Source: a bacterium (GTDB taxonomy: Bacteria > Patescibacteriota > Minisyncoccia > Minisyncoccales > GWA2-46-15). From it: a stretch of 64,000 nt of DNA. The position numbers and the translations under genes are program-made. The stretch lies in NCBI GenBank assembly GCA_030693425.1, contig JAUYAM010000001.1, positions 10,858 through 74,857 of the forward strand. Direction: 5' to 3'. This document shows, one piece after another, positions 1 through 64,000 of the stretch. The notes below the pieces were generated by a model. The model was given only the letters and a program-made list of their open reading frames with translations. It ran no database searches and was not told the DNA's origin. Each line of letters opens with the position of its first letter. Within the stretch, counting starts at the first letter, position 1.

Positions 1-186
1 AATTAAACCCCTAAATTCTGCTTCCGGAACAGTCATTTCTCCTAAATATTTTTTGAATTCAAACTCTTCACCCCTCTCGTCTATCACCAAAACTCCGCAA
101 GAAGACTTGCCTTTAGTTAAACGACCCTTGATGTGAGCATCGGGTATGTAAACTCTTGCATCAACTATTATTTTTGCCTTACTCAT
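1..186 (-). CDS. RNase H-like protein, N-terminal part (gene runs off the window start)
   Basis: ATG at 186 on the minus strand. Translation MSKAKIIVDARVYIPDAHIKGRLTKGKSSCGVLVIDERGEEFEFKKYLGEMTVPEAEFRGLI resembles the core of RNase HI-type domains (xAExxALI). Truncated, so absent from the ORF track. Confidence 0.35.
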   Translation of the reverse strand, partial: MSKAKIIVDARVYIPDAHIKGRLTKGKSSCGVLVIDERGEEFEFKKYLGEMTVPEAEFRGLI

Positions 187-202
187 TGATTTCCTTTTCA
201 AA

Positions 203-223
203 TAAAAATCCGGGTTGCCCCGG
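203..223 (-). terminator. Intrinsic terminator after the R-M/vsr genes
   Basis: Hairpin CCGGG-TTGC-CCCGG at 210-223, followed on the minus strand by ATTTTTATTT. Confidence 0.5.
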
Positions 224-309
224 CTGAATAATCTAAGTAATTCTCGTCAGGGCTTTTCGCCCCTGCTTTTTATCGCATTATTTAATCATAGAATATTTCG
301 ATTCTAAAG

Positions 310-714
310 TCAAGATAAAAATTTGATGATTTTTTCTACTGCTTTATCTAAATCTTTTTCAATTTCATGCTCCCATACTCTTAAGATTTTCCACCCTTCT
401 TTTCTAAGTTTTTGACGATATTTTTTATCTCTTTTGATGTTCCTTTCGATTTTTGGAATCCAAAATTTTTTTGGTAACCGTCCCTCTAATTTTGTGAATT
501 GGTACCCATGCCAAAAATCCCCATCTAGAAAAATGACCTTCTTTTTAGAAGGCGAAGAGATATCTGGCGTGCCTAAAATATTACTCAGATGTTTTTGAAA
601 GTATATTTTTTTCTGGTTTAATTTCTTAAAAACCGCTTTTTCAATTTTAGTATTTTTTTGCTTTATAGAAGCCATTATCCGGCTTCTTACCGCCTTGGGA
701 AATATGTCTGCCAT
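310..714 (-). CDS. vsr: Very-short-patch repair endonuclease Vsr
   Basis: About 134 aa, with a DGDFWHGY motif and a basic C-terminus typical of Vsr. It lies 2 nt downstream of the m5C methyltransferase stop. An alternative GTG start exists at 720. Confidence 0.85.
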   Translation of the reverse strand: MADIFPKAVRSRIMASIKQKNTKIEKAVFKKLNQKKIYFQKHLSNILGTPDISSPSKKKVIFLDGDFWHGYQFTKLEGRLPKKFWIPKIERNIKRDKKYRQKLRKEGWKILRVWEHEIEKDLDKAVEKIIKFLS

Positions 715-716
715 AA

Positions 717-1964
717 TCACAACAATTTAATTTGGGTAATTTCATTGGCCATTTCCATTGTCTTAAAATCTGGCTTCTTTTCAAGCATCGCAATTATGCA
801 CCTTCCCAAATGGTAAGCCAAATTTACAGGAACAGCGTTCCCGATTTGACGATATTGGGATGCTATAGAACCAATAAATCTCCAACTGTCGGGAAATGTT
901 TGTATCCTTGCATATTCCCTTACCTTTAATGGCCTTGTTTCTTCGGGATGACAACGCTCGGTCTGTTTCTGCGCAGGGTTGCAAGTGAGGGTCAAAGAAG
1001 GTTCATCCCAGGACAATCTCCTTGCCATACCTGTCTTCCCTCCCCCCATATAGAAACTCGCCCCCATATACTCTTTCTGGAGTTCAATTGGTAAGTCCCT
1101 CCAATATCCACCCGGCTTAACATATGCCATTATTTCTTTTTTCCTTGGTGTATATTTTTGACCTATAGATTCGGGGCAATTAGCTAACGCCTCCTTTATT
1201 GTGACAATATAATTTTTCTCCTTTGGATAAAGAATGGGCAATTTTAAATCTTTCTTAGCACCTAGAATAACTAACCTTTCCCTTTTTTGGGGAACATCGT
1301 GATATTGGCTTTTTATCACCTTATATCTTACATTGTAACCAAGTTCATCCAAGATCTTAATTATAGTATCTAAGGTCTTGCCTCCGTCATGCTTCAATAA
1401 ACCCCTGACATTTTCACCCATAAAGATTTTAGGCTGGACTTCCTTGATACACCTTGCAAACTCAAAAAACATCGTCCCCCTTATGTCGTCAAAGCCTAAC
1501 CTTTTACCGGCATAACTAAAAGCTTGACAAGGGAAGCCCCCTTCAACAATTTCCGTCTTGCCCTTAAATTTTTTAAAGTCTATTTTTTTAATATCTTCTT
1601 TAATGACATTCCAGTTTGGTTTATTCTCTTTTAAGGTCTTGGTAGAATCAGAATCAAAGTCGTTCAGCATTACGTGCCCGAGGCCTGCATTGTGAAAACC
1701 CAAAGCAGTACCACCTGCCCCAGCAAAAAGCTCAAGAACTTGATAACCAGTTTTTTTATTGGTTTTTAAAATTTTATAGTTATTTGTATCTGACTTACCA
1801 AAAAATTTATCATGAACCCTTTTGACTTCTGCCAAATCAAAAACCCTATAATTTAAATTACTGCGTTGCCCCCGAATCAAGCTCTTTTTCTCCCACCTTC
1901 TGATCGTATCGACAGAAACACCAATTTTTTGTGCAGTCTCAGTAATTGTTATTAATCCCGTCAT
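717..1964 (-). CDS. DNA (cytosine-5)-methyltransferase with N-terminal HTH
   Basis: Motif I LELFAGAGGTALGF, motif IV GGFPCQAFSYAG, motif VI ENVRGL, motif X QIGNAVPV. N-terminal ITITETAQKIGVSVDTIRRWEKK looks like a MerR/excisionase-type HTH. Confidence 0.9.
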   Translation of the reverse strand: MTGLITITETAQKIGVSVDTIRRWEKKSLIRGQRSNLNYRVFDLAEVKRVHDKFFGKSDTNNYKILKTNKKTGYQVLELFAGAGGTALGFHNAGLGHVMLNDFDSDSTKTLKENKPNWNVIKEDIKKIDFKKFKGKTEIVEGGFPCQAFSYAGKRLGFDDIRGTMFFEFARCIKEVQPKIFMGENVRGLLKHDGGKTLDTIIKILDELGYNVRYKVIKSQYHDVPQKRERLVILGAKKDLKLPILYPKEKNYIVTIKEALANCPESIGQKYTPRKKEIMAYVKPGGYWRDLPIELQKEYMGASFYMGGGKTGMARRLSWDEPSLTLTCNPAQKQTERCHPEETRPLKVREYARIQTFPDSWRFIGSIASQYRQIGNAVPVNLAYHLGRCIIAMLEKKPDFKTMEMANEITQIKLL

Positions 1965-1984
1965 GTTAGGTTATTATAACACAA

Positions 1985-2011
1985 ATAACCACTGCATTAT
2001 GCAATGGTTAT
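1985..2011. promoter_or_regulatory. Imperfect 27-bp palindrome upstream of the methyltransferase (candidate operator)
   Basis: ATAACCACTGCATTATGCAATGGTTAT has arms ATAACCA/TGGTTAT and TGCA/TGCA. It lies between the endonuclease stop (2032) and the methyltransferase start (1964). Confidence 0.45.
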
Positions 2012-2031
2012 CCACAAGGTTCCTTAGAGAA

Positions 2032-2823
2032 TTAAGGCTTTATTTTCTTAATAAGTTCCGACAATTCTTTACCGAATCCCTCTTTATTAAGCTCCAAAAA
2101 AATCGAGGTAATTTGTTGATAAGTATTATTTAAGCCGGAAATAAAATCCCAAAACTGATTCTCCACAACTGCGTCAACTCCAGGTTCAAGAACGCCTTGG
2201 TTATTAGGCGGATGTATCCAGAAATCGTCATGATAAGGATTGTATGGATAGGCAATTTTACATTCAATAGTAACTTCAGGATCTTTAAATATTCTATAAG
2301 CGTACCATTCCAGTATTTGCTTATTAAAAGACTTTATACTGCCTAAGTTAGGTTGGACAGTCTTTATGTCATACGCATATTCAGTCCCCTCTTTACTAAA
2401 ATATATATCAACACCTGTGCCTGGGGCTGGTGCAATATACTGGATTCCAATCTTACTCAAATGCTCACATATTTTTTTTAAACGCTTTGCACATTCCTGT
2501 ACGCTTATCCAAGTACCCTTATTTTCCCTTAATGTCGTGATGGTCGCTAGCTCAGTTGCTAATTCTTTTGGAAAGGGATCGGGTTTTAAAATCTTACCCT
2601 CTATAACCTTGAAACCGTTATTCTTAGCCAAGGTTTTTGCAATCGGCTGCCAAACGGTTGTCCCCATGCTTGTTTCCAGTCCCCCAACAACTGAACGAAT
2701 TTTCCGCTCTTTAGGTATAAGCAAATCCAGAGGCTGGATATTATCACAGGAAAAATTTGTAACGTATTTACGCAGAGACTGTTTAAGATTCTGCTTTATT
2801 TCTTCACGCAGTTTATTATCCAT
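2032..2823 (-). CDS. Probable type II restriction endonuclease (PD-(D/E)xK; possibly TdeIII-like)
   Basis: Directly upstream of, and co-oriented with, the m5C MTase and vsr. GVDIYF...EYAYDIKTVQPN fits a D...(D/E)xK nuclease motif. The TdeIII-family resemblance is from memory only. ATG at 2823; an alternative GTG start exists at 2874. Confidence 0.5.
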   Translation of the reverse strand: MDNKLREEIKQNLKQSLRKYVTNFSCDNIQPLDLLIPKERKIRSVVGGLETSMGTTVWQPIAKTLAKNNGFKVIEGKILKPDPFPKELATELATITTLRENKGTWISVQECAKRLKKICEHLSKIGIQYIAPAPGTGVDIYFSKEGTEYAYDIKTVQPNLGSIKSFNKQILEWYAYRIFKDPEVTIECKIAYPYNPYHDDFWIHPPNNQGVLEPGVDAVVENQFWDFISGLNNTYQQITSIFLELNKEGFGKELSELIKKIKP

Positions 2824-2901
2824 AATTTTCTCATTGGACTTTTTTATACTCCTACAATATAGATTGGGCGACACAAAAATAGCTTTGAGTCCTCCCCCCG
2901 A

Positions 2902-3618
2902 CTAAAATCCGGTGAAAGACTTAATCACGGAAATGGGAATGGCTTGGACGTTGCCTTCGAGGCCAAGTTCGGCCAGACCGATAATCTCGCCTTCAATATT
3001 AAAAACCGGACTGCCGTTAAAAGCGGACTCTTCTAAGATATTAGTTTCAATCTTGTCAGCGCTGATTGCCTTGATAATCCCCTCATTAACAATCATTTGT
3101 GAACCGTCTTTGCCAAAACGATAACTAATCGCAAAAACCCTTTCTCCTAATTTCAACTCTCCTGAATCGGCAAAACCGATGGTCGTTGAATAATCTACTT
3201 CAAGCTTAATTAGAGCTAAGTTTTCCTTTAAATCTCTTTTTAAAACCTGAAAGGCATAGGACTTGCCTTCGAGGAAAAAGCTAAAAACCTCTCCTTGGGG
3301 AACCAGTTCTGCCAAGGTGACGACCAAGCCGTCGTTGGTAATGACTATGCCCGAACCTTCAAGAATTCCACCGTTTTTCAGCTTTGTCTTTACTCCGACC
3401 ACGGTTTTGGAAACCTTGTCAACCGCTTCTTCTAGAGCCGTATTCTCCTGGATAATCACCTCCTTTCTCTCGGTGACATAGACCGACGGCTGGTCAAGCC
3501 GATACTGATAAAAAAGAGGCCTCTCAATAAAATAAGGCCAGAGTATTTGATCTGCAAAAATGCCTCCGGCGATTCCGAAGACGAAAGTCAGGAGAAGATA
3601 AATAATTTTCATTCCCAT
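2902..3618 (-). CDS. Membrane-anchored trypsin/HtrA-like domain protein, catalytic triad apparently degenerate
   Basis: GSGIVITNDGLVVT and NGSPVFNIEGEIIGL align to HtrA blocks, but TNxHV is TLAELV and GNSGGP is FNGSP. The start was moved to ATG 3618 (MGMKIIYLLLTFVF, a TM helix), 5 nt after the clpB stop. The longer ORF would overlap clpB. Confidence 0.6.
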   Translation of the reverse strand: MGMKIIYLLLTFVFGIAGGIFADQILWPYFIERPLFYQYRLDQPSVYVTERKEVIIQENTALEEAVDKVSKTVVGVKTKLKNGGILEGSGIVITNDGLVVTLAELVPQGEVFSFFLEGKSYAFQVLKRDLKENLALIKLEVDYSTTIGFADSGELKLGERVFAISYRFGKDGSQMIVNEGIIKAISADKIETNILEESAFNGSPVFNIEGEIIGLAELGLEGNVQAIPISVIKSFTGF

Positions 3619-3622
3619 AGAA

Positions 3623-6325
3623 CTAGGCAACCGGAGCTTTTTCTTTGGCTTCTGCCTTGACGTTTTTAATAGATTTTGGCAGGGGAAAAACGATCTTGCC
3701 GTTTTCTTCATCAACCAAAACCGGAACTCCTGATTCTATCTCGGCCGTCACCAGTTTTAAAGCCAGGGGATCTAAGATCAGCTGCTGGATAACTCTTTTG
3801 AGAGGCCGGGCTCCCAGGTTCTGATCAAAGCCTTTGCCAACCAAAAACTCCTTGGCTTTTTCAGAAAATCCGAGCTCAATCTTCTTGGTTTTCAGCCTGG
3901 CAGTAACTTTCCCCAGCTCGAGCTCAACGATCTTCCTGATCTCGTCCTTGCCGAGATAGTTGAAGACAATGATCTCGTCAACCCGATTCAGAAATTCGGG
4001 CCTAAAAGTATCTTTCAAAGCCTGAAGAACCTTGTCTTTCAGGGATTCTCTCATGGAATTGCTTTCGTCTCCGGAAGTAAACCCTAAAGCCGCCTCTCTG
4101 GTGATAATCTCAGACCCAGCATTTGAGGTCATAACCAGAATGGCGTTTTTAAAAGAAGCGACTCTGCCCTTGGCATCGGTTAATCTGCCATCTTCGAGTA
4201 TCTGCAAGAGCATGTTAAAAACCTCGGGGTGGGCTTTTTCGATCTCGTCGAGAAGAACAACGCTGTAAGGGCGCCGGCGGATCTTTTCGGTCAGCTGGCC
4301 GCCCTCTTCGTAACCGACGTAGCCAGGGGGGCTACCTATCATTTTTGAAACCGTATGCTTTTCCATATACTCCGACATATCAAGCCTGATCATGGCGTTC
4401 TCGTCATTAAAAAGGAACCCGGCCAAGGCCCTGGCGGTCTCGGTCTTGCCGACTCCGGTCGGACCCAAGAACATGAAAGACCCCAACGGCCGGTTCTCTT
4501 CTGAAATGCCGACCCGGGACCTGCGAATGGCGTTGGCGATCGCTTTAATGGCTTCGCTCTGGCCGACAACCCTTTTCGTCAGGATCTCCTCAATTCTGGC
4601 CAGTTTTCTGACTTCTTCTTCCATCAGCCTGGTTACGGGAATGCCCGTCCAGCGGCAAACCACTCCAGCGATGTCTTCCTCGTCGACTTCCTTTTTCAGA
4701 ATTGGCTTTATCCTTTGGACTATTGCCAGCTTCCTCTCAGAGCTTCTCAGCTGTTTTAAAAGTCCGGGGATTTTCCCATACTTTACCTCGGCGACCTTCT
4801 GAAGGTCGCCCTGCCTCTGGGCGGCTTCTGCTAAAAATTGAGCTTCTTCAATTTCCTTTCTTAAATCCTTGATTTTATCAACAATCTCTTTCTCGCCTTT
4901 CCACCGGCCCTCGATCGCCTTGATCCTCTCGCTTAAATCAGCTAACTGCCGGGAAACCGTCTTAATTTTCCTGGCAGACCCCTTTTCGTTCTTTAAGGCC
5001 TGCTTTTCAATCTCTAGTTTCTGGGCTTCCCTTTTCAAATTCTCCAGGTCTGCCGGCTCAGACTCCATTTCCAGTTTTAAAGAACTCATGGCCTCGTCCA
5101 TCAAGTCAACTGCCTTATCCGGCAAGAATCTGTCAGGAATATACCTGGCAGACAATTCAGCTGCCGCCCTCAGGGCAAAATCCTTGATTTTGACACCGTG
5201 ATACAACTCGTACTTTTCCCTGATCCCTCTCAAAATCAAAACGGCGTCTTCGATTGAGGGTTCGGCTACGTAAATGGGCTGGAATCTTCTTTCCAGAGCC
5301 GGGTCCTTTTCAACGTATTTCTGATACTCCTTGAGAGTGGTGGCGCCGATCGCCCGCAACTCTCCCCTGGCCAAAGCCGGCTTTAAAAGGTTAGAAGCGT
5401 CAATAGCGCCTTCGGCGGCCCCGGCTCCGACCAAAGTGTGAAGCTCGTCAATAAAAAGGATATAGCGGCCCGAGGCCCGATTAACTTCTTTCAGCAAGGC
5501 CTTGATCCTGTCTTCGAACTCGCCCCGATACTTTGTTCCGGCGATAATCGCGCCCAAATCCAGGGCAATGATTTCCTTGTCTCTCAAGCTCTGAGGAACT
5601 TCTGAATTGATAATCCTTTGAGCTAAGCCTTCAACGACCGCGGTCTTGCCGACTCCGGCCTCGCCGATCAGAACCGGATTATTCTTGGTCCGCCGAGACA
5701 AAACCTGCATCAGCCTCCTGATTTCGTTCTCTCTGCCAATAACCGGATCCAGTTTTCCCTGCCTGGCCAGCTGGGTCAGATTCCTGGCATACTTTTCAAC
5801 CACCTGGTATTTTGACTCCGGTTCCGGATCGGTAACTCTCTGGCCGCCCCTGATCTGGGCCAGGATTCTCAAAGCTGTTTCGTAGTCTAGCTTGCCGAAT
5901 TCAAGAATGGTTGATCCGTCGCCAATGGCGCTGGCTTTCTCTAAGATGTCTTTGGCCCGGGTCGGCACTGCCAGCAGCGCTAAAAATAAATGCTCGACCG
6001 AAATGAATTCGTCTCCCATTTTCATTGACTCCTGCCTGGCCGTTTCCATCACTCTGCCCATGTCCTGGGTCAGATAGAACTGGCCGAAAGCCTGAGGAGC
6101 AACAATCGTTGATATCTTGGCGATCTCCTGATCAACCTTCTTTCTCAAGGCTTCGCTATCGACTCCAAGTTTTTGCAGAAGACTGGAAACAACGCTTTCT
6201 TCTTCAGAAAGCAAAGCCATTAGCAAATGCAGGGCGTCAATCTGCTGCTGGCCCCTTTCTTGAGCGATGTTTTGAGCCCGGAGAATCGTGTCTTGGGCTT
6301 TGCGGGTAAAATTGCCTCCGTTCAC
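3623..6325 (-). CDS. clpB: ClpB disaggregase (two AAA+ modules plus middle coiled coil)
   Basis: Clp N-domain, Walker [11 protein letters not shown] and GPTGVGKTE, and a long coiled-coil M-domain. 900 aa with a GTG start. Confidence 0.95.
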
Positions 6326-6330
6326 AAATG

Positions 6331-6366
6331 AGTATTTAGCATCTAGTATTTAGTATCTAGTATAAT
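6331..6366. repeat. AT-rich tandem repeat (AGTATTTAG/TATCTAG units) in the clpB 5' region
   Basis: agtatttagcatctagtatttagtatctagtataat. The same word family recurs in frame in mfd, tatD and rsmI. Confidence 0.8.
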
Positions 6367-6384
6367 TAAAACAGATTTTAACCG

Positions 6385-6416
6385 AAAAATCAAAAGCTCG
6401 CTCCGTTTGAAGCGAG
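6385..6416 (-). terminator. Intrinsic terminator after htrA
   Basis: Hairpin CTCGCT-N8-AGCGAG at 6397-6416, followed on the minus strand by CTTTTGATTTTT. Confidence 0.6.
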
Positions 6417-6430
6417 GCACCTGCCGAAAC

Positions 6431-7756
6431 CTACTCGCTCCTCTCTCCTAAAATCAAGCTGACCGTGTTTTCCTTGCCGTTTCTCAAGACTTTAAGGGAA
6501 ACCGTTTCTCCCGGGCTGTATTTCTGAATAATCTTTGCCAAAGAGTTTTCCGTGGTCACTTTTTCGTTATTGAATCTGAGGATAATGTCGCCGTCTTTGA
6601 TTCCGACCTTGTCGGCGGCAGAACCCGAAACTACGGCCACGTCTTTGGCAGTTTCGCCGCGGACCACCCAGGCGCCGTAATCTACCGGCAGATTATTTTC
6701 CTCTTTGACCTTATCGTTAATGAGAACGTATCTCACTCCCAAGAAAGGATAAACGATCTTGCCGATGGTTTTCACCTGCTGAATATCCCTTTTGGCGAGA
6801 TTTATCGGTATGGCAAAGCCAATATTCTGGGCCTGCAGGACCGTGGCGGTGTTAATGCCGATAACCTCTCCCCGCAGATTAAGAAGTGGCCCGCCTGAAT
6901 TTCCCTGGTTGATGGCCGCGTCCGTCTGAATGACGTCTTCTAATGTCTCGACAAAACCTCCGCCCGAAGCGGTAATCGTCCGGCCGAGGCCGGAAACCAC
7001 GCCGACCGAAATAGTGTTTCTAAACTCTCCCAGGGCGTTGCCGATAGCGATAACCGTCTGGCCGATTTCCAGTTTCGAAGAATCTCCCAGTTTTACCACC
7101 GCAAAGGGCTTAGGAATAAGGTTCCCGGAATTGTCAGTAACATTTTCCTTTTCGATCTTTAGAACCGCCAGGTCCTGGGCCGGATCTTTGGCCAGGACTT
7201 TGGCCGGGAACTTTCGGCCGTCATTGGTCAAAATCGTGTAATCGGCTTCGGCGTCCAGAACTACGTGTTTGTTGGTCAGAACAATGCCGTCTTCGGAAAC
7301 GATAAAGCCCGACCCGCCGCCGATCTCTTTTTTCTCGGTTCCCTTTTGCCGGTATTGGGGAATTTTAAATTCAAACGGCTGGCCGAAGAAATCATTAAAA
7401 GGCGAGACGTAATACTCTTCAATCACCGGTAAATCCTTGGTGATGATAATTGAAACTACGGCCGGGGAAAAATCTTTGACCACGTTGATGACCGCCTGCT
7501 CCTGGGTGGTCTGAGGGATATATTCTCTGATTATTTCTTTTTCCGAAAGTTCTGGTCCGGGCAGCGCAATTTTCAGTTTTTCCAGATAGGGCTGCAAATA
7601 AGTCTTGACTGCCTCGGGATAAAAGCTGTCGGTCAGAATGCCCGCGGAAAACCCCAGGGCCGCAAAACCGACGACCAGAATAATGACAACCGGCAAAACC
7701 GGAATCCGGACCGGCCGTTTTAAGTATGATTTAATTTTCCCAAAGACTTCTTCCAT
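6431..7756 (-). CDS. htrA: HtrA/DegP-family serine protease with PDZ domain
   Basis: N-terminal TM helix. Triad motifs are intact: TNKHVV (His), DLAVLKI (Asp), GNSGGPLLN (Ser). C-terminal PDZ-like region. Confidence 0.9.
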   Translation of the reverse strand: MEEVFGKIKSYLKRPVRIPVLPVVIILVVGFAALGFSAGILTDSFYPEAVKTYLQPYLEKLKIALPGPELSEKEIIREYIPQTTQEQAVINVVKDFSPAVVSIIITKDLPVIEEYYVSPFNDFFGQPFEFKIPQYRQKGTEKKEIGGGSGFIVSEDGIVLTNKHVVLDAEADYTILTNDGRKFPAKVLAKDPAQDLAVLKIEKENVTDNSGNLIPKPFAVVKLGDSSKLEIGQTVIAIGNALGEFRNTISVGVVSGLGRTITASGGGFVETLEDVIQTDAAINQGNSGGPLLNLRGEVIGINTATVLQAQNIGFAIPINLAKRDIQQVKTIGKIVYPFLGVRYVLINDKVKEENNLPVDYGAWVVRGETAKDVAVVSGSAADKVGIKDGDIILRFNNEKVTTENSLAKIIQKYSPGETVSLKVLRNGKENTVSLILGERSE

Positions 7757-7760
7757 ATCG

Positions 7761-8933
7761 TTAAATATTCTTTAAAGAATTATGGGTTAATGTTTTTATT
7801 ATCCTCTCTTTAGCCAGAACGAGAGCGATATCTCTGGGGTTGCGTTTCCTTTTTAAGCTTTCTCTTAAAACATCCCTGGTGGCTTTCCGGATTTTTTCCT
7901 CAACCGTTTTAAACATGAACTCCGGAGACTTGCCCTGCCACTCGACAAAAGAAGAAATGACGCCGCCGCCGTTGGCGACAAAGTCCGGAACGATCACAAT
8001 CCCCTTTTGCCAAAGCTTATTCTCGATCTTTTCGGGAATCGGAATATTGGCTCCTTCGACAATAATTCTGGCTCTGACTTTCCGCCAATTTTTCTCGTTG
8101 ACGACGTCGGAAACTGCGGCCGGAATCAGAATATCCACCGGCAGTTCATAGATTTTGTCTCTGGCTATAGCTTTGCCGCAGCCAGCCAGCGGCTTTTTTC
8201 TCTTTTTCGCGCTGATAATCTTATTTAAATCTAAACCGTCTTTGTTGAAAATGGCGCCTTCGGCTTCAGAAACGGCCACGATCTTGGCCCCGGCCTCAGA
8301 CAAGTGCTTGGCGGCAAAACTGCCGACGTTGCCAAAACCGGCAACGGCCACGGTCGCTCCCTTTAAATCAAGATTTGAAAGCTCGGCAGCAACCTTGGCA
8401 GCCTCGGCTACTCCAAAACCGGTAGACCCTAGCTCGTGAGGCAAACCGCAGTTGCATTTTTTGGCGACGCAGAAACAAAAATCCTTGGGCTTTCCAGTGG
8501 CTGAATTCCAGATTCCTAGGGCCTGGCTAAACCACTTCATTTCCTGTTCACCCGTGCCAATATCTGGTCCGGCAATATAGTATTTTGGAATAAAAGGCGA
8601 TAAAAGTTTGGCAAAAGCCTGAATAATTTCTTTTTTCTCTTTTAAAGAGAGTTTCCTTGGATCTACCACAATCCCTGCTTTAGCCCCGCCAAAAGGGAGT
8701 TCAAAAAGAGAATTTTTCCAGGTCATGGTTCTGGCTAAACGGAAAAGCTCGCCCAAAGTCAGGTTGGCGGCCATCCTGATTCCCCCCTTGCCAACCCCGA
8801 GAGCTAAATTGTCAATAATCAAAAACCCCTTAAATTTCGGCTTTAAAGAATTAACCTCAACCACGTATTCTGGGCCGAATTCGTCTGCAATGATTTTTTC
8901 TTCTGTTTTCATATTCTCGTTAACTATCATCAA
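7761..8933 (-). CDS. Glu/Leu/Phe/Val-family amino-acid dehydrogenase (glutamate dehydrogenase-like)
   Basis: GKGGIRMA and PFGGAKAGI catalytic blocks, plus a Rossmann motif GFGNVGS. Confidence 0.85.
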   Translation of the reverse strand: MMIVNENMKTEEKIIADEFGPEYVVEVNSLKPKFKGFLIIDNLALGVGKGGIRMAANLTLGELFRLARTMTWKNSLFELPFGGAKAGIVVDPRKLSLKEKKEIIQAFAKLLSPFIPKYYIAGPDIGTGEQEMKWFSQALGIWNSATGKPKDFCFCVAKKCNCGLPHELGSTGFGVAEAAKVAAELSNLDLKGATVAVAGFGNVGSFAAKHLSEAGAKIVAVSEAEGAIFNKDGLDLNKIISAKKRKKPLAGCGKAIARDKIYELPVDILIPAAVSDVVNEKNWRKVRARIIVEGANIPIPEKIENKLWQKGIVIVPDFVANGGGVISSFVEWQGKSPEFMFKTVEEKIRKATRDVLRESLKRKRNPRDIALVLAKERIIKTLTHNSLKNI

Positions 8934-8999
8934 CTATTTTAATCAAAATTCTGTTTTCTGCCAACTGCCATATCTAAAATAGAATTTCATTCTTACAAA

Positions 9000-9015
9000 T
9001 TGAACGTACGTTCAA
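9000..9015. promoter_or_regulatory. Perfect 16-bp palindrome TTGAACGTACGTTCAA
   Basis: Perfect inverted repeat located 7 nt downstream of the glycoside hydrolase stop and 67 nt upstream of the dehydrogenase start. It could be an operator or a hairpin. Confidence 0.4.
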
Positions 9016-9021
9016 AATGTA

Positions 9022-10023
9022 CTAGTCTATTTGCTGGAAAATCTTTTTTGCTTCTTGCCAAAAAGAAGGGTCCTGGTGTTTTTCCTTTAACCAATACCAC
9101 CATTCTGAACCCCAAAGGTAGAAAGTGTCGAGGCCGGTGGCCTGAGCAAACTCAATGTTATCACGAAATTTCTTCAGAGTCATGGTCTTCTGCTGTTCGG
9201 CCAGGGGCAGGCCATAGAGTAATTTTGGTCCCCAGGGCTCGGCCTGCAGCTCGATATTGATGACTCTCTTGTTAAAGATCTTTTCAACCAACTCGGCTTT
9301 CCGGTGGTAAAAAACCGGCGGAAAGGGATAATGACTGTAAACGCCGAGTTCTTTGAACCAAACTGTGCGGTAAAGAGTAATGCCGACAATGTCCCCTATT
9401 TTAGCGGCTTGAAACCAGAACGACCACTCGCCGCTGTCGGAAACAACAATCGGCCTTTGGCGCGAGTCGAGCTTTTTGACCAAATCGACTTCTTTTTTAA
9501 GAAAAATTTTATCTGGCGGCGGGCAATCGCCGAAATCAAACAAAGGCTCGTTCTCCACCTGCCAGGCCCAGACAACAGGATTTTCTCGGTAGCGCAAAAC
9601 TATCTTTTCCAGCAGATCCAAGACCGCTTTTTCCCTTTCTTGTTTCGGCAGGGTCTTGGCCCAGTCGGGCAAATGGCATTCCGGCCAGCGTGGAGTTTTC
9701 ATGCCGATGACCAAAAGAATTTTGGCCTCGCGAATCCCCGCCTGGTCAATTTGCCAATCTAAATCAGAAAAATCATAAAACCTTTTCTCTCTTTCCAATA
9801 GATCCCAGCTGGTGGAAATTTTGAGGTTTTTGACGTTTAAATCTTCCAGTAAAGCCAGATAGGCTTCCTGCCAAATCAAGCCAAGGTTTTCAGCATGTTT
9901 TTGGGAAAAATCAACTCCCCAGGCAATCTTCTCCGCCTTCGGAGCTCTGCCGACGAAAAAATAGCTGAAAACGGCCAGCAAAAACAAGAATAAAGAGATT
10001 AATAGCCTCTTCTTTAGTTTCAT
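9022..10023 (-). CDS. Membrane-anchored clan GH-A glycoside hydrolase (GH5-like)
   Basis: Start is MKLKKRLLISLFLFLL (signal/TM). WQVENEP contains the NEP acid/base signature. The ATG at 10023 overlaps the upstream stop as ATGA. Confidence 0.6.
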   Translation of the reverse strand: MKLKKRLLISLFLFLLAVFSYFFVGRAPKAEKIAWGVDFSQKHAENLGLIWQEAYLALLEDLNVKNLKISTSWDLLEREKRFYDFSDLDWQIDQAGIREAKILLVIGMKTPRWPECHLPDWAKTLPKQEREKAVLDLLEKIVLRYRENPVVWAWQVENEPLFDFGDCPPPDKIFLKKEVDLVKKLDSRQRPIVVSDSGEWSFWFQAAKIGDIVGITLYRTVWFKELGVYSHYPFPPVFYHRKAELVEKIFNKRVINIELQAEPWGPKLLYGLPLAEQQKTMTLKKFRDNIEFAQATGLDTFYLWGSEWWYWLKEKHQDPSFWQEAKKIFQQID

Positions 10024-10931
10024 GTCTTTAACGATAATGTTAAAACCCCCAGGCCGATGATAATAATCAGGACGGCCAGCGATTTCTGAAACATGCTTTT
10101 TGGAGAAATCTCCTCCTTGAGAATCTTCGGGAACTTTGCCGAAACCAAAACTGACAGGACCAGCAGAAAAACGTACCTGGTGCCCTCGAGGGCGTTGACG
10201 AAAGCCAAAAATCCCAAGGGGGCCAAGAGAATAGCCCAATTCTGTAAGAGTGAAGCCAGAGTTCCTATTCCTTGAGTTGCAAAAAAGATAATTCCTGATT
10301 TCTTTTGAAGAATAAAGTTTTTCTGAAAAATCTCGGCCCTTGTCTCTTTGGCCAAAAGAAAAACCAGGCTGGCAAGAAAAGCGCCCAGCCTGGTTAGAAT
10401 AATAGTCGTCCAAAAAGGCAGCTCCAAATAAAGGCTTTTTACCAGAACAAAGCTCAAGGCAAACAGGAAAGCTGAAGCAGCTGAAAAGAACAGGCTTTCT
10501 AGGGAGATCGCTTTTCCCTTGTCGGCGCTGATTAAAACGCTTCCTAAAACCAGCAATAAAAAAGCTGCCAGACTCTTTGGCGTCAGGCTCTGGGAACCAG
10601 AAAAAAGAAAAACAATTCCCAGGGTGAATATCGGAAGCAGGCCGCCGATAGCCGGAATCACTCTTGAAGCTTCGAACTTTTCCAGAGCGCTGTAAAGGAA
10701 ATAGCTGGCAAAGACCATCGAGCCGCCTGCTAAGAAACTCAAAAGAATCTGCCTTGAGTCTGGCCGGACAAAACCGACAAAAGGAATCAGAGCCAAGAGC
10801 AAAATCCCGGAAACATTGATAAAAAAGGTGTAGCTCTTGGGCTCGGGCGGGCCAGACAGCAGATACTTGTCGCCCAAGGCGCTGACCGCCAAAAGAAAAT
10901 AGCTGAAAATGGCAATTAATATCCAGAGCAT
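10020..10931 (-). CDS. EamA/DMT-family transporter
   Basis: 303 aa with about 10 predicted TM helices in two similar halves. Confidence 0.75.
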   Translation of the reverse strand: MLWILIAIFSYFLLAVSALGDKYLLSGPPEPKSYTFFINVSGILLLALIPFVGFVRPDSRQILLSFLAGGSMVFASYFLYSALEKFEASRVIPAIGGLLPIFTLGIVFLFSGSQSLTPKSLAAFLLLVLGSVLISADKGKAISLESLFFSAASAFLFALSFVLVKSLYLELPFWTTIILTRLGAFLASLVFLLAKETRAEIFQKNFILQKKSGIIFFATQGIGTLASLLQNWAILLAPLGFLAFVNALEGTRYVFLLVLSVLVSAKFPKILKEEISPKSMFQKSLAVLIIIIGLGVLTLSLKT

Positions 10932-12220
10932 TTTTCAATAATCTTTTGAATGTTAAAGGCGCCTAATTTCTCTCCTTCGAGAAAACCTTCAAAAGCCGTT
11001 TCTGCCAAATACCCTTGGGCCACCAAATCAAAAAGCCATTCGTGAACAAACCTCGGGTCTTTTTGAATAATGCCAAAGCCCGATTTTAAAAGCCATCTTT
11101 TATTGAATTCTTCGTGGGAACCGATAGTCGGAGCGATGATAATCGGCAGCCCCAAGGCCGCGTAAAAAGAGAGTTCCGAGGGTTTGGTCCAAAGAATATC
11201 TGTTTGTCTCAAACAGCTGTTGAAATCTTTGAAATAGTCTTTCACGCTTGAAGAGAATAAAACTTCCAAAGTCTTTCCCAGCCGATTACTCAATCTCAAA
11301 GATTCTATCTGTTTTAAGAAATAATCTTTAACCGCCTTTCTGGCGCCGGCGACGAGAACCATCCTGATTTTCCCCAGTTTTATGTCTTTGGCAAGACTTT
11401 TTAGAACCTGGACGGCCAGTTTTTTCTGGGCTCCGGCTCCGCCGACGGCAAAAGTCAGAGTTAAAACATGGCTGCTCCTCAAGGGCAAATCCAGACGGCT
11501 TTTAATTAAAGGATAATACTTATAGAAAAACTTTTTCTGGGGGTCGAGGTTTGAAATTCTTTCTCTTAAGTCTTGTTTCAGAACGTCAAGGTTCTCGTTT
11601 CCGATGTTGTCTACGGGTAAAGGAAAACCTGTTAAAAGAATATTTCCTGGCCTAACTCCATAAAGCTTTAGCCTTTCAACTACCCTTTCAGTTGGAGCAA
11701 AATACTTAATCTTGCTCTTTTCCGGATCCAAAGGAGCCCAGGCTCTGGTAATGTCGGTGTCGCAAACAACGCAAAAGATTTCGCCGGGATAGCCAAAGAA
11801 TTCGGCCATAAAGGCCGGAGTGAAAAAGGTACTGATTATCGGCAGAGGATTCTTTTTCAATCTTCCGATCAGATCTCTGCCCCAACCCGTTTTAAGCAAA
11901 AAATAGATTTGTCTTAGGGCGAGAGTGGGCTTTGAAAGGTCTCTTTTCGGGTAAAAGGGCTGGACTTTTTGGGCGGCGTCAAGAATCGAAAAAATCAGGC
12001 CGCCGATCAAGGGCGCTCTCTTGAAAGCAGAAACCGACTCATAGAATTTTTGCTGAGCCTCCCAGATTCGGCGATCTCTTGCGGACATGCCCTCGTAGTT
12101 ATTGGCGCAGATGACTTTTTCCTCATACGCCAAATGCTGCAGATTATTGGCTGTCCGCTGGTGGCCATAACCCATGTCAACCGTCACTACCCAGGCTTTC
12201 TGCTTAGAAAATGTTTCCAT
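10916..12220 (-). CDS. GT-B glycosyltransferase (MGDG-synthase/UgtP-like)
   Basis: N-terminal VVTVDMGYGHQRTA resembles the GxGH motif of MGDG-synthase-type GT28 enzymes. The C-terminal half is Rossmann-like (FAVGGAGAQ). Confidence 0.55.
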   Translation of the reverse strand: METFSKQKAWVVTVDMGYGHQRTANNLQHLAYEEKVICANNYEGMSARDRRIWEAQQKFYESVSAFKRAPLIGGLIFSILDAAQKVQPFYPKRDLSKPTLALRQIYFLLKTGWGRDLIGRLKKNPLPIISTFFTPAFMAEFFGYPGEIFCVVCDTDITRAWAPLDPEKSKIKYFAPTERVVERLKLYGVRPGNILLTGFPLPVDNIGNENLDVLKQDLRERISNLDPQKKFFYKYYPLIKSRLDLPLRSSHVLTLTFAVGGAGAQKKLAVQVLKSLAKDIKLGKIRMVLVAGARKAVKDYFLKQIESLRLSNRLGKTLEVLFSSSVKDYFKDFNSCLRQTDILWTKPSELSFYAALGLPIIIAPTIGSHEEFNKRWLLKSGFGIIQKDPRFVHEWLFDLVAQGYLAETAFEGFLEGEKLGAFNIQKIIEKCSGY

Positions 12221-12251
12221 AATGACTTTTTTTTAGTCTACCAGAAATTTC

Positions 12252-13727
12252 TCAATAGAAAAACTCTTGCTTTCTGGCAGATTGAATCTTCCAGGTTGCC
12301 AGAATCAAAAATAAATAGGCGGCCAAAACTAAAATCGCGGACAAGTTTCCAAAAACAAGATGGGCGAAAGGGATTTTCAAGGACAAATCAATCACCAAAA
12401 GAATATAGCTTAGGCCTAGCCACAAAATCCAGGAAAGAATCTGGCCAAAAAACAGAGAAATCATGCCCAAAATCCCAAAGACAAAACCGATAATTGTCAG
12501 ATAAGGAATCAAGGGAACCAAAAGAATATTGGTCAGGGGTGAAATCAGGGAAACGTAGCCAAAATTGTAAATTAAAAGAGGGAGGGTAAAAACCTGCGCG
12601 GCAAAAGTGGCTGATAGGTTTGTGCGGAAAAAATCCGGCAATCTCCGAAAAACCTTTTGCTTAAAAAACGGCTGCCAGTAGATGAGACCGGCCATCGCCA
12701 GAAAAGACAGCTGGAAGCCGACGTCAAACCTCAACAGCAAAGGATTCTCTGCCAGAATGACGGCGGCGCTGAAAACCAAAGATCGAGAGCCGGCGGCCAG
12801 CCTCCCCGAAAACTGAGCTGCCAGAAACAAACTAACCATCAGTCCGGCTCTCAAAGCCGACGCGGGCGCGCCGATCATCAAAACGTAGAGCCAGATAAAG
12901 ATCAGAGAAATCAAAGAGGCCTGCTGCCGCCAAAAGCCGAGGCTCAAAAGGGTGCCGGCCAGCAAAAAACTGATAATGGTAATGTTCATACCCGAAACCG
13001 CCGTCAGATGCCTGGTCCCGGAAAGATTGAGCTTTTCTTTCCACGAACTGGGAATATTTCCCTCCTCGCCAAAAGTCAAAGCCTCAAAAATCCCCAGATG
13101 AGGCGGCGACAAAAGCTTTTGCCAGGTTTCCCGGAATCTGTCTTTAAACTCAAAAAGAACCTTCCTGATTGAACTTCCCTGGCTAGATTCTAATAGCTCA
13201 ACTTTAGGGAAGATCATTGTTGAGTAAATTCTTTCTTTCTGCAAGTATCCTTGGTAATTGAACTTCTCAAAATTCTCCGGCGTCTTCAACTTCCCTTGGA
13301 TTTTTATCCTGTCGCCATAATGATAGCTCGGGTATTTTGAGGCAATCACCAGCAGATTCTCCTGGATTCTGCTGCCGCTGAGATTTTCGATTCTCGTTTT
13401 TAACTGCTGGCTGCTGTCGCGTGAATCTGGTTCGTCATAAATTACTCCGACAAGATTTAAAGTCTGGCTAGCGCCATTAAATTCCCTTAATTCAGATTCA
13501 AAGATTTTTCCTGCTTCAGACTGATAACGAAAACCTCCCAGCGAAAAAGCCAAAAGAAGAATTCCGGCAATCAATAATCGCTTATCGAATCTAAAAACGA
13601 AAAGGGAAATTGCGAGGATAAACAAAAACCCCAGCAGAACTTGCTGGGGAATGTTAAAGAAAGAATTGATAAAAACTCCGCAGATAAAAGACAGGCAGCT
13701 CCAAAAAAATAGTTTTCCTTTGGCCAT
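12252..13727 (-). CDS. comEC: ComEC/Rec2 DNA-uptake channel (no metallo-beta-lactamase domain)
   Basis: N-terminal OB/DUF4131-like region, then a polytopic domain containing LSGTRHLTAVSGMNITII. Confidence 0.8.
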   Translation of the reverse strand: MAKGKLFFWSCLSFICGVFINSFFNIPQQVLLGFLFILAISLFVFRFDKRLLIAGILLLAFSLGGFRYQSEAGKIFESELREFNGASQTLNLVGVIYDEPDSRDSSQQLKTRIENLSGSRIQENLLVIASKYPSYHYGDRIKIQGKLKTPENFEKFNYQGYLQKERIYSTMIFPKVELLESSQGSSIRKVLFEFKDRFRETWQKLLSPPHLGIFEALTFGEEGNIPSSWKEKLNLSGTRHLTAVSGMNITIISFLLAGTLLSLGFWRQQASLISLIFIWLYVLMIGAPASALRAGLMVSLFLAAQFSGRLAAGSRSLVFSAAVILAENPLLLRFDVGFQLSFLAMAGLIYWQPFFKQKVFRRLPDFFRTNLSATFAAQVFTLPLLIYNFGYVSLISPLTNILLVPLIPYLTIIGFVFGILGMISLFFGQILSWILWLGLSYILLVIDLSLKIPFAHLVFGNLSAILVLAAYLFLILATWKIQSARKQEFFY

Positions 13728-13740
13728 TATTCAGAAAATC

Positions 13741-14493
13741 TTACCTCGTTTCGCAAATTGAGAAATGCTTTGCGATTTCTTTTTTTATTTCCGCGAGAAC
13801 TTCTTGAGGATACGGCTTGAGCTTTTTGAATCGTGGGTTCAAAGTTTTTTCCGGCCTAAAGTTCTGCAAAAAGTAAGCTCTGGCCGGAGCAATGCCTTTG
13901 GCGATTTGAACAATATCTTTTTTGGAATGAAGCCCAGGCACTACCGTACTTCTGAACTCATAATCAATTCCCGACTCTTTAATGATTTCAATGCTTTTTT
14001 TGATTTTCTCTAAATCAACTTTCACCCCCGTCGCTTTTTGATATTTTGATATTGGGATTTGGGATTTTTTTTGGAATTTGGATTTTGGAATTTGGATTTT
14101 GGCACCTAACGGTGCCTTAATATCCATCGCTACATAATCAAGTAGCTTCTCTTTGATCAGCTTCTCTAGCATCTTTGGATTACTGCCGTTGGTATCCAGT
14201 TTCACCAAAAAGCCTAGTTTCTTAATCTTTTTGATGAGATCCGGCAGATCTTTATTGGTTGTTGGCTCTCCACCGCACAAAACCGCGCCGTCTAATAATC
14301 CTTTTCTTTTTTTCAAAAACGCAAAAAGCTCTTTTTCAGAGATTCTTGGCTGTTTTCTTATTTTCTCTGGCAAAACCAGTTCCGATGAATAGCACCAGGG
14401 ACAGCGAAAGCTGCAACCCGCCAAAAACACCGTGGCCGCTATTTTCCCCGGGTAATCAATTAAAGTAGTTTTCTGCAGACCGGCAATTAACAT
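13741..14493 (-). CDS. nrdG: Anaerobic ribonucleotide reductase activating protein (radical SAM)
   Basis: CSFRCPWCYS is a CxxxCxxC cluster, and GGEPT is present. The start was moved to ATG 14493 (MLIAGLQKTTLIDYPG). Confidence 0.85.
   Translation of the reverse strand: MLIAGLQKTTLIDYPGKIAATVFLAGCSFRCPWCYSSELVLPEKIRKQPRISEKELFAFLKKRKGLLDGAVLCGGEPTTNKDLPDLIKKIKKLGFLVKLDTNGSNPKMLEKLIKEKLLDYVAMDIKAPLGAKIQIPKSKFQKKSQIPISKYQKATGVKVDLEKIKKSIEIIKESGIDYEFRSTVVPGLHSKKDIVQIAKGIAPARAYFLQNFRPEKTLNPRFKKLKPYPQEVLAEIKKEIAKHFSICETR
14037..14101. repeat. In-frame tandem repeat inside nrdG (AAAATCCAAATTCC units)
   Basis: ttgatattttgatattgggatttgggattttttttggaatttggattttggaatttggattttgg encodes AKIQIPKSKFQKKSQIPISKYQK. 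Confidence 0.85.
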
Positions 14494-14532
14494 ATTGCAA
14501 TTAATAAATTGTAACATAATAAGCTTGAAATA

Positions 14533-14563
14533 AAGCAAAAGAGGGGGAAGTTCGTTTCCCCCT
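14533..14563 (-). terminator. Intrinsic terminator after tdk
   Basis: Hairpin AGGGGGAA-N6-TTCCCCCT at 14542-14563, followed on the minus strand by CTTTTGCTTTATTT. Confidence 0.6.
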
Positions 14564-14573
14564 CCCTCTTTCG

Positions 14574-15200
14574 CTACTTATGGCATTCCGGAGCCAACCT
14601 GGCATGACAATCAGGACAGACCCGGGTGTAAAGTTCTTTGGCGATCCTTTCGACCGCGTCTCCGACAGGTGAACCCTGCCGGAAGTTGCAAGTAGCCATT
14701 TTCTCATGACAGCTCAGACACTCGGCAATGATCTCAACTGTCTCATCAGCCATTTCTGCAATAGCAGGCATGCATCCAAACGGCTCATCCTCAAAGGTCT
14801 TAAGTAGACCGCCCACTACGCAGTGGACCCCGCTGGCTGTCAGCTCGACAATGAAATCGGTTAGAGCCGTCTGCCAATGAGAAGTGCCGACATCAATGAG
14901 TTGGGCTTCATCAATTACCACCAATCGGGTCTCTTTGCGGAGCGCCATCTTCATTTCCTCGGTAGTCCTCACCAGGGTGGCCGTAACACTCACCGGGCCA
15001 GAGAGGATATGGTCGTGAACCGGAAATGAAAAGATCTGAATTCTCGGTTCTTCGAGGCCATAGGCGGCCTGAAGTTGAAGCATATGTGCCACCACCAAAG
15101 CCGATTTGCCTGCATTCATCGTACCCGTCACTCCCACTAGTGACCCTTTGTCTCCGGATGGCGGAGGCGTTCGGACTACCGTTACAATCTGTCTTCGCAT
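14574..15200 (-). CDS. tdk: Thymidine kinase (TK1-type)
   Basis: P-loop GTMNAGKS, VIDEAQL, and a C-terminal Cys4 (CLSC...CPDC). The start was moved to ATG 15200, preceded by GAGGAGG. Confidence 0.65.
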   Translation of the reverse strand: MRRQIVTVVRTPPPSGDKGSLVGVTGTMNAGKSALVVAHMLQLQAAYGLEEPRIQIFSFPVHDHILSGPVSVTATLVRTTEEMKMALRKETRLVVIDEAQLIDVGTSHWQTALTDFIVELTASGVHCVVGGLLKTFEDEPFGCMPAIAEMADETVEIIAECLSCHEKMATCNFRQGSPVGDAVERIAKELYTRVCPDCHARLAPECHK

Positions 15201-15289
15201 TTTGTCCTCCTCTGAACAAAATATATGAAATTTGGATTTCAAAACATCTATTCTTAAACAAGCAAAGAAAAAAGAGGGTGTCAAGCTCC
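15201..15289 (-). promoter_or_regulatory. Conserved upstream element, copy 1 (tdk)
   Basis: 15231-15289 is about 80% identical to 15991-16049. Read on the minus strand it contains TTGACA and AAATCCAAATTT. Confidence 0.55.
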
Positions 15290-15337
15290 TCTCTAAATAA
15301 CTAAAGGGCCAATCATTTTCTGATTGGCCTCTAGTAT

Positions 15338-15973
15338 TTATTTGCTTCTAATGAGCCTGAGGGTTTTTTCTACTTCTTCTACAATTCCAGAGGCTCCCTC
15401 CTCGGTGTTGGCATTAAGGGTGTCGAAATCCAACACCAGAGATGGAACGCTAGCCTGTCCCAGCCATTTTTCCAGGCACGCCATTTGAAGAGCGAGATAT
15501 TCTTCAGTAATACATTTTTCCATCTCTCTCCCCCGGCCCTTGATTCTAGCCATGGCAGTGCCTGGCGCCACCCTGCAGTAGATCAAGAAGTCTGTCTTTG
15601 GCAGGCCGTTCATCAAAGCCTCTACTGCCAGATGATACAAATCATATTCTGCCACCGACAAGCTTCCCATCTTCCTTAGGGCCTCGACGTACATGTAGAC
15701 GTCGAGATCCATAGAAGGATCAATGGCTACCGGGAAATACTCCAGCAGCCGTCCGGCTGCCATGGTTAAAGCCCATTTTCGCAGCAAAAAGAACAGCTGC
15801 GACTGAAAGGCTTTTTCCTTCATGCCAGAAGCGTAATATTCTGGCAAAAAAGGATTGGCGACAAAAGGCTCCTCGAGATGAAGAAAACCAGATCTCTTGA
15901 GAAGCTCGGCTAGGGTGGATTTTCCCGAGCCGGTCAAGCCCAACAACCCAACAAAAATGTGTTTTCCTGACAT
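15338..15973 (-). CDS. Deoxynucleoside kinase (dAK/dGK/dCK family)
   Basis: P-loop GLTGSGKSTLAELL, plus EEPFVANPFLPEYY...FQSQLFFLLRK typical of the dNK family. SD is AAAGGAGG. Confidence 0.85.
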   Translation of the reverse strand: MSGKHIFVGLLGLTGSGKSTLAELLKRSGFLHLEEPFVANPFLPEYYASGMKEKAFQSQLFFLLRKWALTMAAGRLLEYFPVAIDPSMDLDVYMYVEALRKMGSLSVAEYDLYHLAVEALMNGLPKTDFLIYCRVAPGTAMARIKGRGREMEKCITEEYLALQMACLEKWLGQASVPSLVLDFDTLNANTEEGASGIVEEVEKTLRLIRSK

Positions 15974-16049
15974 GTTCGCCTCCTTTAGACGAATCCTGCA
16001 ATTGGATTTTGAAATATCTATCCTTAAACAAGCAAATTAAAAAAGAGAC
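15974..16049 (-). promoter_or_regulatory. Conserved upstream element, copy 2 (dNK)
   Basis: Paralog of 15201-15289. Contains TTGACG and AAAATCCAATT. Confidence 0.55.
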
Positions 16050-16089
16050 GTCAACCTATTCAATAACTAGTTGGACATGCGATGTCCAA

Positions 16090-17286
16090 CTAAACTTGAT
16101 TCGCTTTCAATTTAAACTCTTTTCTTTCTTCGTACTCTCCCGGTCTCAAAGTTTCCGAATGATAATTTCTAAAAATGTCCTCAAAAAGTTCTTTTTTCCT
16201 TTCTAGAAAAACTTTGGAATTATTATACAAATAGCGGTAAATCACTCTTAATTGATTGATTCCGCCGTATCGCACTCTGTAAATCCTTTTGCCAGGATAA
16301 TTTATAGAATTAGCGGATAATCCTAATTTTAACAAGCGAGATTGAATCTCTAAAACAAATTCTTTGTTGCCCTCAATATTAAAATCTCCGCCGTAAAAAA
16401 GATATAATTGACCCGATTTGCCACGGCTAACTCTTATTGCCCTGCTTATGCAACCGTCGGCATCAAACACTCCTCTGATAAAATGGGGTTCTAAATACTC
16501 CGGAATGCTTGGGAACCTAACGCTAAACGTTTTACGGGGTGTGACATGATAACGAGCTAAGTTGGAAACCATTTTTGACGATCTAAAGACAACCTCTGTG
16601 GCACCATCTCTCTTGGAATAATAATCTTTTCCCGTCCAACTTACCGCTTTTTTAAATTTACTAAGATGATCTGTATCCTTATTGGCGAGACGCAATCTTA
16701 TTTTATTTTCCGTTATCGTCCCATCGCCGCTAAAAAATCCTAGCCAGTATGCTTTTTCTTCATTATCAATACTGCTAAAAAACGACTCGTCTAAATTATA
16801 AATCCGGTGGGCTCGACTTAATCTAATTCTATCTTCAAAAGTTTCTGGCTTCCAATGTGGACTACAATGCTTGCACCAATAAGGATGGGTGAGTGTTTTA
16901 AGAGAGTAATTCCGCACAAATTTTTCTCTCCCGCAAGTTGTACATACTACGATAACCTTTCGACTAATTCCTCCTCGCCAAAAATGACATTTCGCGCCAG
17001 CATTCCAAGGTTGAGGTTTTCCCGTTAATGTCTCTCTTATTTTCCTTTTGTGCTCTTCTGTAAAAGGTGGTTTTTTCTTCCCCTTAAGAACTTGGCTCAA
17101 TTTTCTTTTAGTTTCTTCCGACAACTTTTTTCCTTTTTGGGCTTCACCAATCTTTTTTCTCGTTTCTAGAGAATTAATATAACCTAATCTCCTCTTCCTC
17201 TCCAGTCGAGCTATTCTTATTTTCTCTTTTGTTTCATTTGAATGATGTTTCCCTAACATCGCTGGTTTTCTTTTACTAACTTCCAT
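16090..17286 (-). CDS. Free-standing homing endonuclease: NUMOD3-like repeats plus a double LAGLIDADG domain
   Basis: N-terminus has repeated GKxxSEETKxKI units ([35 protein letters not shown]). The C-terminal half has [12 protein letters not shown] and [12 protein letters not shown]. It starts 2 nt after the nrdD stop. Confidence 0.8.
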
Positions 17287-17288
17287 AT

Positions 17289-19427
17289 TTACTCAAGTTG
17301 GGTTTTTCTAATTTTAAATACTTTTCTCTGATGGTACTCGATTTTTTTCCCCGCATTCCATTGAGTTAGGGGCCTATAATAACCAATTATCCTTGAATAG
17401 ACTTCGCAGGGCTGCTTAATGGCGCAATGCGGGCAGAAAAAATGCTCTCCGGAAAGATAGCCGTGACTGGGGCAAACCGAGAAGGTTGGCGTAAGGGTAA
17501 TGTAAGGTAAATGGAATTTCTCAAAAACCTTTTTCACAAGCATTTTAGCGCTCCGGGGATCAGAAACCCGCTCGCCCAAAAACAGGTGCATTACTACGCC
17601 ACCGGTAAATTTACACTGAATTTCGTCTTGGAGTTTTAAAGCCTCAAAAACATCGTCGGTAAAATTAACCGGCAGCATTGTTGAATTCGTGTAATACGGC
17701 ACTTTTTTCGTCCCGGCGGCAATAATATCAGGATACTTCCCCCTGTCTTTTTGCGCCAAACGATAACTGGTAGATTCTGATGGCGTTGCTTCCAGGTTGT
17801 AGATATTGCTGGTTTCTTCCTGGTATTTAACCAGCTTTTCCCGCATAAAATCCAGCACTTCCAGGGTGAACTTTCTTCCCTTTTTTGAAGCAATATTCTC
17901 TCCTAGAAAATTCAAACAAGCCTCGTTCATTCCCACCAGACCGATAGTGGAAAAATGATTGGCATAATATTTTCCCCGCATTTTCTTGACATCTCCCAAA
18001 TAAAACCGGGAATAAGGATATAACCCTTTTTCAATGAAATTTTCCAGGGCCTTTCTTTTTATCTCTAAACTCTCTTTGGCAAGATCCATTAGACAGCCGA
18101 GTTTGCCAAAAAAATCTTTTTTGGTTTTTGAAAGAAACCCAATCCTCGGCATACCAATAGTAACCACGCCAATTGAACCAGTCTTATTTCCCGCGCCAAA
18201 AAGCCCGCCACCTCCGCGGTTATGAAGCTCTGTGAGATTGAGTCTCAGTCTGCAACATAGCGATCTTACATCCTCCGGCCTCATATCGGAATTGATGTAA
18301 TTGGCAAAATAATTCGTGCCGTATTTTGCCGAGGCCTCGAAAATCAAGTCAAAAGCGGGGTCGTCCCAGGGAAAATCCTTGGTAATATTAATAGTCGGCA
18401 AAGGAAAATGAAACGGCCGGCCATCTTTATCCCCCTCAAGAATCGCTTCGTAAAGCGCTTTGTTAAAAACTTTCATTTCCTCCTTAAAATCTCCATAAAC
18501 TTCACTTTGCGGCTTTCCGCCGATAATAACCGGCTGTTTAGCAAAAACTGGTGATGGCTTGAGATCTAAAGTAATATTGCTGAATGGATTTTGAAAGCCC
18601 ACCCGGGTTGGAATGGACATATTAAATAAAAACTCCTGAAGGCTTTGCTTTACCTGGGAATAGCTAAGGCCGTCGTATTTAATAAAAGGGGCTAAAAGAG
18701 TGTCAAAATTAGAAAAAGCAACCGCTCCCGCAACTTCCCCTTGAAGGGTATATAAAAAATTCACTGCTTGGCCAAGAATGGAACGGAAATGTTTTGCCGG
18801 TTTTGATTGGACTTTTCCCGGAACCCCGCCGAATCCTTTGAGCAAAAGGTCATAAAGATCCCAACCGGCGCAATAAACTCCCAAAGTGTCAAGGTTATGG
18901 AGGTGAAAATCCCCAGACTCTACCGTTTCTCTGATTTCTTTGGGATAAACCCTGTTTAACCAGTATTTTTTAGAGATAACTGAAACGCCATAATGGTTCA
19001 GTCCCTGAAGAGAATATCCCATATTGGCATTTTCCTTGACCTGCCAGTCAATCTCCTGAATGTATTGATCAACCGCCTCTACCGCCTCGTCAAAAGCAGT
19101 GACTGTTTCTCTTATCCGCCTTCGCTGCTCCCGGTAAAGAATATAGGCCTTGGCTGTTTCCACCAGCCCATTCAAAATCAAAACTTCCTCGACAATGTCC
19201 TGGACCTGTTCAACCGAAGGGATTTCCTCGGCTTTAAAACGCCTATTCAAAATCTGGCACACTTTTGCCGTCAATCTTTTGCTCCTATTGCCGTTGCCTT
19301 CGTTGGTGGCCGTCAGGGCTCTAAAAATCACCGTTTCAATGCGGCTGACGTCAAAATCAACAATCCTGCCGTCCCTTTTTTGAACTTTTTCAATCCCCAT
19401 TTTTACTTTTGAATTATTAACCCGCAT
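17289..19427 (-). CDS. nrdD: Anaerobic ribonucleoside-triphosphate reductase
   Basis: N-terminal ATP-cone ([12 protein letters not shown]), a C-terminal Cys cluster (CPSHG...CPHC) and the glycyl-radical motif SRIIGYYRP. An alternative start exists at 19400, and a hairpin at 19421-19440 covers the first ATG. Confidence 0.95.
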
Positions 19428-19521
19428 ATTGGAATGCGGGAGATGTTATTCTATTCTAACCGATTAAAAAAGACCGGGCAAATCTGGAAAACCCCGCATA
19501 AAAAAGGGGTTTATCCCCAGC

Positions 19522-20454
19522 TCATTTCTGAAATCCGGTGGCAATCAGAGTCACTTTCATTTCTCCTGATTTTAACTTTTCGTCTTCTCTGGCGCCAAAA
19601 ATCACTTTTGTTTCCGGCAAAATGCTCTTGGTAATACTGCTGGCAATGGCATCTATCTCAACCAGTTTTAAGTTCTTGGCGCTGATATTAAACAAAATCC
19701 TGGAAGCCTGATCCGGAGACGTTTCCAGCAAAGGGGAATTCAGGGCTTTAAAAACCGCTTCTTGGGCTCGGTTGGCCCCCCGGCCCCAACCTTGGCCGAA
19801 AAAAGCGCGGCCCGCGCCTTTTAAAATGGCTCTGACATCGGCAAAGCTTATCGTCACCAAAGACGGCCTCAAAATCAGGTCGATGATGGAAACGACTGCC
19901 TGGTGCAGAATCTCGTCGGCCAGAGAGAAAGCTTTGGTCAGAGGAGTATTTTTTTCCACCAAGGAAATCAGCTTGTCGTTGGAAATCAAAAGCAAGCTGT
20001 CAACTTTATCCTGGATATTTTTGATGCCGTTTTGGGCGATTGTCTTGCGGGACAGCCCCTCGAAAGCAAAAGGCTTGGTGATGACGGCAACGGTCAAAAC
20101 TCCCAGGTTTTTGGCAATCTCGGCGATTACCGGAGTGGCTCCAGAGCCGGTGCCGCCGCCAAAACCCGCTGCCAGAAAAACCATATCGCTGTCTTTTAAA
20201 AGCGCTTCTATCTCCTGCCTTTGCTCCTCGGCCGCCTTCCGGCCGATTTCCGGATTCATACCGGCTCCCAAACCCTGAGTGACTTCTCTGCCGATCCTCA
20301 ACTTTACTTCAGCTTGGTTCTTCCTGAGGTCCTGGGTGTCGGTGTTGACGGCAACAAGATCAACTGCGGGAATCTTGAACTTTGACATCCTGGTCAGAGC
20401 GTTGCCGCCGGCTCCGCCAATGCCAATTATTTTTATTCTCGGAACAATTTTCAT
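19522..20454 (-). CDS. ftsZ: FtsZ, core only (no C-terminal linker or tail)
   Basis: GIGGAGGNA and FGGGTGSGATPVIAE. The start was moved to ATG 20454 (MKIVPRIKIIGIGG). The protein ends ...VTLIATGFQK. Confidence 0.9.
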   Translation of the reverse strand: MKIVPRIKIIGIGGAGGNALTRMSKFKIPAVDLVAVNTDTQDLRKNQAEVKLRIGREVTQGLGAGMNPEIGRKAAEEQRQEIEALLKDSDMVFLAAGFGGGTGSGATPVIAEIAKNLGVLTVAVITKPFAFEGLSRKTIAQNGIKNIQDKVDSLLLISNDKLISLVEKNTPLTKAFSLADEILHQAVVSIIDLILRPSLVTISFADVRAILKGAGRAFFGQGWGRGANRAQEAVFKALNSPLLETSPDQASRILFNISAKNLKLVEIDAIASSITKSILPETKVIFGAREDEKLKSGEMKVTLIATGFQK

Positions 20455-20464
20455 ATGAGTAATT

Positions 20465-21652
20465 TTAAGGAATAAAGGTTTTAAAGATTCCTTTGATCTT
20501 TTTAAAAACTCCTTTCTCGGAAAAAGAAAGCCCTTCATCGTTATATATCTTTGCCCCCTCCAAAACCAAACCGGCAACCGCTGACCACGAAGAGTCCTCG
20601 AGGCCAGGACTAAAACCCGCCGGCAGCCCGAGCCGGCAGTGAAGTTTCAACTCCTTTCTGGCAAAGTCGATTATCCCTAAGAGTTTGGCTCCGCCTCCGG
20701 TTAAAACAACACCCGCCGGCAGCTTGGTTTTATTAATTCTTTTAAGTTCCTTGCTGATCTCTCCGAAAATCTCTCTTGTCCTGGCCTCAATTACTCTCGC
20801 CAATGTCTTTTGGGAAAATTCCTGGCCGGCTCTGGTTTTTTTTCCAACCCTTCTGGAAGAAAAACCGGTGAATTCCTTTTTTATCTTTTCCGCTTCTTCG
20901 ATCTCGGTCTTCAAGACAATGGCAATGTCATTGGTAATATTGTTGGATCCCAGAGGGAAAACCGAGGCCGAAATCAGATTCCCTTCCTCGAAAACCGCTA
21001 ATCCCGTTGTCCCGGCACCAACGTCAATCACAGCCACTCCCAATTCCTTTTCCTTCTGGTCTAAGACTGCCTCTGAAGAAGCCTGAATCGAAGCCAAAAC
21101 GTGTTCTATTTCCAGGTCGGCTCCGAGAACGGCTTCGGTCAGATTCTTGAGATACGGGGTAAAGGCCGTCAAACACAATGTTTTTGCCTCAAGGCGGATC
21201 CCTCTCAGGCCTTCGGCCTCTTTGATGCCGGCCTGGCCGTCAATAACGAATTCCTGGGCCAGAGTCTCCAAAATCTCCTGATTGGCAGACAAAGAAATGG
21301 TTCGGCTGGCCTGGAGAGCCCGGTCAACGTCGGCGTCGGAAATCTTTTGGTCGGCCCTAGAAACCGAAACTAATCCCCGACTGGGAATAAAAGCCAAGTG
21401 GCTGCCGTTGATATTGACGACAACGGAATTTACCTTTTTGTCCAAACCCTCCTGGCAAAAGCCAACCGCCTCACGGATTTTCCGGGAAACTTCAATAACG
21501 TTGATAACCACTCCCTTTCTCATTCCCGAATTCTCCACTTCTGACTGGCTGATAATTTCTAAAGCCTTGCTTTGAGGATTTTTCGAAGCCAGGAGAATCT
21601 TAACCGAGCTGGTGCCGATATCGAGGCCGGAAATTAAATTGCCCTTGGGCAT
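20465..21652 (-). CDS. ftsA: FtsA
   Basis: Actin-fold motifs GLDIGTSSVKIL, VIDVGAGTT and VLTGGGAKL, plus a C-terminal amphipathic tail. Confidence 0.9.
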   Translation of the reverse strand: MPKGNLISGLDIGTSSVKILLASKNPQSKALEIISQSEVENSGMRKGVVINVIEVSRKIREAVGFCQEGLDKKVNSVVVNINGSHLAFIPSRGLVSVSRADQKISDADVDRALQASRTISLSANQEILETLAQEFVIDGQAGIKEAEGLRGIRLEAKTLCLTAFTPYLKNLTEAVLGADLEIEHVLASIQASSEAVLDQKEKELGVAVIDVGAGTTGLAVFEEGNLISASVFPLGSNNITNDIAIVLKTEIEEAEKIKKEFTGFSSRRVGKKTRAGQEFSQKTLARVIEARTREIFGEISKELKRINKTKLPAGVVLTGGGAKLLGIIDFARKELKLHCRLGLPAGFSPGLEDSSWSAVAGLVLEGAKIYNDEGLSFSEKGVFKKIKGIFKTFIP

Positions 21653-21666
21653 AATTAATGTGTTTT

Positions 21667-22071
21667 TTAAGAAAGATGGCTCTCTTGTTTTCTAATCATC
21701 AGTTCGGCTTCTTTGCTCTCCCTCTCGTGATCGTATCCAAAAAGGTGCAAAAGGCCGTGAATCAAAACCCTTTTTGTTTCTTTTTCAAAGTCTTGGTCAA
21801 AAATCTTAGCATTCTTTCTGACTTCAGAAAGACAGATGAGCGTTTCTCCGAGATACCGATCTTGATTTGGGCCTGCAGGGAAAGTGAGAACGTCGGTTGG
21901 CCTGTTTTTCTGCCGGTACTCAAAATTCAGCTTTCTCATGGCCAGGGGTCCCAGGAAAACGACTGTCAGAGCCGACGACTCTTTTTTCTCTGCTTTTAAA
22001 ACCTTTTCAATGACTTTTTTAAAAAAACTTCTAGAAAACTTTTTCCCGAGATTGACAAAGCGGACTTTCAT
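21667..22071 (-). CDS. ybeY: rRNA maturation endoribonuclease YbeY
   Basis: HGLLHLFGYDH metal-binding motif. The start was moved to ATG 22071 (MKVRFVNL). Confidence 0.85.
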   Translation of the reverse strand: MKVRFVNLGKKFSRSFFKKVIEKVLKAEKKESSALTVVFLGPLAMRKLNFEYRQKNRPTDVLTFPAGPNQDRYLGETLICLSEVRKNAKIFDQDFEKETKRVLIHGLLHLFGYDHERESKEAELMIRKQESHLS

Positions 22072-22144
22072 TCTTGGTTTTGCGAACCCCGCACCACTCT
22101 CGCGACAGACTTGTGAATTCGTTTTGACAGAAAGGCGAAGCCGC

Positions 22145-22690
22145 CTATCGGCTCTGGTCATTATGTTTTCGTTGAGTTATCGATGGAGTGGTGCGGGGCG
22201 AAAGCAGTTCTTTGACTACTTGGCTGACCAGGGAGCCGTCGGCCCGGCCCCTCTTTTTGATCTCGGGCATCAAATCTTTCATCACCCTGCCAGAATCGCC
22301 AACGGCCTTAGCTCCAGTCCTGGCAATCGCCTCAACGATCATTTTTCTGACTTCCTCTCCAGAAATAGCCTCCGGCAGATAAGCTTCCAGGATCTGCAGC
22401 TCCTCTTCCTCTTTTTTAGCCGAATCGCGGCGCCCGCCTTGATTAAAACCGGCGATCGCTTCCCTCCTCTTTTTTGCTTCAGAAGCGACGACTTCAAGAC
22501 TTTCTTCTTCCGTCAATCGGCTCAACTCGTCCAATTCCTCCAAAGAAGCGGATTTGCTCAGCTTGGTTCTTTTCTCGATTTCCCGGTTGTTAAGGCTGGC
22601 CAAAAGCAGCCTCAAAACCGAGACTCTCAATTCCTGTTTCCCAAGCTGGGCTTCTTTTAACTCCTGATGGATGCGGTTAATGAATTCCAT
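22145..22690 (-). CDS. GatB/YqeY-domain protein
   Basis: MEFINRIHQELKEAQLGKQELRVSVLRLLLASLNNREIEKR and ...GRVMKDLMPEIKKRGRADGSLVSQVVKELL are typical of the YqeY family. Confidence 0.8.
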   Translation of the reverse strand: MEFINRIHQELKEAQLGKQELRVSVLRLLLASLNNREIEKRTKLSKSASLEELDELSRLTEEESLEVVASEAKKRREAIAGFNQGGRRDSAKKEEEELQILEAYLPEAISGEEVRKMIVEAIARTGAKAVGDSGRVMKDLMPEIKKRGRADGSLVSQVVKELLSPRTTPSITQRKHNDQSR

Positions 22691-22700
22691 CTGAGTGGTT

Positions 22701-22937
22701 TTATCTGCGGCGGAATTTTGGCGGCAATTTTCCCAGTTTTTCCAGTTTCAGGTATTCTGCCTTAAGCTCTTCCCGGCGCAGGGCCTGCTTTTTTCTCGCC
22801 GTCTTTGACTTGATCCTGCCCTTGAATCTCTTTTTCCTCGCCCCGATCAAAATGCCGCTCCGCTGGACTCTCTGGCCGAATCTCCGAACCAAAGACTGAC
22901 TGGTTTCCCGATTTTGTCTTTTTACCTCTAGAGCCAT
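22701..22937 (-). CDS. rpsU: Ribosomal protein S21
   Basis: 78 aa and very basic. ...SLVRRFGQRVQRSGIL...KKRFKGRIKSKTARKK matches the S21 pattern. Confidence 0.75.
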   Translation of the reverse strand: MALEVKRQNRETSQSLVRRFGQRVQRSGILIGARKKRFKGRIKSKTARKKQALRREELKAEYLKLEKLGKLPPKFRRR

Positions 22938-22940
22938 GGT

Positions 22941-23005
22941 AATAAGTAATTAGAAATTAGTAATTAGAAATTAAGAAATTAAGAAATTAAGAATTAGAAA
23001 TTCGG
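22941..23005. repeat. AT-rich tandem repeat in the rpsU 5' region (AATTAGAAATTA / AAATTAAG units)
   Basis: gtaataagtaattagaaattagtaattagaaattaagaaattaagaaattaagaattagaaatt. Confidence 0.85.
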
Positions 23006-23010
23006 CCTCG

Positions 23011-24300
23011 CTATTTCTTTAGCCTTTTTTTAATTTCGGCAACCGCCTTTTCAAACTTGACGGTTTCCTGAGTCCCTTTTTGCATATCTCTCAAGATAAC
23101 CGTCTTTTCCAAAGCTTCTCTCTGGCCCAAAATCAAAGCGTATCTCACCTGCAAACGGTCTGCCCTTGAAAGCTGGACTTTCAGGCTGTCCTTGGAAAAA
23201 GATTCTGCCAGGGGAATTTTAGCCTTGCGGAACTCCTCAAAAAGTTTCAGGCTTTTCTTCTTTGCCAGATCCCCAACCTGAGCTAAGAAGATTTCTTTCT
23301 TGACTTCGCCGGAAACTCTCGAGCCGCCAAGCTTGATGCCGGCGACGATCCTTTCGACTCCGGCAGCCGCGCCGCAGGCCGGAACGTCTTTGCCGCCGAC
23401 GATTCTCCCGAGATTGTCAAACCTTCCGCCGCCGACCAAAGCGATCGGCAGAGCTCCTTCCTGAGAAGGGCTGTCGGCAAAGATCTCAAAAACGGTTTTC
23501 GTATAATAGTCGATTCCCCTGACCAGATAGGGATTGAGGCGGTAGGGCAGCCCCAGTTCGTCCAGAAACTCCAGAACCGCTTTAAAATGATCGTGACACT
23601 CTTCGCAGAGGTGATCGATGATCTGAGGAGCCTGGGCTCTGATCGGCTGGCATCTCTCTTCCTTGCAGTCTAAGACCCTGAGAGGATTTTCCCTGGCCCT
23701 TCTTTTGCAATCAAGGCAAAGGGAATTGAAACGGGATCTTAAATAACTCGTCAGGATCTTTTTGAAATAGGGACGGCAGCAGCTGGCGCCGATTGAATTG
23801 ATCTCGATCACCGGATTCTTAAACCTCAGTTCAGACAAAAGATTGTAAAAGATCTGGATTACCTGGGCGTCAATCGCTGGGCTCTCTTCGCCGAAAACCT
23901 CAAGGTCTATCTGATGAAACTGGCGGAACCTGCCCGCTTGAGGGCTTTCGTAGCGGAAAACCGGGCCGATGGAAAAAAGCTTCACCGGCTGGGGCAGATT
24001 CAGCATCCCGTGCTGAAGGAAAGCCCTCATAATCCCGGGAGTGAACTCCGGCCTCAAGGCCAAAGCGTCCCCTCCTCTGGTCTTCAAAGAAAACATCTGC
24101 TTTTCGACGATCTCGGTTGTCAAGCCGGTCCCCTTTTCGTAAAGCTCCAAAAACTCAATAATCGGGGTGTCGATCTTGTCAAAGCCGTAAAAAGCGGCCA
24201 GATTCTCAGCCAGACTATAGACCTTCTGAAAATATCTCTGGTCCTCGGGCAGAATGTCGTGCATGCCCTGAGGCGATTGGAACTTTTGTCTTTTTGCCAT
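23011..24300 (-). CDS. hisS: Histidyl-tRNA synthetase
   Basis: GMHDILPED, class II motifs, and GGGRFD. The start was moved to ATG 24300 (MAKRQKFQSPQG), 1 nt after the lepB stop. Confidence 0.95.
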   Translation of the reverse strand: MAKRQKFQSPQGMHDILPEDQRYFQKVYSLAENLAAFYGFDKIDTPIIEFLELYEKGTGLTTEIVEKQMFSLKTRGGDALALRPEFTPGIMRAFLQHGMLNLPQPVKLFSIGPVFRYESPQAGRFRQFHQIDLEVFGEESPAIDAQVIQIFYNLLSELRFKNPVIEINSIGASCCRPYFKKILTSYLRSRFNSLCLDCKRRARENPLRVLDCKEERCQPIRAQAPQIIDHLCEECHDHFKAVLEFLDELGLPYRLNPYLVRGIDYYTKTVFEIFADSPSQEGALPIALVGGGRFDNLGRIVGGKDVPACGAAAGVERIVAGIKLGGSRVSGEVKKEIFLAQVGDLAKKKSLKLFEEFRKAKIPLAESFSKDSLKVQLSRADRLQVRYALILGQREALEKTVILRDMQKGTQETVKFEKAVAEIKKRLKK

Positions 24301-24301
24301 T

Positions 24302-24850
24302 TTAGTAAGTTGGCGCGTTAATTTCGCTGACCTCGCCCAGCGGCCAGAGCCGAAAAAGAACTCGGCCGATGATATTGCTTTGCGGCAAAACGCCCCAAGA
24401 CCGGGAATCCGAAGAAGAAAGCCGGTTGTCTCCCAGGACAAAAAACTCCTTCTCTTTTAAGGTCAGGCGGATATCGCCGGTAGTCAAATCCTCTTCCGGC
24501 AGGTAGGTGTTTTCCTCTAAAATCTTTTCCTGGCCCTGCTCGTCAAAAATCCTGATTTTCTGGTCTTTTATCTCCAGGGTTTCCCCGGGCAGGCCGATAA
24601 TCCTTTTGATATACCTCTGGGAAGGGTTGTATGGGTATTTAAAGACAACTACCTCGCCCCTTTTCGGATCCCTGAGGCGATAAGAAAGTTCGTCGATAAT
24701 TAAGTAATTGCCCTGCTGGAAATTCGGCTCCATTGACTGGCCCTTGACAATGAACGGCTGGAAAATAAAATACCTGATCGGCAGAACGATCGCTAAGGCT
24801 AAAAAAACAATTTTTAAAGTTTCCCAAACAAAGTTTAAAAAAGTCTTCAT
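24302..24850 (-). CDS. lepB: Signal peptidase I
   Basis: N-terminal TM helix, the GQSMEPNF catalytic Ser box, and GDNRLSSSDSR. Confidence 0.9.
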   Translation of the reverse strand: MKTFLNFVWETLKIVFLALAIVLPIRYFIFQPFIVKGQSMEPNFQQGNYLIIDELSYRLRDPKRGEVVVFKYPYNPSQRYIKRIIGLPGETLEIKDQKIRIFDEQGQEKILEENTYLPEEDLTTGDIRLTLKEKEFFVLGDNRLSSSDSRSWGVLPQSNIIGRVLFRLWPLGEVSEINAPTY

Positions 24851-24920
24851 ATTTATATGATATTTATGAATTATACTGGCTTTTTAGGAATAAAGCAAGA
24901 ACAATGATATAATAAATAAT

Positions 24921-24969
24921 CAATTACTAATTTCTAATTATTCTAATTCCTAATTACTAAATTACTAAT
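24921..24969. repeat. AT-rich tandem repeat in the pth 5' region (TAATTTCTAATTACTAA units)
   Basis: caattactaatttctaattattctaattcctaattactaaattactaat runs directly up to the pth ATG. Confidence 0.85.
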
Positions 24970-25542
24970 ATGCTCCTGATCGCGGGGCTGGGAAATCCCG
25001 GTCAAAAATACCAAAACACCTGGCACAACTTAGGCAGGCTGGCCGTCATCAACTGGCAAAAGGAATCCGGGTTCCCTGAGTTTCGTTTGGAAAGGAAATT
25101 CAACTCTCTGATTTCCAAAGGAGTCTTTGATAAAAAAGAAATTTTGCTAGCTCTGCCGGAAACTTTCATGAACAAATCCGGGCAAGCTCTGGGGAAAATC
25201 ATTTCTTTTTACAAGATAAAAGCAGTAAATCTGATTGTTGTTCACGACGACGCCGATTTAAAAAAGGGGGAAATCCGGGTTTCCCGAAACCGGGGGACTG
25301 CCGGCCACAAAGGGTTAAATTCCATTGTCGGCGTTTTAAAAACCAGAAGCTTTGTCAGAATTAGGATAGGCGTCAGGCCAAAAAATTACGTCCCCGGGTC
25401 TAAATCTTTAGACAGATTTGTTCTTAAAAAATTCACAAAAGATGAAGAAAAAATCGCTGCCGAAGTGATTAAGAAAACAAATGAGGCGATTGAGATGATT
25501 TTGGAAGAAGGCTCAGAAAAAGCAATGGCCAAGTTCAACTGA
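24970..25542 (+). CDS. pth: Peptidyl-tRNA hydrolase
   Basis: LIAGLGNPGQKYQNTWHNLG and GHKGLNS motifs. Confidence 0.95.
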   Translation: MLLIAGLGNPGQKYQNTWHNLGRLAVINWQKESGFPEFRLERKFNSLISKGVFDKKEILLALPETFMNKSGQALGKIISFYKIKAVNLIVVHDDADLKKGEIRVSRNRGTAGHKGLNSIVGVLKTRSFVRIRIGVRPKNYVPGSKSLDRFVLKKFTKDEEKIAAEVIKKTNEAIEMILEEGSEKAMAKFN

Positions 25543-25612
25543 TGCCATATTAACACCTGCGGTCGCAGGTATTGTTATGCCAAACTATGAGTGAAGCTAA
25601 GCTTTACTCAAA

Positions 25613-25650
25613 ATAAAAAGCCAGGGCGAATAAACAACCCTGGCTTTCCA
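25613..25650. terminator. Bidirectional terminator between pth and the Zn-ribbon genes
   Basis: Hairpin GCCAGGG-N11-CCCTGGC at 25620-25644, flanked by an A-run on one side and a T-run on the other. Confidence 0.6.
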
Positions 25651-25656
25651 AGGTCG

Positions 25657-25842
25657 TCAATCCCAATCCTCTTTAGGTCTGACAACCTTGAACTTTTTCC
25701 CGCACTTTTGGCAAGTTTTAATCTTGCCCGCGCGGGATGCTTCGTCGAGACTCCGCCCGTGATACTTTGCATTACAATGGGGACAATTCACGGTCGGAAT
25801 CTCTTCGAAATGAATCGTCGTCTCGAGAATTAATTCTTCCAT
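25657..25842 (-). CDS. Small Cys4 zinc-ribbon protein, paralog 1
   Basis: MEELILETTIHFEEIPTVNCPHCNAKYHG...TCQKCGKKFKVVRPK. The CPHC...C..CGKxF pattern is shared with the neighbouring gene. Confidence 0.55.
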   Translation of the reverse strand: MEELILETTIHFEEIPTVNCPHCNAKYHGRSLDEASRAGKIKTCQKCGKKFKVVRPKEDWD

Positions 25843-25876
25843 TTTTCTCACCTTCTTTCCTTTGAATCTATTCCAT

Positions 25877-26053
25877 CTATCCCATCTGCCTATTTTTTTT
25901 CTTAGGCAGAACGGGCCGGAACCGTTTGCCGCAGCGCGAACAGGTCATAGAATGCTTCTGCCTCGCTGCATAGTCAACGGCATTTCCCCCCGTTTTGTTG
26001 CCACAATGAGGGCAACATACTGTTTGATCTCTTTGAACATCTGCCTTTTTCAT
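25877..26053 (-). CDS. Small Cys4 zinc-ribbon protein, paralog 2
   Basis: MKKADVQRDQTVCCPHCGNK...TCSRCGKRFRPVLPKKK. A strong SD (CAGGAGGAAGA) precedes ATG 26053. Confidence 0.6.
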   Translation of the reverse strand: MKKADVQRDQTVCCPHCGNKTGGNAVDYAARQKHSMTCSRCGKRFRPVLPKKKNRQMG

Positions 26054-26270
26054 TCTTCCTCCTGGATTCTTGAGTATGAAACCGCCACAAAATACGGGGC
26101 GGAAAATAAAATTTGTCCCCCGGCCTACTGACAAGCGCGATCATCAAGCAACATTTGCTGCCAACGATCCCCTTTAAGCTAGAAATCATTAAGGAGGGAT
26201 AGATTTCCAGCAACTCGTCAGTAGACCGCGAGGCAAATTAATGTTTTGATTATAACAAACAATACCTAAA

Positions 26271-28304
26271 TTGTCAATAGCAAGCTATCTCGTCGCCAGC
26301 CTCACCCCCTACTTTCTCAAGAAGAGGTTGTTTTGGTTTGAAAAGAACTTTGAGAAAATCCGTCAGCTGGCCAAAAGCCAGCCCTGGTGGCAAAGAAACT
26401 GCCTGTTTTTGGGAAAAGGTAAATCTTTTCTCTTTTCCAGTCTCGTCCAAAAACTCCTCGACCTTGGCTACGAAAGGGTCCAGGAAATAACTTTCCCGGG
26501 AGAGTTCTCTCAGAGAGGCGGCCTGATCGATGTTTTTCCGATAAACTCTCCGATAGCCTTAAGGCTTGAGTTCTTCGGAAACATTGTTGAAGAAATTCAA
26601 GAGATCTCTTTTAAAATACCGGATGAAAAAAGAGTCAGGCAGGTTCTCGAAGACAAGCTCAAATCCCAAAAGCTTTTCTCTGGCCTGAAAGGCCTGCTGC
26701 CCGGAGACTACGTCGTCCACCTTGACCACGGCGTGGCCAGATTTATAGGTATCTCGTATCTAGTATCTGGTAGCTGGTATCGGGAAAACGAAGTACCGGA
26801 TACTAAATACAAAATACAAGATACCCCCCTTCGCCAAAGCTCCGGAGGGCAGGCAAAATACTATATTTTAGAGTATGCCTCCCAAGACAGGCTTTATGTT
26901 CCCTTAGGGTTAGAAAGAAAGCTGTCTAGATACGTCGGTTTTGTCGAGCCGAAAATCTCAAGACTGGGGTCCCAAGCCTGGCAAAAAACCAAAAGGAAGA
27001 TAAAGCAAGAAGTCGAAAGGTTCGCCAAAGAGCTCCTCCAGATCTATGCCCAGAGGGAAATCGCCTCTCGGCCTCCTTACTCTAAAGACAAGGAGCTGGA
27101 ATTGATTCTGGAAGCCGGTTTTCCTTTTCAGGAAACCGCAGATCAAATCAGAGCTCTGGCGGAAATAGAAAAAGACTTGGGCCGGTCAAAACCAATGGAC
27201 AGATTATTGTGCGGCGACGTGGGATTTGGCAAAACCGAAGTCGCCCTCAGGGCAATGCTGATAGCCGTTTCTGCCGGCTGGCAAGCGGCTTTTCTTTGCC
27301 CGACCACCATTCTGGCAAATCAGCATTTCCAGAATTTCAAACAAAGGCTAAAGAATCTGCCGGTCGGCCTGGCCGTTCTTACCAGGCTTCAGACCAAAAA
27401 AGAACAGAAAGAGACCGTCGAAAAACTGAAATCCGGCAGAGTTGATATTCTCGTTGGCACCCACCGGCTTTTGTCAAAAGACGTTTCCTCCTGCCTGTTT
27501 GGAAAAGGCGGGGGGCTGCTGGTGATTGACGACGAACAAAGATTCGGAGTCAGACAAAAGGAAAAACTGAAAAAGATAAGAGCTTCTCTTGATATCCTTT
27601 CTTTGTCGGCCACGCCCATACCAAGAACCCTTTACCTGGCTCTTTCTTCTTTAAGAGAAATGAGCCTGATTCAGACTCCGCCAAAAGATCGCCTGCCGAT
27701 CAAAACTTTCATAATCCCCTGGTCGGAAAAAACAGTTAAAAAGGCTGTCGATAATGAGATTTCAAGGGGCGGCCAGGTGTATTACCTCCACAACCGAGTT
27801 GCCACTATTGAAAAAGCAAGAGCCTCGCTGGAAAAACTCCTGCCGAGAGTCAAAATTGGCCTGGCTCACGGCCGAATGAAAGAAAAGGCTTTGCTAAAAG
27901 TGATGGCTGATTTCCAGTCAAAAGAAATTGATCTGCTTTTGGCGACGACTATCATTGAAAATGGGATTGATTTTCCCAACGTCAACACCTTGATCGTCGA
28001 AGACGCCAGCCGGCTGGGCCTGGCCCAGGCCTACCAAATCAGAGGCAGAGTCGGCAGGTTCTCTTCCCAAGCCTTTGCCTATTTCCTGCACCCGCAAAGA
28101 CTTCTAATGAAAGCTAAACAAAGATTGACTGCCTTAAAGCAGGCAGAAACTTTGGGTTCCGGCTGGCAGATCGCCATCAAAGACCTGGAAATCAGAGGAG
28201 CCGGCAACATCTTAGGGAAAGAGCAATCCGGCAGCATCAACCAAGTTGGATTAAACCTCTACTGCCAAATGCTTTCCGAAACAGTGGCCAGACAAAAAAC
28301 CTAA
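26271..28304 (+). CDS. mfd: Transcription-repair coupling factor Mfd (short form)
   Basis: CarD/TRCF RNAP-interaction block GDYVVHLDHGVARF, helicase motifs GDVGFGKTEVA, IDDEQRFG and QIRGRVGR, and a TRG-like LEIRGAGNILGKEQSG. TTG start. Only 677 aa. Confidence 0.9.
   Translation: MSIASYLVASLTPYFLKKRLFWFEKNFEKIRQLAKSQPWWQRNCLFLGKGKSFLFSSLVQKLLDLGYERVQEITFPGEFSQRGGLIDVFPINSPIALRLEFFGNIVEEIQEISFKIPDEKRVRQVLEDKLKSQKLFSGLKGLLPGDYVVHLDHGVARFIGISYLVSGSWYRENEVPDTKYKIQDTPLRQSSGGQAKYYILEYASQDRLYVPLGLERKLSRYVGFVEPKISRLGSQAWQKTKRKIKQEVERFAKELLQIYAQREIASRPPYSKDKELELILEAGFPFQETADQIRALAEIEKDLGRSKPMDRLLCGDVGFGKTEVALRAMLIAVSAGWQAAFLCPTTILANQHFQNFKQRLKNLPVGLAVLTRLQTKKEQKETVEKLKSGRVDILVGTHRLLSKDVSSCLFGKGGGLLVIDDEQRFGVRQKEKLKKIRASLDILSLSATPIPRTLYLALSSLREMSLIQTPPKDRLPIKTFIIPWSEKTVKKAVDNEISRGGQVYYLHNRVATIEKARASLEKLLPRVKIGLAHGRMKEKALLKVMADFQSKEIDLLLATTIIENGIDFPNVNTLIVEDASRLGLAQAYQIRGRVGRFSSQAFAYFLHPQRLLMKAKQRLTALKQAETLGSGWQIAIKDLEIRGAGNILGKEQSGSINQVGLNLYCQMLSETVARQKT
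26749..26853. repeat. Composite in-frame insertion in mfd (AT-rich palindromic arms plus a GC-rich hairpin)
   Basis: Left arm ggtatctcgtatctagtatctggtagctggtatcggg. Right arm gtaccggatactaaatacaaaatacaagatac. Then the hairpin CCCTTCG-N9-CGGAGGG at 26827-26849. Together they encode SYLVSGSWYRENEVPDTKYKIQDTPLRQSSGGQA. Confidence 0.8.
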
Positions 28305-28383
28305 AAAAAGTGTATCCTGAAAAAACTTGGCAAAAAAATTGAAATAAGCCGCTAAAATCGTATCAGGTTTTGCTAATTGTTGC

Positions 28384-28411
28384 TTGACAAACATTTCGTA
28401 AGAGCTACAAT
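28384..28411 (+). promoter_or_regulatory. Sigma70-like promoter giving a (near) leaderless HTH mRNA
   Basis: TTGACA (28384-28389), 16 nt spacer, TACAAT (28406-28411). The ATG at 28418 is only 6 nt after the -10 box. Confidence 0.5.
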
Positions 28412-28417
28412 TAAATA

Positions 28418-28591
28418 ATGGATAAGCTTCTTACTCCAAAACAAGTAGCAAATAAATTAGGCGTTAGCGAATATACAATCTGGCGATATATTAAAGCTGG
28501 AAAACTTAAGGCTATTAAGCTTACTCTCAGAAATTTTAGAATTGAGGAAAAAGATTTAATTCAATTTCTTAAAAAACATAAAACAAAATGA
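28418..28591 (+). CDS. Excisionase-family HTH DNA-binding protein (57 aa)
   Basis: MDKLLTPKQVANKLGVSEYTIWRYIKAGKLKAIKL matches the excisionase/MerR-type HTH pattern. Below the ORF-track length cutoff. Confidence 0.75.
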   Translation: MDKLLTPKQVANKLGVSEYTIWRYIKAGKLKAIKLTLRNFRIEEKDLIQFLKKHKTK

Positions 28592-28645
28592 AAGAAAAAT
28601 TAAATAGTCGTGTTTTCGTGCTAAATTTAAATTATTTAACTAAGA

Positions 28646-29776
28646 ATGTATAAATATTGGTCAAATAAAGAGGTTTCTCTTCTAAAAAAGTTTTATCCTA
28701 AATTGATAGTTAGAGAATTGGCAAAGATGTTTCCAAATCGAACTAAGGCCACAATTGCAGTTAAAGCATTTAGCTTGGGTCTACCATCAGCAAAATTATG
28801 GCAATCGGAAGAAAATGATATACTTTACAAAGATTTTGCTGAAGCATCAGAAGAAAAACTTCTAAAGCTTTTACCAAAAAGATCATGGTCAGCAATCTTA
28901 GCCCAAGGAGAAAGGATAGGATTAAAACGCAAGATAGATGGGCCTAAATTAAGAGTTAATGAAGATTATTTCAAAAAGTGGTCTTCTAATATGGCTTATA
29001 TTCTCGGGTTTATTTTTGCTGATGGCTCAATTATTAAAGTAACCCACAATGGATGTAGCGACAGATTAAGCTTTGGTCAAAGTAGAAAAGATATAGATAT
29101 ATTAAGAAAAATAAAACAAAAGTTTTCAGCAGAACAAACTTTATCAATAGGGGAAAAATATGTCCATTTTTCTATCCATAGTCAAGTAATCGTTGATGAT
29201 TTAAAGAAGTTAGAGGTGACATACAGAAAAAGTTTCCGAAAAACTCGTGGGAAAATTCCAAATATTCCTTATAAATACATACGGGATTTTATCCGCGGCA
29301 TAGTAGACGGAGACGGGAGCATAAATTTTAACAAAAAGGGCCGACAAAAGGGCTACCCAAATTTAAGCATTTGCGGCAAAAAAGAAGTTATGGCCTTCAT
29401 TAGAGATCATTTTCTTTCTAAATTCAATATTTATTCTAAAATTAGCCAAGGGAAGAAAAATGGTAAACTATCCAATGTTTTTTATATTTGCTATAGATGC
29501 AATTCGGCTAAAACTTTGATAAATTATCTTTATAACAATGCTAATTTGTATCTCAAAAGAAAGTTTAAATTAGCAAAACAATGTTCGAAAATAGAAATGA
29601 AACATAGAAAAAATTACAATAAACAAGAAAATAAAATTATACAAGAATTTTATTCTTTGTTACCTAAAAATAAGTTTTTCTTGAAATTACCAAATCGAAG
29701 TTGGTCAAGTATTCAACAGCAGACACGAAAATTAGGAATTTATAAATATAAGATAAAAAATAAATTATGCGCTTGA
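28646..29776 (+). CDS. Free-standing LAGLIDADG homing endonuclease with three Myb/SANT-like repeats
   Basis: LAGLIDADG motifs MAYILGFIFADGSI and FIRGIVDGDGSI. Three repeats of roughly 45 aa ending in P-x-R-(S/T)-(W/K)-x-(A/S)-I...LG(L/I), two N-terminal and one C-terminal. Confidence 0.85.
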   Translation: MYKYWSNKEVSLLKKFYPKLIVRELAKMFPNRTKATIAVKAFSLGLPSAKLWQSEENDILYKDFAEASEEKLLKLLPKRSWSAILAQGERIGLKRKIDGPKLRVNEDYFKKWSSNMAYILGFIFADGSIIKVTHNGCSDRLSFGQSRKDIDILRKIKQKFSAEQTLSIGEKYVHFSIHSQVIVDDLKKLEVTYRKSFRKTRGKIPNIPYKYIRDFIRGIVDGDGSINFNKKGRQKGYPNLSICGKKEVMAFIRDHFLSKFNIYSKISQGKKNGKLSNVFYICYRCNSAKTLINYLYNNANLYLKRKFKLAKQCSKIEMKHRKNYNKQENKIIQEFYSLLPKNKFFLKLPNRSWSSIQQQTRKLGIYKYKIKNKLCA

Positions 29777-31893
29777 TTCTGGTGGAAAGCCCTACAAAAT
29801 CAAACACAATCAAAAAATTCCTTGGCAAAGACTATGAAGTGGCAGCCACTTTCGGTCATATTAGAGACTTGCCTGAAGGCAATTTTGGCATTGATCTGAA
29901 AAACAACTTTAAACCAGAATATGTCATCCCAGCCAAAGCGAAAAAAACTATTGCCAGTTTGAAAAAACTGGCAAAAACAGCAGAAAGCGTAATTTTAGCG
30001 GTTGACGAGGATCGCGAAGGAGAAGCCATTGCCTGGCATTTAACCAAGGCTTTGGGGCTCAAAAAATATCAACGAATCGCCTTTCACGAAATTACCAAAC
30101 CAGCGATTGAAGAAGCTTTAAAAAACCCCAGGGAGATTGACATGAATTTGGTCAACGCCCAGCAAACAAGAAGAATCTTGGACAGGATCGTCGGCTACAA
30201 ACTCTCTCCTTTCCTGTGGAAAAAGATTGCCTGGGGCCTGTCAGCCGGCAGGGTCCAATCGGTCGCTGTCAGGCTGATAGTCGAAAGAGAAAGGGAAATA
30301 AAAAGCTTTATCCCTCAAGAATACTGGCAGATAAAAGCTCTTTTGGAAAAGTTAAACCTCAAGGGTTCGGAATTCGAAGCCTTCCTGGCCAAAAAGAATG
30401 ATAAGGCTGTTTCCAAGCTCGAAATTAAAACTGAAAACGAAGCTTCCGAAATCGTTAAAGACTTGGAGGGAGCAGACTACAGAGTAATCGATATCGAAAG
30501 AAAAGAGACCAGAAAATCTCCTCTGCCGCCTTTTACCACTTCAACTCTCCAGCAGGAAGCCTGGCGAAGGTTTCATTTCTCGGCCAAGATGACAATGCGG
30601 CTAGCCCAGCAACTTTATGAAAGAGGGCTTTGTTCTTACCACCGCACCGATTCTTTTAATCTTTCGGAAATCTCTTTGGCCGCCGCCAAAGAATATATAC
30701 TGAAAAACCTCGGCAAGGAATACTGGCCGGGATTTTCCAGGAAATACAAGACCAAATCCAAATCAGCCCAGGAAGCCCACGAGGCGATCCGGCCAACGGA
30801 TCCTTTCAGGGATCCGCCCTCCGTAGCCTTGTCGCCGACGCGCCATAGCCGCTTTGGCGACGGCACGGCGAAGGAGGGCTTTGCCGAAGCGGCATTCAAG
30901 CTTTACGCCCTGATCTGGCAAAGGTTCCTGGCCTGTCAAATGTCAGAAGCGATTTTTGACTCAACTATAGTCGACATTCTCGCTGAAAAACCTAAAAGTT
31001 CGACTGTCTATGCCCTTCGGGCAACCGGCCAAACAATGAAATTTGCCGGCTTTCTAAAGGTTTACCCTCTGAAATTTGAAGAGATAAATCTGCCTTATTT
31101 GGAAAAGAATGAATCTTTAAAGTTGATAAAGGTCTCCCCTTCCCAACATTTTACCCAGCCGCCGAATCGCTATTCTGAAGCGACCCTGGTAAAAGCTTTA
31201 GAAAAGTTCGGCATTGGCCGACCCTCGACCTACGCCCCGACTCTGGAAACCATCCAAACCAGAGGCTATGTCCAGAAAGACGAAAAAAAGCTCTTTTTCC
31301 CCGCCGATATAGGCTTCCTGGTCAACGATCTTTTGGTTAATCATTTTCCCAAAATCGTTGACGTCGCTTTTACGGCCAAAATGGAGGAAGAGCTGGACCA
31401 AGTCTCTTCGGGAAAAAAAGAATGGCTGCCGGTCATTGAGGAATTCTATATTCCTTTCAAAGAAAATTTAAAAACAAAAGAAAAAGAAGTTTCTAAAGAG
31501 GACCTTCTCAAGGAATTCTCCAAAGAAGAGATAAAAGAGACTTGCCCTCTCTGTCAGAGCCTCCTGAATGTCAAATTCAGCAGGTATGGAAAGTTCTATG
31601 CCTGTTCTAAGTTTCCCGAATGCAAATACAAAAAAAATCTCCTTGTTTCCCTTGGAATAAAATGCCCGAAATGCCAACAAGCAGAAATAGTTGAAAGAAA
31701 AACCAGAAAGCAGAAAAGGTTTTACGGCTGCTCTAGGTGGCCCGACTGCGATTTTGCTCTTTGGGACAAACCCACCGGCCAGAACTGTCCTGCTTGTGAC
31801 TCTTTGATGGTTAAAACCCGCTGGCGCAAAGAAAAATGTTCTAACAAAGACTGCAAGACTAATTCCTACGGCGATGCCAAAACAGACTCTTGA
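29767..31893 (+). CDS. topA: DNA topoisomerase I
   Basis: Toprim start MRLILVESPTKSNTIKKFLG, QEAHEAIRPT, and C-terminal Cys4 zinc ribbons. Overlaps the homing endonuclease end by 10 nt. Confidence 0.95.
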   Translation: MRLILVESPTKSNTIKKFLGKDYEVAATFGHIRDLPEGNFGIDLKNNFKPEYVIPAKAKKTIASLKKLAKTAESVILAVDEDREGEAIAWHLTKALGLKKYQRIAFHEITKPAIEEALKNPREIDMNLVNAQQTRRILDRIVGYKLSPFLWKKIAWGLSAGRVQSVAVRLIVEREREIKSFIPQEYWQIKALLEKLNLKGSEFEAFLAKKNDKAVSKLEIKTENEASEIVKDLEGADYRVIDIERKETRKSPLPPFTTSTLQQEAWRRFHFSAKMTMRLAQQLYERGLCSYHRTDSFNLSEISLAAAKEYILKNLGKEYWPGFSRKYKTKSKSAQEAHEAIRPTDPFRDPPSVALSPTRHSRFGDGTAKEGFAEAAFKLYALIWQRFLACQMSEAIFDSTIVDILAEKPKSSTVYALRATGQTMKFAGFLKVYPLKFEEINLPYLEKNESLKLIKVSPSQHFTQPPNRYSEATLVKALEKFGIGRPSTYAPTLETIQTRGYVQKDEKKLFFPADIGFLVNDLLVNHFPKIVDVAFTAKMEEELDQVSSGKKEWLPVIEEFYIPFKENLKTKEKEVSKEDLLKEFSKEEIKETCPLCQSLLNVKFSRYGKFYACSKFPECKYKKNLLVSLGIKCPKCQQAEIVERKTRKQKRFYGCSRWPDCDFALWDKPTGQNCPACDSLMVKTRWRKEKCSNKDCKTNSYGDAKTDS
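30799..30893. repeat. GC-rich palindromic in-frame insertion in topA
   Basis: GGATCC-TTTCAG-GGATCC at 30799-30816. Long imperfect palindrome GCCCTCCGTAGCCTTGTCGCC...GGCGACGGCACGGCGAAGGAGGGC at 30816-30879. GCCG-AAG-CGGC at 30883-30893. Together they encode PFRDPPSVALSPTRHSRFGDGTAKEGFAEAAF. Confidence 0.8.
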
Positions 31894-33637
31894 AGAAATT
31901 CTAAAAAACTATCCCGAAGCCAAAGACCGAGAATTAATCTCCAGGGCTTTTGAATTTGCAAAGAACGCCCACCTAGGCCAGAAAAGGCTCTCCGGCCAAG
32001 ACTACATCATCCATCCGGCCAGAACGGCCCTTATTCTCAGCCACTTAAAACTCGATGCCGGCGCCGTCGCCGCCGGCCTCTTGCACGATGTTCTCGACGA
32101 TACCAAGGTTTCGCCTCAAGAACTTGAACAAAGGTTTGGAGGAGAAATTGCTTTTCTGGTCAAAGGCGTATCGCGCCTCGGAAAAATCAGGCTTCCAAGA
32201 CAGAAGCTCGAAATCGGGCCGATTGAGAAAAGGGCCAAAAGGCTGGTCGGCCTGGAAATCGAAAATCTCCGGAGAATGTTTTTCGCCATGACCGAAGACA
32301 TCCGCGTCATCATCATCAAGCTGGCTGACCGGGTTCACAACATGGAGACTCTGGAATTTATTCCCAAAGAGAAACAGCAGCGGATCGCCTTGGAAACTAT
32401 GGAGATTTTCGCCCCCTTGGCCAACCGCCTGGGCATCCAGACAATAAAAACCAAACTGGAAAACCTCGCCTTCCCCTATCTTTACCTTAAAGAATACCAG
32501 TGGCTTTTGGAAAATAGCGAAGAAAGATATTCTGAAGCCAGAAAATACTTAGAGAAAACCAGGACGGTCTTGGAAAAATACCTGGAACAAGAAAAAATTC
32601 CTTTCATAAAGACGCAAGGCCGGCTGAAATCCCGCTTCAGCCTTTATCAAAAACTCTTAAAACACGGGATGAATTTTGATAGAATTTATGATCTGGCGGC
32701 TTTGAGGATAATTGTCAAAGATGCCAAGACGTGTTATGAGGTTTTGGGAGCCATTCACAAGTACTGGCGGCCGCTCCCGGGAAGAATCAAAGATTACATC
32801 GCTTTTCCAAAGCCCAACGGCTACCAGAGCTTGCACACGACCGTTTTCTGCCAAGAAGGAAAGATCATCGAGGTCCAGATCAGGACCGCCGAGATGCACA
32901 AAACCGCAGAACGCGGCGTCTGCGCCCACTGGGCAAGAAAAGAAGGCGTTGACTTGAAGCGGAAAGGCAAAGCCTTCGCCTGGATCGAAGAGCTGGCCAA
33001 CTGGCAAAAGGAAAATCCGATCAGCCGGGAATACCTCAATGAGCTGAAGATTGACTTCTTTAAGAACCGCATTTTTATCTTCACCCCAAAAGGCGACATT
33101 ATTGATCTCCCCGAAGGCGCCTGCCCGATTGACTTTGCCTACGCCGTCCATTCTGAAATCGGCAACCATTGCGTTGGCGCCAAAGTCAACGGCAAAATGC
33201 TTCCTCTTTCCGGACAGCTCAGGAACGGCGACGTCGTCGAAATCCTGATCGATAAAAACAGGGGGCCGAGCCGGGACTGGCTCAAGGTCGTTAAAACCGG
33301 CTTGGCAAAGTCGCACATCAAAAAACAAATCGAGCCCAATTTCTTTGCCGGCCTGAGACAAAGATTTCTGCGAATGAGAGATCTCCGAAAGCCGGTCAAA
33401 GAAATAATTCCTTCTGAGAAAATCCGGCCGGTCGTCAAAAAAGATTCCGTGACCGTCGGAGGAAAAAGCGGAGTCGCTCACTTTGCCGCCAAATGCTGCC
33501 AGCCCAGGGCCGGCGATAAAGTTACAGCTTATCTGACCAAAACCAGAGGCGCGGCCATTCACCGCAGCGATTGCCGGAATCTTAAAAAGTTAAAAACCCG
33601 CTGGCCGGAGAAGATCCTCGAGGCCGAATGGAAATGA
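31874..33637 (+). CDS. RelA/SpoT-homolog (p)ppGpp synthetase/hydrolase (HD + synthetase + TGS; no ACT domain seen)
   Basis: HD block HLGQKR...LLHDVLDDT, synthetase block YIAFPKPNGYQSLHTTV, TGS block IFIFTPKGDIIDLPEGACPIDFAYAVHSEIG. Confidence 0.9.
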   Translation: MPKQTLEEILKNYPEAKDRELISRAFEFAKNAHLGQKRLSGQDYIIHPARTALILSHLKLDAGAVAAGLLHDVLDDTKVSPQELEQRFGGEIAFLVKGVSRLGKIRLPRQKLEIGPIEKRAKRLVGLEIENLRRMFFAMTEDIRVIIIKLADRVHNMETLEFIPKEKQQRIALETMEIFAPLANRLGIQTIKTKLENLAFPYLYLKEYQWLLENSEERYSEARKYLEKTRTVLEKYLEQEKIPFIKTQGRLKSRFSLYQKLLKHGMNFDRIYDLAALRIIVKDAKTCYEVLGAIHKYWRPLPGRIKDYIAFPKPNGYQSLHTTVFCQEGKIIEVQIRTAEMHKTAERGVCAHWARKEGVDLKRKGKAFAWIEELANWQKENPISREYLNELKIDFFKNRIFIFTPKGDIIDLPEGACPIDFAYAVHSEIGNHCVGAKVNGKMLPLSGQLRNGDVVEILIDKNRGPSRDWLKVVKTGLAKSHIKKQIEPNFFAGLRQRFLRMRDLRKPVKEIIPSEKIRPVVKKDSVTVGGKSGVAHFAAKCCQPRAGDKVTAYLTKTRGAAIHRSDCRNLKKLKTRWPEKILEAEWK

Positions 33638-33676
33638 GTAAATTATTCTGCTGTATTTAATTAATAATTGCGTCTT

Positions 33677-34915
33677 ATGGAGGTCATAAAATTTCCTAAA
33701 GGATTTTTGTGGGGAGCAAGTACTTCATCTCATCAAGCAGAAGGCGGCAATTCGAATGATTGGACCGAATGGGAAAAAGCCAATGCTCATCAGTTGGCTC
33801 GAAAAGCCGGAAATAACTGGACAAAACAACAACAAGAAATGTTTCCGGAAATGTTTAGGCCGGAAAATTACATTTCGGGCAGAGCTTGCGATCACTACAA
33901 TCGCTTTGAAAAAGATTTTGATATTGCCAAATTGCTAGGCCACAATGCTCATCGTTTTTCTATTGAATGGTCGCGAGTTGAGCCAGAAGAAGGAAATTTT
34001 AACGAAAAGGAAATTGAGCATTACCGGCAGGTCATTTTGGCCTTGCGCAAACGCGGCCTTGAGCCATTTGTCACCCTTTGGCACTGGACTAACCCGCTGT
34101 GGCTCCCAAATTGGGCATCAAACAAAGCCGTTGATCGCTTTATCAAATACGTTGAAAAAATCGTCTCCTCGTTAAAAAACGAAGTAAAGTTTTGGATTAC
34201 CGTGAATGAATCAGAACTATATTCAGCCGGTTCCCAATTAACTTTACTTTGGCCTCCTGCCGGACGAAATTTCATTTCCTATATTTTAACAATAGAAAAT
34301 TTAATTAAAGCCCACAAAGCAGCTTATAAGATAATTAAAAGCATTCAGCCAGAAGCGCAAGTCGGGGTGGCTACTCATAATGTTTATCTTGAAGCTTATA
34401 AAAATAGGCTGCGCAACGCTTTCGTTAAAAAAATCGGGGATTGGTGGATAAATTTTTATTTCTTGGACATGATTAAGAACCATCAAGATTTTATAGGATT
34501 AAACTATTATTTTTATTACCCAATTAAGGATTTTAGAATCTATCAAAACAAAAATGAGGAAATTTCTGATTTGGGCTGGGAAATATTTCCCGAGGGAATT
34601 TACCACGTTCTTAAAGATTTAAGAAAATACGAAAAGCCGATCTATATCACGGAAAACGGCCTTGCCGATGCCAAAGACGCAAAGCGGGAAAAATTTATCA
34701 AGAATCACCTCTATTGGATAAATAGAGCGATTCAAGAAAATATTGACGTGCGCGGTTATTTTTATTGGTCTTTGCTTGATAACTTTGAGTGGGATAAGGG
34801 TTTCTGGCCGAGATTTGGACTAATTGAGGTTGATTATCAGACAATGGAACGCAAAATTAGGCCTAGCGCTTATTTTTATCAGAAAATTTGCCAAACTAAT
34901 AGTTTAATGATCTAA
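33677..34915 (+). CDS. GH1 beta-glucosidase
   Basis: FLWGASTSSHQAEGG, ITVNE (acid/base) and YITENG (nucleophile). ATG at 33677 preferred over the upstream TTG at 33668. Confidence 0.9.
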   Translation: MEVIKFPKGFLWGASTSSHQAEGGNSNDWTEWEKANAHQLARKAGNNWTKQQQEMFPEMFRPENYISGRACDHYNRFEKDFDIAKLLGHNAHRFSIEWSRVEPEEGNFNEKEIEHYRQVILALRKRGLEPFVTLWHWTNPLWLPNWASNKAVDRFIKYVEKIVSSLKNEVKFWITVNESELYSAGSQLTLLWPPAGRNFISYILTIENLIKAHKAAYKIIKSIQPEAQVGVATHNVYLEAYKNRLRNAFVKKIGDWWINFYFLDMIKNHQDFIGLNYYFYYPIKDFRIYQNKNEEISDLGWEIFPEGIYHVLKDLRKYEKPIYITENGLADAKDAKREKFIKNHLYWINRAIQENIDVRGYFYWSLLDNFEWDKGFWPRFGLIEVDYQTMERKIRPSAYFYQKICQTNSLMI

Positions 34916-34972
34916 AATAATAAAAGAAAGATGACTGGAAAAAATACTGAAGCAAAGTGGCAATAAAATCAC

Positions 34973-35055
34973 GGGCAAGTGGTGGAATGGTTTACACGCA
35001 GCTCTCAAAAAGCTGTGGACGCAAGTCCATGTGGGTTCGACTCCCACCTTGCCCA
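34973..35055 (+). tRNA. tRNA-Leu (anticodon CAA)
   Basis: Manual cloverleaf fold. Acceptor GGGCAAG/CTTGCCC. D arm GTG-GAATGGTTTA-CAC. Anticodon arm CAGCT-CTCAAAA-AGCTG. Long variable arm GGAC-GCAA-GTCC. T arm GTGGG-TTCGACT-CCCAC. Discriminator A. CCA is not encoded. Confidence 0.95.
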
Positions 35056-35061
35056 CTAAAT

Positions 35062-35856
35062 ATGCCTGCCCATAAATTACCAGACAAAGATTTCTCTTGG
35101 ACACCCAAATTAGCCTATGCGATCGGATTATTAACCACCGACGGCAATTTGAGTGGCGATGGACGAGATATGAGTATGAGGTCTTCGGATATCCAACTAC
35201 TTAAAACCTTCAAACAGTGCCTGGGGTTGAAGAATAAAATAGCTCGATCAAAAAATGACGGTTGGGCAACAAAACCTTCATACAGAGTACAATTTGGCAA
35301 CGTACAATTTTATCAATGGCTTCTAAAAATCGGGCTGTTTCCTGCTAAAACTTATACAATAGGTGAATTAAAAATCCCTGACGAATGTTTTCGGGACTTT
35401 TTAAGAGGACATCTTGATGGAGATGGTTCTGTTTGGACATATAAAGATAGGTGGAATACTTTTAAAAACGCTAAATACGTCTATACTCGTTTATGGGTGA
35501 GATTCATCTCTGCAAGCAAAAACCATATTCAATGGCTAAAAGAAAACATCAGTAAATTGACCAAACTAAATGGTCATGTCTGGGAAAGAAAACCGTCCCG
35601 ATCATATCAAACTACGAGTATATGGGAAATAAAATTTGCCAAGAAAGAATCGATAAAACTACTCCAATGGCTTTATTACAAAAAAAATCTTCCTTGCCTT
35701 GAAAGGAAAAGAAAAATAGCTCTTCGGGCGATGGCAATAATTTCTAAAGAAAAAAGGCGTAAATATACGAAACAAGGACTTAATAATCTCAAGATTCCCG
35801 TGGGTCAAGTCAATAACCAGAAAAATTATCTTTGCCCTCGACTCAAAATCGTGTGA
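35062..35856 (+). CDS. Free-standing LAGLIDADG homing endonuclease
   Basis: LAYAIGLLTTDGNL and FLRGHLDGDGSV. The start was moved to ATG 35062 (MPAHKLPDKDF), because the longer ORF reads through the tRNA. Confidence 0.85.
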   Translation: MPAHKLPDKDFSWTPKLAYAIGLLTTDGNLSGDGRDMSMRSSDIQLLKTFKQCLGLKNKIARSKNDGWATKPSYRVQFGNVQFYQWLLKIGLFPAKTYTIGELKIPDECFRDFLRGHLDGDGSVWTYKDRWNTFKNAKYVYTRLWVRFISASKNHIQWLKENISKLTKLNGHVWERKPSRSYQTTSIWEIKFAKKESIKLLQWLYYKKNLPCLERKRKIALRAMAIISKEKRRKYTKQGLNNLKIPVGQVNNQKNYLCPRLKIV

Positions 35857-36006
35857 GGTAACCCCTCGTGTGGGCCTGCCCCGTATAATCGCCATCATGA
35901 CGCGAAGCTGTAAGCTTTGGGAATGAAAAGATTTATACGGGGTTCGGGGAGTCATCCGACTCCCCGCCCAGTCGAATGACTGGGCGACTCCCTCTCCCGG
36001 CACCAT
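35857..36006 (+). ncRNA. Unassigned GC-rich structured region (candidate RNA element)
   Basis: 10-bp stem CCCCGTATAA (35879-35888) / TTATACGGGG (35933-35942) enclosing AAGCT-GTA-AGCTT. Then two adjacent perfect 8-bp hairpins: GGGGAGTC-ATCC-GACTCCCC (35946-35965) and GCCCAGTC-GAAT-GACTGGGC (35966-35985). The tail is ...CCCGGCACCA. No family recognised. Confidence 0.3.
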
Positions 36007-36008
36007 TA

Positions 36009-36036
36009 CAAAAAAGCTACGACCGTAGCTTTTTTG
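36009..36036. terminator. Bidirectional intrinsic terminator
   Basis: AAAAAAGCTAC-GACC-GTAGCTTTTTT, located between the homing endonuclease/RNA unit (+) and folD (-). Confidence 0.7.
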
Positions 36037-36080
36037 TATTAGATTGAAATCTGATATTTTTCTCTCTTTGACGGAGAATT

Positions 36081-36920
36081 CTAATTCCGTTGAATTTGGC
36101 TAATTTTAACTAAGTTTTCTAGAAGACAGGCGACGGCCAAAGGCCCGACGCCTCCGGGAACCGGCGAAATAAAGCCGGCTTTTTTGGAAACGCTTTTAAA
36201 ATCAACGTCGCCGCAGGTTCTCCCGCTTTCAACGCTCGTGCCGCAGTCAACGACCGTAGCTCCCCTTTTTACCATCGAACCCTTGATCAGGCGCGGACTG
36301 CCGGCGCCGGAAATGATAATATCTGCTTTTTTGAGCTTACCGGCAATATTCTTTGTCTTTCTGTCGCAAACAACTACCTTCGCTCCTTGTTGTTTTAGCC
36401 AGATACTTACCGGCAGTCCAACTAAGCGGCCTTGGCCGACAACAACCGCGTTTTTCCCTTTAGCCCTGATTTTGTATTCTTTGAAGAATTTGGCAATAGC
36501 GGCAACCACCGGCGGCAAAACCTGATTACTCCCTTTGCTGAATTTCTCAAGACGCTTTTCACCCAAGCAATCTGGATCTTTTGCCGGCGGTATCAAATTC
36601 AAAAATGATTGGGTAGTAGCACGGTCAAACGGCAAAGGCAATTGGATAACCACTCCTGAATTAGCCCGGTCGCGGACAATCTTCTCAATTTCTTTTTTAA
36701 ACTCTGCCTTGCTGATATTTCCAGGAAAACCGAGAGCTTGAAAACCGATGCCTGCCTTTTCGCAGGCCTCTCTTTTTTTCCTTAGATAAGTTTTGCCTAC
36801 TTTGTCTTCGCCGACAAAAACAACCGCTAATTTTAATTTCAATTTGCGGTTTTTAATTTCTTGGGCGACTGCCAGCAAAATCCTTTCGCTCAACTTTTTC
36901 CCGTCAAGAATTCTTGCCAT
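36081..36920 (-). CDS. folD: Methylene-THF dehydrogenase/methenyl-THF cyclohydrolase
   Basis: ILDGKKLSERI start and PGGVGPLAVACLLEN end, typical of FolD. Confidence 0.95.
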   Translation of the reverse strand: MARILDGKKLSERILLAVAQEIKNRKLKLKLAVVFVGEDKVGKTYLRKKREACEKAGIGFQALGFPGNISKAEFKKEIEKIVRDRANSGVVIQLPLPFDRATTQSFLNLIPPAKDPDCLGEKRLEKFSKGSNQVLPPVVAAIAKFFKEYKIRAKGKNAVVVGQGRLVGLPVSIWLKQQGAKVVVCDRKTKNIAGKLKKADIIISGAGSPRLIKGSMVKRGATVVDCGTSVESGRTCGDVDFKSVSKKAGFISPVPGGVGPLAVACLLENLVKISQIQRN

Positions 36921-38261
36921 TTAAATGCTTTTAACCAGAAACTTGTGGCAAAGCTTTTTCACCCCGGCTTTTAAATTCAGCAAGTGTTTGTCTTCGAAAA
37001 TAGCTTTTTTGAAGTTTTTTCTAGCCTGCTGGTCTTTTCCTTTATTCTTGCTGCCGATGTCTTCCAGATTAATCCTTTGCAGGTGCTCAACAATATTATT
37101 CAACCAGCCGGCAATCAAGGCCATTTCTTTTTCTTTCATGCCTCTCGTAGTTAAAGCTGGAGTTCCCAGCCGCAAGCCAGAAGGATAATAAGGAGGTCTT
37201 TTGTCAAAAGGAATAGTTTGACGATTGCAAATAATGCCGGCTGCCTCACAAGCCCAGGCAACTGTCCAGCCGTCAAGCCCTTTATTTGTCAGGTCAATCC
37301 AGACCATGTGGTTCTGGCTGCCGCCGCCAATTAGAACAAAGCCGAATTTCGTCAATTCCCCGGCTAAAATGCCGCTGTTTTTAACAATCTGTCGGGCATA
37401 ATTCCGAAACTGAGGAGCGGCCGCTTCTTTGAGAGCGACTGCCAGGGCGGCGATGTTGTTGTTATGCGGCCCGCCCTGGAGGCCGGGGAAAACCGCCTGA
37501 TCAATTTTGGCTAAAAGGCCTGAGTCTTTCTTTAATCCCCTTTTTGTCACCATAACCATCGCCCCTCTCGGCCCGCGAAGAGTTTTATGAGTGGTCGTCA
37601 TGATAACGTCAGCCCAGTTTTTCGGCGAGGGATGAGCGTTGCTGGCAATAAGACCGGCGATATGAGAAATGTCGGCGACAAAATAGGCGCCGATATCATC
37701 TGCGATTTTGGCAAACTTGGCAAAATTGAAAATCTTGGTAAAAGCAGTGCCGCCGCAGAAAATGATTTTCGGCCGATGCTTTTTCGCCTGAGCTTCCAGC
37801 TCCAACCAGTTGATGTCTCCTTTCTTGGTTAGGCCGTAATAATGGGCTTGGTAATACTTTGAGGTCACTGAAGCGCTCTGGCCCATAGATAAATGCCCAC
37901 CCATGGATAGATGCTGGGATAAAATTTTATCCCCGGGCTCACAAATCGCTCCCAAAATCGCTAGATTGCCTTCGCAGCCAGAATGAGGTTGGACGTTAAC
38001 ATAAGGTACTCCAAAAAGTTTTTTCGCCCGTTCAATCGCGATTTTTTCGACCTCGTCAACAAACTGGTTTCCCTGATAATACCTTTTGCCCGGATAACCC
38101 TCGCTGTATTTGTCTGTCAGAACCGAACCCAGAGCTTTACGCACAGCCTTGGAAGTATAATTTTCCGAAGGAATCATTATCAACGACTCCTGTTGTCGTT
38201 TTTCCTCGGCCAGAATCAAATTAGAAATTTCTGGATCGGTTTTGCTGAGTTTGTTTGTCAT
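36921..38261 (-). CDS. glyA: Serine hydroxymethyltransferase
   Basis: IPSENYTSKAV and TTTHKTLRGPRG (PLP lysine). Confidence 0.95.
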   Translation of the reverse strand: MTNKLSKTDPEISNLILAEEKRQQESLIMIPSENYTSKAVRKALGSVLTDKYSEGYPGKRYYQGNQFVDEVEKIAIERAKKLFGVPYVNVQPHSGCEGNLAILGAICEPGDKILSQHLSMGGHLSMGQSASVTSKYYQAHYYGLTKKGDINWLELEAQAKKHRPKIIFCGGTAFTKIFNFAKFAKIADDIGAYFVADISHIAGLIASNAHPSPKNWADVIMTTTHKTLRGPRGAMVMVTKRGLKKDSGLLAKIDQAVFPGLQGGPHNNNIAALAVALKEAAAPQFRNYARQIVKNSGILAGELTKFGFVLIGGGSQNHMVWIDLTNKGLDGWTVAWACEAAGIICNRQTIPFDKRPPYYPSGLRLGTPALTTRGMKEKEMALIAGWLNNIVEHLQRINLEDIGSKNKGKDQQARKNFKKAIFEDKHLLNLKAGVKKLCHKFLVKSI

Positions 38262-38275
38262 ATTTTAATTATACC

Positions 38276-39391
38276 TTAAAAATTTAAGTTCGGCTGACGA
38301 TCCAGAGAATCGATATCTTTGGCGAAATCTCCTCGCTTTGCCTGGAAGAAAGCGCAGACTCCGATCATGGCGGCGTTGTCGGTGAAGAGATTCTTGTGAT
38401 ACGGCTGGAAAACCTTTAAGCCGTATTCCCCTGCCGCTTTCCTCGCCGCTTTTCTTAAGGGCAAATTATTGATCACTCCCCCGCCCAAGACAACCTGTTT
38501 TGGCCGGTATTGTTCAATCGCCTTTTCTAATTTTATTATCAGGGCCTCAACCACCGTTTTTTCAAAGGAAACGGCAAAATCGCAGTAGAATTGTTTACCC
38601 GCCGTAGCCCTCGGGGCGAAGGCGGGCCTGTCCCCCGTTAATCCCAGCTTCTGCAATTTATACAGGCAAGCGGTTTTTAATCCGGAAAAACTGAAATTCA
38701 AGTCGCCCGAACCCGCCATGGGCACGGGTAAATCATAGATCGGCCTGCCGGTTTTGGCTAACTCAGAAATAATCGGCCCGCCAGGATATCCCAACCCCAG
38801 CATTTTCGCCACCTTATCAAAGGCCTCACCAGCCGCGTCATCTAAGGTTTCTCCTAAAAGCCGGTATTTGCCAAAACCTTTCATCAAAACCAACTGAGTG
38901 TGGCCGCCGGAAACCAAAAGGCCTAAAATGGGAAATTTCGGCCTCACGATAGAAAGCAATCTTTTACGTTTTAAGTTTTTGGCCTGCCCGCCTGAATTTT
39001 TCCTTGAAAAATTTGGGAGGGCGAAAGAAGAAAGCAAATGCCCTTCCATGTGGTTGACGGCGATTATCGACTTTCTATATTGTTTGGCCAACTCCTTTAT
39101 CTTGGCAATTCCCACTTCCAAAGCTGGCGCTAACCCCGGACCAACCGTCACTGCCAAGGCGTCAATTTCAAGCCATCGGAGACCCGCTCTCCGTAAAGCT
39201 TCGTTGATAGTTGGTTCAATGAATTCCTGGTGTTTTCTTTTAGCCAAAGAGGGGTAAACCCCGCCGTAGGGTTTATGAAACTCTACTTGCGAGGCAATGA
39301 CATTAGACAAAACGCGATCGTTTGAAGTGACGGCAACGCAAGTATCGTCGCAACTGGTATCAATAGCTAAAATGGTAAAACTCTTTTTCAC
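38276..39391 (-). CDS. tsaD: tRNA t6A37 threonylcarbamoyltransferase TsaD
   Basis: ILAIDTSCDDTCVAV, NHMEGHLL and LVSGGHTQL. Carries two lineage-specific insertions. Confidence 0.9.
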   Translation of the reverse strand: MKKSFTILAIDTSCDDTCVAVTSNDRVLSNVIASQVEFHKPYGGVYPSLAKRKHQEFIEPTINEALRRAGLRWLEIDALAVTVGPGLAPALEVGIAKIKELAKQYRKSIIAVNHMEGHLLSSFALPNFSRKNSGGQAKNLKRKRLLSIVRPKFPILGLLVSGGHTQLVLMKGFGKYRLLGETLDDAAGEAFDKVAKMLGLGYPGGPIISELAKTGRPIYDLPVPMAGSGDLNFSFSGLKTACLYKLQKLGLTGDRPAFAPRATAGKQFYCDFAVSFEKTVVEALIIKLEKAIEQYRPKQVVLGGGVINNLPLRKAARKAAGEYGLKVFQPYHKNLFTDNAAMIGVCAFFQAKRGDFAKDIDSLDRQPNLNF

Positions 39392-39403
39392 GACACAAAA
39401 TGG

Positions 39404-40492
39404 TTAATCTTTAAATAATGGAATAATAAATGAGTCTATTTGTTCTTTGGAAAGATTGGTTAAATCGTCTCCTAAAAACTTAAGTCCTCGGGCTTTTTTA
39501 ATCAGTTTCAAAAGCTCATAAACTTGTTTTCTCGTAAAGCCTGTCGATTTCTCGCAGACAAAAACATCAGGGTCAAGATTCCAAAAAACTCGAGTCGAAA
39601 ATCTATATTCAAGATTAACTTCCAATTGGCTAAGCTGCCGCGAATGCAACCAATGATTGATAAAAGGAACATTTCTAAGCTGGGGAAAGATAATGTCAGC
39701 GCTTATTCTCATCGCATCAACCTTGCCGACAGCCGGTTTCAACGGGCAACCGCAAGCAATAGTATAAACCTGCGGATAAAGGTTTTTAATATTGGCTAGG
39801 AATTCTCCGAACAAACTGTCTGGTATTCGGGAACCATCGTATTCCGGGTTAAAATGCTGAGCATAAAGAAAATCCAGTTTTAACATCTCGAAACCCCAGT
39901 CATTGATCAAAACTTCAAATACTCTTTCCAGATATCTTTTGGCTTCTGGGTTTCTAATATCAAGAATAAACCTTTCAAAGAAGGGAGTGCCAAACTTGAA
40001 AACTTTCCTGCCGTCAACTAGCCGACCACGCCTATCTCTAACCAGGTAATTAGAATGCTCTTTGATCAAAAGCGATCTTGGATCAACAAGAAAGGGAGCA
40101 ATCCACAGGCCAGGTTTTAAGCCGAGGTTTTTAATTTCTTGGGCAACGAATTTCATTCCTCGGGGAAATTTGATTTTGTCTGACGAAAGCCAATCGCCCC
40201 ATTGAGCCCAGCCATCGTCAACCAAAACGTATTCCAGGGGAGCAACTTTCCGGTTTTCGGCAATCCATTTTGCCTGGGAAACAATTTTCTCCTCGTCAAT
40301 GTCAACGCCGAAAGCATACCAGGAACACCATCCGGTGGCCAGAGGCTTCAGGGAACCCCCCTTGGAAGAATCAACCGAGACCTCTTTTTCTCCGAACGGG
40401 GAATACCTGTTAACGGGTATTCTAATCCGGGGCAATTTACCGCAACTGCTCCACGATTGCCAACCATTTAATCTAATATTGTCTTTAATCAT
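39404..40492 (-). CDS. Alpha-galactosidase-like glycoside hydrolase (GH36/GH27-type TIM barrel)
   Basis: GWCSWYAF, VLVDDGWAQWGDW and LKLDFLY blocks. Confidence 0.6.
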   Translation of the reverse strand: MIKDNIRLNGWQSWSSCGKLPRIRIPVNRYSPFGEKEVSVDSSKGGSLKPLATGWCSWYAFGVDIDEEKIVSQAKWIAENRKVAPLEYVLVDDGWAQWGDWLSSDKIKFPRGMKFVAQEIKNLGLKPGLWIAPFLVDPRSLLIKEHSNYLVRDRRGRLVDGRKVFKFGTPFFERFILDIRNPEAKRYLERVFEVLINDWGFEMLKLDFLYAQHFNPEYDGSRIPDSLFGEFLANIKNLYPQVYTIACGCPLKPAVGKVDAMRISADIIFPQLRNVPFINHWLHSRQLSQLEVNLEYRFSTRVFWNLDPDVFVCEKSTGFTRKQVYELLKLIKKARGLKFLGDDLTNLSKEQIDSFIIPLFKD

Positions 40493-41567
40493 TATAAAGA
40501 ATTTTTCTCGTATCTTCAGAAATCATTTTAATGTCTACCAATATTAATTTAATCCTTTTGTCTCGTTCAACCTTTCTTAAAATCGGCTTGATTTTCTGCA
40601 GCCACTCAATCGCTATCACGTTCCCTGGTTTTAGCATTTTTTCCAAGCCCAAGTCTAATAGTTCTTCACCTCTTTCCAAACGCCAGGTATCAATATGGAA
40701 AAATTGTGGGAGGTCCGACCTCCCACTTTTTATGGGGTATTCACGGATGATGGTAAAGGTTGGGGAAACAATATTGTCTTTGATTTTTAAGGCCTGGCCA
40801 AGACCTTTGGCAAATTGGGTTTTGCCCGAGCCCAACTCTCCCTGAAGGGCGAAAATAATCGGCTTTTTCTTTAATAGATTCTTGTACCTCTCAAAAATCG
40901 TTCTGGCAATCTTTTTAGTTTCTTCTTCAGAGCCTGATATAAAAGTATTCCTCGCTGTCGCCTTAAACTTTATTTCCCCTTGGCGTAAAACTTTAAGCTC
41001 GTTTAAAGTCGTATCAACCACGGTTGAGGGTGGATTATAGGGCAGGCGGCCCGCATCCAAAAACAAATCTGCCAAACCAAGGCGCTTTTTAGTGGTGTAT
41101 TTTAAAACGTCGGCCAGACAATAAGGCGTTTTCTTTCCCGAGGTATTGGCTGAAGTGGAAGTTATCGGTCTGCCAAATTCTTTGATAATTTCCAAAGCCA
41201 AGGGATAATCGGGAATCCTGACGCCCAGAGTGCCGCGCCCTGCTTCCAAAATTCTGGCGGCTTTGCCCCGGCTCTTTGAAACCACGGTCAGGGGACCGGG
41301 CAAAAACTGCCGATAAAGGTTTTCTGCCGTGTCGTTAATCTCCACATACATTTGTGCCATTTTTCTGTCGGCAACGGCAACAGAAATCGGCTTTCCTCCC
41401 CGGCTGCCCTTGAATTCTAGAATCTTTTTAACCGCTTCTATATTAGTCGCGTCAGCGGCGATGCCATAACAGGTTTCTGTCGGATAGATAACTAAACCGC
41501 CGTTTTTTAAAACGGCAATGGCTTTTTTAATCGCTATCTTTTTGTTTTTGAGTTTAATAATCTTCAC
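40485..41567 (-). CDS. TsaC/Sua5 (YrdC domain) fused to TsaE (P-loop)
   Basis: N-terminal half: GGLVIYPTETCYGIAADA, KGSRGGKPISV, TSTSANTSG. C-terminal half: GELGSGKTQFAKGL, SPTFTIIREY, HIDTWRL, VIAIEW. Confidence 0.8.
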   Translation of the reverse strand: MKIIKLKNKKIAIKKAIAVLKNGGLVIYPTETCYGIAADATNIEAVKKILEFKGSRGGKPISVAVADRKMAQMYVEINDTAENLYRQFLPGPLTVVSKSRGKAARILEAGRGTLGVRIPDYPLALEIIKEFGRPITSTSANTSGKKTPYCLADVLKYTTKKRLGLADLFLDAGRLPYNPPSTVVDTTLNELKVLRQGEIKFKATARNTFISGSEEETKKIARTIFERYKNLLKKKPIIFALQGELGSGKTQFAKGLGQALKIKDNIVSPTFTIIREYPIKSGRSDLPQFFHIDTWRLERGEELLDLGLEKMLKPGNVIAIEWLQKIKPILRKVERDKRIKLILVDIKMISEDTRKILYND

Positions 41568-41571
41568 AAAA

Positions 41572-42864
41572 CTATGTTTTTTTGGATTTTAAAATCTGTG
41601 TCTGAAATTTGGTAATCACTTTGCTGTTATCGGGCACATTTTTAAAAACAATCGTTCCCGGTCCAATGATGCAGTCAGATCCTATAAAAACTCCTGGCAT
41701 TGTGCTTGAATGAAGGCCAAAGTAAGAATTCCTGCCGACGATCACTCCTAAGCGCGGCGAACCGGTATCGATTTTCCGGTTTTTTACAGTAATCAAAATA
41801 TTCTTTTCGTCCAATCTAAAGTTGGCGGTAATTACGCCTGAGCCGAAATGACAGTTCGACCCGATGATCGAATCGCCAAAATAGCCGGAGTGGGTTGAAC
41901 CAAAAAAGCCGGAACGAGTCGGGCTGCCCTCCTGAAAAACAGATCTAGTCACCTCGGCAGAAGCGCCTATAACAACATTATTTTCCAAGTTAACGTTTTC
42001 TCTAACCAGAGAGTGGCTGCCGATTAGGCAGTTATCGCCGATATAGCAAGGGCCCTTGATGACAGCGTTCTCAAAGACGGTGGTGTTTTCGCCGATAAAA
42101 ACCTGGCCCTCGATAATGGCTTTAGGGGAAATTTTAGTCGTCTTGGATATTTTCGGAACTAAAAACCGTGAAAGCAAAAAACGTTCTATTGCAAAAAGCT
42201 GATGGGGGTATTTTAAAAACGACGGCCCTTCCTCTTCTTTGCCCTTGACTACCAAAACCTCCGTTTCAACCTTCCTGGCATACGCAGAAAGGGCTTTTTC
42301 AAAATCGTACTGTTCCTTGGGTACTTTTTCATAAGTCAGAAAAAATTCGGGCGTCAAAAGATCAATGACAACGGTCTTGATATTGGAAGGTTCTCGCCCG
42401 GGTTTAGGTTTTTCAACGATTCCAAGAACTCTCTTACCTTCCAATTTTAACATTCCGAACAATTGCGGGGTTTTTGTTTTCTGCCCCACAATAATCGCCT
42501 TCGGGGCCCCTTTTTGGTAACGCCTGATAAGGTCTTTAATTATGCTTTGGCAGTTAACAATCTCGGCGTTCAAAACAATAAACGGCCCTTTTAAAATGGG
42601 CTTTGCCTGCCAGAGGGCATCCCCCATTCCTTTTGGCTCCGGCTGAACAACATAGTCTATTTCATAAGAATAATTCTTCAATTCTTTTTCAATGTCTCTT
42701 TCGGGTCTTTGGACAATCACGATTTCTTTGATCCCCGCCTTTTTTAATTCGTCGAGCAAATAGCAAATCAAAGGCCGGCCCATGATTTTCAGCAAAGACT
42801 TGTGTTGGTAATTCAACGGCCAAAATCTTGAAGATTCTCCGGCTGCTAAAATTACTGCTTGCAT
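41572..42864 (-). CDS. Sugar-1-phosphate nucleotidyltransferase with C-terminal left-handed beta-helix (GlmU-like architecture)
   Basis: [18 protein letters not shown]-transferase signature, plus hexapeptide repeats in the C-terminal third. Confidence 0.75.
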
Positions 42865-42868
42865 GGTT

Positions 42869-43732
42869 TTAGAACTTACAGCTGCGACGCAATATTTTAT
42901 TTATTTGACCGAAAGCCTTCGGATTCGCGATAACAATGCCTATATTTAAATGTTTTTTAGACCCGCCTTTTCCCGAAAGCTGAGCCAAAGACCCGCTCGT
43001 TATTAGGTTTCCATCAAGGTCACAGGCTCTGGCGCCGGCCTCTTCAGCGATCAACATGGCCGCCTCAATATCATAAAGCTTTGTCGTCCCGGATAGTCCT
43101 AGGTAGGCGGAGGCAGCGCCCTCGGCGACCCAGCAAGGGCTCAAACTGCCAAGGCCAATGTTGCGTGAACGAAAGCTGTTCTTCATTATCGCTTCTGAGA
43201 TTCTAAGGCACTTACGGAATTCGCCGGCATCGTCGCGGAAAAGTTTGGACGTCGGATCTTCGCGCATAACAAAGCTCGTTTCTATCCCCTCGTGGCTTAC
43301 TTTTATTCTCTTTCCGTTCAAAAAAGCACCACGGTTTTTGTACGCCCAATAGAATTTTCCTGAGAAGGGATTAATAACTAAGCCGAAAACCACTTCTCCC
43401 TTGTACGTCACGGATATAGCGCTCGCTACCAAATCAATACCGCAAAGGACGTGTTTTGAACCGTCAACCGGGTCTATCCTGACAATAATTTCTCCCTTGC
43501 CAGAACAATCCTCGCTCTCCTCAGAATCAATTCTGACACTATCAAACTCCTTTAATATCTTTCTTGCCCAGTAAGAGCCGATCTGATGATCGAGAGAAAT
43601 TGTCCTGTCCTGATATTTATGTCTATAAACTTTCTTTATGTTCCGGCAACTGTTCTTTATTTTCCGAGACACTTCCGGAGCTAGCTTAAGTATGAACTTT
43701 GATAATTTCTCAATTTTCTCCATGCCAAACAT
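42869..43732 (-). CDS. Inositol monophosphatase-family phosphatase
   Basis: [10 protein letters not shown] and [14 protein letters not shown] motifs. Confidence 0.75.
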
Positions 43733-43735
43733 TCT

Positions 43736-44734
43736 TTATAAAAGATTGATAATAGCTTTAGCTAACTTATGGGAATCGTGACGGATCAGGCTGCGCCATA
43801 AAACATCCTCAGCCACTCTTGATATTACTTGTCGCCCCAGAAAATCTTTTCTGATAACTTTAGGTTGTGAATCTTTAAGGTCGTCAACGACAGGAAAAGC
43901 CCGCTCCGCTTGATACTTTTTTAAAATCCCAGGCGGCATTGGCTTTGAGTTAATCAATACAAAATCCAAAGAGTTTTTTCCCAGATATTTTTCTAAAGCA
44001 AAAATATGGTCTTTGGCGGAAAGACCATATGTCTGACCGCATTTTGTCATTAGATTCATCACAAATACTTTCTTGGTCCGAGACTTCCTAATGGCGTCAG
44101 TGATCCCTTTCACCAAGAGATTAGAAATTATGCTGGTATAAAGATCGCCCGGCCCAATCACGATTAAATCAGCTTTCTTGATTGCTCTGATAGCCGGCAA
44201 ATAGGCTTTGGCTGTGGGCGACAAGAACGCTTTTTTGATTTTTATCTTGCCGTTGTGCCTTGGCTCGTCGATATAGTGTTCGCCCGCCACTTTTCGGCCA
44301 TTCTCGTAAACAGCAACTAGTTGCGAATCAGTCAAGGTAACCGGCAGAATCTCGCCTTTAATCTTTAAGATATTCTGTGTCTGGATAATAGCTTTCTCTT
44401 GGGAGCCGAGAATATCGGCCAGGGCTGCCATAAATAAATTGCCAAAAGTCATGCCTTTCGTGCCCTTGCCCCGGCAAAAGCGGTACATAAACAATTTTCG
44501 TAGCAACGCCTCCGAACCATTATTATTTGCAGCCAAAGCCACTAGACACTGCCTGATATCGCTGGTTGGCAGCAAGCCAAACTCGTCGCGCAAGATCCGA
44601 TTACTACCTCCGCTGTCTGACATAGAAACTACGGCCGAAAGCTTAACCGGATATTTTTTGAGCCCAAACAAGACAACATAAGTGCCGGTGCCGCCACCAA
44701 TGACCACAATTTTCTTTTCTCTTATTTTTGACAT
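43736..44734 (-). CDS. YvcK/CofD-family protein (gluconeogenesis factor-like)
   Basis: KIVVIGGGTGTYVVLFGLK and VSMSDSGGS. The start was moved to ATG 44734. Confidence 0.85.
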   Translation of the reverse strand: MSKIREKKIVVIGGGTGTYVVLFGLKKYPVKLSAVVSMSDSGGSNRILRDEFGLLPTSDIRQCLVALAANNNGSEALLRKLFMYRFCRGKGTKGMTFGNLFMAALADILGSQEKAIIQTQNILKIKGEILPVTLTDSQLVAVYENGRKVAGEHYIDEPRHNGKIKIKKAFLSPTAKAYLPAIRAIKKADLIVIGPGDLYTSIISNLLVKGITDAIRKSRTKKVFVMNLMTKCGQTYGLSAKDHIFALEKYLGKNSLDFVLINSKPMPPGILKKYQAERAFPVVDDLKDSQPKVIRKDFLGRQVISRVAEDVLWRSLIRHDSHKLAKAIINLL

Positions 44735-44809
44735 CGTTAATGTTAACTCCCGAGAGAGTATTGGACACTTTGTCAAATATATCATAAACTGAATTTGAAA
44801 CAAGGTAAA

Positions 44810-46081
44810 ATGTCCGAAAAATTCATCGTCAAAAAAAGCCCCGCTTTGATGGGCGAAGTCAGAATCTCCGGATCAAAAAATGCGGCTGGCCCGCTTTTGG
44901 CGGCCGCGCTTTTAACCGACAAGAAATGCGCTATTTCCAACTTGCCCAAAATCAGCGACGTTTTAAACTTGATTGAGGTTATCAAGGCCATGGGAGCTGA
45001 AGTCAAATGGCAAGGAAAAAACACTGTTTCTGTCTGCGCCAAAAACATTAATCCGGAAAAGATCCCGGCCGAACTCTTTGAAAAAGCGAGAATGTCGGTT
45101 TTGCTCGTCGGCCCGCTTTTAGGCAGATTTTCCCGTTTTAAAATTCCTCATCCTGGCGGCGACAAAATCGGAGTCAGGCCCATTACCACCCATCTGGAAG
45201 GCCTGGCCGGCTTTGGCGCCAGAGTAAAAAACACCGGCCAGTTTTACTGCTTTGAGAGACCAAAAATCCTCAAAGGGGCGAAAATTGTTCTAAAAGAGTT
45301 TAGCGTTACTGCCACGGAAAACGTGATCATGGCCGCTGCCCTAGCCAAAGGAAAAACAACAATTGAGATTGCCGCGACCGAACCCCACGTTAAAGAACTG
45401 GGCGATTTTCTCTTAAAAATGGGTTTGAAAATCAAGGGCCAAGGCACGCACACGATTGAAATTGAAGGAAGTAAACGCCTTTTGGCTGGCGCCAAATGGA
45501 CAGTCCCTCCTGACTATATTGAAGCCGGCACTTTTTTAATCGCCTTTGCCGTAACCAACGGCCAGGGAAAAATCAAAAACGTCAGGCCCGGCGACTTAAC
45601 CTTTTTTCTGGATAAAATGAGGGAAATTGGCGTTAATTTTAGAATTCAGGGACAAAATATCATTGTTGCCAAATCGCCAAAACTCAAAGCTGTTAAAAAA
45701 CTCCAGGTTCTGCCCCACCCTGGTTTTCCAACAGACCTGCAGCCGCAAACCTGCCTACTATTGACCCAAACAGCGGGCAAATCCTTAATTCACGATCCTC
45801 TGTACGAAAACCGGTTTTCCCATCTTCACGAATTGCGAAAAATGGGAGCAGATATTGAGATTACTGACCCCCACCGGGCCTTGATTTTCGGGCCGGCTAA
45901 GCTGGTTGGCACCAAAGTTGACGGCACGGACATTAGGTCTACCGTCACTTTGATTTTGGCAGGGCTCATCGCCAAAGGCAAAACCCTGGTTTCCGGCGCC
46001 GAACAAGCTGACCGCGGCTACGAGAAAATCGAAGAAAAGCTCCGAAAACTCGGCGCCCAAATTAAAAGAATAAAAGAATAA
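44810..46081 (+). CDS. murA: UDP-N-acetylglucosamine 1-carboxyvinyltransferase
   Basis: GEVRISGSKNAAGPLLAAALL and HPGFPTDLQ. ATG at 44810 preferred over the TTG at 44795. Confidence 0.95.
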   Translation: MSEKFIVKKSPALMGEVRISGSKNAAGPLLAAALLTDKKCAISNLPKISDVLNLIEVIKAMGAEVKWQGKNTVSVCAKNINPEKIPAELFEKARMSVLLVGPLLGRFSRFKIPHPGGDKIGVRPITTHLEGLAGFGARVKNTGQFYCFERPKILKGAKIVLKEFSVTATENVIMAAALAKGKTTIEIAATEPHVKELGDFLLKMGLKIKGQGTHTIEIEGSKRLLAGAKWTVPPDYIEAGTFLIAFAVTNGQGKIKNVRPGDLTFFLDKMREIGVNFRIQGQNIIVAKSPKLKAVKKLQVLPHPGFPTDLQPQTCLLLTQTAGKSLIHDPLYENRFSHLHELRKMGADIEITDPHRALIFGPAKLVGTKVDGTDIRSTVTLILAGLIAKGKTLVSGAEQADRGYEKIEEKLRKLGAQIKRIKE

Positions 46082-46099
46082 GTGTAAAAATCAATAAGG

Positions 46100-46138
46100 C
46101 TACGATCGTAGATTTATCGATAAACCTACGATCGTGGG
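46100..46138. repeat. Direct repeat of a palindromic word (CTACGATCGTAG ATTTATC / CTACGATCGTGG GTTTATC)
   Basis: Two copies 25 nt apart in the convergent gap after murA. The related word AGCTACGACCGTAGCT forms the terminator at 36015. Confidence 0.6.
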
Positions 46139-46214
46139 TTTATCAAATATCCTAAAGAAGGTTTTACTCAACAACGAAATTAATCAACCGGCCGGGGACG
46201 AAAACGATCTTTCT

Positions 46215-46544
46215 TTATTTATGGGAAGCAAAAAGAAAACAATTAAAATAATGGTTCAATTCTTCAAAAGAGGTCTTATAATCCCTGCCGCCCAAAACTG
46301 TGTCGCAAAAAACTTCCTTGACTCGAGCAATTTCCCAAAGCCGGCCATGCCACCTCGCGTCTCTCAAAGTTAAATCAAAAAGCTCAAGAGCTCTTTCCAC
46401 CGCTCCCCAGAAAATCTTTTCATCTCTTCCCTGCCAGTTTTTCGCCCGGCTCACCTCGCTACCGATATTCGCCAGTTGGCCGGCTAAAGACAGCTCAAAC
46501 CATTTGCCAGACGCCAATTCCTTATGTAAAAATTCTTGCGTCAT
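46215..46544 (-). CDS. Hypothetical helical protein (109 aa)
   Basis: Its ATG abuts the upstream stop (TAAATG), so it appears coupled to the upstream gene. No family confidently recognised. Confidence 0.5.
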   Translation of the reverse strand: MTQEFLHKELASGKWFELSLAGQLANIGSEVSRAKNWQGRDEKIFWGAVERALELFDLTLRDARWHGRLWEIARVKEVFCDTVLGGRDYKTSFEELNHYFNCFLFASHK

Positions 46545-46892
46545 TTAAATAATCAATTTTTGGATAATTCTCTCGATCTTTTCGCGGACGGCTGCATCCT
46601 CTACTCCTCGGGAACGATTGCCGAAACTTGGCTTTAAGTTAATCACCGAATCAAATTCAACAAAATCACTCCCTTCTTTGTCTGGGTAAAGATTGATTCC
46701 CCAGAGATTTTGCCCTTGAGAACTCTTTTGTTCAACCAATAAAACTTCTTCGTCGGCGTGCAATTCGCCGCCGATCGCGACAATTTCCTGTTTTATATCT
46801 ACCACCGCCTTCACTAAATCGCCAAATCGCTCTTTGGCAAACTCTTTCAGTTTTTCTTTACTAATTGGTTCAATAATAATTCTTATTGACAT
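46545..46892 (-). CDS. Hypothetical protein (115 aa; possibly DUF5674-like, from memory)
   Basis: ORF lying directly downstream of leuS. Contains GGELHADEE...LWGINLYP. Confidence 0.5.
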   Translation of the reverse strand: MSIRIIIEPISKEKLKEFAKERFGDLVKAVVDIKQEIVAIGGELHADEEVLLVEQKSSQGQNLWGINLYPDKEGSDFVEFDSVINLKPSFGNRSRGVEDAAVREKIERIIQKLII

Positions 46893-46896
46893 ATCA

Positions 46897-49479
46897 TTAA
46901 ATTACAAAATTGATTAGCCTGCCCTGAACGAAAATCACCTTTTTTATTTGTTGGTCTTTAAGATATTTTGCGACTCGTGGCTCCTTTTTTGCCAACTCTT
47001 CAACCTCACTTTGCACTTTACGCTCTTGCCCCGTAGCTCCGCCAGCTGGCGGATGCTTCAGGGTTGCTACTTTAATTTCCCCCCTCACCCTTCCCGACAC
47101 CTGAATGATAATAGTTGTTGTTTCTTCGGTAATCAGATTTCTATCGTATTCGGGCCATTTTTCTTGGTGTACGGAAAACTTATTCCCTAAAATTTCACAC
47201 CAAACTTCTTCGCTAAAATGCGGGGCCGAAGGCGCCAGAATCTCGGCGAATAGAGCCGCGTCCTGTTTTGATAAATAACTTTGCTGCCACTCGTTGATAA
47301 ATTCCATCAAGCAGGCGACCATGGTGTTGAATTTCAGATTCTCTATATCTTCACCGACTTTTTTAATTGTCTGGTGCAGTTTTCTTAAGATATCGTCGGG
47401 AGTCTTTTCCTCTTTTACCTTTTCCTGAAACAATCTCCAAGCCCGGTTCAAAAACCTAAAACAGCCCTGCAGGCTCTGTTCTGACCAAGCAATGGCCTGA
47501 TCAAAAGGCCCCATAAACATTTCGTAAAGCCGCAAGGTGTCGGCGCCGTATTTAGCCACGATCTCATCCGGGTTGACCACATTGCCAAAAGACTTTGACA
47601 TTTTTCGATTGTCCGGCCCTAAAACAATGCCGTGGGACCTTCTTTTAGCATAGGGCTCGGGACCGTTAACGACGCCAATATCATATAGGAACTTATAGAT
47701 GAACCTGGAATACAGCAGGTGTAGAGTCGTATGCTCAAATCCGCCCTGATAAATATCAACCGGCATCCAGTATTTAATCTGCTCTTTGTATTCTTCAAAA
47801 ATGTTCGTCTCACCCGACGCGTTAGAATTTTTATCTTTGATTTTTGATTTTTTATTTCCGAGGTTATTTATTAGCAAATAGCCGAGGTAGTACCAGTTTG
47901 ACCCGGCCCAGTTAGGCATAGTGTCTGTTTCCCGACGGCCTGGCCCGCCGCAGTTTGGACAAGTTGTTTCAACCCATTCTTTAATGTTGGCCAAAGGCGA
48001 TTCGCCCGTGCCTGACGGTTCGTACTTTTCCACGTAAGGCAATTCCACGGGTAAATCCTTTTCCGGCACCGGGATTATCGCATATTCAATTCCGTTTTCA
48101 ACGGTCGTTAGTAATTTTTTATTTTTTATTTTTAATTTTTCATTTTCCAGGCATTTACGGCAGTAAATGACTGGAATGGGTTCTCCCCAGTAGTGCTGCC
48201 TGGAAAAAATCCAATCTCGCAGATGATAATTAATCGATTTCTTGCCCCAACCTTTTTCCACTAGATGATTTATAATTTTTTCTTTTGCCTCAAGGGCTGG
48301 CAAGCCATTCAGAAATTCCGAATTAAAAATTTTTGCCTTATCAATACCAACAAATGGCTCTTTGGAAAAGTCCCATTGTTTGTCATTTTCCGGCTTTACT
48401 ACCGGCACAATCTCTAAATCGTATTTTTTAGCGAACTGCCAGTCACGCTTGTCATGAGCTGGCACACCAACAACCATGCCTGTACCCGCAGATAGAATCG
48501 CAAAATCAGCCACCCAAATCGGCATTTTCCTGTTGTTAAGACGATTCAAGGCGTAACTCCCGGTAAAAACTCCTGTTTTTTCTTTTTCAAGATCAATTCT
48601 TTCAACTTCCGATTTTTTCTTTGTCTGCTGAATATAATCTTCAATCGCTTTTTTATTATCCGGGGTTATCAAAACCGGAATTAAAGGATGCTCCGGAGCG
48701 ACAACGACAAAGGTAGCGCCAAAATTAGTGTCCGGCCTAGTGCTGTAACAAGAAATGGCTTTACCAATGCCCACAACGGGATACTCAATTACCACGCCCT
48801 CTGACTTGCCAATCCAATTTTCCTGTTGAACTGCAATCTTTGGCGAAAAATCAACCAAATTTAAATCGTCCAAAAGCCGTTGGGCATATTTGGTAATGCG
48901 CAAAATCCATTGCTCCTGCTGCCTTTTTTCAGTGGGATTGTCGCATCTTTCATGGCTGCCGTCGGCTAAAACCTCTTCGTCAGCCAAAGTGGTTTTGCAA
49001 GAAGGGCACCAATTAACCGAAGTTTCCGCCCGATAAGCCAGACCTTTTCCCAAAAGTTTAAGAAAGATCCACTGGGTCCACTTATAATATTTAGGGTCGG
49101 TAGTATTGATTTCCCGCGACCAGTCAAAAGAAAGGCCTAATGATTTAATCTGCCTCTTAAATGTGGCAATATTCTGAGCCGTGGTTATAGAAGGGTGAAG
49201 TTTGTTTTTGAGAGCGTAATTTTCTGCCGGCAAGCCAAAAGCGTCCCAGCCAATCGGAAACAAAACATTATATCCTTGCATCCGCTTTTTACGAGAATAA
49301 GCATCCATGGCTAACCAAGACCTTGCATTCCCGACATGAAACCCGGCGCCCGACGGATAAGGAAACTCAATCAGAGCAAAAAACTTGGGTTTCTTGTCAA
49401 AATCAGCTGCTTGATACAGCTTTTCTTTTTCCCACTTATCCTGCCACTTTTTCTCAATTTTTTGCGGTTCGTAAAGCAT
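46897..49479 (-). CDS. leuS: Leucyl-tRNA synthetase
   Basis: FPYPSGAGFHVGN (HIGH-type), an editing domain, and RKMSKSFGN (KMSKS). Confidence 0.95.
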   Translation of the reverse strand: MLYEPQKIEKKWQDKWEKEKLYQAADFDKKPKFFALIEFPYPSGAGFHVGNARSWLAMDAYSRKKRMQGYNVLFPIGWDAFGLPAENYALKNKLHPSITTAQNIATFKRQIKSLGLSFDWSREINTTDPKYYKWTQWIFLKLLGKGLAYRAETSVNWCPSCKTTLADEEVLADGSHERCDNPTEKRQQEQWILRITKYAQRLLDDLNLVDFSPKIAVQQENWIGKSEGVVIEYPVVGIGKAISCYSTRPDTNFGATFVVVAPEHPLIPVLITPDNKKAIEDYIQQTKKKSEVERIDLEKEKTGVFTGSYALNRLNNRKMPIWVADFAILSAGTGMVVGVPAHDKRDWQFAKKYDLEIVPVVKPENDKQWDFSKEPFVGIDKAKIFNSEFLNGLPALEAKEKIINHLVEKGWGKKSINYHLRDWIFSRQHYWGEPIPVIYCRKCLENEKLKIKNKKLLTTVENGIEYAIIPVPEKDLPVELPYVEKYEPSGTGESPLANIKEWVETTCPNCGGPGRRETDTMPNWAGSNWYYLGYLLINNLGNKKSKIKDKNSNASGETNIFEEYKEQIKYWMPVDIYQGGFEHTTLHLLYSRFIYKFLYDIGVVNGPEPYAKRRSHGIVLGPDNRKMSKSFGNVVNPDEIVAKYGADTLRLYEMFMGPFDQAIAWSEQSLQGCFRFLNRAWRLFQEKVKEEKTPDDILRKLHQTIKKVGEDIENLKFNTMVACLMEFINEWQQSYLSKQDAALFAEILAPSAPHFSEEVWCEILGNKFSVHQEKWPEYDRNLITEETTTIIIQVSGRVRGEIKVATLKHPPAGGATGQERKVQSEVEELAKKEPRVAKYLKDQQIKKVIFVQGRLINFVI

Positions 49480-49508
49480 AGTTTAGATCAGCGGAGAACA
49501 GTTCTCCG

Positions 49509-50399
49509 CTAGATAGAAAATAATTCGCGAGCGTTCTTTGTTGTCTGTTCTTCTATTTCTTGATAGCTTAATTTTTTGATTTTCGCAATTTCCCGAACAA
49601 CCTGCTTCACGAACAACGGTTCGTTCCGGAGATTCGCTGAACCACACTGACCCTCCCGCTGAACTACGCTGGAATTTGGTGGAATAAGATAAGGCGCGTC
49701 GGTTTCTACCAAAATTCTATCTAAAGGCGCGGCCTTGATAATTTCTTGCCAGTTTATCCCCGCGATCTGCTTAAAAATGATTCCGTTAAAACCCAAAGAC
49801 AATCCCAGGGCTAAATATTGCCGCATTTGCTCTACTGTGCCAGTAAAACAGTGCATTACTCCTCGCAACTTAGTATCTTGTATTTTGTATCTAGTATTTA
49901 GTATTTCTATAAGATCGTCATGAGCGGAGCGACAATGAAAAATAGTTGGTAAATTCAATTCCTTTGCCAAATCCATCTGCGACGACAAGCCCTGTTTCTG
50001 AAGATTTTTGAATATTTCTAATTTTGTTTTACTTTTCGGCTTCCAATAATAATCCAGGCCGATTTCGCCAATGGCCACAACTTTTTTTGAGCTGGCGGCG
50101 AGTTTCCGGTAATCCTCAATATCAAAGCCCTTGACCGTTTCTTGCGCCGCTGCTTCTTCCGGATCAAGCTTGTTTTTAATTAAATCCGCTGTTCCGAGGA
50201 CGTGAATCGGATGCAAGCCAATGGCGGCAAAAACGCCTTGGGGATATTTTTCTGTTAGCTCAATTGCTTTTTCGCTCGTTTCCAGCTGCGAGCCGACATT
50301 AATCATCCAAACCTCATTAGCTAAAGACCGTTGAATAACTTTGTCAACGTCATCTTTAAAAGCGTTGAAATTCAAATGGCAATGGGTATCTATTATCAT
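49509..50399 (-). CDS. tatD: TatD-family metal-dependent hydrolase
   Basis: MIIDTHCHLNF, GEIGLDY, IFHCRSA, HCFTG, ETDAPYL. Confidence 0.9.
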   Translation of the reverse strand: MIIDTHCHLNFNAFKDDVDKVIQRSLANEVWMINVGSQLETSEKAIELTEKYPQGVFAAIGLHPIHVLGTADLIKNKLDPEEAAAQETVKGFDIEDYRKLAASSKKVVAIGEIGLDYYWKPKSKTKLEIFKNLQKQGLSSQMDLAKELNLPTIFHCRSAHDDLIEILNTRYKIQDTKLRGVMHCFTGTVEQMRQYLALGLSLGFNGIIFKQIAGINWQEIIKAAPLDRILVETDAPYLIPPNSSVVQREGQCGSANLRNEPLFVKQVVREIAKIKKLSYQEIEEQTTKNARELFSI

Positions 50400-50520
50400 A
50401 ATCCCATTTTAACCTAATTTTGCCGTCTCTGAAACAATTCTCTTGTCCGATGCGGTACCCGAATTTAGTAAAATTAAGGTACTCAAGTATCTGATTTAAA
50501 TACCCATTGATTTGAGTTTA

Positions 50521-50557
50521 AAAAAACAAAAGCGCCTCGGGTTCTTCCCAAGGCGCT
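50521..50557 (-). terminator. Intrinsic terminator closing the micro-peptide locus
   Basis: Hairpin AGCGCCT-N13-AGGCGCT at 50531-50557, followed on the minus strand by TTTGTTTTTT. Confidence 0.7.
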
Positions 50558-50572
50558 TTGTGCTATTTTTGA

Positions 50573-50776
50573 CTAATAACCTCCTCCGCCATGATGAAGG
50601 TGTGTTTCGGCCAACTTCTCGGCTGCCAGCTCGAGCGCCTTGGCCTCGTCCCAATATTTCACCGCATGCTGACGGTCTTTGGTTTCCTTCATCCTTTCGT
50701 AAAGATCTTGCGCCTGATCTCTCATCTCCCCAATAACCTTACTCCAATCAATCTCGCTAACATCTTTGGTGGTCAT
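50573..50776 (-). CDS. Hypothetical 67-aa helical protein
   Basis: The SD GAGAGGAG sits 6 nt before the ATG. MTTKDVSEIDWSKVIGEMRDQAQDLYERMKE...HLHHGGGGY. Confidence 0.6.
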   Translation of the reverse strand: MTTKDVSEIDWSKVIGEMRDQAQDLYERMKETKDRQHAVKYWDEAKALELAAEKLAETHLHHGGGGY

Positions 50777-50788
50777 GACAATCTCCTC

Positions 50789-50929
50789 TCATTGTTTTGA
50801 GTTATCGCGGGCAATTAAACAGAAAGCCACGATCATGGCCGCGACCAATAGAACGAACGCGACGACTGATCCTGTCCCCGTCAAAACGCAAGGGTCGCAA
50901 GCGATAGCAGACAAGCCATATGGGATCAT
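50789..50929 (-). CDS. 46-aa single-TM micro-protein
   Basis: SD AAAAGGAGATTTGAG precedes the ATG. MIPYGLSAIACDPCVLTGTGSVVAFVLLVAAMIVAFCLIARDNSKQ. Below the ORF-track cutoff. Confidence 0.5.
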   Translation of the reverse strand: MIPYGLSAIACDPCVLTGTGSVVAFVLLVAAMIVAFCLIARDNSKQ

Positions 50930-50968
50930 CTCAAATCTCCTTTTATGATCGGCAAAAGATAAAAGGGT

Positions 50969-50996
50969 GAGGCGACGGCGTACGCTCCGTCGCCTC
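50969..50996 (-). terminator. Intercistronic hairpin/partial terminator after the 19-aa peptide gene
   Basis: 10-bp stem GAGGCGACGG-N8-CCGTCGCCTC, followed on the minus strand by ACCCTTTTATCTTTTG. Confidence 0.5.
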
Positions 50997-50999
50997 CTT

Positions 51000-51059
51000 C
51001 TACGACGCCCACGGCCCGTAACGGAAAGTACAGCGGCCGCGGAAAGACCAACGAACCAT
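51000..51059 (-). CDS. 19-aa cationic peptide MVRWSFRGRCTFRYGPWAS
   Basis: SD AGAAAGGAGG precedes the ATG. It is a paralog of 51307-51390, and codons 3-12 differ from that paralog mostly by synonymous changes. Confidence 0.6.
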   Translation of the reverse strand: MVRWSFRGRCTFRYGPWAS

Positions 51060-51099
51060 AGCTACCTCCTTTCTTGTCAAAGAACTGTCGGTCTCGGCT

Positions 51100-51129
51100 A
51101 AAACAAAAACTGGCCCGCCGAGAGACCAG
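51100..51129 (-). terminator. Attenuator terminator C
   Basis: Minus-strand RNA CUGGUCUCUCGGCGGGCCAG followed by UUUUUGUUUU. It lies between micro-ORF P1 and the SD of the 19-aa peptide gene. Confidence 0.6.
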
Positions 51130-51168
51130 TTTTAGAAAGTCAAGGTTTTTAAATGGATTACTATTATA

Positions 51169-51279
51169 TTACCTCAACGCGCCGAAACTAACCTCTGGCA
51201 AAATAAGAGGATAATAGTAATAATAGGCATTGCCTTGAACGGCGTCCTGAATATTAAATTTGCTAAATTTTTGTGTCAT
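51169..51279 (-). CDS. Aromatic-codon micro-ORF P1 (candidate leader peptide)
   Basis: MTQKFSKFNIQDAVQGNAYYYYYPLILPEVSFGALR, with five consecutive Tyr codons. The decoy GAGGUUAGUUU (51195-51185) can pair with terminator C's 5' arm (51132-51122). Confidence 0.5.
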   Translation of the reverse strand: MTQKFSKFNIQDAVQGNAYYYYYPLILPEVSFGALR

Positions 51280-51306
51280 ATAAATTGGTATTCTTAAGCT
51301 TTAACT

Positions 51307-51390
51307 TTAATGGGGAGGATAGATTATTCTATCCTCCGATTGACCGATGAACCAAAATGTGCACCGGCCGCGGAAAGTCCATCGACGCAT
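51307..51390 (-). CDS. 27-aa cationic peptide MRRWTFRGRCTFWFIGQSEDRIIYPPH
   Basis: SD AAAGGAGA precedes the ATG. It shares RW(S/T)FRGRCTF with 51000-51059. The 3' end is encoded by a 9-bp hairpin at 51314-51337. Confidence 0.6.
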   Translation of the reverse strand: MRRWTFRGRCTFWFIGQSEDRIIYPPH

Positions 51391-51404
51391 GGCGTCTCCT
51401 TTCT

Positions 51405-51542
51405 TTAGAAGCCCTGTTGTGGAGGAAGAACTATTATCCACCACGGGATCGATCCACTGTCGCTACGACTAACAATCATTATCGTAGCGACAAGAACGAC
51501 GACAGAAAGAACAACAATTAAGATAATCTTTCTGTTTTTCAT
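51405..51542 (-). CDS. 45-aa single-TM micro-protein
   Basis: SD AGAAAGGAGG precedes the ATG. MKNRKIILIVVLSVVVLVATIMIVSRSDSGSIPWWIIVLPPQQGF. Confidence 0.5.
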   Translation of the reverse strand: MKNRKIILIVVLSVVVLVATIMIVSRSDSGSIPWWIIVLPPQQGF

Positions 51543-51573
51543 TCCGCACCTCCTTTCTTGGAGAGTAAAGAAC

Positions 51574-51598
51574 TAAAAACTGGTCTCCGCGAAACCAG
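51574..51598 (-). terminator. Attenuator terminator B
   Basis: Minus-strand RNA CUGGUUUCGCGGAGACCAG followed by UUUUU, directly before the SD of the 45-aa gene. Confidence 0.65.
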
Positions 51599-51636
51599 TT
51601 GTAGAGAGTCAAAAGATTTTTAAAAATTCCCTTACT

Positions 51637-51714
51637 TTAACGCTCTAAAACTAGTCTCTGGAAAAGACTATAGAAGTAGTTAAAGTAAAAGAATTTTTGC
51701 GATTTCTGTTTCAT
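51637..51714 (-). CDS. Aromatic-codon micro-ORF P4 (candidate leader peptide)
   Basis: MKQKSQKFFYFNYFYSLFQRLVLER, with 8 Phe/Tyr in 11 codons. The decoy GAGACUAGUUUUAG (51658-51645) is complementary to CUACAACUGGUUUC (51604-51591). Confidence 0.5.
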   Translation of the reverse strand: MKQKSQKFFYFNYFYSLFQRLVLER

Positions 51715-51733
51715 ATGTTGAAAATTAACATAA

Positions 51734-52894
51734 TTAAATCTTATTGTCAAGGGCAATATAATAGAATGGTTTATTATCTTGATCTTGGTCAAAATAAACC
51801 TGAGTGTAATTCTCCTGCCGGCGTTTGATATCAATAAGGTATTCTATCAAAAAAAGATTTTTCCTCGGAGAATAAACGGGCACTCCGTGATAGGGCAACC
51901 GGGTACAAATCCTACTAACGGGGAAAATGCCCAAACGATTTGCTTTGGGAGAAACAGTTAAAGGCAGACCGTGTGGCACAACTTTTTCCAGATAATCAAT
52001 GTCGTCACGCGTCTTAAGATAAGCGTGGTATTGAAAAATAGACTCATGCGTTCTTTTCTTGATGTCTTCACGGACCTTACGAGCCTCGGCAGTAATTTCT
52101 TCGTCTTTCAAATTTTCATTGTAAACATCCATTAATAAACTTTCGTCATACATCTTTGTTGAAACGATTCTCAAAACCGATTCGTAGGTTCCTCGATATT
52201 TAGCTAAGAAATCGGGATCTTGTTTTTGATAAAGCTCTTTGAATTCAGCTACTCTCTTCTGATAATGCCCTTGGAAATCCGGCACGATTTTTTCCATCTC
52301 CGATAAATCGATAATCTTTAAAACAGAGTTTAGTCCTAACAACTCATTTAGCTTTTCCAGGAATTCTCGATAAGCAATCCAATCTTCTTCCGGAACGCCG
52401 CTAAATCTTCCGAAGACCCCCTCGGTAAAAATCGTAATAACTGCGCCGGGAGGGTAAACTTTTTGGATATTATCAGCAATCTCACTCAATCTCAACAGAG
52501 ACAAAACTTCTCCCATATCAGGAAAAGTCCTGCTGGTTTTCAGGGGGACTGGCACTTTAAAAGGAAACCCTAAAATTGTCAGCTGGATAAGCAGACCATG
52601 ATTAATGAAATAATTAAGTTTAGAGACCCAAAAATCCTTATTCTCTTGGATATATTCTCTCGGCCCAAAACGATAATTCTCGTCTTGGAATATGGAGAGA
52701 ATTTTCTCGGCAATCGTTTCGCCATTAATCTGCGGGTTGGGCATGGGCAATATTTCGATCAGTCTTTTCAATTCGGATAAATCGATCCCTTTTTTGCTAA
52801 TAAGATTATTGTGGATATTTTTATCTGCGAGATTAACGAACGGTACGAAAGGATAAACAAAAGTGTTTGCTTTCATGTTTTTAAATTCTAACAT
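51734..52894 (-). CDS. PvcA/Dit1-like protein (isonitrile synthase/dityrosine-biosynthesis family)
   Basis: ILGFPFKVPVPLKTSRTFPDMGEVLSLLRL...VYPPGAVITIFTEGVF and TVSPKANRLGIFPV...LPYHGVPV parallel the PvcA blocks (AFPxKSPNPxK...PDMAE...YxPGAxIxICSDGRVF and LSIHP...KxGI...TPWHxV), recalled from memory. Confidence 0.6.
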   Translation of the reverse strand: MLEFKNMKANTFVYPFVPFVNLADKNIHNNLISKKGIDLSELKRLIEILPMPNPQINGETIAEKILSIFQDENYRFGPREYIQENKDFWVSKLNYFINHGLLIQLTILGFPFKVPVPLKTSRTFPDMGEVLSLLRLSEIADNIQKVYPPGAVITIFTEGVFGRFSGVPEEDWIAYREFLEKLNELLGLNSVLKIIDLSEMEKIVPDFQGHYQKRVAEFKELYQKQDPDFLAKYRGTYESVLRIVSTKMYDESLLMDVYNENLKDEEITAEARKVREDIKKRTHESIFQYHAYLKTRDDIDYLEKVVPHGLPLTVSPKANRLGIFPVSRICTRLPYHGVPVYSPRKNLFLIEYLIDIKRRQENYTQVYFDQDQDNKPFYYIALDNKI

Positions 52895-52953
52895 AATAAA
52901 TTTACTTTAAAGAACCGGGGGCTACTGTAGTTTACAATAGCCCCCACTTTTCT

Positions 52954-54471
52954 CTATACAACATAGTAGAAAACGTATGGCTCACCCGTTAAGCCGAACT
53001 CTAGTGGTGAAATCTTTACTTGTTTCGCCTTTGGATGTTCAAAGCTTATCCGGTACTCCGGCACAATCCACATTTTATGGGCGCCGTCAGCGAGACGAGA
53101 AACTACGGGCATCCCGTGGTTTAATAAAGCATTGGCAGTGACGTCAAAGACAATTCTCGCCGCCTTATCGGTAATGCAAGCATCAATGAAGTCATTCACG
53201 CCCAAGATACGGGAAAAGATTCTTGCTCTTTTTCGATAGGCCAAAAGCTTTGCCATAGCGACGGCTGTAATCTCCGCCTTCCGCCACAAATCTTCTCCCA
53301 TCATGAGCCGAAGGGCCTGATAGTTCCTATCTCGTCTAATATAAAGGTCAGCCATCACGTCCATTTGAAGCATATCTGGCAGACTGCAGGCGACAGCGTA
53401 AGTTTGGTCGAAATCTACACCGACGTTAATTGCTTCTACCTCCTTTACTGGAAAAAGGTCTGGCTTCAATTCGACAACCTCGACTGGCGCCCCAAGCGCA
53501 GAGAAAAGTTTCCTACAGATAGAAAGCATCTGCATCACGCTTGCCGGCTCAAGCCCTGTTAGTGAAGCAAAAAGCGTCGCTTCATCAAAGATCACAACCC
53601 TCAACCCTGGCTCATAAATCGTCTTCACTTTCTCGTTGATCAAAGCGAAGAAAAAAGCGAGATATAGCCAAGCGAGTGTTGGAAAGGCAATGACCTCCTT
53701 GAACTTTAATGGGTTAGGAATTCTTGTGCCGATAGCAAAGGAAAGCGTGATTGGTACGGGTTGATTGCGACGCACATAGGTTTTGATAATATTAGCGAGC
53801 CGCGCCAACTCTGCTGCCGGAACTTCAATCTTTTCTTCCGTGTGGGCGATGATAATCCTCAGAATGCCTTCGGCGACACTTCCCCGAGACGGTGAGTAAC
53901 CGGCCATTTTAATTGACAACAAAGATCGGTAAAACCCAATCTCTTTTTCTATTGTTGTCATTCCAGAAGCTATATCGGGCAATGTCAGCTGTAACGGCTT
54001 GGATGCCGCCGCTATTTTTTCCAGGGCCTTAGACAAATCTGCCTGGAAACGACGGGAAGAAAGGTCTAATTTTCTTTTATCGTCTCCGACGGAAATAACC
54101 GCTGACATACCCTCAATATCTACTTTGATTATCTTGGCAAAAGCTGACCAGGGATAATGAGTAGAAGCCACCATCTTCTCAGGGATGGTTTTAACGAGGC
54201 TATGAGGATCGTAAATCCACGCCACCGATTCTTTGATTGTTTCTAAATCTCCTGGCCCTTCGCCTACTTTTATCAGGCGACAGTTAAAACCGATTTGCTG
54301 AAATGCTCCGATGAGATTTTCTGGAACGGCTAAGGTGACTCCCGCCTCACCTAAATCAATAATCATTCTCCAGTATTCATCTTTTTCGGCTCTTTCCAGA
54401 ATTTCCAAGGCAATTGTTTCCGGGAGCTTATCGTTTAATACAAATCCCTTAGGGTTGACAACAACGTTCAT
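52954..54471 (-). CDS. Divergent PvcA/Dit1-like protein with a roughly 230-aa N-terminal extension
   Basis: ITLSFAIGTRIPNPLKFKEVIAFPTLAWLYLAFF...IYEPGLRVVIFDEATLF and ITDKAARIVFDV...LNHGMPVVS show the same block order as the downstream paralog. SD AAAGGAGAG. Confidence 0.45.
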   Translation of the reverse strand: MNVVVNPKGFVLNDKLPETIALEILERAEKDEYWRMIIDLGEAGVTLAVPENLIGAFQQIGFNCRLIKVGEGPGDLETIKESVAWIYDPHSLVKTIPEKMVASTHYPWSAFAKIIKVDIEGMSAVISVGDDKRKLDLSSRRFQADLSKALEKIAAASKPLQLTLPDIASGMTTIEKEIGFYRSLLSIKMAGYSPSRGSVAEGILRIIIAHTEEKIEVPAAELARLANIIKTYVRRNQPVPITLSFAIGTRIPNPLKFKEVIAFPTLAWLYLAFFFALINEKVKTIYEPGLRVVIFDEATLFASLTGLEPASVMQMLSICRKLFSALGAPVEVVELKPDLFPVKEVEAINVGVDFDQTYAVACSLPDMLQMDVMADLYIRRDRNYQALRLMMGEDLWRKAEITAVAMAKLLAYRKRARIFSRILGVNDFIDACITDKAARIVFDVTANALLNHGMPVVSRLADGAHKMWIVPEYRISFEHPKAKQVKISPLEFGLTGEPYVFYYVV

Positions 54472-54512
54472 CTCAAACTCTCCTTTCTTTTGTATAGAGA
54501 TTTTAAAAGAAC

Positions 54513-54537
54513 TAAAAACTGGTCTCCGCGAGACCAG
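54513..54537 (-). terminator. Attenuator terminator A
   Basis: Minus-strand RNA CUGGUCU-CGCGG-AGACCAG followed by UUUUU. It lies 41 nt upstream of the 505-aa gene ATG. Confidence 0.65.
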
Positions 54538-54572
54538 TTGTAGAGAGTTGAAAGGATTTTTCCTAAGAAGAG

Positions 54573-54686
54573 TTAATCATTATCCTCTCCACGCCCCAAA
54601 GCTGGCCTCGTGGAAATAAAAGGATAATAAAACCAAAAACTAATTTGATTTAACTCTTTATTTGGTTTTCTTATTTTTTTAGCCAT
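54573..54686 (-). CDS. Aromatic-codon micro-ORF P2 (candidate leader peptide)
   Basis: MAKKIRKPNKELNQISFWFYYPFISTRPALGRGEDND. The decoy CGAGGCCAG (54610-54602) mimics the 3' arm of terminator A (GAGACCAG). Confidence 0.5.
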   Translation of the reverse strand: MAKKIRKPNKELNQISFWFYYPFISTRPALGRGEDND

Positions 54687-54703
54687 AATTGCGTTTGTTT
54701 GAA

Positions 54704-54728
54704 TTAAAAAAAGGCCTCTGGGGAGGCT
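54704..54728 (-). terminator. Terminator following micro-ORF P3
   Basis: Minus-strand RNA GCCUC-CCCA-GAGGC followed by CUUUUUUU. Confidence 0.55.
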
Positions 54729-54760
54729 TCTTCTGTCTATCGTTATTGGTTTTTAGAGAA

Positions 54761-54844
54761 TTAACGCACAGTCAAAAGATTGCCTCCCGCGAGGGTTAAA
54801 AAGTAGGAATAAAACCAAAATTTTGCGGTCGCAATCTTCTTCAT
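54761..54844 (-). CDS. Aromatic-codon micro-ORF P3 (candidate leader peptide)
   Basis: MKKIATAKFWFYSYFLTLAGGNLLTVR. An in-frame upstream ATG at 54859 lies inside the predicted -10 box. The decoy GGGAGGC (54788-54782) is complementary to GCCUCCC of its own terminator. Confidence 0.45.
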   Translation of the reverse strand: MKKIATAKFWFYSYFLTLAGGNLLTVR

Positions 54845-54857
54845 ATTGGATATTATC

Positions 54858-54886
54858 ATTTAACCACTTATCAAAGTTCTTGTCAA
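54858..54886 (-). promoter_or_regulatory. Candidate promoter of the locus
   Basis: Read on the minus strand: TTGACA (54886-54881), 17 nt spacer, TTAAAT (54863-54858). Confidence 0.4.
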
Positions 54887-54897
54887 GGACAAGCAAG

Positions 54898-54917
54898 AAA
54901 AAATCCCCCGCCGGATC
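54898..54917 (-). terminator. Weak terminator after the 45-aa basic peptide gene
   Basis: Minus-strand RNA GAUCC-GGCGG-GGAUU followed by UUUUC. Confidence 0.35.
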
Positions 54918-54944
54918 TCCTAACGAGGGATTCTTTTCTACTTC

Positions 54945-55082
54945 CTATTTTGTTTTTTTGGACGAACCGTTTTCGATCCGCCAAGTTTTCCAAAATTGCC
55001 GCCACCAGCGCCTTTTTCCCTTCCTGCTGGTAGCTGGACAGATACTTCTTTTACCCGGACCACGAAAAGGGTTTCTTGCCAT
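54945..55082 (-). CDS. 45-aa highly basic Trp-rich peptide
   Basis: SD CTGGAGGAAAG precedes the ATG. MARNPFRGPGKRSICPATSRKGKRRWWRQFWKTWRIENGSSKKTK. The N-terminal M-x-R-x-x-F-R-G matches the RWxFRGRCTF peptides. Confidence 0.5.
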   Translation of the reverse strand: MARNPFRGPGKRSICPATSRKGKRRWWRQFWKTWRIENGSSKKTK

Positions 55083-55196
55083 TTTACTTTCCTCCAGAAA
55101 ATTGAATTTTAAAAGGACTGTCTCGGGCTTTTGGGCCGAGATTGGCCGCCAGTCGCTTCCTCGACGGCCAATGTCCGAACTGAAAACCCGAGGACT

Positions 55197-55221
55197 AAAA
55201 AACCCTGGCTGCAGGCCAGGG
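55197..55221 (-). terminator. Strong intrinsic terminator
   Basis: Hairpin CCCTGGC-N5-GCCAGGG at 55203-55221, followed on the minus strand by TTTTTT. Confidence 0.8.
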
Positions 55222-55253
55222 GGTTGGAACTAAGATATGGTAGATTTATGGTT

Positions 55254-55346
55254 TCAAGATTTCCTAATTAAACCCTCTGGCCTTTGTCCAAGGTTAATGA
55301 CCAAAAGATTAATAGTTAAATTTAATCCGCGAAAACTTTCTGACAT
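55254..55346 (-). CDS. 30-aa ORF inside a short promoter-to-terminator unit (or a small RNA)
   Basis: MSESFRGLNLTINLLVINLGQRPEGLIRKS. No SD. Begins about 9 nt after the predicted transcription start. Confidence 0.3.
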   Translation of the reverse strand: MSESFRGLNLTINLLVINLGQRPEGLIRKS

Positions 55347-55361
55347 AGTTTTGTAATTCTC

Positions 55362-55389
55362 ATCATAGCCAATCAAAACCTATTGTCAA
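55362..55389 (-). promoter_or_regulatory. Sigma70-like promoter immediately after the metG stop
   Basis: Read on the minus strand: TTGACA (55389-55384), 16 nt spacer, TATGAT (55367-55362). Confidence 0.5.
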
Positions 55390-55394
55390 GAGCG

Positions 55395-56951
55395 CTATGC
55401 CTCTATTTTCGGGAAAAGCGGGCCTGGGTTTTTGATTTCTGTCCCGGGTTTAATGTTAGTCCAGCTATCCTTGTTTAAAGGATTTTTAACCAATATTTTT
55501 TGGATGCCCAAAGCCTCAGCGATTTTTCGGCTCGTCTCCGGTAAAAATGGGTATATTTGCCAGGCAACCTGATGTAAAGAATCCAAAAGCCCGTACAAAA
55601 CCCAATTTAAGTCCTCTTGTTTCCCCTCCTTGGCCAAAACCCAAGGCTTTTGTTGGTCAATATATTTGTCCGCCTCGCTGATAAACCGCCAGACAGCAGC
55701 TAAAGCGTCGTTAAACCGGTATTCAGCCATGTTTTTATCTAAATCCGCCCAACTCTTTTTCCAATTATAGATATTTTCATCAATCCTTAATGGATGGCTG
55801 TCTGGGTCTCGGTTAACTTTAGGAACTTTCCCGCCGCAGTAGTTCTTCACCATTGTCAGAACTCGGGAAACAAGGTTGCCCAAGCCGTTGGCCAAATCAG
55901 CGTTATAAACCTCTTTCAGCTTGCTCTCGGAGAAATCTCCATCTTCAAACGGAGAAACTTTAGCTAAGAGATAATAACGGATAACGTCGGCGCCATATTT
56001 TTCGATAATCGGGGCCGGATCAATAACCGTTGATGGGTCGGACTTACTTATCTTTTTCCCGTCAACTGTCAGATAACCATGGATTAAGACGCATTTAGGA
56101 AGAGGAAGTCCGGCCGAGAGTAAAAAAGCTGGCCAATAGACGGCGTGAAACCGGCTGATTCCTTTCCCAATGACATGAACATCCGCCGGCCACCACTTCT
56201 GGTACATCTCTTCATCCCAGCCAAAACCAATGCCGCTTTGATAAATATTTAAAGCGTCCATCCAGACGTAGATTTTTTGAGACGGATCTCCCGGCACCGG
56301 CACGCCCCAATCCTTCGCTCTTTCATTGGACCGGGAAATAGAAATATCAGAAAGACCGCTTTTCAGAAAACTTAGCACCTCGTTCTTTCTGAACTCAGGT
56401 ACGATTTTAAGATCTCCGTCCTCAATAAGCTGGACGATCTTATCTTGATATTTTGAAAGCGCAAAGAAATAGTTCTCTTCTTCCACCTGATCAAGTTTTT
56501 TGCCGCCATGCTCGGGACATTCGCCTTTTTCATTTAAATCCTCTGGAGTGTAAAAAGCTTCGCAGCCAACGCAATAAAGTCCCTTATATGGTTTTTTATA
56601 GATATCCCCGTTTTGAGCGCACCGTTCCCAAAGTTTTTGGCTCGAGAGAAAATGATGGTTCTGATCACTGCCTTTCTGCCAGACATTAAACTCGCCGTTT
56701 AATTTTATTGCTAGTTGCCGAAAGGCTTCCGTATTTTCGTCAATAAATTCCTTGAGCGGCCGGCCGGCTTTCTCTGCCGCCTGAACATTTTTCAGAGCGT
56801 TTTCATCCCCGCCGGAAAGAGATAACCCTTCCTCGCCTAAAAGCTGATGATACCTTTTAAGCGCATCAACCTGAACGAATTCCAACGCATGCCCAGTATG
56901 GGGCTTGGAATTTGCGTAAGGTATTGCAGCGGTAATATAGAATTTATTCAT
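55395..56951 (-). CDS. metG: Methionyl-tRNA synthetase
   Basis: IPYANSKPHTGHALE (HIGH-type), Cys knuckles, KISKSD (KMSKS). Confidence 0.95.
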   Translation of the reverse strand: MNKFYITAAIPYANSKPHTGHALEFVQVDALKRYHQLLGEEGLSLSGGDENALKNVQAAEKAGRPLKEFIDENTEAFRQLAIKLNGEFNVWQKGSDQNHHFLSSQKLWERCAQNGDIYKKPYKGLYCVGCEAFYTPEDLNEKGECPEHGGKKLDQVEEENYFFALSKYQDKIVQLIEDGDLKIVPEFRKNEVLSFLKSGLSDISISRSNERAKDWGVPVPGDPSQKIYVWMDALNIYQSGIGFGWDEEMYQKWWPADVHVIGKGISRFHAVYWPAFLLSAGLPLPKCVLIHGYLTVDGKKISKSDPSTVIDPAPIIEKYGADVIRYYLLAKVSPFEDGDFSESKLKEVYNADLANGLGNLVSRVLTMVKNYCGGKVPKVNRDPDSHPLRIDENIYNWKKSWADLDKNMAEYRFNDALAAVWRFISEADKYIDQQKPWVLAKEGKQEDLNWVLYGLLDSLHQVAWQIYPFLPETSRKIAEALGIQKILVKNPLNKDSWTNIKPGTEIKNPGPLFPKIEA

Positions 56952-57660
56952 CTTTTCTAACTTTTTGATTGCTAAGAATAATCACGAATTCTCCTCTTAA
57001 ATCCTGGCCTTTCATCTTATCAAGAACTTCTGAAATTGTCCCTCGATAAGTTTTTTCGAACATTTTGGTCAGCTCCTGACAAACCACCAAACGAGTATTT
57101 AGTATTTGGTATTTGGTATTTAGTATACTATTCAACTCCTCTAGGGTTCTTAAAATCCGATGGGATGACTCGTATAAAACTACCGGGTACTTTGATTCTA
57201 AAACTTCTTTAAAAAATCTTTGCCTTTTATTCTTTGCTGGCGGAAAACCCAGGAATAAAAACTTGTCCATCGGGAAGCCGCAGACGCTGGCCGCCGCGGC
57301 CAAAGCCGAGGGGCCAGGGATCGACACTATTGCCACTTTATCACTTAATGACTCAGCCACTTCTCTCACTAACTTATTGCCCGGATCTGAAATCCCGGGA
57401 GTGCCGGCGTCGGAAACCAAGGCTAAGTTTTTCCCTCTCTCCAAAAGCTTAAGGATAGAATCAACTTTCTGCAATTGGCTGTGCTGATGATAACTCAAAA
57501 CCGGCGTTCTAATGTTGTAATGGTTTAAAAGTTTTTTGGTTACCCTCGTGTCTTCAGCCAAAATCAAATCAGCTCCCTTTAATACTTCGATGGCGCGGGA
57601 GCCGATATCCTGCAAATTACCGATAGGAGTAGCGACAATGTATAAAATTGCAAATTTCAA
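56944..57660 (-). CDS. rsmI: 16S rRNA (cytidine1402-2'-O)-methyltransferase RsmI
   Basis: LYIVATPIGNLQDI, SDAGTPGISDPG, ELTKMFE. TTG start lying inside a heptamer repeat. Confidence 0.9.
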   Translation of the reverse strand: MKFAILYIVATPIGNLQDIGSRAIEVLKGADLILAEDTRVTKKLLNHYNIRTPVLSYHQHSQLQKVDSILKLLERGKNLALVSDAGTPGISDPGNKLVREVAESLSDKVAIVSIPGPSALAAAASVCGFPMDKFLFLGFPPAKNKRQRFFKEVLESKYPVVLYESSHRILRTLEELNSILNTKYQILNTRLVVCQELTKMFEKTYRGTISEVLDKMKGQDLRGEFVIILSNQKVRKDE

Positions 57661-57679
57661 ATTTCAAATTTCAAATTTA
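57652..57679. repeat. Heptamer tandem repeat (AAATTTC x4) spanning a gene junction
   Basis: aaatttcaaatttcaaatttcaaattta covers the stop of the AI-2E gene (57677) and the start of rsmI (57660). Confidence 0.9.
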
Positions 57680-58693
57680 CGAAGAAAATTCTTTTTTCTT
57701 TTTCAGAAAATCTCGTAAAAACTCGAGTAAAATCCCGAGTAAAGGAATCCCCAAAATCGCTCCCCACATCCCGCCGAGGACTCCGCCGACCGCCAAAGAT
57801 ATTAGAACTAAAGAGGGAGATAGGCCGATGAATTTTTTACTTAGAACGGGAGTTAAAATACTTCCTTCAATTTGCTGGATTAAAATAAAAATAATTATTG
57901 CTAAAACTGCTTTTACTGGGCTTGTCAAAACGAGAAGGACAAAAATAAAAATGCCAATTATAAATGGCCCGACAAACGGAATAAAATTAGAAAGAAACGC
58001 CAAAATTCCAAAAGAGAAAGGATAGTTTGCGCCTAAAACCAAAAGGGCAATATATGTCAAGACGCCGACAAACAAAGAGCTGGCGACTCTGGTGAGAAAC
58101 CAGCCGCTGACCCTTTTTTGGCATCTTTTCCAAAGATCCAAAGCCACGTTTTCAAACTCCGCTGGAAAGAACAGGGAAAACGACTTTTCGAAAGCCCGCT
58201 CCTCCAAAGACAGAAAAAAGCCTAAAGAAATAATGAAAATTGTCGTGAAAATCCCCCCAAAAATAGAAAAGAGGGCACTGAAAATGTTTTCGGCGACCCG
58301 GGAAAGAGTTCTTTCCGCCAGGTCAATAAAGTTCTCAAAGTTCTCAAAGCCTGCAACCCCCAGACCTCTGAGAGAAGGAGAAATTTTCTCAAAATACTCG
58401 GGGAAACCTTCGGAGAAATGATGGACTTCCACTATCATCAAGGGGGCGAAAATGTAGATCGAAACGGCAAAAACGCCAAAAACCAGGGAATAGACGATGA
58501 CCGCAGCAATCGTTCTCGGAACCTTTTTGCCCTGGAGATACTCGATCAGGGGATTGAATAAAAGAGAGATCACTAAAGCAAAAAGCACCCAGATCAAAAT
58601 CTCCTTCACCTGATAAAGAATGTAAATCGAAACTGCCAAAAATCCTATCTTAAAAATTGTTTCCCAGGAAAACTCGAAAGTGACTTTTTCCAT
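57677..58693 (-). CDS. AI-2E/PerM-family (UPF0118) transporter
   Basis: 338 aa with about 8 TM helices and the typical C-terminal ILGIPLL segment. Confidence 0.8.
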   Translation of the reverse strand: MEKVTFEFSWETIFKIGFLAVSIYILYQVKEILIWVLFALVISLLFNPLIEYLQGKKVPRTIAAVIVYSLVFGVFAVSIYIFAPLMIVEVHHFSEGFPEYFEKISPSLRGLGVAGFENFENFIDLAERTLSRVAENIFSALFSIFGGIFTTIFIISLGFFLSLEERAFEKSFSLFFPAEFENVALDLWKRCQKRVSGWFLTRVASSLFVGVLTYIALLVLGANYPFSFGILAFLSNFIPFVGPFIIGIFIFVLLVLTSPVKAVLAIIIFILIQQIEGSILTPVLSKKFIGLSPSLVLISLAVGGVLGGMWGAILGIPLLGILLEFLRDFLKKKKEFSS

Positions 58694-58694
58694 G

Positions 58695-59963
58695 TTAAAT
58701 TCTCTTAAGAACTCTTAAAATCTTTTCCTTGTCCTTACAAGGGCCGATCAAGGCCAAATTTAGCTTTTGCGGCTGGAAAAACTCTCTGGCAACTTTAAGA
58801 ATATCATCTGGAGTGATTTTGGCAATCTTTTGCCATTTTTGATCAGGGCTCAAGACTTCTCCTCCGAGAATCTCTTGAAGGCCATAAAAAGAAGCGAAGT
58901 CGTCGGAAGTCTCCAGCCCAAGTTTTAAGCGCCCTCGCAGATTCTCTTTGATTTTTGTCAGCTCCTGCCCGGATATTTTTTCTGTCTTGAGTTTTTGGTA
59001 CTGTCTGCAAATAATTTTGACCGCTTCTAAAACTTTCTCATTATTAAGGCCGGCGTGGGTTACCAGATAGCCGGTATCGGTATAGTGCTCAGAAAAAGTC
59101 CGCAGATAGTAGGCCAAGCCTCTTTTTTCCCTGACCTCGACGAAAAGCCGAGAGCTCATCATTCCCCCCAGCAAAGCCGAAATTACGGCCAGAGGATACT
59201 TTTTTGGCGAAAAAGCATCCACCGTCCTGACTCCAAGGCAAAGGTGCGTCTGATCGGTCTTCTTATAATGCAAAAGCACCTCGGACTCTTTTTGATTCTC
59301 TTTGGCAGAAAGCTTTTCTTTTCCTCGTGTTTTGTCCAAAACAGAAAATCTTTTTTCGATCCCCCGCCTGACCTCATCTTCCTTCAGATTTCCGGCGACA
59401 ACGACAGTTGAGTTTTTGGCGACAAAAGAATCCCGAAGGTGGCGAAAAAGGTCTTTTCTGGAAATCAAGCCGACGGTCTCTTTCGTGCCGATGGTCAGCC
59501 AGCCGGCCGGCTGATCCCCGTACAAAAGCTTTTCCCAAAGGTCGAGAACCAATGTCTGGGAATCGTCTTCTCTCATATTGATTTCCTCGACGACGACTTT
59601 CTTCTCCTTGGCAATTCCGTCTTCCTTGAACAAAGGGCTGATTACCATATCGGCTAAGATATCTACCGCCAAAGAAAAGTTCTCGGTTCCAACTTTGATA
59701 ACGATTCCTAAGATTTCCTTGTCGGTGAAAGCGTTGTAGAAGCCTCCGATCTGGTCTAGCTCTTGGGAGATGCTGGTTGGCTTCGGCCATTTCCTTGTTC
59801 CCCGGAAAAGCAAATGTTCAAGCAGGTGGGAAATGCCATTTAGGTCTTTAGTTTCGTATTTGGAACCAGCCCTCGCCAAAAACAAAATCGTTGCCGCTTC
59901 GGTGCTCTTCATTGGATAGAACAAAACCCTAAGGCCGTTTGGAAGAAGTACTCTTTTTAGCAT
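58695..59963 (-). CDS. M16-family zinc peptidase
   Basis: LPNGLRV start and the GISHLLEHLLFRGT (HxxEH) motif. The start was set to ATG 59963, which overlaps the glyQS end by 35 nt. Confidence 0.85.
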   Translation of the reverse strand: MLKRVLLPNGLRVLFYPMKSTEAATILFLARAGSKYETKDLNGISHLLEHLLFRGTRKWPKPTSISQELDQIGGFYNAFTDKEILGIVIKVGTENFSLAVDILADMVISPLFKEDGIAKEKKVVVEEINMREDDSQTLVLDLWEKLLYGDQPAGWLTIGTKETVGLISRKDLFRHLRDSFVAKNSTVVVAGNLKEDEVRRGIEKRFSVLDKTRGKEKLSAKENQKESEVLLHYKKTDQTHLCLGVRTVDAFSPKKYPLAVISALLGGMMSSRLFVEVREKRGLAYYLRTFSEHYTDTGYLVTHAGLNNEKVLEAVKIICRQYQKLKTEKISGQELTKIKENLRGRLKLGLETSDDFASFYGLQEILGGEVLSPDQKWQKIAKITPDDILKVAREFFQPQKLNLALIGPCKDKEKILRVLKRI

Positions 59964-61302
59964 GTTTGAATGGATTGATTTTAACTTTACCAAGTTTAGA
60001 AAATTCTTCCCCGTTTAGAACCTTTTGAATCACATCGCGTAGTTCAGAAATGCCTAATCTTATTTGAGTTTTTGTATCCCTATCTCTTAGAGTAACCGTA
60101 TTGTCATCAAGTGTCTGAAAATCGCAAGTAATCCCCAGAATCGTACCAATCTCGTCCTGGCTGTAATATCTTTTGCCGATATTGCCCCTGTCGTCCCAGG
60201 CAACTGAAAAATCAATTTTTAACATTTCAAAAACCTCCCTGGCTTTCTCTACCAACTCGGGCTTATTAGCTAAAAGTGGAAAAACCGCTGCTTTGTAAGG
60301 CGCGATCCTTGGATTCAGCTTTAAAACGATTCTATCTTTTTCTTCGGTATAAGCATCAATCATTAAGAATAAAAACATTCGGTCAACTCCGCCAGAGGTC
60401 TCTATAATCCAGGGGATGAATTTCTCGTTGGTAGTCGGATCGGTATAATTTAGATCCTGGCCGGAATATTCTCCGTGCCTTGAAAGGTCCCAATCTCCCC
60501 GCCAATGAATCCCTTCTATTTCTTTGCTGCCAAACGGAGATTTCGAATATTCGATATCAAAGGCTTTTTTTGCATAATGAGCCAATTTATCGTGTTGATA
60601 GAATCCGAGATTTTCCGGATGAGTAAACAAGCTTTTGTACCACTTCATTCTCTCCTCTTTCCAAAACTCAAACCATTTGTCTGCCTCTTTGGGATTAATG
60701 AACCATTGGAGGTCCCACTGTTCAAATTCTCTCTGCCGGTAAAGAAAATTTCCCGGGGTAACTTCATTCCTGAAAGCCTTACCGATCTGACAAATGCCAA
60801 AAGGGATTTGCAGCCGGCTTGATTGTAAGACGTTCTTAAAGTTCAAATAAATATTTTGGCAGGCCTCGCCTCGAAGATAGGTTTTTGTTTTCTCGCCCTC
60901 AATTACTCCCAACTCGGTTGATACCAGAATATTGTAATTTCTTGGTTCGGTTAATTTGCCGCCGCAATCTGGACAATTATCGCCTTTTAGATCATCTGCC
61001 TTGAAACGATGATGGCACTTTTTACATTCTGAAAGCGGATCAACAAAACTTTTAACATGGCCGCTGGCCTCCCAAACTTTTGGATGGGTAATAATGGCGC
61101 CGTCAATGCCGACAATATTATCATGTTCCTTTGTCATCCAGCGCCACCACAACTGTTTGAGATTATTTTTCAGTTCCGATCCCAAGGGGCCATAGTCGTA
61201 AAAACCCTGCAATCCTCCATAAATCTCGCTCCCAGGAAAAACAAAGCCCCTTCTTTTGCACAAACTAACAATTTTTTGCATTAAATCCTCCATATATTTC
61301 AT
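59929..61302 (-). CDS. glyQS: Glycyl-tRNA synthetase (alpha2 type)
   Basis: RRGFVFPGSEIYGGLQGFYDYGPLG, plus class II motifs and an anticodon-binding domain. Confidence 0.95.
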   Translation of the reverse strand: MKYMEDLMQKIVSLCKRRGFVFPGSEIYGGLQGFYDYGPLGSELKNNLKQLWWRWMTKEHDNIVGIDGAIITHPKVWEASGHVKSFVDPLSECKKCHHRFKADDLKGDNCPDCGGKLTEPRNYNILVSTELGVIEGEKTKTYLRGEACQNIYLNFKNVLQSSRLQIPFGICQIGKAFRNEVTPGNFLYRQREFEQWDLQWFINPKEADKWFEFWKEERMKWYKSLFTHPENLGFYQHDKLAHYAKKAFDIEYSKSPFGSKEIEGIHWRGDWDLSRHGEYSGQDLNYTDPTTNEKFIPWIIETSGGVDRMFLFLMIDAYTEEKDRIVLKLNPRIAPYKAAVFPLLANKPELVEKAREVFEMLKIDFSVAWDDRGNIGKRYYSQDEIGTILGITCDFQTLDDNTVTLRDRDTKTQIRLGISELRDVIQKVLNGEEFSKLGKVKINPFKHAKKSTSSKRP

Positions 61303-61400
61303 AATTCGTATATTCGTACTTATTCGTAATTCGTAGAGCTACACACTATTGCCATACTTAATTTTCCTACGAATTACTAATTTTTACGAATATACTAATA
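61303..61400. repeat. AT-rich repeat block in the glyQS 5' region (ATTCGTA / TACGAAT units)
   Basis: cataattcgtatattcgtacttattcgtaattcgtag ... cctacgaattactaatttttacgaatatac. Confidence 0.8.
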
Positions 61401-61411
61401 CGCTTATAAAA

Positions 61412-63070
61412 TTATTGAACTATTCCCTGGCTGGGAGTAAAGCCTTCGTCGCTCAAAAGGCCGGTAGTGAGCGTCTGAATAGCAGAAGCAACCGCGTCTT
61501 GGGTCCAGGTATCGTCGCCAAAAGCCTGGGACTTATTGATAATCTCGGCTGTCTGGCCTTGCTGGGAAGCGCTGGGATTCAAAGAAACCTGGAAAGAAAG
61601 ATTAGGGCCTTCTCCGCCGACCCCTTGGCCGGCCTGAACTTCTCCGACCTCCCAGATAATCTCTCTCGACTGGCTGTCGAAAACAAACGAAGAATCTCGG
61701 GGAAAAAGCTGACCGGTCAGGCTGACAAAAGAAGGCAGGGTTGACTTAACCTTAACGTTCCTCAGATCATTATAATAATTTTTTAGCTTCCAGATAACGG
61801 TAAAGGTGGTCGGCTGGCCGACTCTTGGCGGCAGGGGGCCGGAGTTGCCAAAAACTTCATCATTGAAAAAGCCTTGCTGTTCCAAAACCAGCTTTGAATT
61901 TACTTTGACGGCAAACTCTTCCCTGGCCGGAGCCAGGCTGACGCTGTTTTTCAGAAGCAAGTTCTTGGCCTTCGCTTCTGTTAAGAGGAAATCTTGTTTC
62001 AGATTAATCCAGAACTCAACCTTGCCTTCTTCGCCCTCGTCCAGAAACTTGAGCTGGGGATTCTTTTTCCAGTCCCAGACCAGAGAACTGTCGCCCTGAT
62101 GGTAATTGGCGCTTTCGGCTCTCAGGGTTTCCAGATCAAAAAGCAAACCGTCAAGGCCGACCACCAGAAACAGGTTCTCGAAAGGAGAATTTCCGATATT
62201 CTTAAAAAAGACTTCGTAATGGAGAAAATCACCGGCATTGGCAGTGTAGTCAGAAGAGTTGTTGACCAGCTGCGACAGATAAACCATGGGCTTGATGATC
62301 TCCGCCCCCTTGGCCGTTTCCTTCAAGAGGACGAACTTTCCTCCTTGCCAGATTCCTAAGCTTGCCTTAAAAACCTTTTGCTCGCCGACCTCTCCCTTGA
62401 TTCTCCCGGAAATCCTGATCCTTCCGCCCTCGGTCTTGTTGAGAATTGGTATCTGCCACTCATTTGTTTCCATGGCCTGGGGGCTACTTTCTATAAATTC
62501 AAAGCCCGAAGGATAATCAATCTTTGCTCTCAATTGGGAAAGCGGATAATCGATGTTGGAAAAATAATTCAGGGAAAAGCTGAAGTCTTTCTCTGCCTCG
62601 ATCCTCGAGGGAATATCTAATTCAAAAGTCAGCGGGGAAAATTTAATGACCGCCGCCTGGGTGGTCGAAACTTCGTAGCGGGCTCTCAGGTTCTTGGGCT
62701 GAAACTCCAGCCAGGCTTTCGCCTTTTTTAATTCGTTTTCTCTTCCCAAGATTCTTGCCTGAAAAGTGATAGTTTTCTCCTCTCCCGGATAAATGTCGCC
62801 TATTTCTTTTTCAAGCCTGAGTTTTCCGTCCTCCACTAAAGAGTCCTCCGGATATTCAAAGGTCAGCCTGGCGCCGGTCAAGGTGATTTCGCCGTTGTTC
62901 TTGTATTTCAGGACGTAATCAACTTTCTGGCCGACCTCGACCGTATCCGGCCCCAAGATTTCCAGCTTTAAGGTGTCTTTTGAGAAGACGTTTCTCTGGA
63001 AGTACCAAAAGCCAAAACCGACCAGAGCCAGAACCAGAATGATGATCGGACGAATGAGTTTTCTAGACAT
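61412..63070 (-). CDS. Membrane-anchored protein with repeated beta-sandwich-like (DUF11/CARDB-like) segments
   Basis: N-terminal TM helix LIRPIIILVLALVGFGFWYF, then repeated blocks of about 100 aa (...Y.L.YKN.G...L....L...). No family assigned with confidence. ATG at 63070 chosen. Confidence 0.6.
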   Translation of the reverse strand: MSRKLIRPIIILVLALVGFGFWYFQRNVFSKDTLKLEILGPDTVEVGQKVDYVLKYKNNGEITLTGARLTFEYPEDSLVEDGKLRLEKEIGDIYPGEEKTITFQARILGRENELKKAKAWLEFQPKNLRARYEVSTTQAAVIKFSPLTFELDIPSRIEAEKDFSFSLNYFSNIDYPLSQLRAKIDYPSGFEFIESSPQAMETNEWQIPILNKTEGGRIRISGRIKGEVGEQKVFKASLGIWQGGKFVLLKETAKGAEIIKPMVYLSQLVNNSSDYTANAGDFLHYEVFFKNIGNSPFENLFLVVGLDGLLFDLETLRAESANYHQGDSSLVWDWKKNPQLKFLDEGEEGKVEFWINLKQDFLLTEAKAKNLLLKNSVSLAPAREEFAVKVNSKLVLEQQGFFNDEVFGNSGPLPPRVGQPTTFTVIWKLKNYYNDLRNVKVKSTLPSFVSLTGQLFPRDSSFVFDSQSREIIWEVGEVQAGQGVGGEGPNLSFQVSLNPSASQQGQTAEIINKSQAFGDDTWTQDAVASAIQTLTTGLLSDEGFTPSQGIVQ

Positions 63071-63074
63071 AATT

Positions 63075-63803
63075 CTATTTTCCCTCAAAAATATGGTAAA
63101 GATAATGCCTGCTGATAATTTTTAAATCTTGAAGCGGTTCGGGTTCGATTTTCAGCGCTTTTAAAGCTTCCCAGTCCTGATCAAGGAAAATCTTTAAAGT
63201 CTTGACGAGTCCGGCATCCAGCTTCCCTACCTTTGTTTTTACTTTATTGAGACAATTTTTACAAACCAATCCCCCTTCCTTGACCGCCCAAAAAACCTGA
63301 GCCGAGAATGTCTGCTTCCGGCAATAAAGGCATTTGTCCAGTTCCGGGCGATATCCCAAAAGGCTTAAAAACTTCCAGAAAAAGAAATGATAGAACAATG
63401 AGGCTTTGGCTGGAACTAATTCTTCCTGATTGAGTTTGAAAAAAAACTTTTTGAGCATCAGCCAGAGATTGTCGTCTGATTCTTGATCTCTTACCAGGCC
63501 GCAGAAGATTTTACTGAAACTATAGGCAAGCCTGAGTTTTAAAAGGTTCTTTCTGATGCCGAAAAAGTTCTCGACTAACAAAGCGCCAGTCAGGGTTTTT
63601 TGGATTTTCCCTTGGATAAACTCGATTTCCGACAGATAAAAAACGTCGATCGCGCCCCTCAATTTTGAACTCGGCTTGCGAACCGCCTTGGCCAGGACGA
63701 CGATTTTACCGAAATCCTTGGTAAAAACCGTAAAAAGCTGGTCGGCTTCTCCCCTGTTCTCTTTTTTTAAAACAAACCCTTGGGTTCGATGGTATAAAAA
63801 CAC
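63075..63803 (-). CDS. recO: DNA repair protein RecO
   Basis: OB-fold start RTQGFVLKKENRGEADQLFTVFTKDFGKI and a Cys4 zinc motif (CLYC...CKNC). Confidence 0.85.
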   Translation of the reverse strand: MFLYHRTQGFVLKKENRGEADQLFTVFTKDFGKIVVLAKAVRKPSSKLRGAIDVFYLSEIEFIQGKIQKTLTGALLVENFFGIRKNLLKLRLAYSFSKIFCGLVRDQESDDNLWLMLKKFFFKLNQEELVPAKASLFYHFFFWKFLSLLGYRPELDKCLYCRKQTFSAQVFWAVKEGGLVCKNCLNKVKTKVGKLDAGLVKTLKIFLDQDWEALKALKIEPEPLQDLKIISRHYLYHIFEGK

Positions 63804-63808
63804 GAAGC

Positions 63809-64000
63809 TTATGACTTTTCAACTTTCAGTAAAAACTTGCCTCCGCCAAGCTTCACTTCGTCTTGGGGAGCGAATTTCTCATTGTCTGCCAGAATCAAAT
63901 CAGTAGCAATCACTTCTTTTAAGATTTTCTCCCTGTTCTTTGTTAAAAATTGTAACTGGTTTTGCGCCCCTTGGTAATAGACAATAATTTTATCTTGGGG
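63809..64000 (-). CDS. C-terminal end of an unidentified protein (gene runs off the window end)
   Basis: Open minus-strand frame ...KIIVYYQGAQNQLQFLTKNREKILKEVIATDLILADNEKFAPQDEVKLGGGKFLLKVEKS, with a stop at 63809. Confidence 0.3.
   Translation of the reverse strand, partial: PQDKIIVYYQGAQNQLQFLTKNREKILKEVIATDLILADNEKFAPQDEVKLGGGKFLLKVEKS

Follow-up and report, generated by a model that had tools for sequence, protein, structure and literature searches.

Why do conserved genes of a Patescibacteria genome carry short GC-rich palindromes that leave the reading frame open? The window (the whole stretch of DNA that was analysed, 64 kb from a metagenome-assembled genome) holds four such sequences, in topA, tsaD, leuS and mfd. 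The preliminary description took them for one REP/MITE-like hairpin family, set in frame and in both orientations into these genes and either tolerated or exapted there. All four sequences are present at the coordinates given, and all four are in frame. This raises further questions. Are they copies of one element? Are the residues that they encode extra with respect to orthologs? How would such copies arise, and what allows them to stay?

The hairpins of the window

The topA copy (30816..30879, + strand) lies forward on the coding strand and is read out as PPSVA...AKEG. Its outer arms, GCCCTCC (30816-22) and GGAGGGC (30873-79), are followed inwards by GTA (30823-25) opposite GAA (30870-72) and by an inner stem of GCC (30826-28) and GGC (30867-69). 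The apical loop is occupied by a nested insert, a degenerate hairpin of its own (30829..30866, + strand) found by an architecture scan and by folding, which can be parsed as GTCGCC GAC GCG CCATAGC CGC TTT GGCGAC at 30831-30861 (parse A) or as GCGCC ATA GCC GCTTT GGC GAC GGCAC (parse B). This nested hairpin is missing in L001, which has a simple copy only, and the ATA/GAC loop variant is found in L105. Immediately upstream of the topA copy is a GGATCC-N6-GGATCC hairpin (30798..30815, + strand; read-out DPFRDP) that is conserved at the DNA level among orthologs. The tsaD copy (38597..38627, + strand, with the gene on the - strand) is laid out as A CCCGCC GTA GCCC TC GGGGC GAA GGCGGG C and is read out as RPAFAPRATAGK, and the mfd copy (26823..26850, - strand, with the gene on the + strand) as GCCTG C CCTCC GGA GC TTTG GC GAA GGGGG G, with the 5' tag CCTG present and the read-out PLRQSSGGQA. 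The three are built alike: a GC stem of 6 bp leads to a purine internal loop of 3x3 nt (GNA vs GAA), behind which a GC-clamped inner stem closes on a loop. Both orientations do occur, the element running with the host gene in topA and in reverse in tsaD and mfd. A covariance model scores the mfd copy at 37.6 bits (E 5e-6) and the tsaD copy at 34.6 bits (E 2e-5); the fold of the latter has a z-score of -2.4.

Does leuS belong here as well? Its insert (47029..47063, + strand; CCCC GTA GC [TCCGCCAGCTGGCGGA] T GC TTC AGGG; read-out HPPAGGATGQ) is, from sequence and fold, a degenerate or related hairpin. It shares no more than the left word and the TCCGCC/GGCGGA arms; its 3' internal loop is TTC and not GAA, and the covariance model gives it 11.6 bits (E 3.4). 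The hairpin family is thus largely real at topA, tsaD and mfd, while the fourth of the sites first assigned to it holds a degenerate relative. A decayed copy lies in a second insert of tsaD (38981..39030, + strand). It has kept both its tag and its left arm (CCTG C CCGCC), behind which come an AT-rich hairpin and then GGGAGGGCGAA; its peptide, ..NSGGQAK.., is the same frame read-out as that of the mfd copy, and these two are the only copies in the window with the CCTG tag. A possible relic in mfd (27486..27518, + strand; TCCTCCTGCCTGTTTGGAAAAGGCGGGGGG, read-out SSCLFGKGGG) is assigned with low confidence and is missed by the covariance model, and its position is the site of an intact reverse copy in the Mfd of L004. 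In all, 64 kb contain three intact and two or three decayed copies, all of them intragenic, which is few for a repeat whose high copy number in this genome is hypothetical.

How far could chance account for the shared words? The genome has a GC content of 43.8% with many GC-rich stretches, so GC-richness alone is not diagnostic. CCGTAGC is seen five times against 2.6 expected (equalled in 13 of 100 shuffles), two of its matches being unrelated to the element and the one at 36023 lying in a terminator stem; GGCGAAGG is seen six times against 2.8 expected (equalled in 4 of 100 shuffles). Each word alone is near chance, and we set single-word statistics aside as evidence. The two-part motif alone is informative: CCTTCGC-N(2-32)-GCTMCGG occurs twice where 0.02 matches are expected (a count that none of 100 shuffles reaches), and the two-part pattern for the long-loop topA copy occurs once where 0.06 are expected. 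Sharing of words beyond chance, as originally claimed, therefore applies to the two-part motif, which is far above expectation, while the single words are weakly enriched. A generic scan for a stem, a 3x3 loop and a second stem, run without sequence constraints, was swamped by AT-rich and perfect hairpins and was abandoned. An alignment of 13 copies (hairpins of 28-31 nt) has 96.6% of its cells paired, and in 18 cells both sides have changed; none of 500 shuffles equals this. As a side observation, GGCGAAGGCGG resembles a conserved 16S rRNA segment, a likeness that we deem coincidental.

Extra residues and empty alleles

The comparison with orthologs and solved structures bears out that all four genes are longer at these sites. 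TopA exceeds E. coli TopA by ~17 aa and is longer than most of 60 CPR orthologs. In its structural model, residues 358-371 have a pLDDT below 50 and form the sole internal segment so low, in line with the loop location that had been expected of the inserts. TsaD has 12 aa extra at site 2, which are missing from L002/L086 and from solved TsaD structures, and a second insert of ~27 aa without counterpart in solved TsaD, which is found in L329 and L331 and is missing in L330 and L332. Mfd is ~25 aa longer than that of L004, in which the 26823..26850 segment is missing, and LeuRS has 12-13 aa more than the enzymes of E. coli and L004. Relatives of tsaD that are 73-79% identical show filled and empty alleles whose difference is exactly 30 nt, that is, one unit, and the tsaD of L330 has an additional 39-nt unit nested in the loop. 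Such alleles offer a concrete handle on the movement of REP-like elements, which is still poorly understood.

These insertions would explain some of the lineage-specific 'CPR inserts' in conserved proteins. They also hold a warning for annotators and structure predictors: peptides such as SAFAKA(S/T)ADK, SAVALAKAD and ..YGGQA are read-outs of a repeat and not protein motifs.

Copies in other genomes and related repeats

A pattern scan of metagenome and IMG/VR contigs of 32-75% GC finds at least 244 independent copies. Pairs that the pattern leaves free covary: among the matches listed, 191 of 239 copies have a Watson-Crick pair at -1/+1 (T-A in 90, C-G in 85), and 208 of 244 have complementary bases at the third inner pair. 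Units most often measure 30 or 33 nt, both multiples of three (72% of the 244 copies among the matches listed). Again among the matches listed, 78 of 239 copies have the 5' tag CYTG (RCA[AG]G on the other strand) and 11 have GTAG 8-16 nt upstream; an inverted partner lies no more than 6 nt away in 14, the other 225 being singletons. The GTAG-headed examples inspected are inverted dimers. Among the matches listed on low-GC contigs are copies in further essential genes, those of DnaE, IleRS (two copies) and triose-phosphate isomerase, and a copy in an AddA/UvrD-like helicase of Vicinamibacterales (Acidobacteriota) sits in a hypervariable loop. Some of the high-GC pattern matches may be due to chance. 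Judged by these sequences the family is not CPR-specific, and near-identical units in Patescibacteria, Acidobacteriota and IMG/VR viral contigs suggest horizontal spread. Within 83 topA loci (1.43 Mb; 80 from named genomes among the matches listed, mostly distant TopA genes), the covariance model with default filters finds copies in L001, L002, L004 and L009 only, the first three being relatives obtained by protein look-up and the last a named Patescibacteria genome. A looser regex scan of the topA loci gives 20 matches against 7 in the null, and the convincing ones are all in CPR relatives.

Which known repeats does the unit resemble? Intragenic GTAG/CGTC-tagged REPs are imperfect palindromes, 20-40 nt long, whose stems covary; one end carries an unpaired tag of 4 nt, and they occur singly or as inverted dimers (Di Nocera, De Gregorio and Rocco 2013, PMC3733652). 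GTAG-3 REPs are built of a stem, non-complementary trinucleotides and a GC-flanked loop that is sometimes long and self-complementary, and the intragenic REPs are a minority that lies in frame in ORFs, adds 7-30 aa and often sits in replication/repair or tRNA-synthetase genes (PMC3733652). The unit is like them as a short imperfect palindrome with covarying stems, a one-end unpaired tag and a GTAG-3-type layout, and with in-frame copies that include some in repair and synthetase genes. Unlike them, it has the tag CYTG and not GTAG/CGTC, its G-T-A-G sits within the internal loop and terminal GTAG is found only in the high-GC inverted dimers; its hosts are Patescibacteria and Acidobacteriota, with further copies on viral contigs, and the window copies are all intragenic. 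The peptide read-outs of the window have no match in the published list of intragenic REPs (PMC3733652), and the sequence family is a different one.

The resemblance to Rickettsia palindromic elements (RPEs) is one of behaviour alone: both are in-frame palindromic repeats in conserved genes of a reduced genome, translated (here presumably) and set at permissive positions. RPEs, which reportedly lie in frame in conserved genes, are to our knowledge confined to Rickettsia, and RPE-1 measures ~100-150 bp; the present unit measures ~30-33 nt, comes from a Patescibacteria MAG and has no sequence relationship to them. RPE-4 and RPE-6 have been classed as CGTC REPs (PMC3733652). In REPIN-RAYT systems (Bertels and Rainey 2011) two inverted REPs that form one long hairpin are the replicating unit, and a cognate RAYT gene lies in the same genome, usually with repeats on its flanks. 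The high-GC members of our family, inverted doublets with flanking GTAG that can fold into one long hairpin, are alike in the first respect. REPIN-RAYT systems are described as vertically inherited and lineage-specific, whereas the present unit is common to several phyla, and the window has copies that are single or nested, no inverted doublets and no RAYT.

In-frame palindromic repeats are selfish or neutral DNA able to remodel essential proteins, and they had been documented mainly in Rickettsia, Opitutus and some Proteobacteria. Their presence in Patescibacteria means that the streamlining of minimal genomes does not purge such elements. The 30-nt unit stays nearly unchanged across distant phyla and viral contigs, and it nests in its own loop. 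Our literature search for the literal sequence found no publication printing the unit, nor did we find one linking REPs with CPR bacteria.

How the copies may arise and persist

The reading that we consider probable is that the elements belong to a short palindromic repeat, REP-like and non-autonomous, whose copies are tolerated where the loops of proteins are permissive. The unit, ~30-33 nt long, would have on its 5' side the tag CYTG, which stays unpaired. Next would come a GC-rich stem of 6 bp (Y-CCKCC), then an internal loop of 3x3 nt in which GNA faces GAA or GGA, and lastly a GC-clamped inner stem that closes on a small loop. Whole units would join the genome as new copies, because filled and empty tsaD alleles differ by exactly one. 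In a gene-dense CPR genome survival would be restricted to harmless places, the disordered surface loops of proteins, as the in-frame position of the insertions and the low-confidence loop of TopA indicate. Surviving copies would sit in a stop-free frame and be translated into 8-22 extra residues, and the inserts are presumably kept in mRNA and protein. Resident copies would also serve as landing sites for further copies, because nesting of one unit in the apical loop of another is seen in three independent cases (the topA of the window, L002/L086 and L330). Finally, copies would decay where they stand, since decayed versions are found at orthologous sites. Of the alternatives first put forward for these hairpins, tolerated or exapted, tolerance fits, and we find no evidence of exaptation.

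Could the hairpins nevertheless be kept for a useful nucleic-acid structure in cis, having begun as repeats and been exapted later? In mRNA they might delay the ribosome between domains or shield the transcript from RNases; in DNA, a nucleoid or topology protein might bind the hairpin. A forward element does occupy the identical topA codon in the window, L001, L004 and L085, despite gene-wide nucleotide identities of 60-66% (the TopA proteins are ~62-67% identical), identical codons are used at 12 of 14 positions in the insert region against a background of 0.45 (P = 0.002, window vs L001), and the stems contain G-T/G-U pairs. The somewhat higher conservation of synonymous sites in the topA insert than over the gene (P 0.002-0.3) could reflect selection on such a structure, but this signal is weak in half of the pairs. 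Moreover, the same topA site holds a reverse copy in L088, L002 and L086 and decayed copies in other lineages; both orientations are intragenic, with RNA internal loops that differ (purine-rich vs pyrimidine-rich); close TsaD relatives manage without a copy; and the hairpins have no U-tract and no Rfam family. Rfam 15 at gathering score finds tRNA-Leu only in the window and nothing in 20 element-bearing loci, and by E-value there is no family in window positions 35780-36120. Taken together this makes a role in cis unlikely. The inserts might also be flexible linkers rich in Ala, Gly, Pro and Lys, selected at the protein level, with the palindromy of the DNA incidental. PSAFAKASADK-like peptides do recur in many TopA orthologs, but one DNA unit is read in at least three frame/orientation combinations into the unrelated peptides PPSVA..AKEG, PAFA..ATAGK and LRQSSGGQA. 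The stems covary in a way that preserves pairing, even where positions are synonymous or non-coding; about half of the copies on low-GC contigs among the matches listed are intergenic and the TopA segment is predicted to be disordered, so that we give this idea hardly any credence.

Is insertion of a mobile unit needed at all? Where permissive loops contain quasi-palindromes, slippage or template switching could give rise to palindromes locally and repeatedly. Nested and expanded hairpins at the same sites would agree with this, as would one tsaD event in which the last 10 nt of the unit also stand in front of it (the flanking repeat GGCGGRCAAG); the two orientations at one topA site could be in-place inversion between the stem arms. 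Against this, near-identical units of 28-34 nt, unpaired tag and internal loop included, are found in topA, tsaD, mfd, dnaE, ileS, tpiA and addA, in intergenic DNA and in different phyla, and local events are not expected to converge on one sequence in unrelated genes and phyla. A purely local origin is in our view quite improbable. The elements could also be DNA uptake sequences or a similar short word, enriched in the genome-maintenance genes of naturally competent bacteria: competence genes are encoded by CPR bacteria, dprA adjoins topA, and topA and mfd are among the host genes. Known uptake sequences are fixed 9-12-nt words at ~1 per kb, and here the density is ~1 per 20 kb, the conserved feature is a structure whose stems covary and not a fixed word, and the family is common to distant phyla; the chance that these are uptake sequences seems to us very slight.

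A bolder form of the repeat reading sees in the unit a cross-phylum hairpin transposon adapted to coding sequence. It would aim at single-stranded hairpin tips, including the loops of resident copies, move between Patescibacteria and Acidobacteriota, possibly via phages, and be mobilised in trans by a putative hairpin-recognising enzyme reading the conserved GNA/GAA loop and the CYTG tag. We think this rather doubtful. Stop-free frames were considered as a sign of adaptation to coding sequence (five of six frames are open); by estimate, ~65% of random 30-mers at 67% GC would match this, and the argument was dropped.

What, then, would move the tolerated REP-like repeat? Probably the hairpin is extruded when the DNA is single-stranded, and an enzyme that acts in trans recognises and processes it. 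The obvious candidate type is a Y1 HUH enzyme of the RAYT or IS200-IS605 kind, and mobilisation in trans by a single-copy Y1 transposase would, by analogy, be the natural model. Y1 HUH transposases recognise an imperfect hairpin with unpaired bases and an adjacent conserved tetranucleotide in single-stranded DNA. In this the unit resembles the hairpin ends of IS200/IS605 elements and their miniature derivatives; it differs in having a single hairpin and not distinct left and right ends, no linked transposase and no fixed target tetranucleotide. Across events neither a target-site duplication nor such a tetranucleotide is consistent, and the three window copies have no consistent duplication, no shared flanks and no related IS. 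No IS-derived terminal inverted repeats with target-site duplication are seen, the 10-nt flanking repeat being confined to one event, and of the double label REP/MITE-like we keep the first half, for the shared covarying hairpin and the filled and empty alleles, and give up the second. With the L107 protein and three RAYT/TIRYT sequences as queries, tblastn finds no Y1 transposase or RAYT in the window or the CPR loci. Of the ~240 loci with an element among the matches listed, just one, L107, also contains a Y1_Tnp gene, which lies 2.3 kb away from a copy (Pfam E 1.5e-9; 36.6 bits against the NCBIfam RAYT model, below its cut-off of 80).

Inserted residues in four host proteins

The preliminary description placed GC-rich hairpins in frame at 26827-26849, 30816-30879, 38598-38626 and 47037-47061, and all four are there, with the reading frame kept in every host ORF: a short Mfd (26271-28304, + strand), TopA (29767-31893, +), TsaD (38276-39391, -) and LeuRS (46897-49479, -). 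The nearest named relatives are Parcubacteria/Kaiserbacteria (Patescibacteria, CPR). The GC content of the window is 43.8% and strongly uneven, for example 0.51 at 4001-6000 (a 900-aa ORF) and 0.34 at 28001-30000 (around dprA).

Are the encoded residues really additional? Comparison with orthologs and solved structures shows that all four proteins carry extra residues at these sites. Most of 60 CPR TopA orthologs are shorter than the window protein after AHEAIRPT, and the E. coli structures (1cy9, 1ecl) lack about 17 of its residues. In the AlphaFold2 model of TopA (mean pLDDT 77.7) the insert, residues 358-371, is a loop that joins helices 350-354 and 374-391; no other internal segment has pLDDT <50. 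Twelve TsaD residues at site 2 (the place of the copy at 38597-38627) are absent from solved structures, to which residues 124-150 are unaligned. LeuRS has 12-13 extra residues in its C-terminal domain, and Mfd about 25 more than the Mfd of the relative L004. This Mfd is short (677 aa vs ~1150 in E. coli; relatives are equally long), and apparently lacks much of the N-terminal region, since its alignment to solved structures begins at about E. coli residue 500. Among TopA homologs, P0094 (1207 aa) has both intein and LAGLIDADG domains; an NrdD gene adjoining ftsZ (L087, 1-737) is also intein-bearing.

Architecture of the hairpin unit

The topA, tsaD and mfd copies have one architecture: an outer GC stem of 6-7 bp (CCnCC/GGnGG, the middle pair being a compensatory T-A or G-C), a 3x3 internal loop with G(T/G)A opposite GAA, and an inner stem GC(C)/(G)GC closed by a loop. 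The preliminary description is partly confirmed, with three clear members out of four. The leuS site has the left word and TCCGCC/GGCGGA arms of the family, with TTC as 3' loop, and scores at noise level in a covariance model; it is treated as a degenerate relative. Two decayed copies join them: one in the second tsaD insert (38981-39030) retains the tag and left arm CCTGCCCGCC and encodes SGGQA in the frame of the mfd copy, and a possible relic in mfd (27486-27518) lies where L004 has an intact copy. Elsewhere, a weak covariance-model match (14.9 bits) falls at 51401-51430; the ~1.3 kb at 50400-51733 hold no ORF >=100 aa and no Rfam match at gathering score.

Do the shared words exceed chance? 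Single words barely do: CCGTAGC occurs five times in the window (2.6 expected) and GGCGAAGG six times (2.8 expected), some occurrences being unrelated to the family, such as the CCGTAGC at 36023 inside a terminator stem. The two-part motif clearly does, and is not attributable to chance: CCTTCGC-N(2-32)-GCTMCGG matches twice vs 0.02 expected, and its long-loop version (the topA copy) once vs 0.06. The terminator (AAAAAAGCTACG-AC-CGTAGCTTTTTT) ends a GC-rich intergenic stretch, 35857-36040, which contains several strong hairpins (CGGGGAGTCATCCGACTCCCCG, CCCAGTCGAATGACTGGG), matches no Rfam family above threshold and may represent an unannotated small RNA. The mechanically listed ORF 34957-35856 probably starts later, because a tRNA-Leu(CAA) at 34973-35056 overlaps its start.

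Could the unit be a protein motif? This is rejected, as one DNA unit is read in several frames and in both orientations relative to the coding strand, and its stem positions covary. The forward read-out is (P/L)(P/S)(S/A)VA..AK(E/A)(G/D); the reverse gives P(S/A)FA..A(S/T)A(D/G)K in frame a and LR..(Y/S)GGQA in frame b. Across 13 copies (window plus relatives), 96.6% of cells are paired and 18 are changed on both sides, a level reached by none of 500 shuffles. An independent covariation test used positions left free by the search pattern, in 244 distinct copies from metagenome and viral contigs among the matches listed. In these, 191 of 239 copies have paired bases flanking the fixed arms, split near-evenly between T-A (90) and C-G (85); in 208 of 244 the loop's outermost bases are paired too, and longer loops add 2-3 pairs. 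The base immediately beyond the stem is unpaired, C in 75% of the copies listed, followed by A-A/G-G. The unit is therefore a nucleic-acid element, and its unpaired tag is CYTG on the forward strand.

Gain, nesting and distribution of copies

Among TsaD relatives 73-79% identical, site 2 is polymorphic, with empty (LQKLP-KPW-NKQFY) and filled alleles (LQKLG-IVAD-KPAFAKASAG-KQFY). In L331, one such relative, the DNA of the filled allele equals that of an empty one plus 10 codons, and the added 30 nt are exactly one unit, C-CCACC-TTC-GC-TAAA-GC-TTC-GGCGG-G-CAAG, preceded by GGCGGACAAG, which repeats the final 10 nt of the unit itself. In L330 tsaD, a further 39-nt unit sits within the apical loop, at T^AAA; together with window topA and L002/L086, this gives three independent cases of nesting in the loop of a resident copy. 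Two unit lengths predominate, 30 nt (122/244) and 33 nt (54/244), and 72% are multiples of three, among the matches listed; this could reflect reading-frame filtering or simply founder variants.

TopA-site inserts recur throughout CPR. A forward copy occupies the identical topA codon in the window, L001, L004 and L085, followed by a reverse copy in the latter two; L088 has a reverse copy, L002 and L086 nested reverse copies, and other lineages decayed versions. Small hairpins lie upstream (GGATCC-N6-GGATCC, 30798-30815) and downstream (TGCCG-AAG-CGGCA, 30882-30894) of the window element, the first near-identical in DNA in L001, L004 and L085 despite only ~60-66% gene identity. Codon identity across the element and the GGATCC hairpin is higher than elsewhere in the gene (window vs L001, 12/14 against a background of 0.45; P 0.002 to 0.3 over six pairs), which suggests, but does not establish, nucleotide-level constraint or homogenisation.

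The pattern CCGCCTTCGC-N(3-9)-GCTNCGGCGG matches at least 120 stretches of metagenome contigs and many IMG/VR contigs, those listed being a lower bound; the listed contigs span 32% to 75% GC. GC-rich DNA can give chance matches to such a pattern, but the covariation at the free positions shows most to be real. The L088 copy, found by topA homology and not by pattern, matches the commonest metagenome variant among those listed, down to loop (CAAG) and tail (ACAAG). Low-GC contigs hold in-frame copies in DnaE, IleRS (twice) and triose-phosphate isomerase, and about half of their listed copies are intergenic. The high-GC hosts include a gene for an AddA/UvrD-type helicase (closest named relative Vicinamibacterales, Acidobacteriota, 74% identity), in which the unit occupies a hypervariable loop where other repeat-like peptides also accumulate. 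In this loop (~residue 975 of P0121), relatives among P0121-P0180 carry EPRTPNP and ASRIPDP, apparently the products of different repeat families. Singletons make up 225 of 239 listed copies; some high-GC copies are REPIN-like inverted doublets within an outer stem headed by GTAG. The pattern is frequent in the IMG/VR contigs classed as viral (L209-L328), most of those listed having 55-71% GC; in L275 and L297 a copy immediately follows a tRNA 3' end.

Relation to published REPs and possible mobilisation

Di Nocera et al. 2013 (PMC3733652) describe GTAG- or CGTC-tagged REPs from 8 phyla and >80 species. In the GTAG-3 layout, trinucleotides that are not complementary separate the stem from a GC-flanked loop, and this loop can turn long and self-complementary. 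Dozens of intragenic REPs are in frame, among them those of ~70 Opitutus terrae ORFs and the RPE-4/-6 elements of Rickettsia conorii, and many of the host genes act in replication/repair or encode tRNA synthetases (PMC3733652), so the behaviour of the window family is already known. The window family differs in sequence, its peptides being absent from the list in PMC3733652, in its CYTG tag, in its presence in Patescibacteria, and in having near-identical units across phyla and in viral contigs. A literature search found no paper printing the unit sequence or linking REPs with CPR. The phenomenon has precedent, but its cross-phylum identity, loop-nesting and clean 30-nt polymorphism make this family well suited to studying the movement of REP-like elements.

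The copies are most economically read as those of a non-autonomous REP-like repeat. The first proposal, a REP/MITE-like family tolerated in coding sequence, is supported. Whole-unit gain, tolerance in disordered loops, nesting and decay are all seen in the copies. The hairpin would be extruded in single-stranded DNA and mobilised in trans by a hairpin-recognising enzyme; copies would persist where harmless, and the inserts are presumably translated. The obvious candidate mobiliser would be a Y1 HUH enzyme, since the unit resembles the substrate type of RAYT and IS200/IS605 transposases, an imperfect hairpin beside a conserved tetranucleotide (PMC3733652). No Y1 HUH transposase gene was found in the window or the CPR loci. 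Among the matches listed, just one of ~240 element-bearing loci has a Y1 gene, the 41% GC metagenome contig L107: its IS200-like Y1_Tnp gene (5464-5901), whose product matches Pfam Y1_Tnp and falls below the NCBIfam RAYT cut-off, lies 2.3 kb from a family copy which, at 3033-3129, directly adjoins a tRNA-Ala gene on its 5' side. A stem-only mini-hairpin, CCCGCC-GGACA-GGCGGG, lies nearby at ~3184-3200.

Follow-up and report, generated by a model that had tools for sequence, protein, structure and literature searches.

Five putative attenuator units, P0, P3, P2, P4 and P1, are found within 4.9 kb of a Patescibacteria genome, all on the minus strand. With a probability of about two in three, the units are ribosome-mediated (leader-peptide) transcription attenuators, in which translation of a micro-ORF and an aminoacyl-tRNA signal are inferred and read-through is inferred to be the starvation state. 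Four of the five switches, by way of Phe/Tyr/Trp-rich mini-genes, appear to turn on two enzymes of a Tyr/Trp-binding type and several micro-peptides at amino-acid shortage, for which there are no expression data. The observations underneath this reading are sequence features, alternative structures with their energetics, statistical excess, conservation and co-variation. An earlier note on this DNA had described four repeats in 4.3 kb. All four are present, and a fifth, non-aromatic module lies just upstream of them.

Organization of the modules

The features of the locus are listed in Table 1. The source of the locus is a tiny-genome bacterium (Patescibacteria/CPR), and the window is the whole 64 kb stretch of DNA that was analysed. 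The four aromatic micro-ORFs all translate as the earlier note gave them. Their aromatic cores are FWFYSYF in P3, FWFYYPF in P2, FFYFNYFY in P4 and YYYYY in P1; the peptides are alike in composition, but not in sequence. Only seven ATG-ORFs of 12-80 aa, on both strands of the whole 64 kb, have at least five aromatics per 8 residues, and P1-P4 are four of them; the window's 50 long ORFs have a background aromatic fraction of 9.8%. The U-rich codons could in part reflect RNA-level constraints, which counts against a codon-sensing reading. The P0 leader is rich in Leu, Ile and Asn.

Table 1. Positions of the modules and their cargo in the window
Feature	Position	Strand	Details
P0 promoter	55362..55389	minus	TTGACA, 16 nt, TATGAT; 11/12 consensus matches in promoter scan
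P0 leader ORF	55254..55346	minus	MSESFRGLNLTINLLVINLGQRPEGLIRKS; decoy 55261-55284
P0 terminator	55197..55221	minus	hairpin CCCUGGCCUGCAGCCAGGG 55203-55221, U-run; pattern scan
P0 cargo	54945..55082	minus	45-aa cationic peptide MARNPFRGPGKRSICP...
P3 promoter	54858..54886	minus	TTGACA 54881-54886, 17 nt, TTAAAT 54858-54863; read from sequence
P3 leader ORF	54761..54844	minus	MKKIATAKFWFYSYFLTLAGGNLLTVR; decoy 54767-54789
P3 attenuator	54704..54741	minus	5' flank and 5' arm 54721-54741, hairpin GCCUCCCCAGAGGC 54714-54727, U-run to 54704
P2 leader ORF	54573..54686	minus	...ISFWFYYPFISTRPALGRGEDND; decoy 54584-54611
P2 attenuator	54509..54548	minus	5' flank and arm 54528-54548, hairpin 54517-54539, U-run
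505-aa protein (big505)	52954..54488	minus	with SD AGAAAGGAG (54480-54488)
DIT1_PvcA-family protein, 386 aa	51734..52894	minus	Pfam PF05141, E = 6.6e-21
P4 promoter	51722..51750	minus	TTGACA 51745-51750, 17 nt, TAATTT 51722-51727
P4 leader ORF	51637..51714	minus	MKQKSQKFFYFNYFYSLFQRLVLER; decoy 51634-51659
P4 attenuator	51570..51614	minus	5' flank and arm 51590-51614, hairpin 51578-51600, U-run
P4 cargo	51307..51558	minus	SD, 45-aa single-TM peptide 51405-51542, RW peptide MRRWTFRGRCTFWFIGQSEDRIIYPPH 51307-51390
P1 leader ORF	51169..51279	minus	...GNAYYYYYPLILPEVSFGALR; decoy 51170-51197
P1 attenuator	51098..51147	minus	5' flank and arm 51121-51147, hairpin 51106-51133, U-run
P1 cargo	50529..51074	minus	SD, RW peptide MVRWSFRGRCTFRYGPWAS 51000-51059, hairpin 50969-50996, 46-aa TM peptide 50789-50929, 67-aa protein 50573-50776, final terminator 50529-50559

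All of the micro-ORFs lack a Shine-Dalgarno (SD) site, whereas every cargo gene has AGAAAGGAG(G); this is a weakness of the attenuator reading. The strong SD that had been noticed after three of the terminators does precede big505, TM45 and RW2. The P3 ATG is 13 nt past the -10 box, a layout that is the same in the relative L027. The P4 promoter sits within the 3' end of the Dit1-like gene and is also conserved in L027; because its ATG is only 7 nt past the -10 box, the P4 transcript looks leaderless. For P2 and P1 there is no separate promoter either, so that translation would have to start without an SD inside a transcript.

Terminators and antiterminators

The GC hairpin and U-run reported after each aromatic micro-ORF were recovered by a pattern scan at the hairpin positions of Table 1. 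The region contains 18 hairpin/U-run sites compared to 7.5 +/- 2.6 in shuffles, and AACTGG-N-CCAGTT occurs three times in the window against 0.05 expected. The decoy pairings also exist, but are longer than had been described: the antiterminator helices comprise 18-22 bp and take in a conserved 5' flank (CUCUACAA and similar) outside the terminator stem. Including P0, the duplexes have energies of -20.9 to -27.3 kcal/mol versus -6.6 to -13.8 for the hairpins. The values are -24.8 (18 bp) against -6.6 in P3, -25.7 (19 bp) against -13.8 in P2, -25.1 (22 bp) against -11.2 in P4 and -20.9 (22 bp) against -12.7 in P1. The stop codon always adjoins the decoy, the 3' end of which lies -8 to +6 nt from the stop.

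Folding bears out the proposed competition between decoy and terminator, the decoy/5'-arm conformer being competitive and usually the stronger. For P3 and P2, folding at full length gives the antiterminator as the minimum-free-energy structure. When a ribosome is stalled at the first aromatic codon, the probability of the terminator is 0.00, 0.00, 0.04 and 0.27 in P3, P2, P4 and P1, respectively; when it is at the stop codon, the values are 0.63, 0.97, 0.97 and 0.93. Dinucleotide shuffles of the freed ORF segment, 200 trials per module, matched the observed low values in none of the trials for P3, P2 and P4 and in eight for P1. Across loci, 12 of 19 modules reach p <= 0.025 in this test; the decoy effect is not significant in it for five more distant modules (L1_C, L4_1, L10, L35_b and L18), which counts against the model. 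So do two results on the aromatic modules: with the ribosome stalled at the last aromatic codon of P2 the terminator still forms (0.97), and the P1 switch is weaker, at 0.27 to 0.61. The folding is thermodynamic: kinetics during transcription are left out of account, and all RNA behind the ribosome is treated as masked.

In the minimum-free-energy fold of P0 the decoy is paired to 55213-55235, which comprises 5' flank and arm, in a duplex of 20 bp (-27.3 kcal/mol), and the probability of the terminator is 0.00 with 80 nt of upstream sequence. P4 has an additional layer. Its region 1, the aromatic codons at 51679-51698, pairs with region 2, which spans the stop codon (51622-51641). This anti-antiterminator hides the decoy and restores the terminator, giving a probability of 0.97 when P4 is untranslated; none of 100 shuffles of the P4 5' part restored it.

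Such pairing of an aromatic-codon stretch, together with the missing SD sites, would also suit micro-ORFs that are not translated at all. Their U-rich or triplet-repeat stretch would then be bound by an RNA-binding protein or other trans factor that chooses between decoy/arm pairing and terminator, in the manner of TRAP, HutP or PyrR. This is improbable. An ATG-ORF ends 15-50 nt upstream of the hairpin in all 25 modules compared with 4.8 expected, a count subject to ascertainment bias, and the decoy always adjoins a stop codon. Furthermore, the codon runs differ in nucleotides (UAU, UUY, UGG UGG, AUG AUG) while agreeing in amino-acid class, and leaderless sORF attenuators have a precedent (10.1101/834739).

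Conservation and co-variation

L027 has orthologues of all four aromatic modules and another relative, L001, has three such modules; none of these has lost its ORF, aromatic run, decoy or terminator. The P3 decoy is 100% identical in nucleotides in the L027 orthologue, whereas 7 of the 18 codons upstream of the decoy differ; the P2 aromatic block is identical. The co-variation of decoy and terminator arm that the earlier note had asserted is found both within and across terminator types. Of the cells in the AACUGG-type antiterminator helix, 88% pair in register, compared to 57-60% when the columns are slid by +/-1, and five helix pairs change on both sides, which was reached by 5 of 500 shuffles. 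In addition, ACUAGUUUU(A/G)G encodes L-V-L in ORFs of the P4 type and T-S-F in those of the P1 type (...LVLER versus ...TSFGALR). As the decoy nucleotides are read in two frames, they are conserved as RNA.

Among themselves, the three AACUGG-type modules are clear paralogues, and every decoy is similar to the 3' arm of its own terminator. The decoys could on that ground be functionless remnants of terminator arms duplicated in a recently amplified repeat, with the aromatic ORFs a chance product of AT-rich DNA. This explanation is strongly disfavoured: the modules persist, with changes that preserve pairing, among genomes whose enzymes are only 69-77% identical, the shuffle tests speak against chance, and the aromatic enrichment is far above background. 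Moreover, unrelated terminator types in distant lineages carry their own matching decoys. Across types, a GGGAGG decoy accompanies a CCUCCC terminator in W_P3 (the P3 module of the window), L018, L021 and L029, and L007, L010, L022 and L035 have decoy/terminator pairs of their own.

In about 15 of 22 Patescibacteria lineages, the same PvcA-like gene pair has an equivalent leader/terminator module in front of it. A hairpin-first scan upstream of the big-like gene found a leader ORF ending just before the hairpin in 12 of the 15 hairpin-bearing lineages. An ORF with at least six hydrophobic or aromatic residues in 8 goes with 22 of 25 hairpins (1.8 expected, again with ascertainment bias). The leaders of more distant relatives are often rich in Leu, Ile and Phe instead of being purely aromatic, so the signal may not be confined to aromatic amino acids. 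L008 provides an internal control, in which a Met-rich leader, MKIYSVNMMEMMTS, with decoy and terminator precedes a SAM_HAT (DUF62) gene. Enzymes of this family free L-methionine from SAM.

All structural evidence for the switch would fit equally well if the ribosome were arrested by its nascent peptide rather than by tRNA charging, with a small molecule (a free aromatic amino acid, a pathway product or an antibiotic) as trigger, as in TnaC, SpeFL or Erm-type leaders. A nascent chain rich in aromatics could plausibly interact with the ribosomal exit tunnel, and the non-biosynthetic cargo agrees with such a trigger. We regard arrest as unlikely, while keeping it in consideration. Known arrest peptides conserve specific residues, whereas here only composition is kept and residues drift between orthologues (FWFYSYF versus IWFYFYL, FFYFNYFYSLF versus LFYFNYFYGLL). 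YYYYY, and MMEMM before the SAM hydrolase, are a hallmark of codon sensing.

Cargo genes

The cargo consists of two PvcA/IsnA-fold proteins, cationic peptides with the motif RWxFRGRCTF, two single-TM micro-proteins and a 67-aa protein. The two PvcA/Dit1-like proteins named in the earlier note were identified by different routes, the 386-aa protein by Pfam and the 505-aa protein, which has no Pfam match, by its AlphaFold model (pLDDT 85). In this model an N-terminal domain of about 170 aa is followed by a PvcA/IsnA-fold domain, and the model matches the PIsnA/PvcA structures 9dh4, 9dhm and 3e59 with E = 2e-11 to 1e-9. The 386-aa protein matches PIsnA/PvcA entries in the PDB with E = 1e-10 to 1e-12, but with the PvcA equivalog model it reaches just 56 bits, where the cut-off is 600 bits. 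The RW motif is kept in L001 and L027 despite many synonymous changes. No family matches were found for the P1 cargo, nor any match in Pfam or NCBIfam for the P0 peptide, which lies between a structured spacer (55115-55196) and a terminator (54898-54930).

Characterised members of the PvcA/IsnA family bind Tyr or Trp. Several paralogous aromatic peptides adjoin two enzymes of a Tyr/Trp-utilising family, some with their own promoters, and the association persists across Patescibacteria. P1-P4 might then be functional micro-peptides or RiPP-like precursors for these enzymes, the leaky terminator setting the ratio of precursor to enzyme and the decoy merely tuning the leak. The earlier note had raised this alternative, and it has become hard to sustain. 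Conservation of the 3' parts of the micro-ORFs is at the nucleotide level, across two reading frames, and the peptides have only their composition in common, with neither a leader nor a core sequence conserved. A RiPP maturase, protease and exporter are all absent. The L001 modules are downstream of the enzymes, each controlling only one RW peptide, and the Met-rich leader of L008 fits regulation, not a precursor. Furthermore, PvcA/IsnA enzymes use the free alpha-amino group of an amino acid.

The cargo also counts against the attenuator model, since it neither makes aromatic amino acids nor charges tRNA with them. A starvation-induced enzyme that consumes Tyr or Trp would be counter-intuitive, which weighs against attenuation.

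Proposed mechanism and comparison with known switches

The attenuator interpretation of the earlier note is supported computationally, while it remains an inference that the micro-ORFs are translated and that the units respond to aromatic aminoacyl-tRNA. Each unit would combine a short ORF, SD-less and in part leaderless, with a decoy located at the ORF's 3' end and an intrinsic terminator. The regulatory codons would form a run within the ORF and specify Phe, Tyr or Trp in P3, P2, P4 and P1. Pairing of the decoy with the terminator's 5' arm and 5' flank is predicted to give an antiterminator of 18-22 bp that is stabler than the terminator. A ribosome at the stop codon would cover the decoy, allowing the terminator to form and transcription to end. 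If the ribosome instead stalled at the aromatic codons, which lie 4 to 10 codons upstream, presumably for shortage of aromatic aminoacyl-tRNA, the decoy would stay free; the antiterminator would form and RNA polymerase would read into the cargo with its strong SD, a state taken to be that of starvation. If P4 is not translated, its aromatic-codon stretch may pair with the post-stop region and hide the decoy. P3 and P2 would act in series ahead of the enzyme pair.

An Rfam search of the modules, aimed at a known leader, gave no match, and no literature was found on an aromatic-leader attenuator system with these parts. The ribosome-mediated attenuation here would be one that carries non-biosynthetic cargo. 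The units are built like the switch of the trp operon, with leader ORF, decoy and intrinsic terminator, and the extra layer in P4 resembles the 1:2/2:3/3:4 pairing of trp.

Architecture of the locus

The array is bordered by metG and tatD and consists of five units in 4.9 kb, arranged in tandem or in series and read on the minus strand. The first unit comprises a promoter, the non-aromatic leader P0, a terminator, a structured spacer and the gene for a 45-aa cationic peptide (up45) followed by a terminator. Next, a promoter precedes the aromatic-rich leader P3, its terminator, the leader P2 with its own terminator, a Shine-Dalgarno sequence (SD), the gene for a 505-aa protein and a hairpin. 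The gene for a 386-aa Dit1/PvcA protein is next, and the promoter of the leader P4 lies within its 3' end. The P4 unit continues with a terminator, an SD, the micro-protein TM45 and RW1, one of two peptides of the type RWxFRGRCTF. The P1 unit is composed of the leader P1, a terminator, an SD, RW2, a hairpin, the micro-protein TM46, a 67-aa protein and a terminator. The window derives from a metagenome-assembled genome (MAG) of the Patescibacteria (CPR). Both the 386-aa and the 505-aa protein have an identical counterpart among the MAG proteins at NCBI, and relatives of the two are found almost exclusively in Patescibacteria. Upstream of the 505-aa gene, none of the micro-ORFs, RW peptides or TM micro-proteins appears in the public gene calls.

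The P0 spacer has no Rfam match. The folding z-score of a 266-nt region around it is -3.8.

Features of the array and of related loci (window positions unless a locus is named; (-), minus strand)
Feature	Locus	Position	Description
metG	window	55395-56951	one border of the array
P0 unit	window	55197-55389 (-)	strong promoter, Leu/Ile/Asn-rich 30-aa ORF, decoy, terminator; attenuator-like
P0 spacer	window	55115-55196 (-)	~80 nt, strongly structured, between P0 terminator and SD of 45-aa peptide
45-aa cationic peptide	window	54945-55082 (-)	P0 cargo, MARNPFRGPGKRSICP...; N-terminus loosely like RW peptides (xFRG...C)
505-aa protein	window	52954-54471 (-)	extra N-terminal alpha/beta domain of ~170 aa before the PvcA fold
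Dit1-like protein	window	51734-52894 (-)	public annotation begins at second Met, 380 aa
P4 aromatic-codon stretch	window	51679-51698	pairs with the P4 post-stop region
P4 post-stop region	window	51622-51641
RW1 hairpin	window	51314-51337 (-)	overlaps or adjoins the RW1 ORF end; no U-run
RW2 hairpin	window	50969-50996 (-)	strong terminator; RW2 stop codon merely 3 nt ahead
tatD	window	49509-50399	other border of the array
Intergenic stretch	window	25543-26270	728 nt between two plus-strand genes; no ORF of at least 100 aa
Hairpin in this stretch	window	25635-25656 (-)	stable; out-competed by its own upstream sequence (folding screen)
Spacer-like sequence	L001	3345-3415	GGACaTTGGCCGTCGAG..., upstream of a 533-aa enzyme gene
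Neighbours of PvcA-like pair	L001	5231-8008	scanned
Neighbours of PvcA-like pair	L002	4438-9086	scanned
Neighbours of PvcA-like pair	L007	7146-8021	scanned
Neighbours of PvcA-like pair	L035	4913-5776	scanned
Met-rich leader to SAM_HAT gene	L008	3568-4503	leader MKIYSVNMMEMMTS, decoy right after stop, terminator, SAM_HAT (DUF62) gene
Second leader	L008	4563-4610	MKHALNMIFVLLITP, upstream of the PvcA-like gene pair
Terminator 3' arm near cargo start	L018	4149-4173	arm 5-9 nt from start codon
Terminator 3' arm near cargo start	L021	4251-4272	arm 5-9 nt from start codon
Terminator 3' arm near cargo start	L022	617-636	arm 5-9 nt from start codon

Leader ORFs and terminators

All the features listed in an earlier note, which had interpreted P3, P2, P4 and P1 as leader-peptide attenuators, were found in place. 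Aromatic residues make up 6/7, 6/7, 7/8 and 5/5 of the cores of these micro-ORFs, compared to a background of 9.8% in the long ORFs of the window, and each leader contains 5-8 aromatic codons. Just seven short ATG-ORFs across the window have at least five aromatics within eight residues, and four of them are P3, P2, P4 and P1. There are 18 terminator-like sites in the region versus 7.5 +/- 2.6 in shuffles, and the AACTGG...CCAGTT hairpin occurs three times versus 0.05 expected. A hairpin with a U-run is positioned 33-36 nt past each micro-ORF stop codon, and downstream of it comes the cargo-gene SD.

The micro-ORFs themselves have no SD. The ATG of the P4-type leaders is located 7 nt past a -10 box, and these leaders look leaderless. 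P2 and P1 are internal to transcripts, and their translation would require SD-independent initiation. Leaderless small ORFs have a precedent in the polycysteine attenuators of mycobacteria (10.1101/834739).

The proposed RNA switch

Folding of each leader with RNAfold showed that the decoy, a segment at the 3' end of the ORF, pairs not only with the 5' arm of the terminator but also with a conserved flank that immediately precedes this arm. The flank is conserved because of this additional pairing. The resulting antiterminator helices are 18-22 bp long and have energies of -20.9 to -27.3 kcal/mol, compared to -6.6 to -13.8 kcal/mol for the terminator hairpins. Relative to the leader stop codon, the 3' end of the decoy falls between -8 and +6 nt.

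The effect of the ribosome was modeled thermodynamically by masking the RNA through 13 nt beyond the A-site codon. With the ribosome stalled at the first aromatic codon, the computed probability that the terminator forms, P(terminator), is 0.00 for P3, 0.00 for P2, 0.04 for P4 and 0.27 for P1; with the ribosome at the stop codon, it is 0.63, 0.97, 0.97 and 0.93, respectively. When the freed ORF segment was dinucleotide-shuffled, 0, 0, 0 and 8 of 200 trials gave values as low. In these folds the decoy can replace the terminator pairing, as had been proposed: its helices are stronger than the terminators and are significant against shuffled sequence. The same shuffle test gave p <= 0.025 in 12 of 19 modules from several genomes, and no significant decoy effect in some distant modules. 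As an empirical null, 506 terminator-like hairpins were folded with 80 nt of upstream sequence, and 16% had a P(terminator) below 0.1. This null is noisy because many of the hairpins are weak and intragenic; the strong intergenic hairpins with low P(terminator) in the set are mostly further modules.

P4 contains one more element. Its aromatic-codon stretch pairs with the region after the stop codon and encloses the decoy, and therefore the untranslated P4 leader terminates. None of 100 shuffles of the 5' part reproduced this anti-antiterminator; these were mononucleotide shuffles, whose cut point is not meaningful for P2. Such a 1:2-type element, formed with the regulatory codons, is clear in P4 and in two modules of related loci (L1_B and L27_P1), and is not significant in P1. 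Folding revealed no such element in P3, P2 and P0, whose untranslated fold is the antiterminator.

Of the hairpins next to the RW genes, that of RW2 is so close to the stop codon that a terminating ribosome would cover its 5' arm, so read-through toward the TM46 and 67-aa genes may depend in part on translation.

Conservation and co-variation

All four leaders have orthologues in locus L027, where enzyme identity is 77%. In locus L001 (69%, Nealsonbacteria), three modules are located downstream of the enzyme genes, and each has an RW peptide as its only cargo. The orthologous decoys are nearly invariant in their nucleotides, while the N-terminal parts of the ORFs vary freely; the aromatic positions drift between orthologues, and the number of aromatics is maintained. 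The motif ACUAGUUUU(A/G)G is read as L-V-L in the P4-type ORFs and as T-S-F in the P1-type ORFs, and is therefore conserved as RNA and not as peptide.

This property bears on another explanation, raised in the earlier note, by which the micro-ORFs encode RiPP-like precursors, each followed by a leaky terminator. Lantibiotic or bacteriocin precursor genes with leaky terminators have a comparable layout, in which a gene for a small peptide, transcribed from a promoter of its own, is followed by a hairpin and then by enzyme genes. However, those systems have no counterpart to the decoy/antiterminator or to nucleotide conservation in two frames, and the leaders described here lack conservation at the peptide level. 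No maturase, protease or exporter of the RiPP families was found in the window or its relatives. On these grounds a RiPP precursor cluster was considered unlikely and rejected.

Decoy and terminator change together, both within one terminator type and across types. In an alignment of ten modules of the AACUGG type, 88% of the antiterminator cells are paired in register compared to 57-60% after a shift of one column. Of the antiterminator pairs of this type, five are altered on both sides, which was equalled by 5 of 500 shuffles. In other lineages, terminators with a CCUCCC arm carry GGGAGG-type decoys, which is why 'GG' appears in those leader peptides. Loci L007, L010, L022, L024 and L035 have terminator/decoy combinations of their own.

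A leader-like ORF with a hairpin is situated directly upstream of the PvcA-like pair in ~15 of 22 distinct lineages, and a scan that started from the hairpin found the ORF in 12 of the 15 lineages in which this position has a hairpin. In L015 and L037 the operon is preceded by a hairpin without a clear ATG ORF, and no leader was found upstream of the PvcA-like operon in L002, L005, L028 and L039. The association is thus frequent, but not universal. An ATG-ORF ends 15-50 nt before the hairpin in all 25 modules (4.8 expected), and 22 of the 25 have at least six hydrophobic or aromatic residues in a stretch of eight (1.8 expected). The p-values are optimistic because the set was partly selected by the presence of the ORF. 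In several relatives the leaders are Leu/Ile/Phe-rich.

In L018, L021 and L022, the 3' arm of the terminator (GGGAGG/CCGGC) is so close to the cargo start codon that the hairpin would also sequester the ribosome-binding site, and a combined transcriptional and translational switch would result.

Cargo of the array

The earlier description of two PvcA-like enzymes is correct. The 386-aa protein belongs to the DIT1_PvcA family (PF05141, E = 6.6e-21). The 505-aa protein has no Pfam match, and its structural model (pLDDT 85) matches the crystal structures of PIsnA and PvcA (9dh4 and 3e59) with E = 2e-11 and a probability of 1.0. Some of its homologues in relatives are forms of 320-360 aa that lack the N-terminal domain. 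Beyond PvcA, the fold search revealed a weak resemblance to Tyr/Trp-tRNA synthetases of class I.

Against an NCBIfam PvcA equivalog cut-off of 600 bits, the 386-aa protein reaches 56 and the 505-aa protein 15, so that orthology to a characterised isonitrile synthase is not supported. Judging by such scores, the enzymes are distant PvcA relatives and not members of a canonical isonitrile cluster. In such a cluster, a PvcB/IsnB partner (an Fe/2-oxoglutarate dioxygenase) was expected downstream of the Dit1-like gene in relatives, and none was found in the window or among the neighbouring genes scanned; ROK kinases and HAD phosphatases are present instead. In other Patescibacteria, the genes around the pair encode Cof-type HAD phosphatases, ROK-family kinases and M20/M28 peptidases. 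At most, these neighbours hint at a pathway that salvages aromatic or hydrophobic amino acids or processes their conjugates. The literature found on PF05141/DIT1_PvcA deals only with fungi or Pseudomonas, and none was found on isonitrile synthase in Patescibacteria.

The RW peptides are predicted to be real genes because their SD is strong and the five copies differ at many synonymous positions. They are confined to the window, L027 and L001, and are therefore a lineage-specific cargo and not a defining part of the system. No RW homologues were found with a 45-aa extended ORF as the query, and the RW, TM, up45 and 67-aa products belong to no NCBIfam or Pfam family. The cargo, PvcA-like enzymes and micro-peptides, is not biosynthetic.

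Interpretation

The codon clusters, the intrinsic terminators, the mutually exclusive decoy antiterminators and their co-variation support the reading of these elements as leader-peptide attenuators. A codon cluster, an intrinsic terminator and a terminator-excluding antiterminator that is occluded by a ribosome at the stop codon are all in place. A further criterion, that the cargo supplies or charges the sensed amino acid, is not met by the PvcA-like enzymes and micro-peptides; the sole link is that characterised PvcA/IsnA enzymes bind Tyr and Trp. There are no experimental data, and both translation of the leaders and read-through limited by aminoacyl-tRNA are inferred. The probability that leader-peptide attenuation operates here is estimated to be about two in three.

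A related locus, L008, fulfils the criterion that the regulated gene supplies the sensed amino acid. Here a Met-rich leader precedes a gene of the SAM_HAT (DUF62) family, whose members hydrolyse SAM, yielding adenosine and L-methionine. The SD of this gene, GGAGG, is at the same time the 3' arm of the terminator. Amino-acid-specific attenuation would be expected to place Met codons in the leader of an enzyme that releases methionine, as is the case here. As far as sequence can tell, this arrangement shows that these bacteria use such attenuation, and it serves as an internal control.

Patescibacteria generally lack amino-acid biosynthesis. It is possible, though rather doubtful, that the leaderless arrays gauge the aminoacyl-tRNAs of aromatic and hydrophobic amino acids and, at low supply, turn on the PvcA-fold pair together with the cationic and membrane micro-peptides, as a programme of salvage or host exploitation and not of biosynthesis. 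A drop in supply would then switch on a conserved, uncharacterised module of two PvcA-fold enzymes, which in relatives is accompanied by a ROK kinase, a HAD phosphatase and an M20 peptidase. Cationic micro-peptides rich in Arg and Trp and very small membrane proteins would be switched on as well in the lineage of the window.

To our knowledge, leader-peptide attenuation, although a textbook mechanism, is known almost only before genes of amino-acid biosynthesis or tRNA synthetases, in Proteobacteria, Actinobacteria and a few Firmicutes. Conserved multi-copy attenuators in the ultra-small Patescibacteria would show that amino-acid supply is sensed via the ribosome itself, and would link a widespread PvcA-like pair and unannotated micro-peptides, which have no known role, to a shortage of aromatic or hydrophobic amino acids. 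The switch is compact (~150 nt) and testable in surrogate hosts. Furthermore, similar unannotated leaders in other uncultivated lineages might be sought as short ORFs whose 3' end matches the 5' arm of a downstream terminator.

Comparison with known attenuators

No literature was found that describes this system or leader-peptide attenuation in CPR. A check against known leaders produced only sub-threshold noise: in a cmscan search (E <= 10) over 49500-56000, none of the Rfam leaders (Trp_leader, His_leader, Leu_leader, Thr_leader, Phe leaders, T-box) reached the gathering threshold, and the best match, His_leader on the up45 region, had 19.8 bits compared to a threshold of 49.

The closest systems are pheL-pheA, pheM-pheST, trpL and the aroR leader of C. 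glutamicum (PMC11802643, PMC3082878, PMC1262725). The E. coli pheL-pheA and pheM-pheST leaders likewise have a short ORF with Phe codons, an intrinsic terminator and an exclusive antiterminator that uses the 3' part of the leader, and are read through when charged tRNA is scarce (PMC11802643, PMC3082878). Unlike them, the leaders of the window mix Phe, Tyr and Trp codons, lack an SD, form five tandem or serial units, control neither biosynthetic nor tRNA synthetase genes and have no similarity to an Rfam leader family. Mixed aromatic codons are present in aroR, a Phe-Tyr-Phe leader upstream of aroF in which stalling of the ribosome governs read-through (PMC11802643, citing Neshat et al. 2014). 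However, aroR regulates DAHP synthase, is a single copy and has only three regulatory codons, compared to 5-8 here.

E. coli trpL shares with P4 the full 1:2/2:3/3:4 logic of anti-antiterminator, antiterminator and terminator, whereas the 1:2 element is missing from P3, P2 and P0, and the antiterminator described here also uses the conserved flank outside the terminator stem. The mycobacterial polycysteine small ORFs, which are cysteine-responsive attenuators of downstream operon genes (10.1101/834739), are similarly leaderless, unannotated and made of runs of one codon class. They differ in amino acid and phylum, and the window has an explicit pair of Rho-independent terminator and decoy, a classical transcriptional design.

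By analogy, the logic would be the same as in pheL-pheA, pheM-pheST, trpL and aroR. What is different is the phylum, the mixed Phe/Tyr/Trp runs, the leaders without an SD, the serial or tandem array and the non-biosynthetic cargo.

Follow-up and report, generated by a model that had tools for sequence, protein, structure and literature searches.

RW micro-peptides as the probable payload of aromatic amino-acid attenuators in Patescibacteria

A family of very short cationic peptides, named RW here, is predicted to be expressed under the control of transcription attenuators that monitor aromatic amino acids in a group of Patescibacteria. For the locus as a whole the best explanation – to which we give a probability of about 0.62 – is that these attenuators would release the RW peptides as the payload of a response to aromatic starvation. 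The argument is built on the sequence of a 64,000-nucleotide stretch of DNA, termed the window in what follows, and of related contigs.

The RW micro-ORFs and the selection acting on them

The initial annotation had singled out two micro-ORFs on the minus strand, each led by a strong Shine–Dalgarno sequence (SD), with a strong hairpin at or after the end of each. All these elements are indeed present. The tail of the second ORF runs through its hairpin (51337-51314, z = -4.6), while the hairpin of the first lies just beyond its stop codon.

51059-51000, minus strand: RW-C micro-ORF, Y-type, 19 aa, MVRWSFRGRCTFRYGPWAS; SD AAAGGAGG 6 nt upstream
51390-51307, minus strand: RW-B micro-ORF, F-type, 27 aa, MRRWTFRGRCTFWFIGQSEDRIIYPPH; SD AAAGGAG 5 nt upstream
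50996-50955, minus strand: hairpin (50996-50969, z = -4.8) beginning 2 nt past the RW-C stop, with a U-rich tail; probably a terminator, leaky or repressed by translation, that precedes TM-C (described below)

Counting codon by codon reproduces the six differences previously reported between the two genes. Over codons 3 to 12, four are identical, five differ synonymously (CGT/CGA, CGC/CGG, TGT/TGC, ACT/ACA and TTC/TTT) and one exchanges Ser and Thr. The 38-nt repeat that holds this similarity is a piece of a duplicated module.

A search for homologs coupled to an estimate of selection, as the annotation had suggested, yielded seven more members, located in three related Patescibacteria contigs (L001, L008 and L015), all of them in frame and provided with an SD and an ATG. 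The family thus comprises nine peptides in four genomes, a depth that rests mainly on L001, two of the four carrier genomes being close to the window. Its core consensus is W-[ST]-x-[RK]-G-R-C-T-[FWY]; ten residues are conserved, with W, G, R, C and T invariant. The AAAGGAG SD, the ATG and a stop placed 2-15 codons from the core are kept in every member. It is the N-terminal part that is conserved, whereas the C-terminal tail varies freely: the ortholog of RW-C in L008, MVRWSFRGRCTFRYRLRIS, displays only synonymous changes in its core, followed by a fast-changing tail, and the other F-type members, unlike RW-B, stop two or three codons past the core.

How the codons vary is informative. Those for Gly, Arg and Thr in the core use all four third bases, Ser is encoded from both of its families (TCN and AGT), and position Arg7 is specified by CGN, AGG or AAG (Lys). 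Pairs among the nine members differ, per site, by 0.12 at codon position 1, 0.18 at position 2 and 0.52 at position 3. In the reading frame, the pooled pS is 0.69 and pN 0.147, hence a pN/pS of 0.21; the two alternative frames give 2.2 and 1.3. A nucleotide word or palindrome that might have been conserved for its own sake did not survive the comparison: TTTCGCGG, in the terminator loop, is not conserved, and CCGCGG/GCGGCCGC is replaced in homologs by CCGGGG, AAGGGC, CGTGGC, CGAGGT or AGGGGA. Because third bases are free, Ser codons switch family, pN/pS is specific to the frame and CCGCGG is not maintained, selection would act on the translated peptide. We therefore hold it highly probable that the RW micro-ORFs are translated peptide genes under purifying selection, so that the earlier proposal of paralogous, selected peptides rather than a conserved RNA now extends to nine members.

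Relatives were looked for widely. The peptide has no match in Pfam; none of 5.8 billion called proteins contains three 5-residue words of the 45-aa extended RW-B ORF; the motif has no match in viral contigs and was not found in the literature searched. Querying GTDB representative genomes with the DIT1 protein encoded next to the RW genes confirmed no relative. A pattern scan of metagenomes gave 13 matches, of which 12 were rejected and L015 alone was genuine: L018 and L019 are in frame in an unrelated context, and the remaining ones are out of frame or inside large ORFs. There is no RW ORF in the distant DIT1 and other loci examined (L002-L007, L023-L026), and in the closest TatD relatives (L027-L031) either the island is missing or the contig ends.

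Aromatic leader peptides and the units they control

Upstream of all nine RW genes we found an aromatic-codon leader-peptide attenuator of the trp/phe type, a context absent from the initial annotation. There are three such attenuator copies in the window and 14 across five genomes. An RW ORF comes immediately after eight of the type-I leaders; after one more, the micro-protein TM-B precedes RW-B. The relevant features of the window are the following.

51279-51169, minus strand: leader ORF C, MTQKFSKFNIQDAVQGNAYYYYYPLILPEVSFGALR, with five Tyr codons; YYYYY orthologs in L001, L008 and L015
51196-51101, minus strand: attenuator C: segment 2 of the antiterminator (51196-51174), segment 3 and a terminator hairpin at 51133-51106 followed by a U run
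51714-51637, minus strand: leader ORF B, MKQKSQKFFYFNYFYSLFQRLVLER, with a Phe/Tyr codon run
51660-51573, minus strand: attenuator B: segment 2 (51659-51637), segment 3 and a terminator hairpin at 51600-51578 followed by a U run
54686-54512, minus strand: attenuator A2, of the B/C sequence type, with leader MAKKIRKPNKELNQISFWFYYPFISTRPALGRGEDND (54686-54573) and terminator 54539-54517
54886-54706, minus strand: attenuator A1, with a promoter-like TTGACA, leader MKKIATAKFWFYSYFLTLAGGNLLTVR (54844-54761) and terminator 54727-54714
54471-51734, minus strand: operon behind A1 and A2, encoding a 505-aa remote PvcA-like protein (54471-52954) and a 386-aa protein of the DIT1_PvcA family (52894-51734)
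51542-51405, minus strand: TM-B micro-protein of 45 aa with a single TM, situated between attenuator B and RW-B
50929-50789, minus strand: TM-C micro-protein, 46 aa, single TM, after RW-C
50776-50573, minus strand: 67-aa soluble protein, last gene of unit C; terminator 50559-50529

The codon runs of the 11 type-I leaders are YYYYY, FFYFxYFY, WW and FWFYYPF; they are kept between orthologous leaders, the other leader residues being variable. Leader ORF B is probably carried by a leaderless mRNA started from TTGACA (51750-51745) and TGnTAATTT (51730-51722). Y-type leaders have no SD, and neither the eye nor a scan detected a promoter of their own.

Several lines of evidence point to the RNA switch. 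Pairing of the 17-bp antiterminator helix is present in 89.8% of cells, whereas slid controls reach 35-62%; both sides have changed in five of its pairs, and none of 500 shuffles reaches the observed number of pair types. Constrained ViennaRNA folds predict that a ribosome at the stop codon leaves the terminator only (11/11 copies), and that a ribosome at the first aromatic codon gives the antiterminator in 10 of the 11 copies, L001-3 retaining the terminator. When the RNA is free, the folds combine pairing of the codon run with the terminator in 8/11 copies. A1 and a Leu-type leader show the same predicted dependence on ribosome position. An independent scan recovered the terminators at 51133-51106, 51600-51578 and 54539-54517, and homologous hairpins exist in L001, L008 and L015; the U run that follows is poor in L008 unit 1 and L001 unit 3. 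Rfam, at gathering threshold, recognizes one tRNA in the whole window and nothing else, and a permissive scan of 50300-55500 returned matches at chance level (His_leader reaches 19.8 bits for a threshold of 49, at an unrelated site). We found no paper on attenuators in the candidate phyla radiation (CPR) in the literature searched.

The following sequence of events would account for these features. Each unit would begin with a short, probably leaderless, leader ORF in which codons for Tyr (YYYYY), Phe/Tyr (FFYFxYFY) or Trp (WW) are clustered. With an ample supply of the amino acid, the ribosome would reach the leader stop and mask segment 2, the AACUGGUCUC...GAGACCAGUUUUU terminator would form and transcription would end. 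Stalled on the aromatic codons, it would instead allow segment 2 (..AGAGACUAGUUUUAGAG..) to pair with the 5′ arm of the terminator, resulting in antitermination, and RNA polymerase would then enter a strongly SD-led ORF of 14-27 codons, the product of which would be M-x-R-W-[ST]-F-[RK]-G-R-C-T-Ar-x-Ar. The RW micro-ORFs are quite likely to be the payload of ribosome-mediated transcription attenuators through which the cell gauges how much charged aromatic tRNA is available.

What else do these units contain? In six of nine (those of L001, units 1 and 2 of L008, and L015) the RW ORF is the sole SD-led cistron. Each RW gene had been described as paired with a single-TM micro-protein. Both TM ORFs do exist in the window, and the pairing fails at the level of the family: the absence of any such gene in the three L001 units, in L008 units 1-2 and in L015 rules out an obligate partner, and the homolog of TM-B in L008 comes after a Y-type RW gene instead. 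Judging from its position, TM-C is co-transcribed with RW-C, because a promoter has no room before 50929. Two further ORFs, MARNPFRG and MSESFRG, had been put forward as looser relatives; the ORFs are real, their kinship is not. The former is variable cargo, with unrelated basic ORFs in its place in relatives, and the latter is the leader peptide of a Leu/Asn/Ile-rich attenuator, the 'FRG' of which is FCG in relatives.

The A1 and A2 leader pair, which in the window precedes the PvcA-like operon, is found in L008 ahead of genes for a 242-aa protein, Peptidase_M19, GNAT and Amidohydro_2, and ahead of other cargo in L030. Because the same type of switch controls the PvcA/DIT1-like operon and, in relatives, dipeptidase/amidohydrolase or other cargo, the best reading of these sequences is that the RW peptides would belong to an aromatic amino-acid shortage regulon of a narrow Nealsonbacteria-like clade. 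DIT1 homologs occur widely among Patescibacteria, and most of the loci examined are devoid of RW genes; our literature search found no paper on PvcA-like genes in the CPR.

Possible roles of the peptides

RW peptides are 14-27 aa long, with a net charge of +3 to +6, 21-36% aromatic residues and a single Cys. At Cys+4, the residue is W, F or Y according to the type of the leader in 9/9 peptides, a match that rests on three module types and has a probability of arising by chance of between about 1/27 and 1/6. It holds both in the L001 lineage and in that of the window, L008 and L015, whereas Cys+3 varies. We found neither a signal peptide nor a linked exporter for RW genes, and the 14-aa forms are too short to comprise a signal peptide. 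There is also a paradox here: a product predicted to be switched on by aromatic shortage is enriched three-fold in aromatics, the scarce one included.

That the peptide is a trans-acting effector is a tentative proposal, for which the odds are somewhat less than even. The free cationic peptide would then be a small effector of the shortage response, most plausibly acting at a membrane interface, on the cell's own transport machinery or on the surface of the host, and the type-specific aromatic at Cys+4 would set the amino-acid specificity of each paralog. A bolder version, decidedly speculative, sees the paralogs as amino-acid-specific starvation messages, or else as tunnel-bound arrest modules measuring that same amino acid at the level of translation. 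As messages, the near-identical 14-aa peptides released by separate Trp, Phe/Tyr and Tyr attenuators may bear at Cys+4 the very residue that is missing, and may tell a receptor – either the uptake machinery of the cell itself or the host on which this ultra-small bacterium relies – which aromatic to supply.

The main competitor, which we deem unlikely, keeps the peptide in cis. The RW ORF would be a second sensor, based on hungry codons or on an arrest peptide, and the free peptide would have no function. The exit tunnel would hold the conserved core RWSFRGRCT while translation halts at codons 12 and 14, the aromatic ones that match the type; from its place beside the hairpin, the paused or terminating ribosome would then govern termination, processing, or how the leader or gene that follows is translated. 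The aromatic enrichment of a product induced by aromatic shortage suits such a sensor better than an effector, and the aromatics at Cys+2 and Cys+4 match the codon run of the leader in 9/9 peptides. A strong hairpin (z from -2.6 to -6) follows or ends every RW ORF, starting 2-9 nt past the stop in eight of the nine. In E. coli, terminators located a few bases past a stop codon are repressed by the translating ribosome (PMC4824070), which also speaks for a sensor in cis, as does the fact that F-type units lead into Y-type leaders with no promoter in between. The conserved core lies at most 12 aa from codon 14. Known arrest peptides have their conserved residues near the pause site, and those of RW fall within about 12 aa of the presumed pause. 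Geometry, however, is not constant: tails extend over 2-15 aa, codon 14 and the hairpin are separated by anything between 7 and 22 nt, and in RW-B of the window the hairpin lies inside the ORF. Past the W-type and F-type ORFs only the next unit is left to regulate, and a fresh promoter is present past each W-type unit (L001, L008), and no regulated gene follows six of the nine RW ORFs. Moreover, pure codon sensors, as the leaders are, do not conserve their other residues, whereas RW conserves ten.

It is a good deal less probable that RW would be the precursor of a RiPP or of a cofactor, matured by PvcA/DIT1-like enzymes or another maturase, for example via its invariant Trp or Cys. Tiny precursors such as PqqA exist, and RW genes adjoin those for the 505-aa and DIT1_PvcA proteins in the window, L001 and L015, sharing their attenuator type. 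In L008, by contrast, the RW units follow the dipeptidase/GNAT/amidohydrolase operon, with no DIT1 within 8 kb, and most of the DIT1 loci collected, as we have seen, go without RW. PvcA-type enzymes act on free amino acids, and the layout of RW, with its conserved N-terminus and variable C-terminus, is the reverse of the usual one. No radical-SAM, YcaO, P450 or protease/exporter gene is linked to RW, and the neighbours differ between genomes.

Finally, an RNA or DNA element with incidental ORFs (for instance the CCGCGG/GCGGCCGC palindrome, a site bound by a protein or a portion of the attenuator), in favour of which one may quote TTTCCGCGGCCG, common to both window copies, and the TTTCGCGG word of the terminator loop, is effectively refuted by the loss of the word in homologs, the concentration of changes at third codon positions with Ser switching codon family, pN/pS values above 1 out of frame, and the SD, ATG and nearby stop present in 9/9 members.

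Likeness to known systems and significance

The closest parallels are the E. coli attenuators trpL/trp, pheL/pheA and pheM/pheST, the WW run recalling trpL and the Phe-rich runs pheL and pheM. Mutually exclusive 1:2, 2:3 and 3:4 pairings are predicted here as well, with a terminator and its U run, and a leader stop placed so that the terminating ribosome would mask segment 2. The differences are as telling: the host is a lineage of Patescibacteria, the leaders match no Rfam leader family by sequence or covariance model, their ORFs are apparently leaderless, a pure Tyr (YYYYY) sensor exists, and the payload is a 14-27-aa peptide, or PvcA-like or peptidase genes, rather than biosynthesis or tRNA synthetase genes.

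TnaC, SecM and the Erm leaders are ribosome arrest or sensor peptides. Like RW they are very short ORFs, with conservation near the C-terminus and structured RNA directly downstream, but in most RW units no conserved gene lies downstream to be regulated, the hairpin sits at a varying distance and known arrest motifs are absent. Tachyplesin, indolicidin and lactoferricin fragments are short Arg/Trp-rich cationic antimicrobial peptides, close to RW in length (12-20 aa), in charge (+3 to +6), in their high Trp/Phe/Tyr content and in an R-W-x-F-R ... G-x-C-x-Ar-R pattern, a resemblance that is compositional only; RW differs from them by a single Cys in place of disulfide pairs, by having no signal peptide, propeptide or linked exporter, and by its predicted regulation by amino-acid supply. 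Phenol-soluble modulins and leaderless bacteriocins are also tiny, made on ribosomes, unprocessed and without signal sequence, and act on membranes, but they form amphipathic helices of 20-45 aa and have ABC exporters dedicated to them; RW is shorter, rich in Arg and aromatics, with no linked exporter.

In Sinorhizobium meliloti, the 14-aa leader peptide of a Trp attenuator, peTrpL, is reported to have a function in trans, the antibiotic-dependent destabilization of mRNA (PMC7298713). RW resembles it as a small aromatic-containing peptide from an amino-acid attenuator context. By contrast, peTrpL is the leader peptide itself whereas RW is a downstream, SD-driven payload, and the two have no sequence similarity.

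This region packs at least five predicted leader-peptide attenuators of the textbook kind into 5 kb of a CPR genome. To our knowledge, almost nothing is known of gene regulation in Patescibacteria, or of how these bacteria perceive that they rely on a host for amino acids, and we know of no precedent for a classical amino-acid attenuator with a 14-aa peptide as its only product. The Tyr-, Phe/Tyr- and Trp-specific attenuators appear to define an aromatic amino-acid shortage regulon. RW itself is a previously undescribed family of micro-peptides, invisible to gene callers because its ORFs are only 14-27 codons long. As the switches are small and modular, they could be tested in cell-free systems without culturing the organism, and the match between the amino acid sensed and a residue of the peptide provides a testable handle on what may be peptide signalling or a new two-stage sensor.

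RW micro-peptides and the selection acting on them

Two micro-ORFs of the window, RW-B and RW-C, had been described from the sequence alone as encoding paralogous cationic micro-peptides behind strong Shine-Dalgarno (SD) sequences. Both are present, with an ATG start 5-6 nt after AAAGGAG(G):

51059-51000, minus strand: RW-C, MVRWSFRGRCTFRYGPWAS
51390-51307, minus strand: RW-B, MRRWTFRGRCTFWFIGQSEDRIIYPPH

Over codons 3-12, as the initial annotation had it, four codons are identical, five differ synonymously and one exchanges Ser for Thr. The hairpins at RW-C and RW-B are real and much stabler than shuffled sequence (z = -4.8 and -4.6, respectively), and the two ORFs for single-TM micro-proteins of about 45 aa, TM-B and TM-C, were both found.

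Pfam assigns a 386-aa gene next to them to the DIT1_PvcA family (E = 6.6e-21); relatives of this gene are numerous in Patescibacteria. The contig of a 69%-identical homolog, L001, from a Candidatus Nealsonbacteria MAG, is syntenic with the window (MetRS, 533-aa protein, DIT1, gap, TerC, TatD, LeuRS), and its "gap" holds three tandem units encoding the RW peptides MVRWSYRGRCTWRWL, MRWSNKGRCTYIFG and MIRWSFRGRCTFWY. Scanning GTDB genomes with a degenerate SD-ATG-motif pattern returned that contig again, together with L008, from a MAG labelled Saccharibacteria, which encodes MKRWTFRGRCTWQWT, MSRITQWSFRGRCTFNF and MVRWSFRGRCTFRYRLRIS. A metagenome scan gave one genuine match, L015, encoding MSRITRWSFRGRCTFSF right behind a DIT1 gene; its other twelve matches are due to chance. 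This makes nine peptides in four genomes. Searches of viral contigs, called proteins and more distant DIT1 loci gave no further member, and the closest TatD relatives have no RW, the whole island being absent between MetRS and TatD. RW is thus a real family, if a narrow and patchily distributed one.

Trp, Gly, Arg, Cys and Thr never vary in these peptides, yet all four third bases occur at each of the codons for this Gly, Arg9 and Thr. Ser is encoded by TCT, TCA, TCC or AGT, and Arg7 by CGC, CGG, CGT, CGA or AGG, or replaced by Lys (AAG). Between pairs of members, differences per site amount to 0.12, 0.18 and 0.52 for codon positions 1, 2 and 3. Pooled Nei-Gojobori estimates (pS 0.69, pN 0.147) give an in-frame ratio of 0.21; for the two alternative frames it is 2.2 and 1.3. 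Conservation of the stretch as an RNA element is unlikely: the word CCGCGG/GCGGCCGC, a candidate for what is conserved, is not kept in homologs, and everything that had been proposed as grounds for rejecting a translated, selected peptide proved, once checked, to favour it. Between RW-C and its close ortholog L008-3 (the third member there), the core shows three synonymous changes only, against four amino-acid changes in the 7-codon tail. Because tails vary from 2 to 15 residues, and that of RW-B merely reads through a hairpin lying outside the coding region in its orthologs, the part under selection, as judged from sequence, spans about 14 aa: M-x-R-W-[ST]-F-[RK]-G-R-C-T-Ar-x-Ar. Comparison thus shows RW to be a new family of predicted micro-peptides under purifying selection.

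Predicted attenuators ahead of the RW genes

Three places in the window carry a repeat of ~55 nt: ahead of RW-C, ahead of TM-B/RW-B and ahead of a 505-aa gene. All three copies end in AACTGGTCTC...GAGACCAGTTTTT, a terminator by independent scan, and in front of each lies a short ORF with many aromatic codons:

Leader ORF C: aromatic run ...AYYYYYPLILPEVSFGALR
Leader ORF B: MKQKSQKFFYFNYFYSLFQRLVLER
Leader ORF A2: aromatic run ...SFWFYYPF...

The codon runs are kept in orthologous units elsewhere, whereas the remainder of the leader varies; a third leader type, with WW, is seen in L001 and L008. We accordingly speak of W-, F- and Y-type leaders (reading WW, a Phe/Tyr run or YYYYY). At its 3' end, each leader ORF carries a stretch (AGAGACTAGTTTTAGAG) complementary to the terminator's 5' arm. 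Across 11 copies, 89.8% of the cells of this 17-bp antiterminator helix are paired, compared with 35-62% for slid partners, and five pairs are altered on both sides. The same 11 copies were folded in ViennaRNA with a ribosome-sized block. In the free RNA the aromatic-codon segment pairs downstream and the terminator forms in 8/11; a block on the first aromatic codon yields the antiterminator without terminator in 10/11 (L001-3, the third unit of L001, retains it); a block on the stop codon leaves the terminator only, in all 11. This is the textbook pattern, and the modelled switches are leader-peptide attenuators of the trp/phe type. No Rfam family matches them, and our search of the CPR literature turned up no description of the kind.

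F-type leader ORFs start 7-8 nt past a -10 box in four genomes, and are therefore probably carried by leaderless mRNAs, with the first codon as 5' end:

Window 51714-51750, minus strand
L001 12335-12371
L008 3865-3905, minus strand
L015 438-475, minus strand

Y-type leaders have no promoter of their own. At L008 4160-4163 (minus strand) the start of the W-type leader and the stop of the preceding Amidohydro_2 gene overlap as ATGA. Coupling, not a promoter of its own, probably accounts for the translation of this leader, whose terminator has no U run.

The island and its probable regulon

The locus reads, downstream of MetRS:

55389-55362, minus strand: promoter, consensus TTGACA/TATGAT
55346-55254, minus strand: Leu/Asn/Ile-rich leader ORF MSESFRGLNLTINLLVINLGQRPEGLIRKS, previously listed as the "MSESFRG" ORF
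55221-55203, minus strand: terminator of this Leu/Asn/Ile-type attenuator
~55095-55190, minus strand: conserved two-hairpin RNA, ahead of the SD of the basic ORF
55082-54945, minus strand: basic ORF, 45 aa (MARNPFRG...)
54886, minus strand: TTGACA before attenuator A1 (KFWFYSYF)
52954-54471, minus strand: 505-aa protein, after attenuator A2 and before the 386-aa DIT1/PvcA-like gene
50559-50529, minus strand: terminator ending unit C, followed by TatD and LeuRS

The promoter for unit B (leader and attenuator B, TM-B, RW-B and its hairpin) sits within the end of the DIT1 gene; unit C comprises leader and attenuator C, RW-C, a hairpin with U-rich tail, TM-C and a 67-aa protein. The unannotated 505-aa protein is a remote paralog of the DIT1/PvcA-like enzyme encoded next to it (BLASTP E = 6e-4 over the Y-P-G..I-F-[TD]-E region) and weakly matches PvcA 3E59 and NF045653; neither of the two proteins comes anywhere near the equivalog cut-off. 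The stretch running from A1 to the 67-aa gene (within 50529-55389) forms an island, flanked by the MetRS unit and TatD, that is absent from L027-L029, whose TatD is 71-73% identical, and found rearranged in L001, L008 and L015. In L008 the TM-B gene is in another unit.

The Leu/Asn/Ile-type attenuator (window 55195-55389, minus strand) is separate from the RW switches; it is conserved in L027 and L028 (MSESFCG..., MSEGFCG...), and L001 has a similar unit. The two-hairpin RNA (..ATTGGCCGTCGAG..CGGCCAAT, CTCGGCCCAAAAGCCCGAG), followed by a small, variable, very basic ORF, recurs at L001 7340-7400, L028 7620-7690, L029 7690-7740 and L024 ~1790-1860; it has no Rfam match and may be a cis-regulatory RNA of no known kind.

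Type-I leaders, the sequence type common to A2, B and C, number 14 in five genomes. An RW ORF follows directly in 8/14 and TM-B then RW-B in one; four A2 copies precede large operons, and one leader is truncated at a contig end. In L001, L008 units 1-2 and L015, no other SD-led cistron accompanies the RW ORF in its unit. This ORF is what the switch regulates rather than a passenger, and we strongly infer that every RW gene serves as payload to an aromatic-amino-acid attenuator, within a shortage regulon.

A1 and A2 (SFWFYYPF) are two different aromatic attenuators in tandem, a pair reused as a cassette before operons unrelated between genomes:

Window 54512-54886, minus strand, and L015: 505-aa + DIT1
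L008 7600-7985, minus strand: 242-aa + Peptidase_M19 (M19 dipeptidase) + GNAT + Amidohydro_2
L030 2675-3060: 142-aa + 55-aa Cys-rich proteins

Peptidase cargo fits the canonical logic, in which shortage induces amino-acid acquisition.

Possible roles of the peptide

After Cys, W-type peptides read CTW(R/Q)W, F-type CT(F/Y)xF and Y-type CTF(R/W)Y. The Cys+4 residue is thus the amino acid read by the leader in 9/9 peptides, in both deep lineages despite a varying Cys+3; with only three module types (chance probability ~1/27 to 1/6), the match is suggestive, not proven. Tentatively, the free cationic, aromatic, single-Cys peptide would act in trans, probably at the membrane interface, its type specificity perhaps set by Cys+4.

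It is odd, however, that a product predicted to be induced by aromatic shortage should itself contain 21-36% aromatic residues, when ten large window ORFs have 9.9%. This keeps alive another reading, that the RW ORF is a cis-acting second sensor or arrest peptide, as do the promoterless Y-type leaders and the strong hairpin after every RW ORF, which begins 2-9 nt past the stop in 8/9 members; in E. coli, a translating ribosome represses terminators lying this near a stop codon (PMC4824070). Yet the geometry varies (tails of 2-15 aa, a hairpin inside RW-B), the majority of RW ORFs have nothing downstream to regulate, and ten residues are kept at the amino-acid level, which is not so of the leaders themselves. 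A RiPP precursor is unlikely, as neighbouring genes differ between genomes and the RW layout is the reverse of the usual one.

While attenuation is a known principle, four things are new: the lineage, a sensor specific for Tyr, micro-peptides as payload, and the residue match between sensor and payload. Differently sequenced attenuators (leaders MCHRESQNLFFYILKPLRLGG, MQSVKNQNLFILILKFFWLGG and MFYVIILFD; L003 8650-8860 and 11470-11660, L024 1680-1800) are carried by more distant CPR contigs, before a DIT1-containing operon in both and before a 255-aa/Peptidase_M28 pair in L003, so that attenuation may be a common regulatory mode in Patescibacteria.
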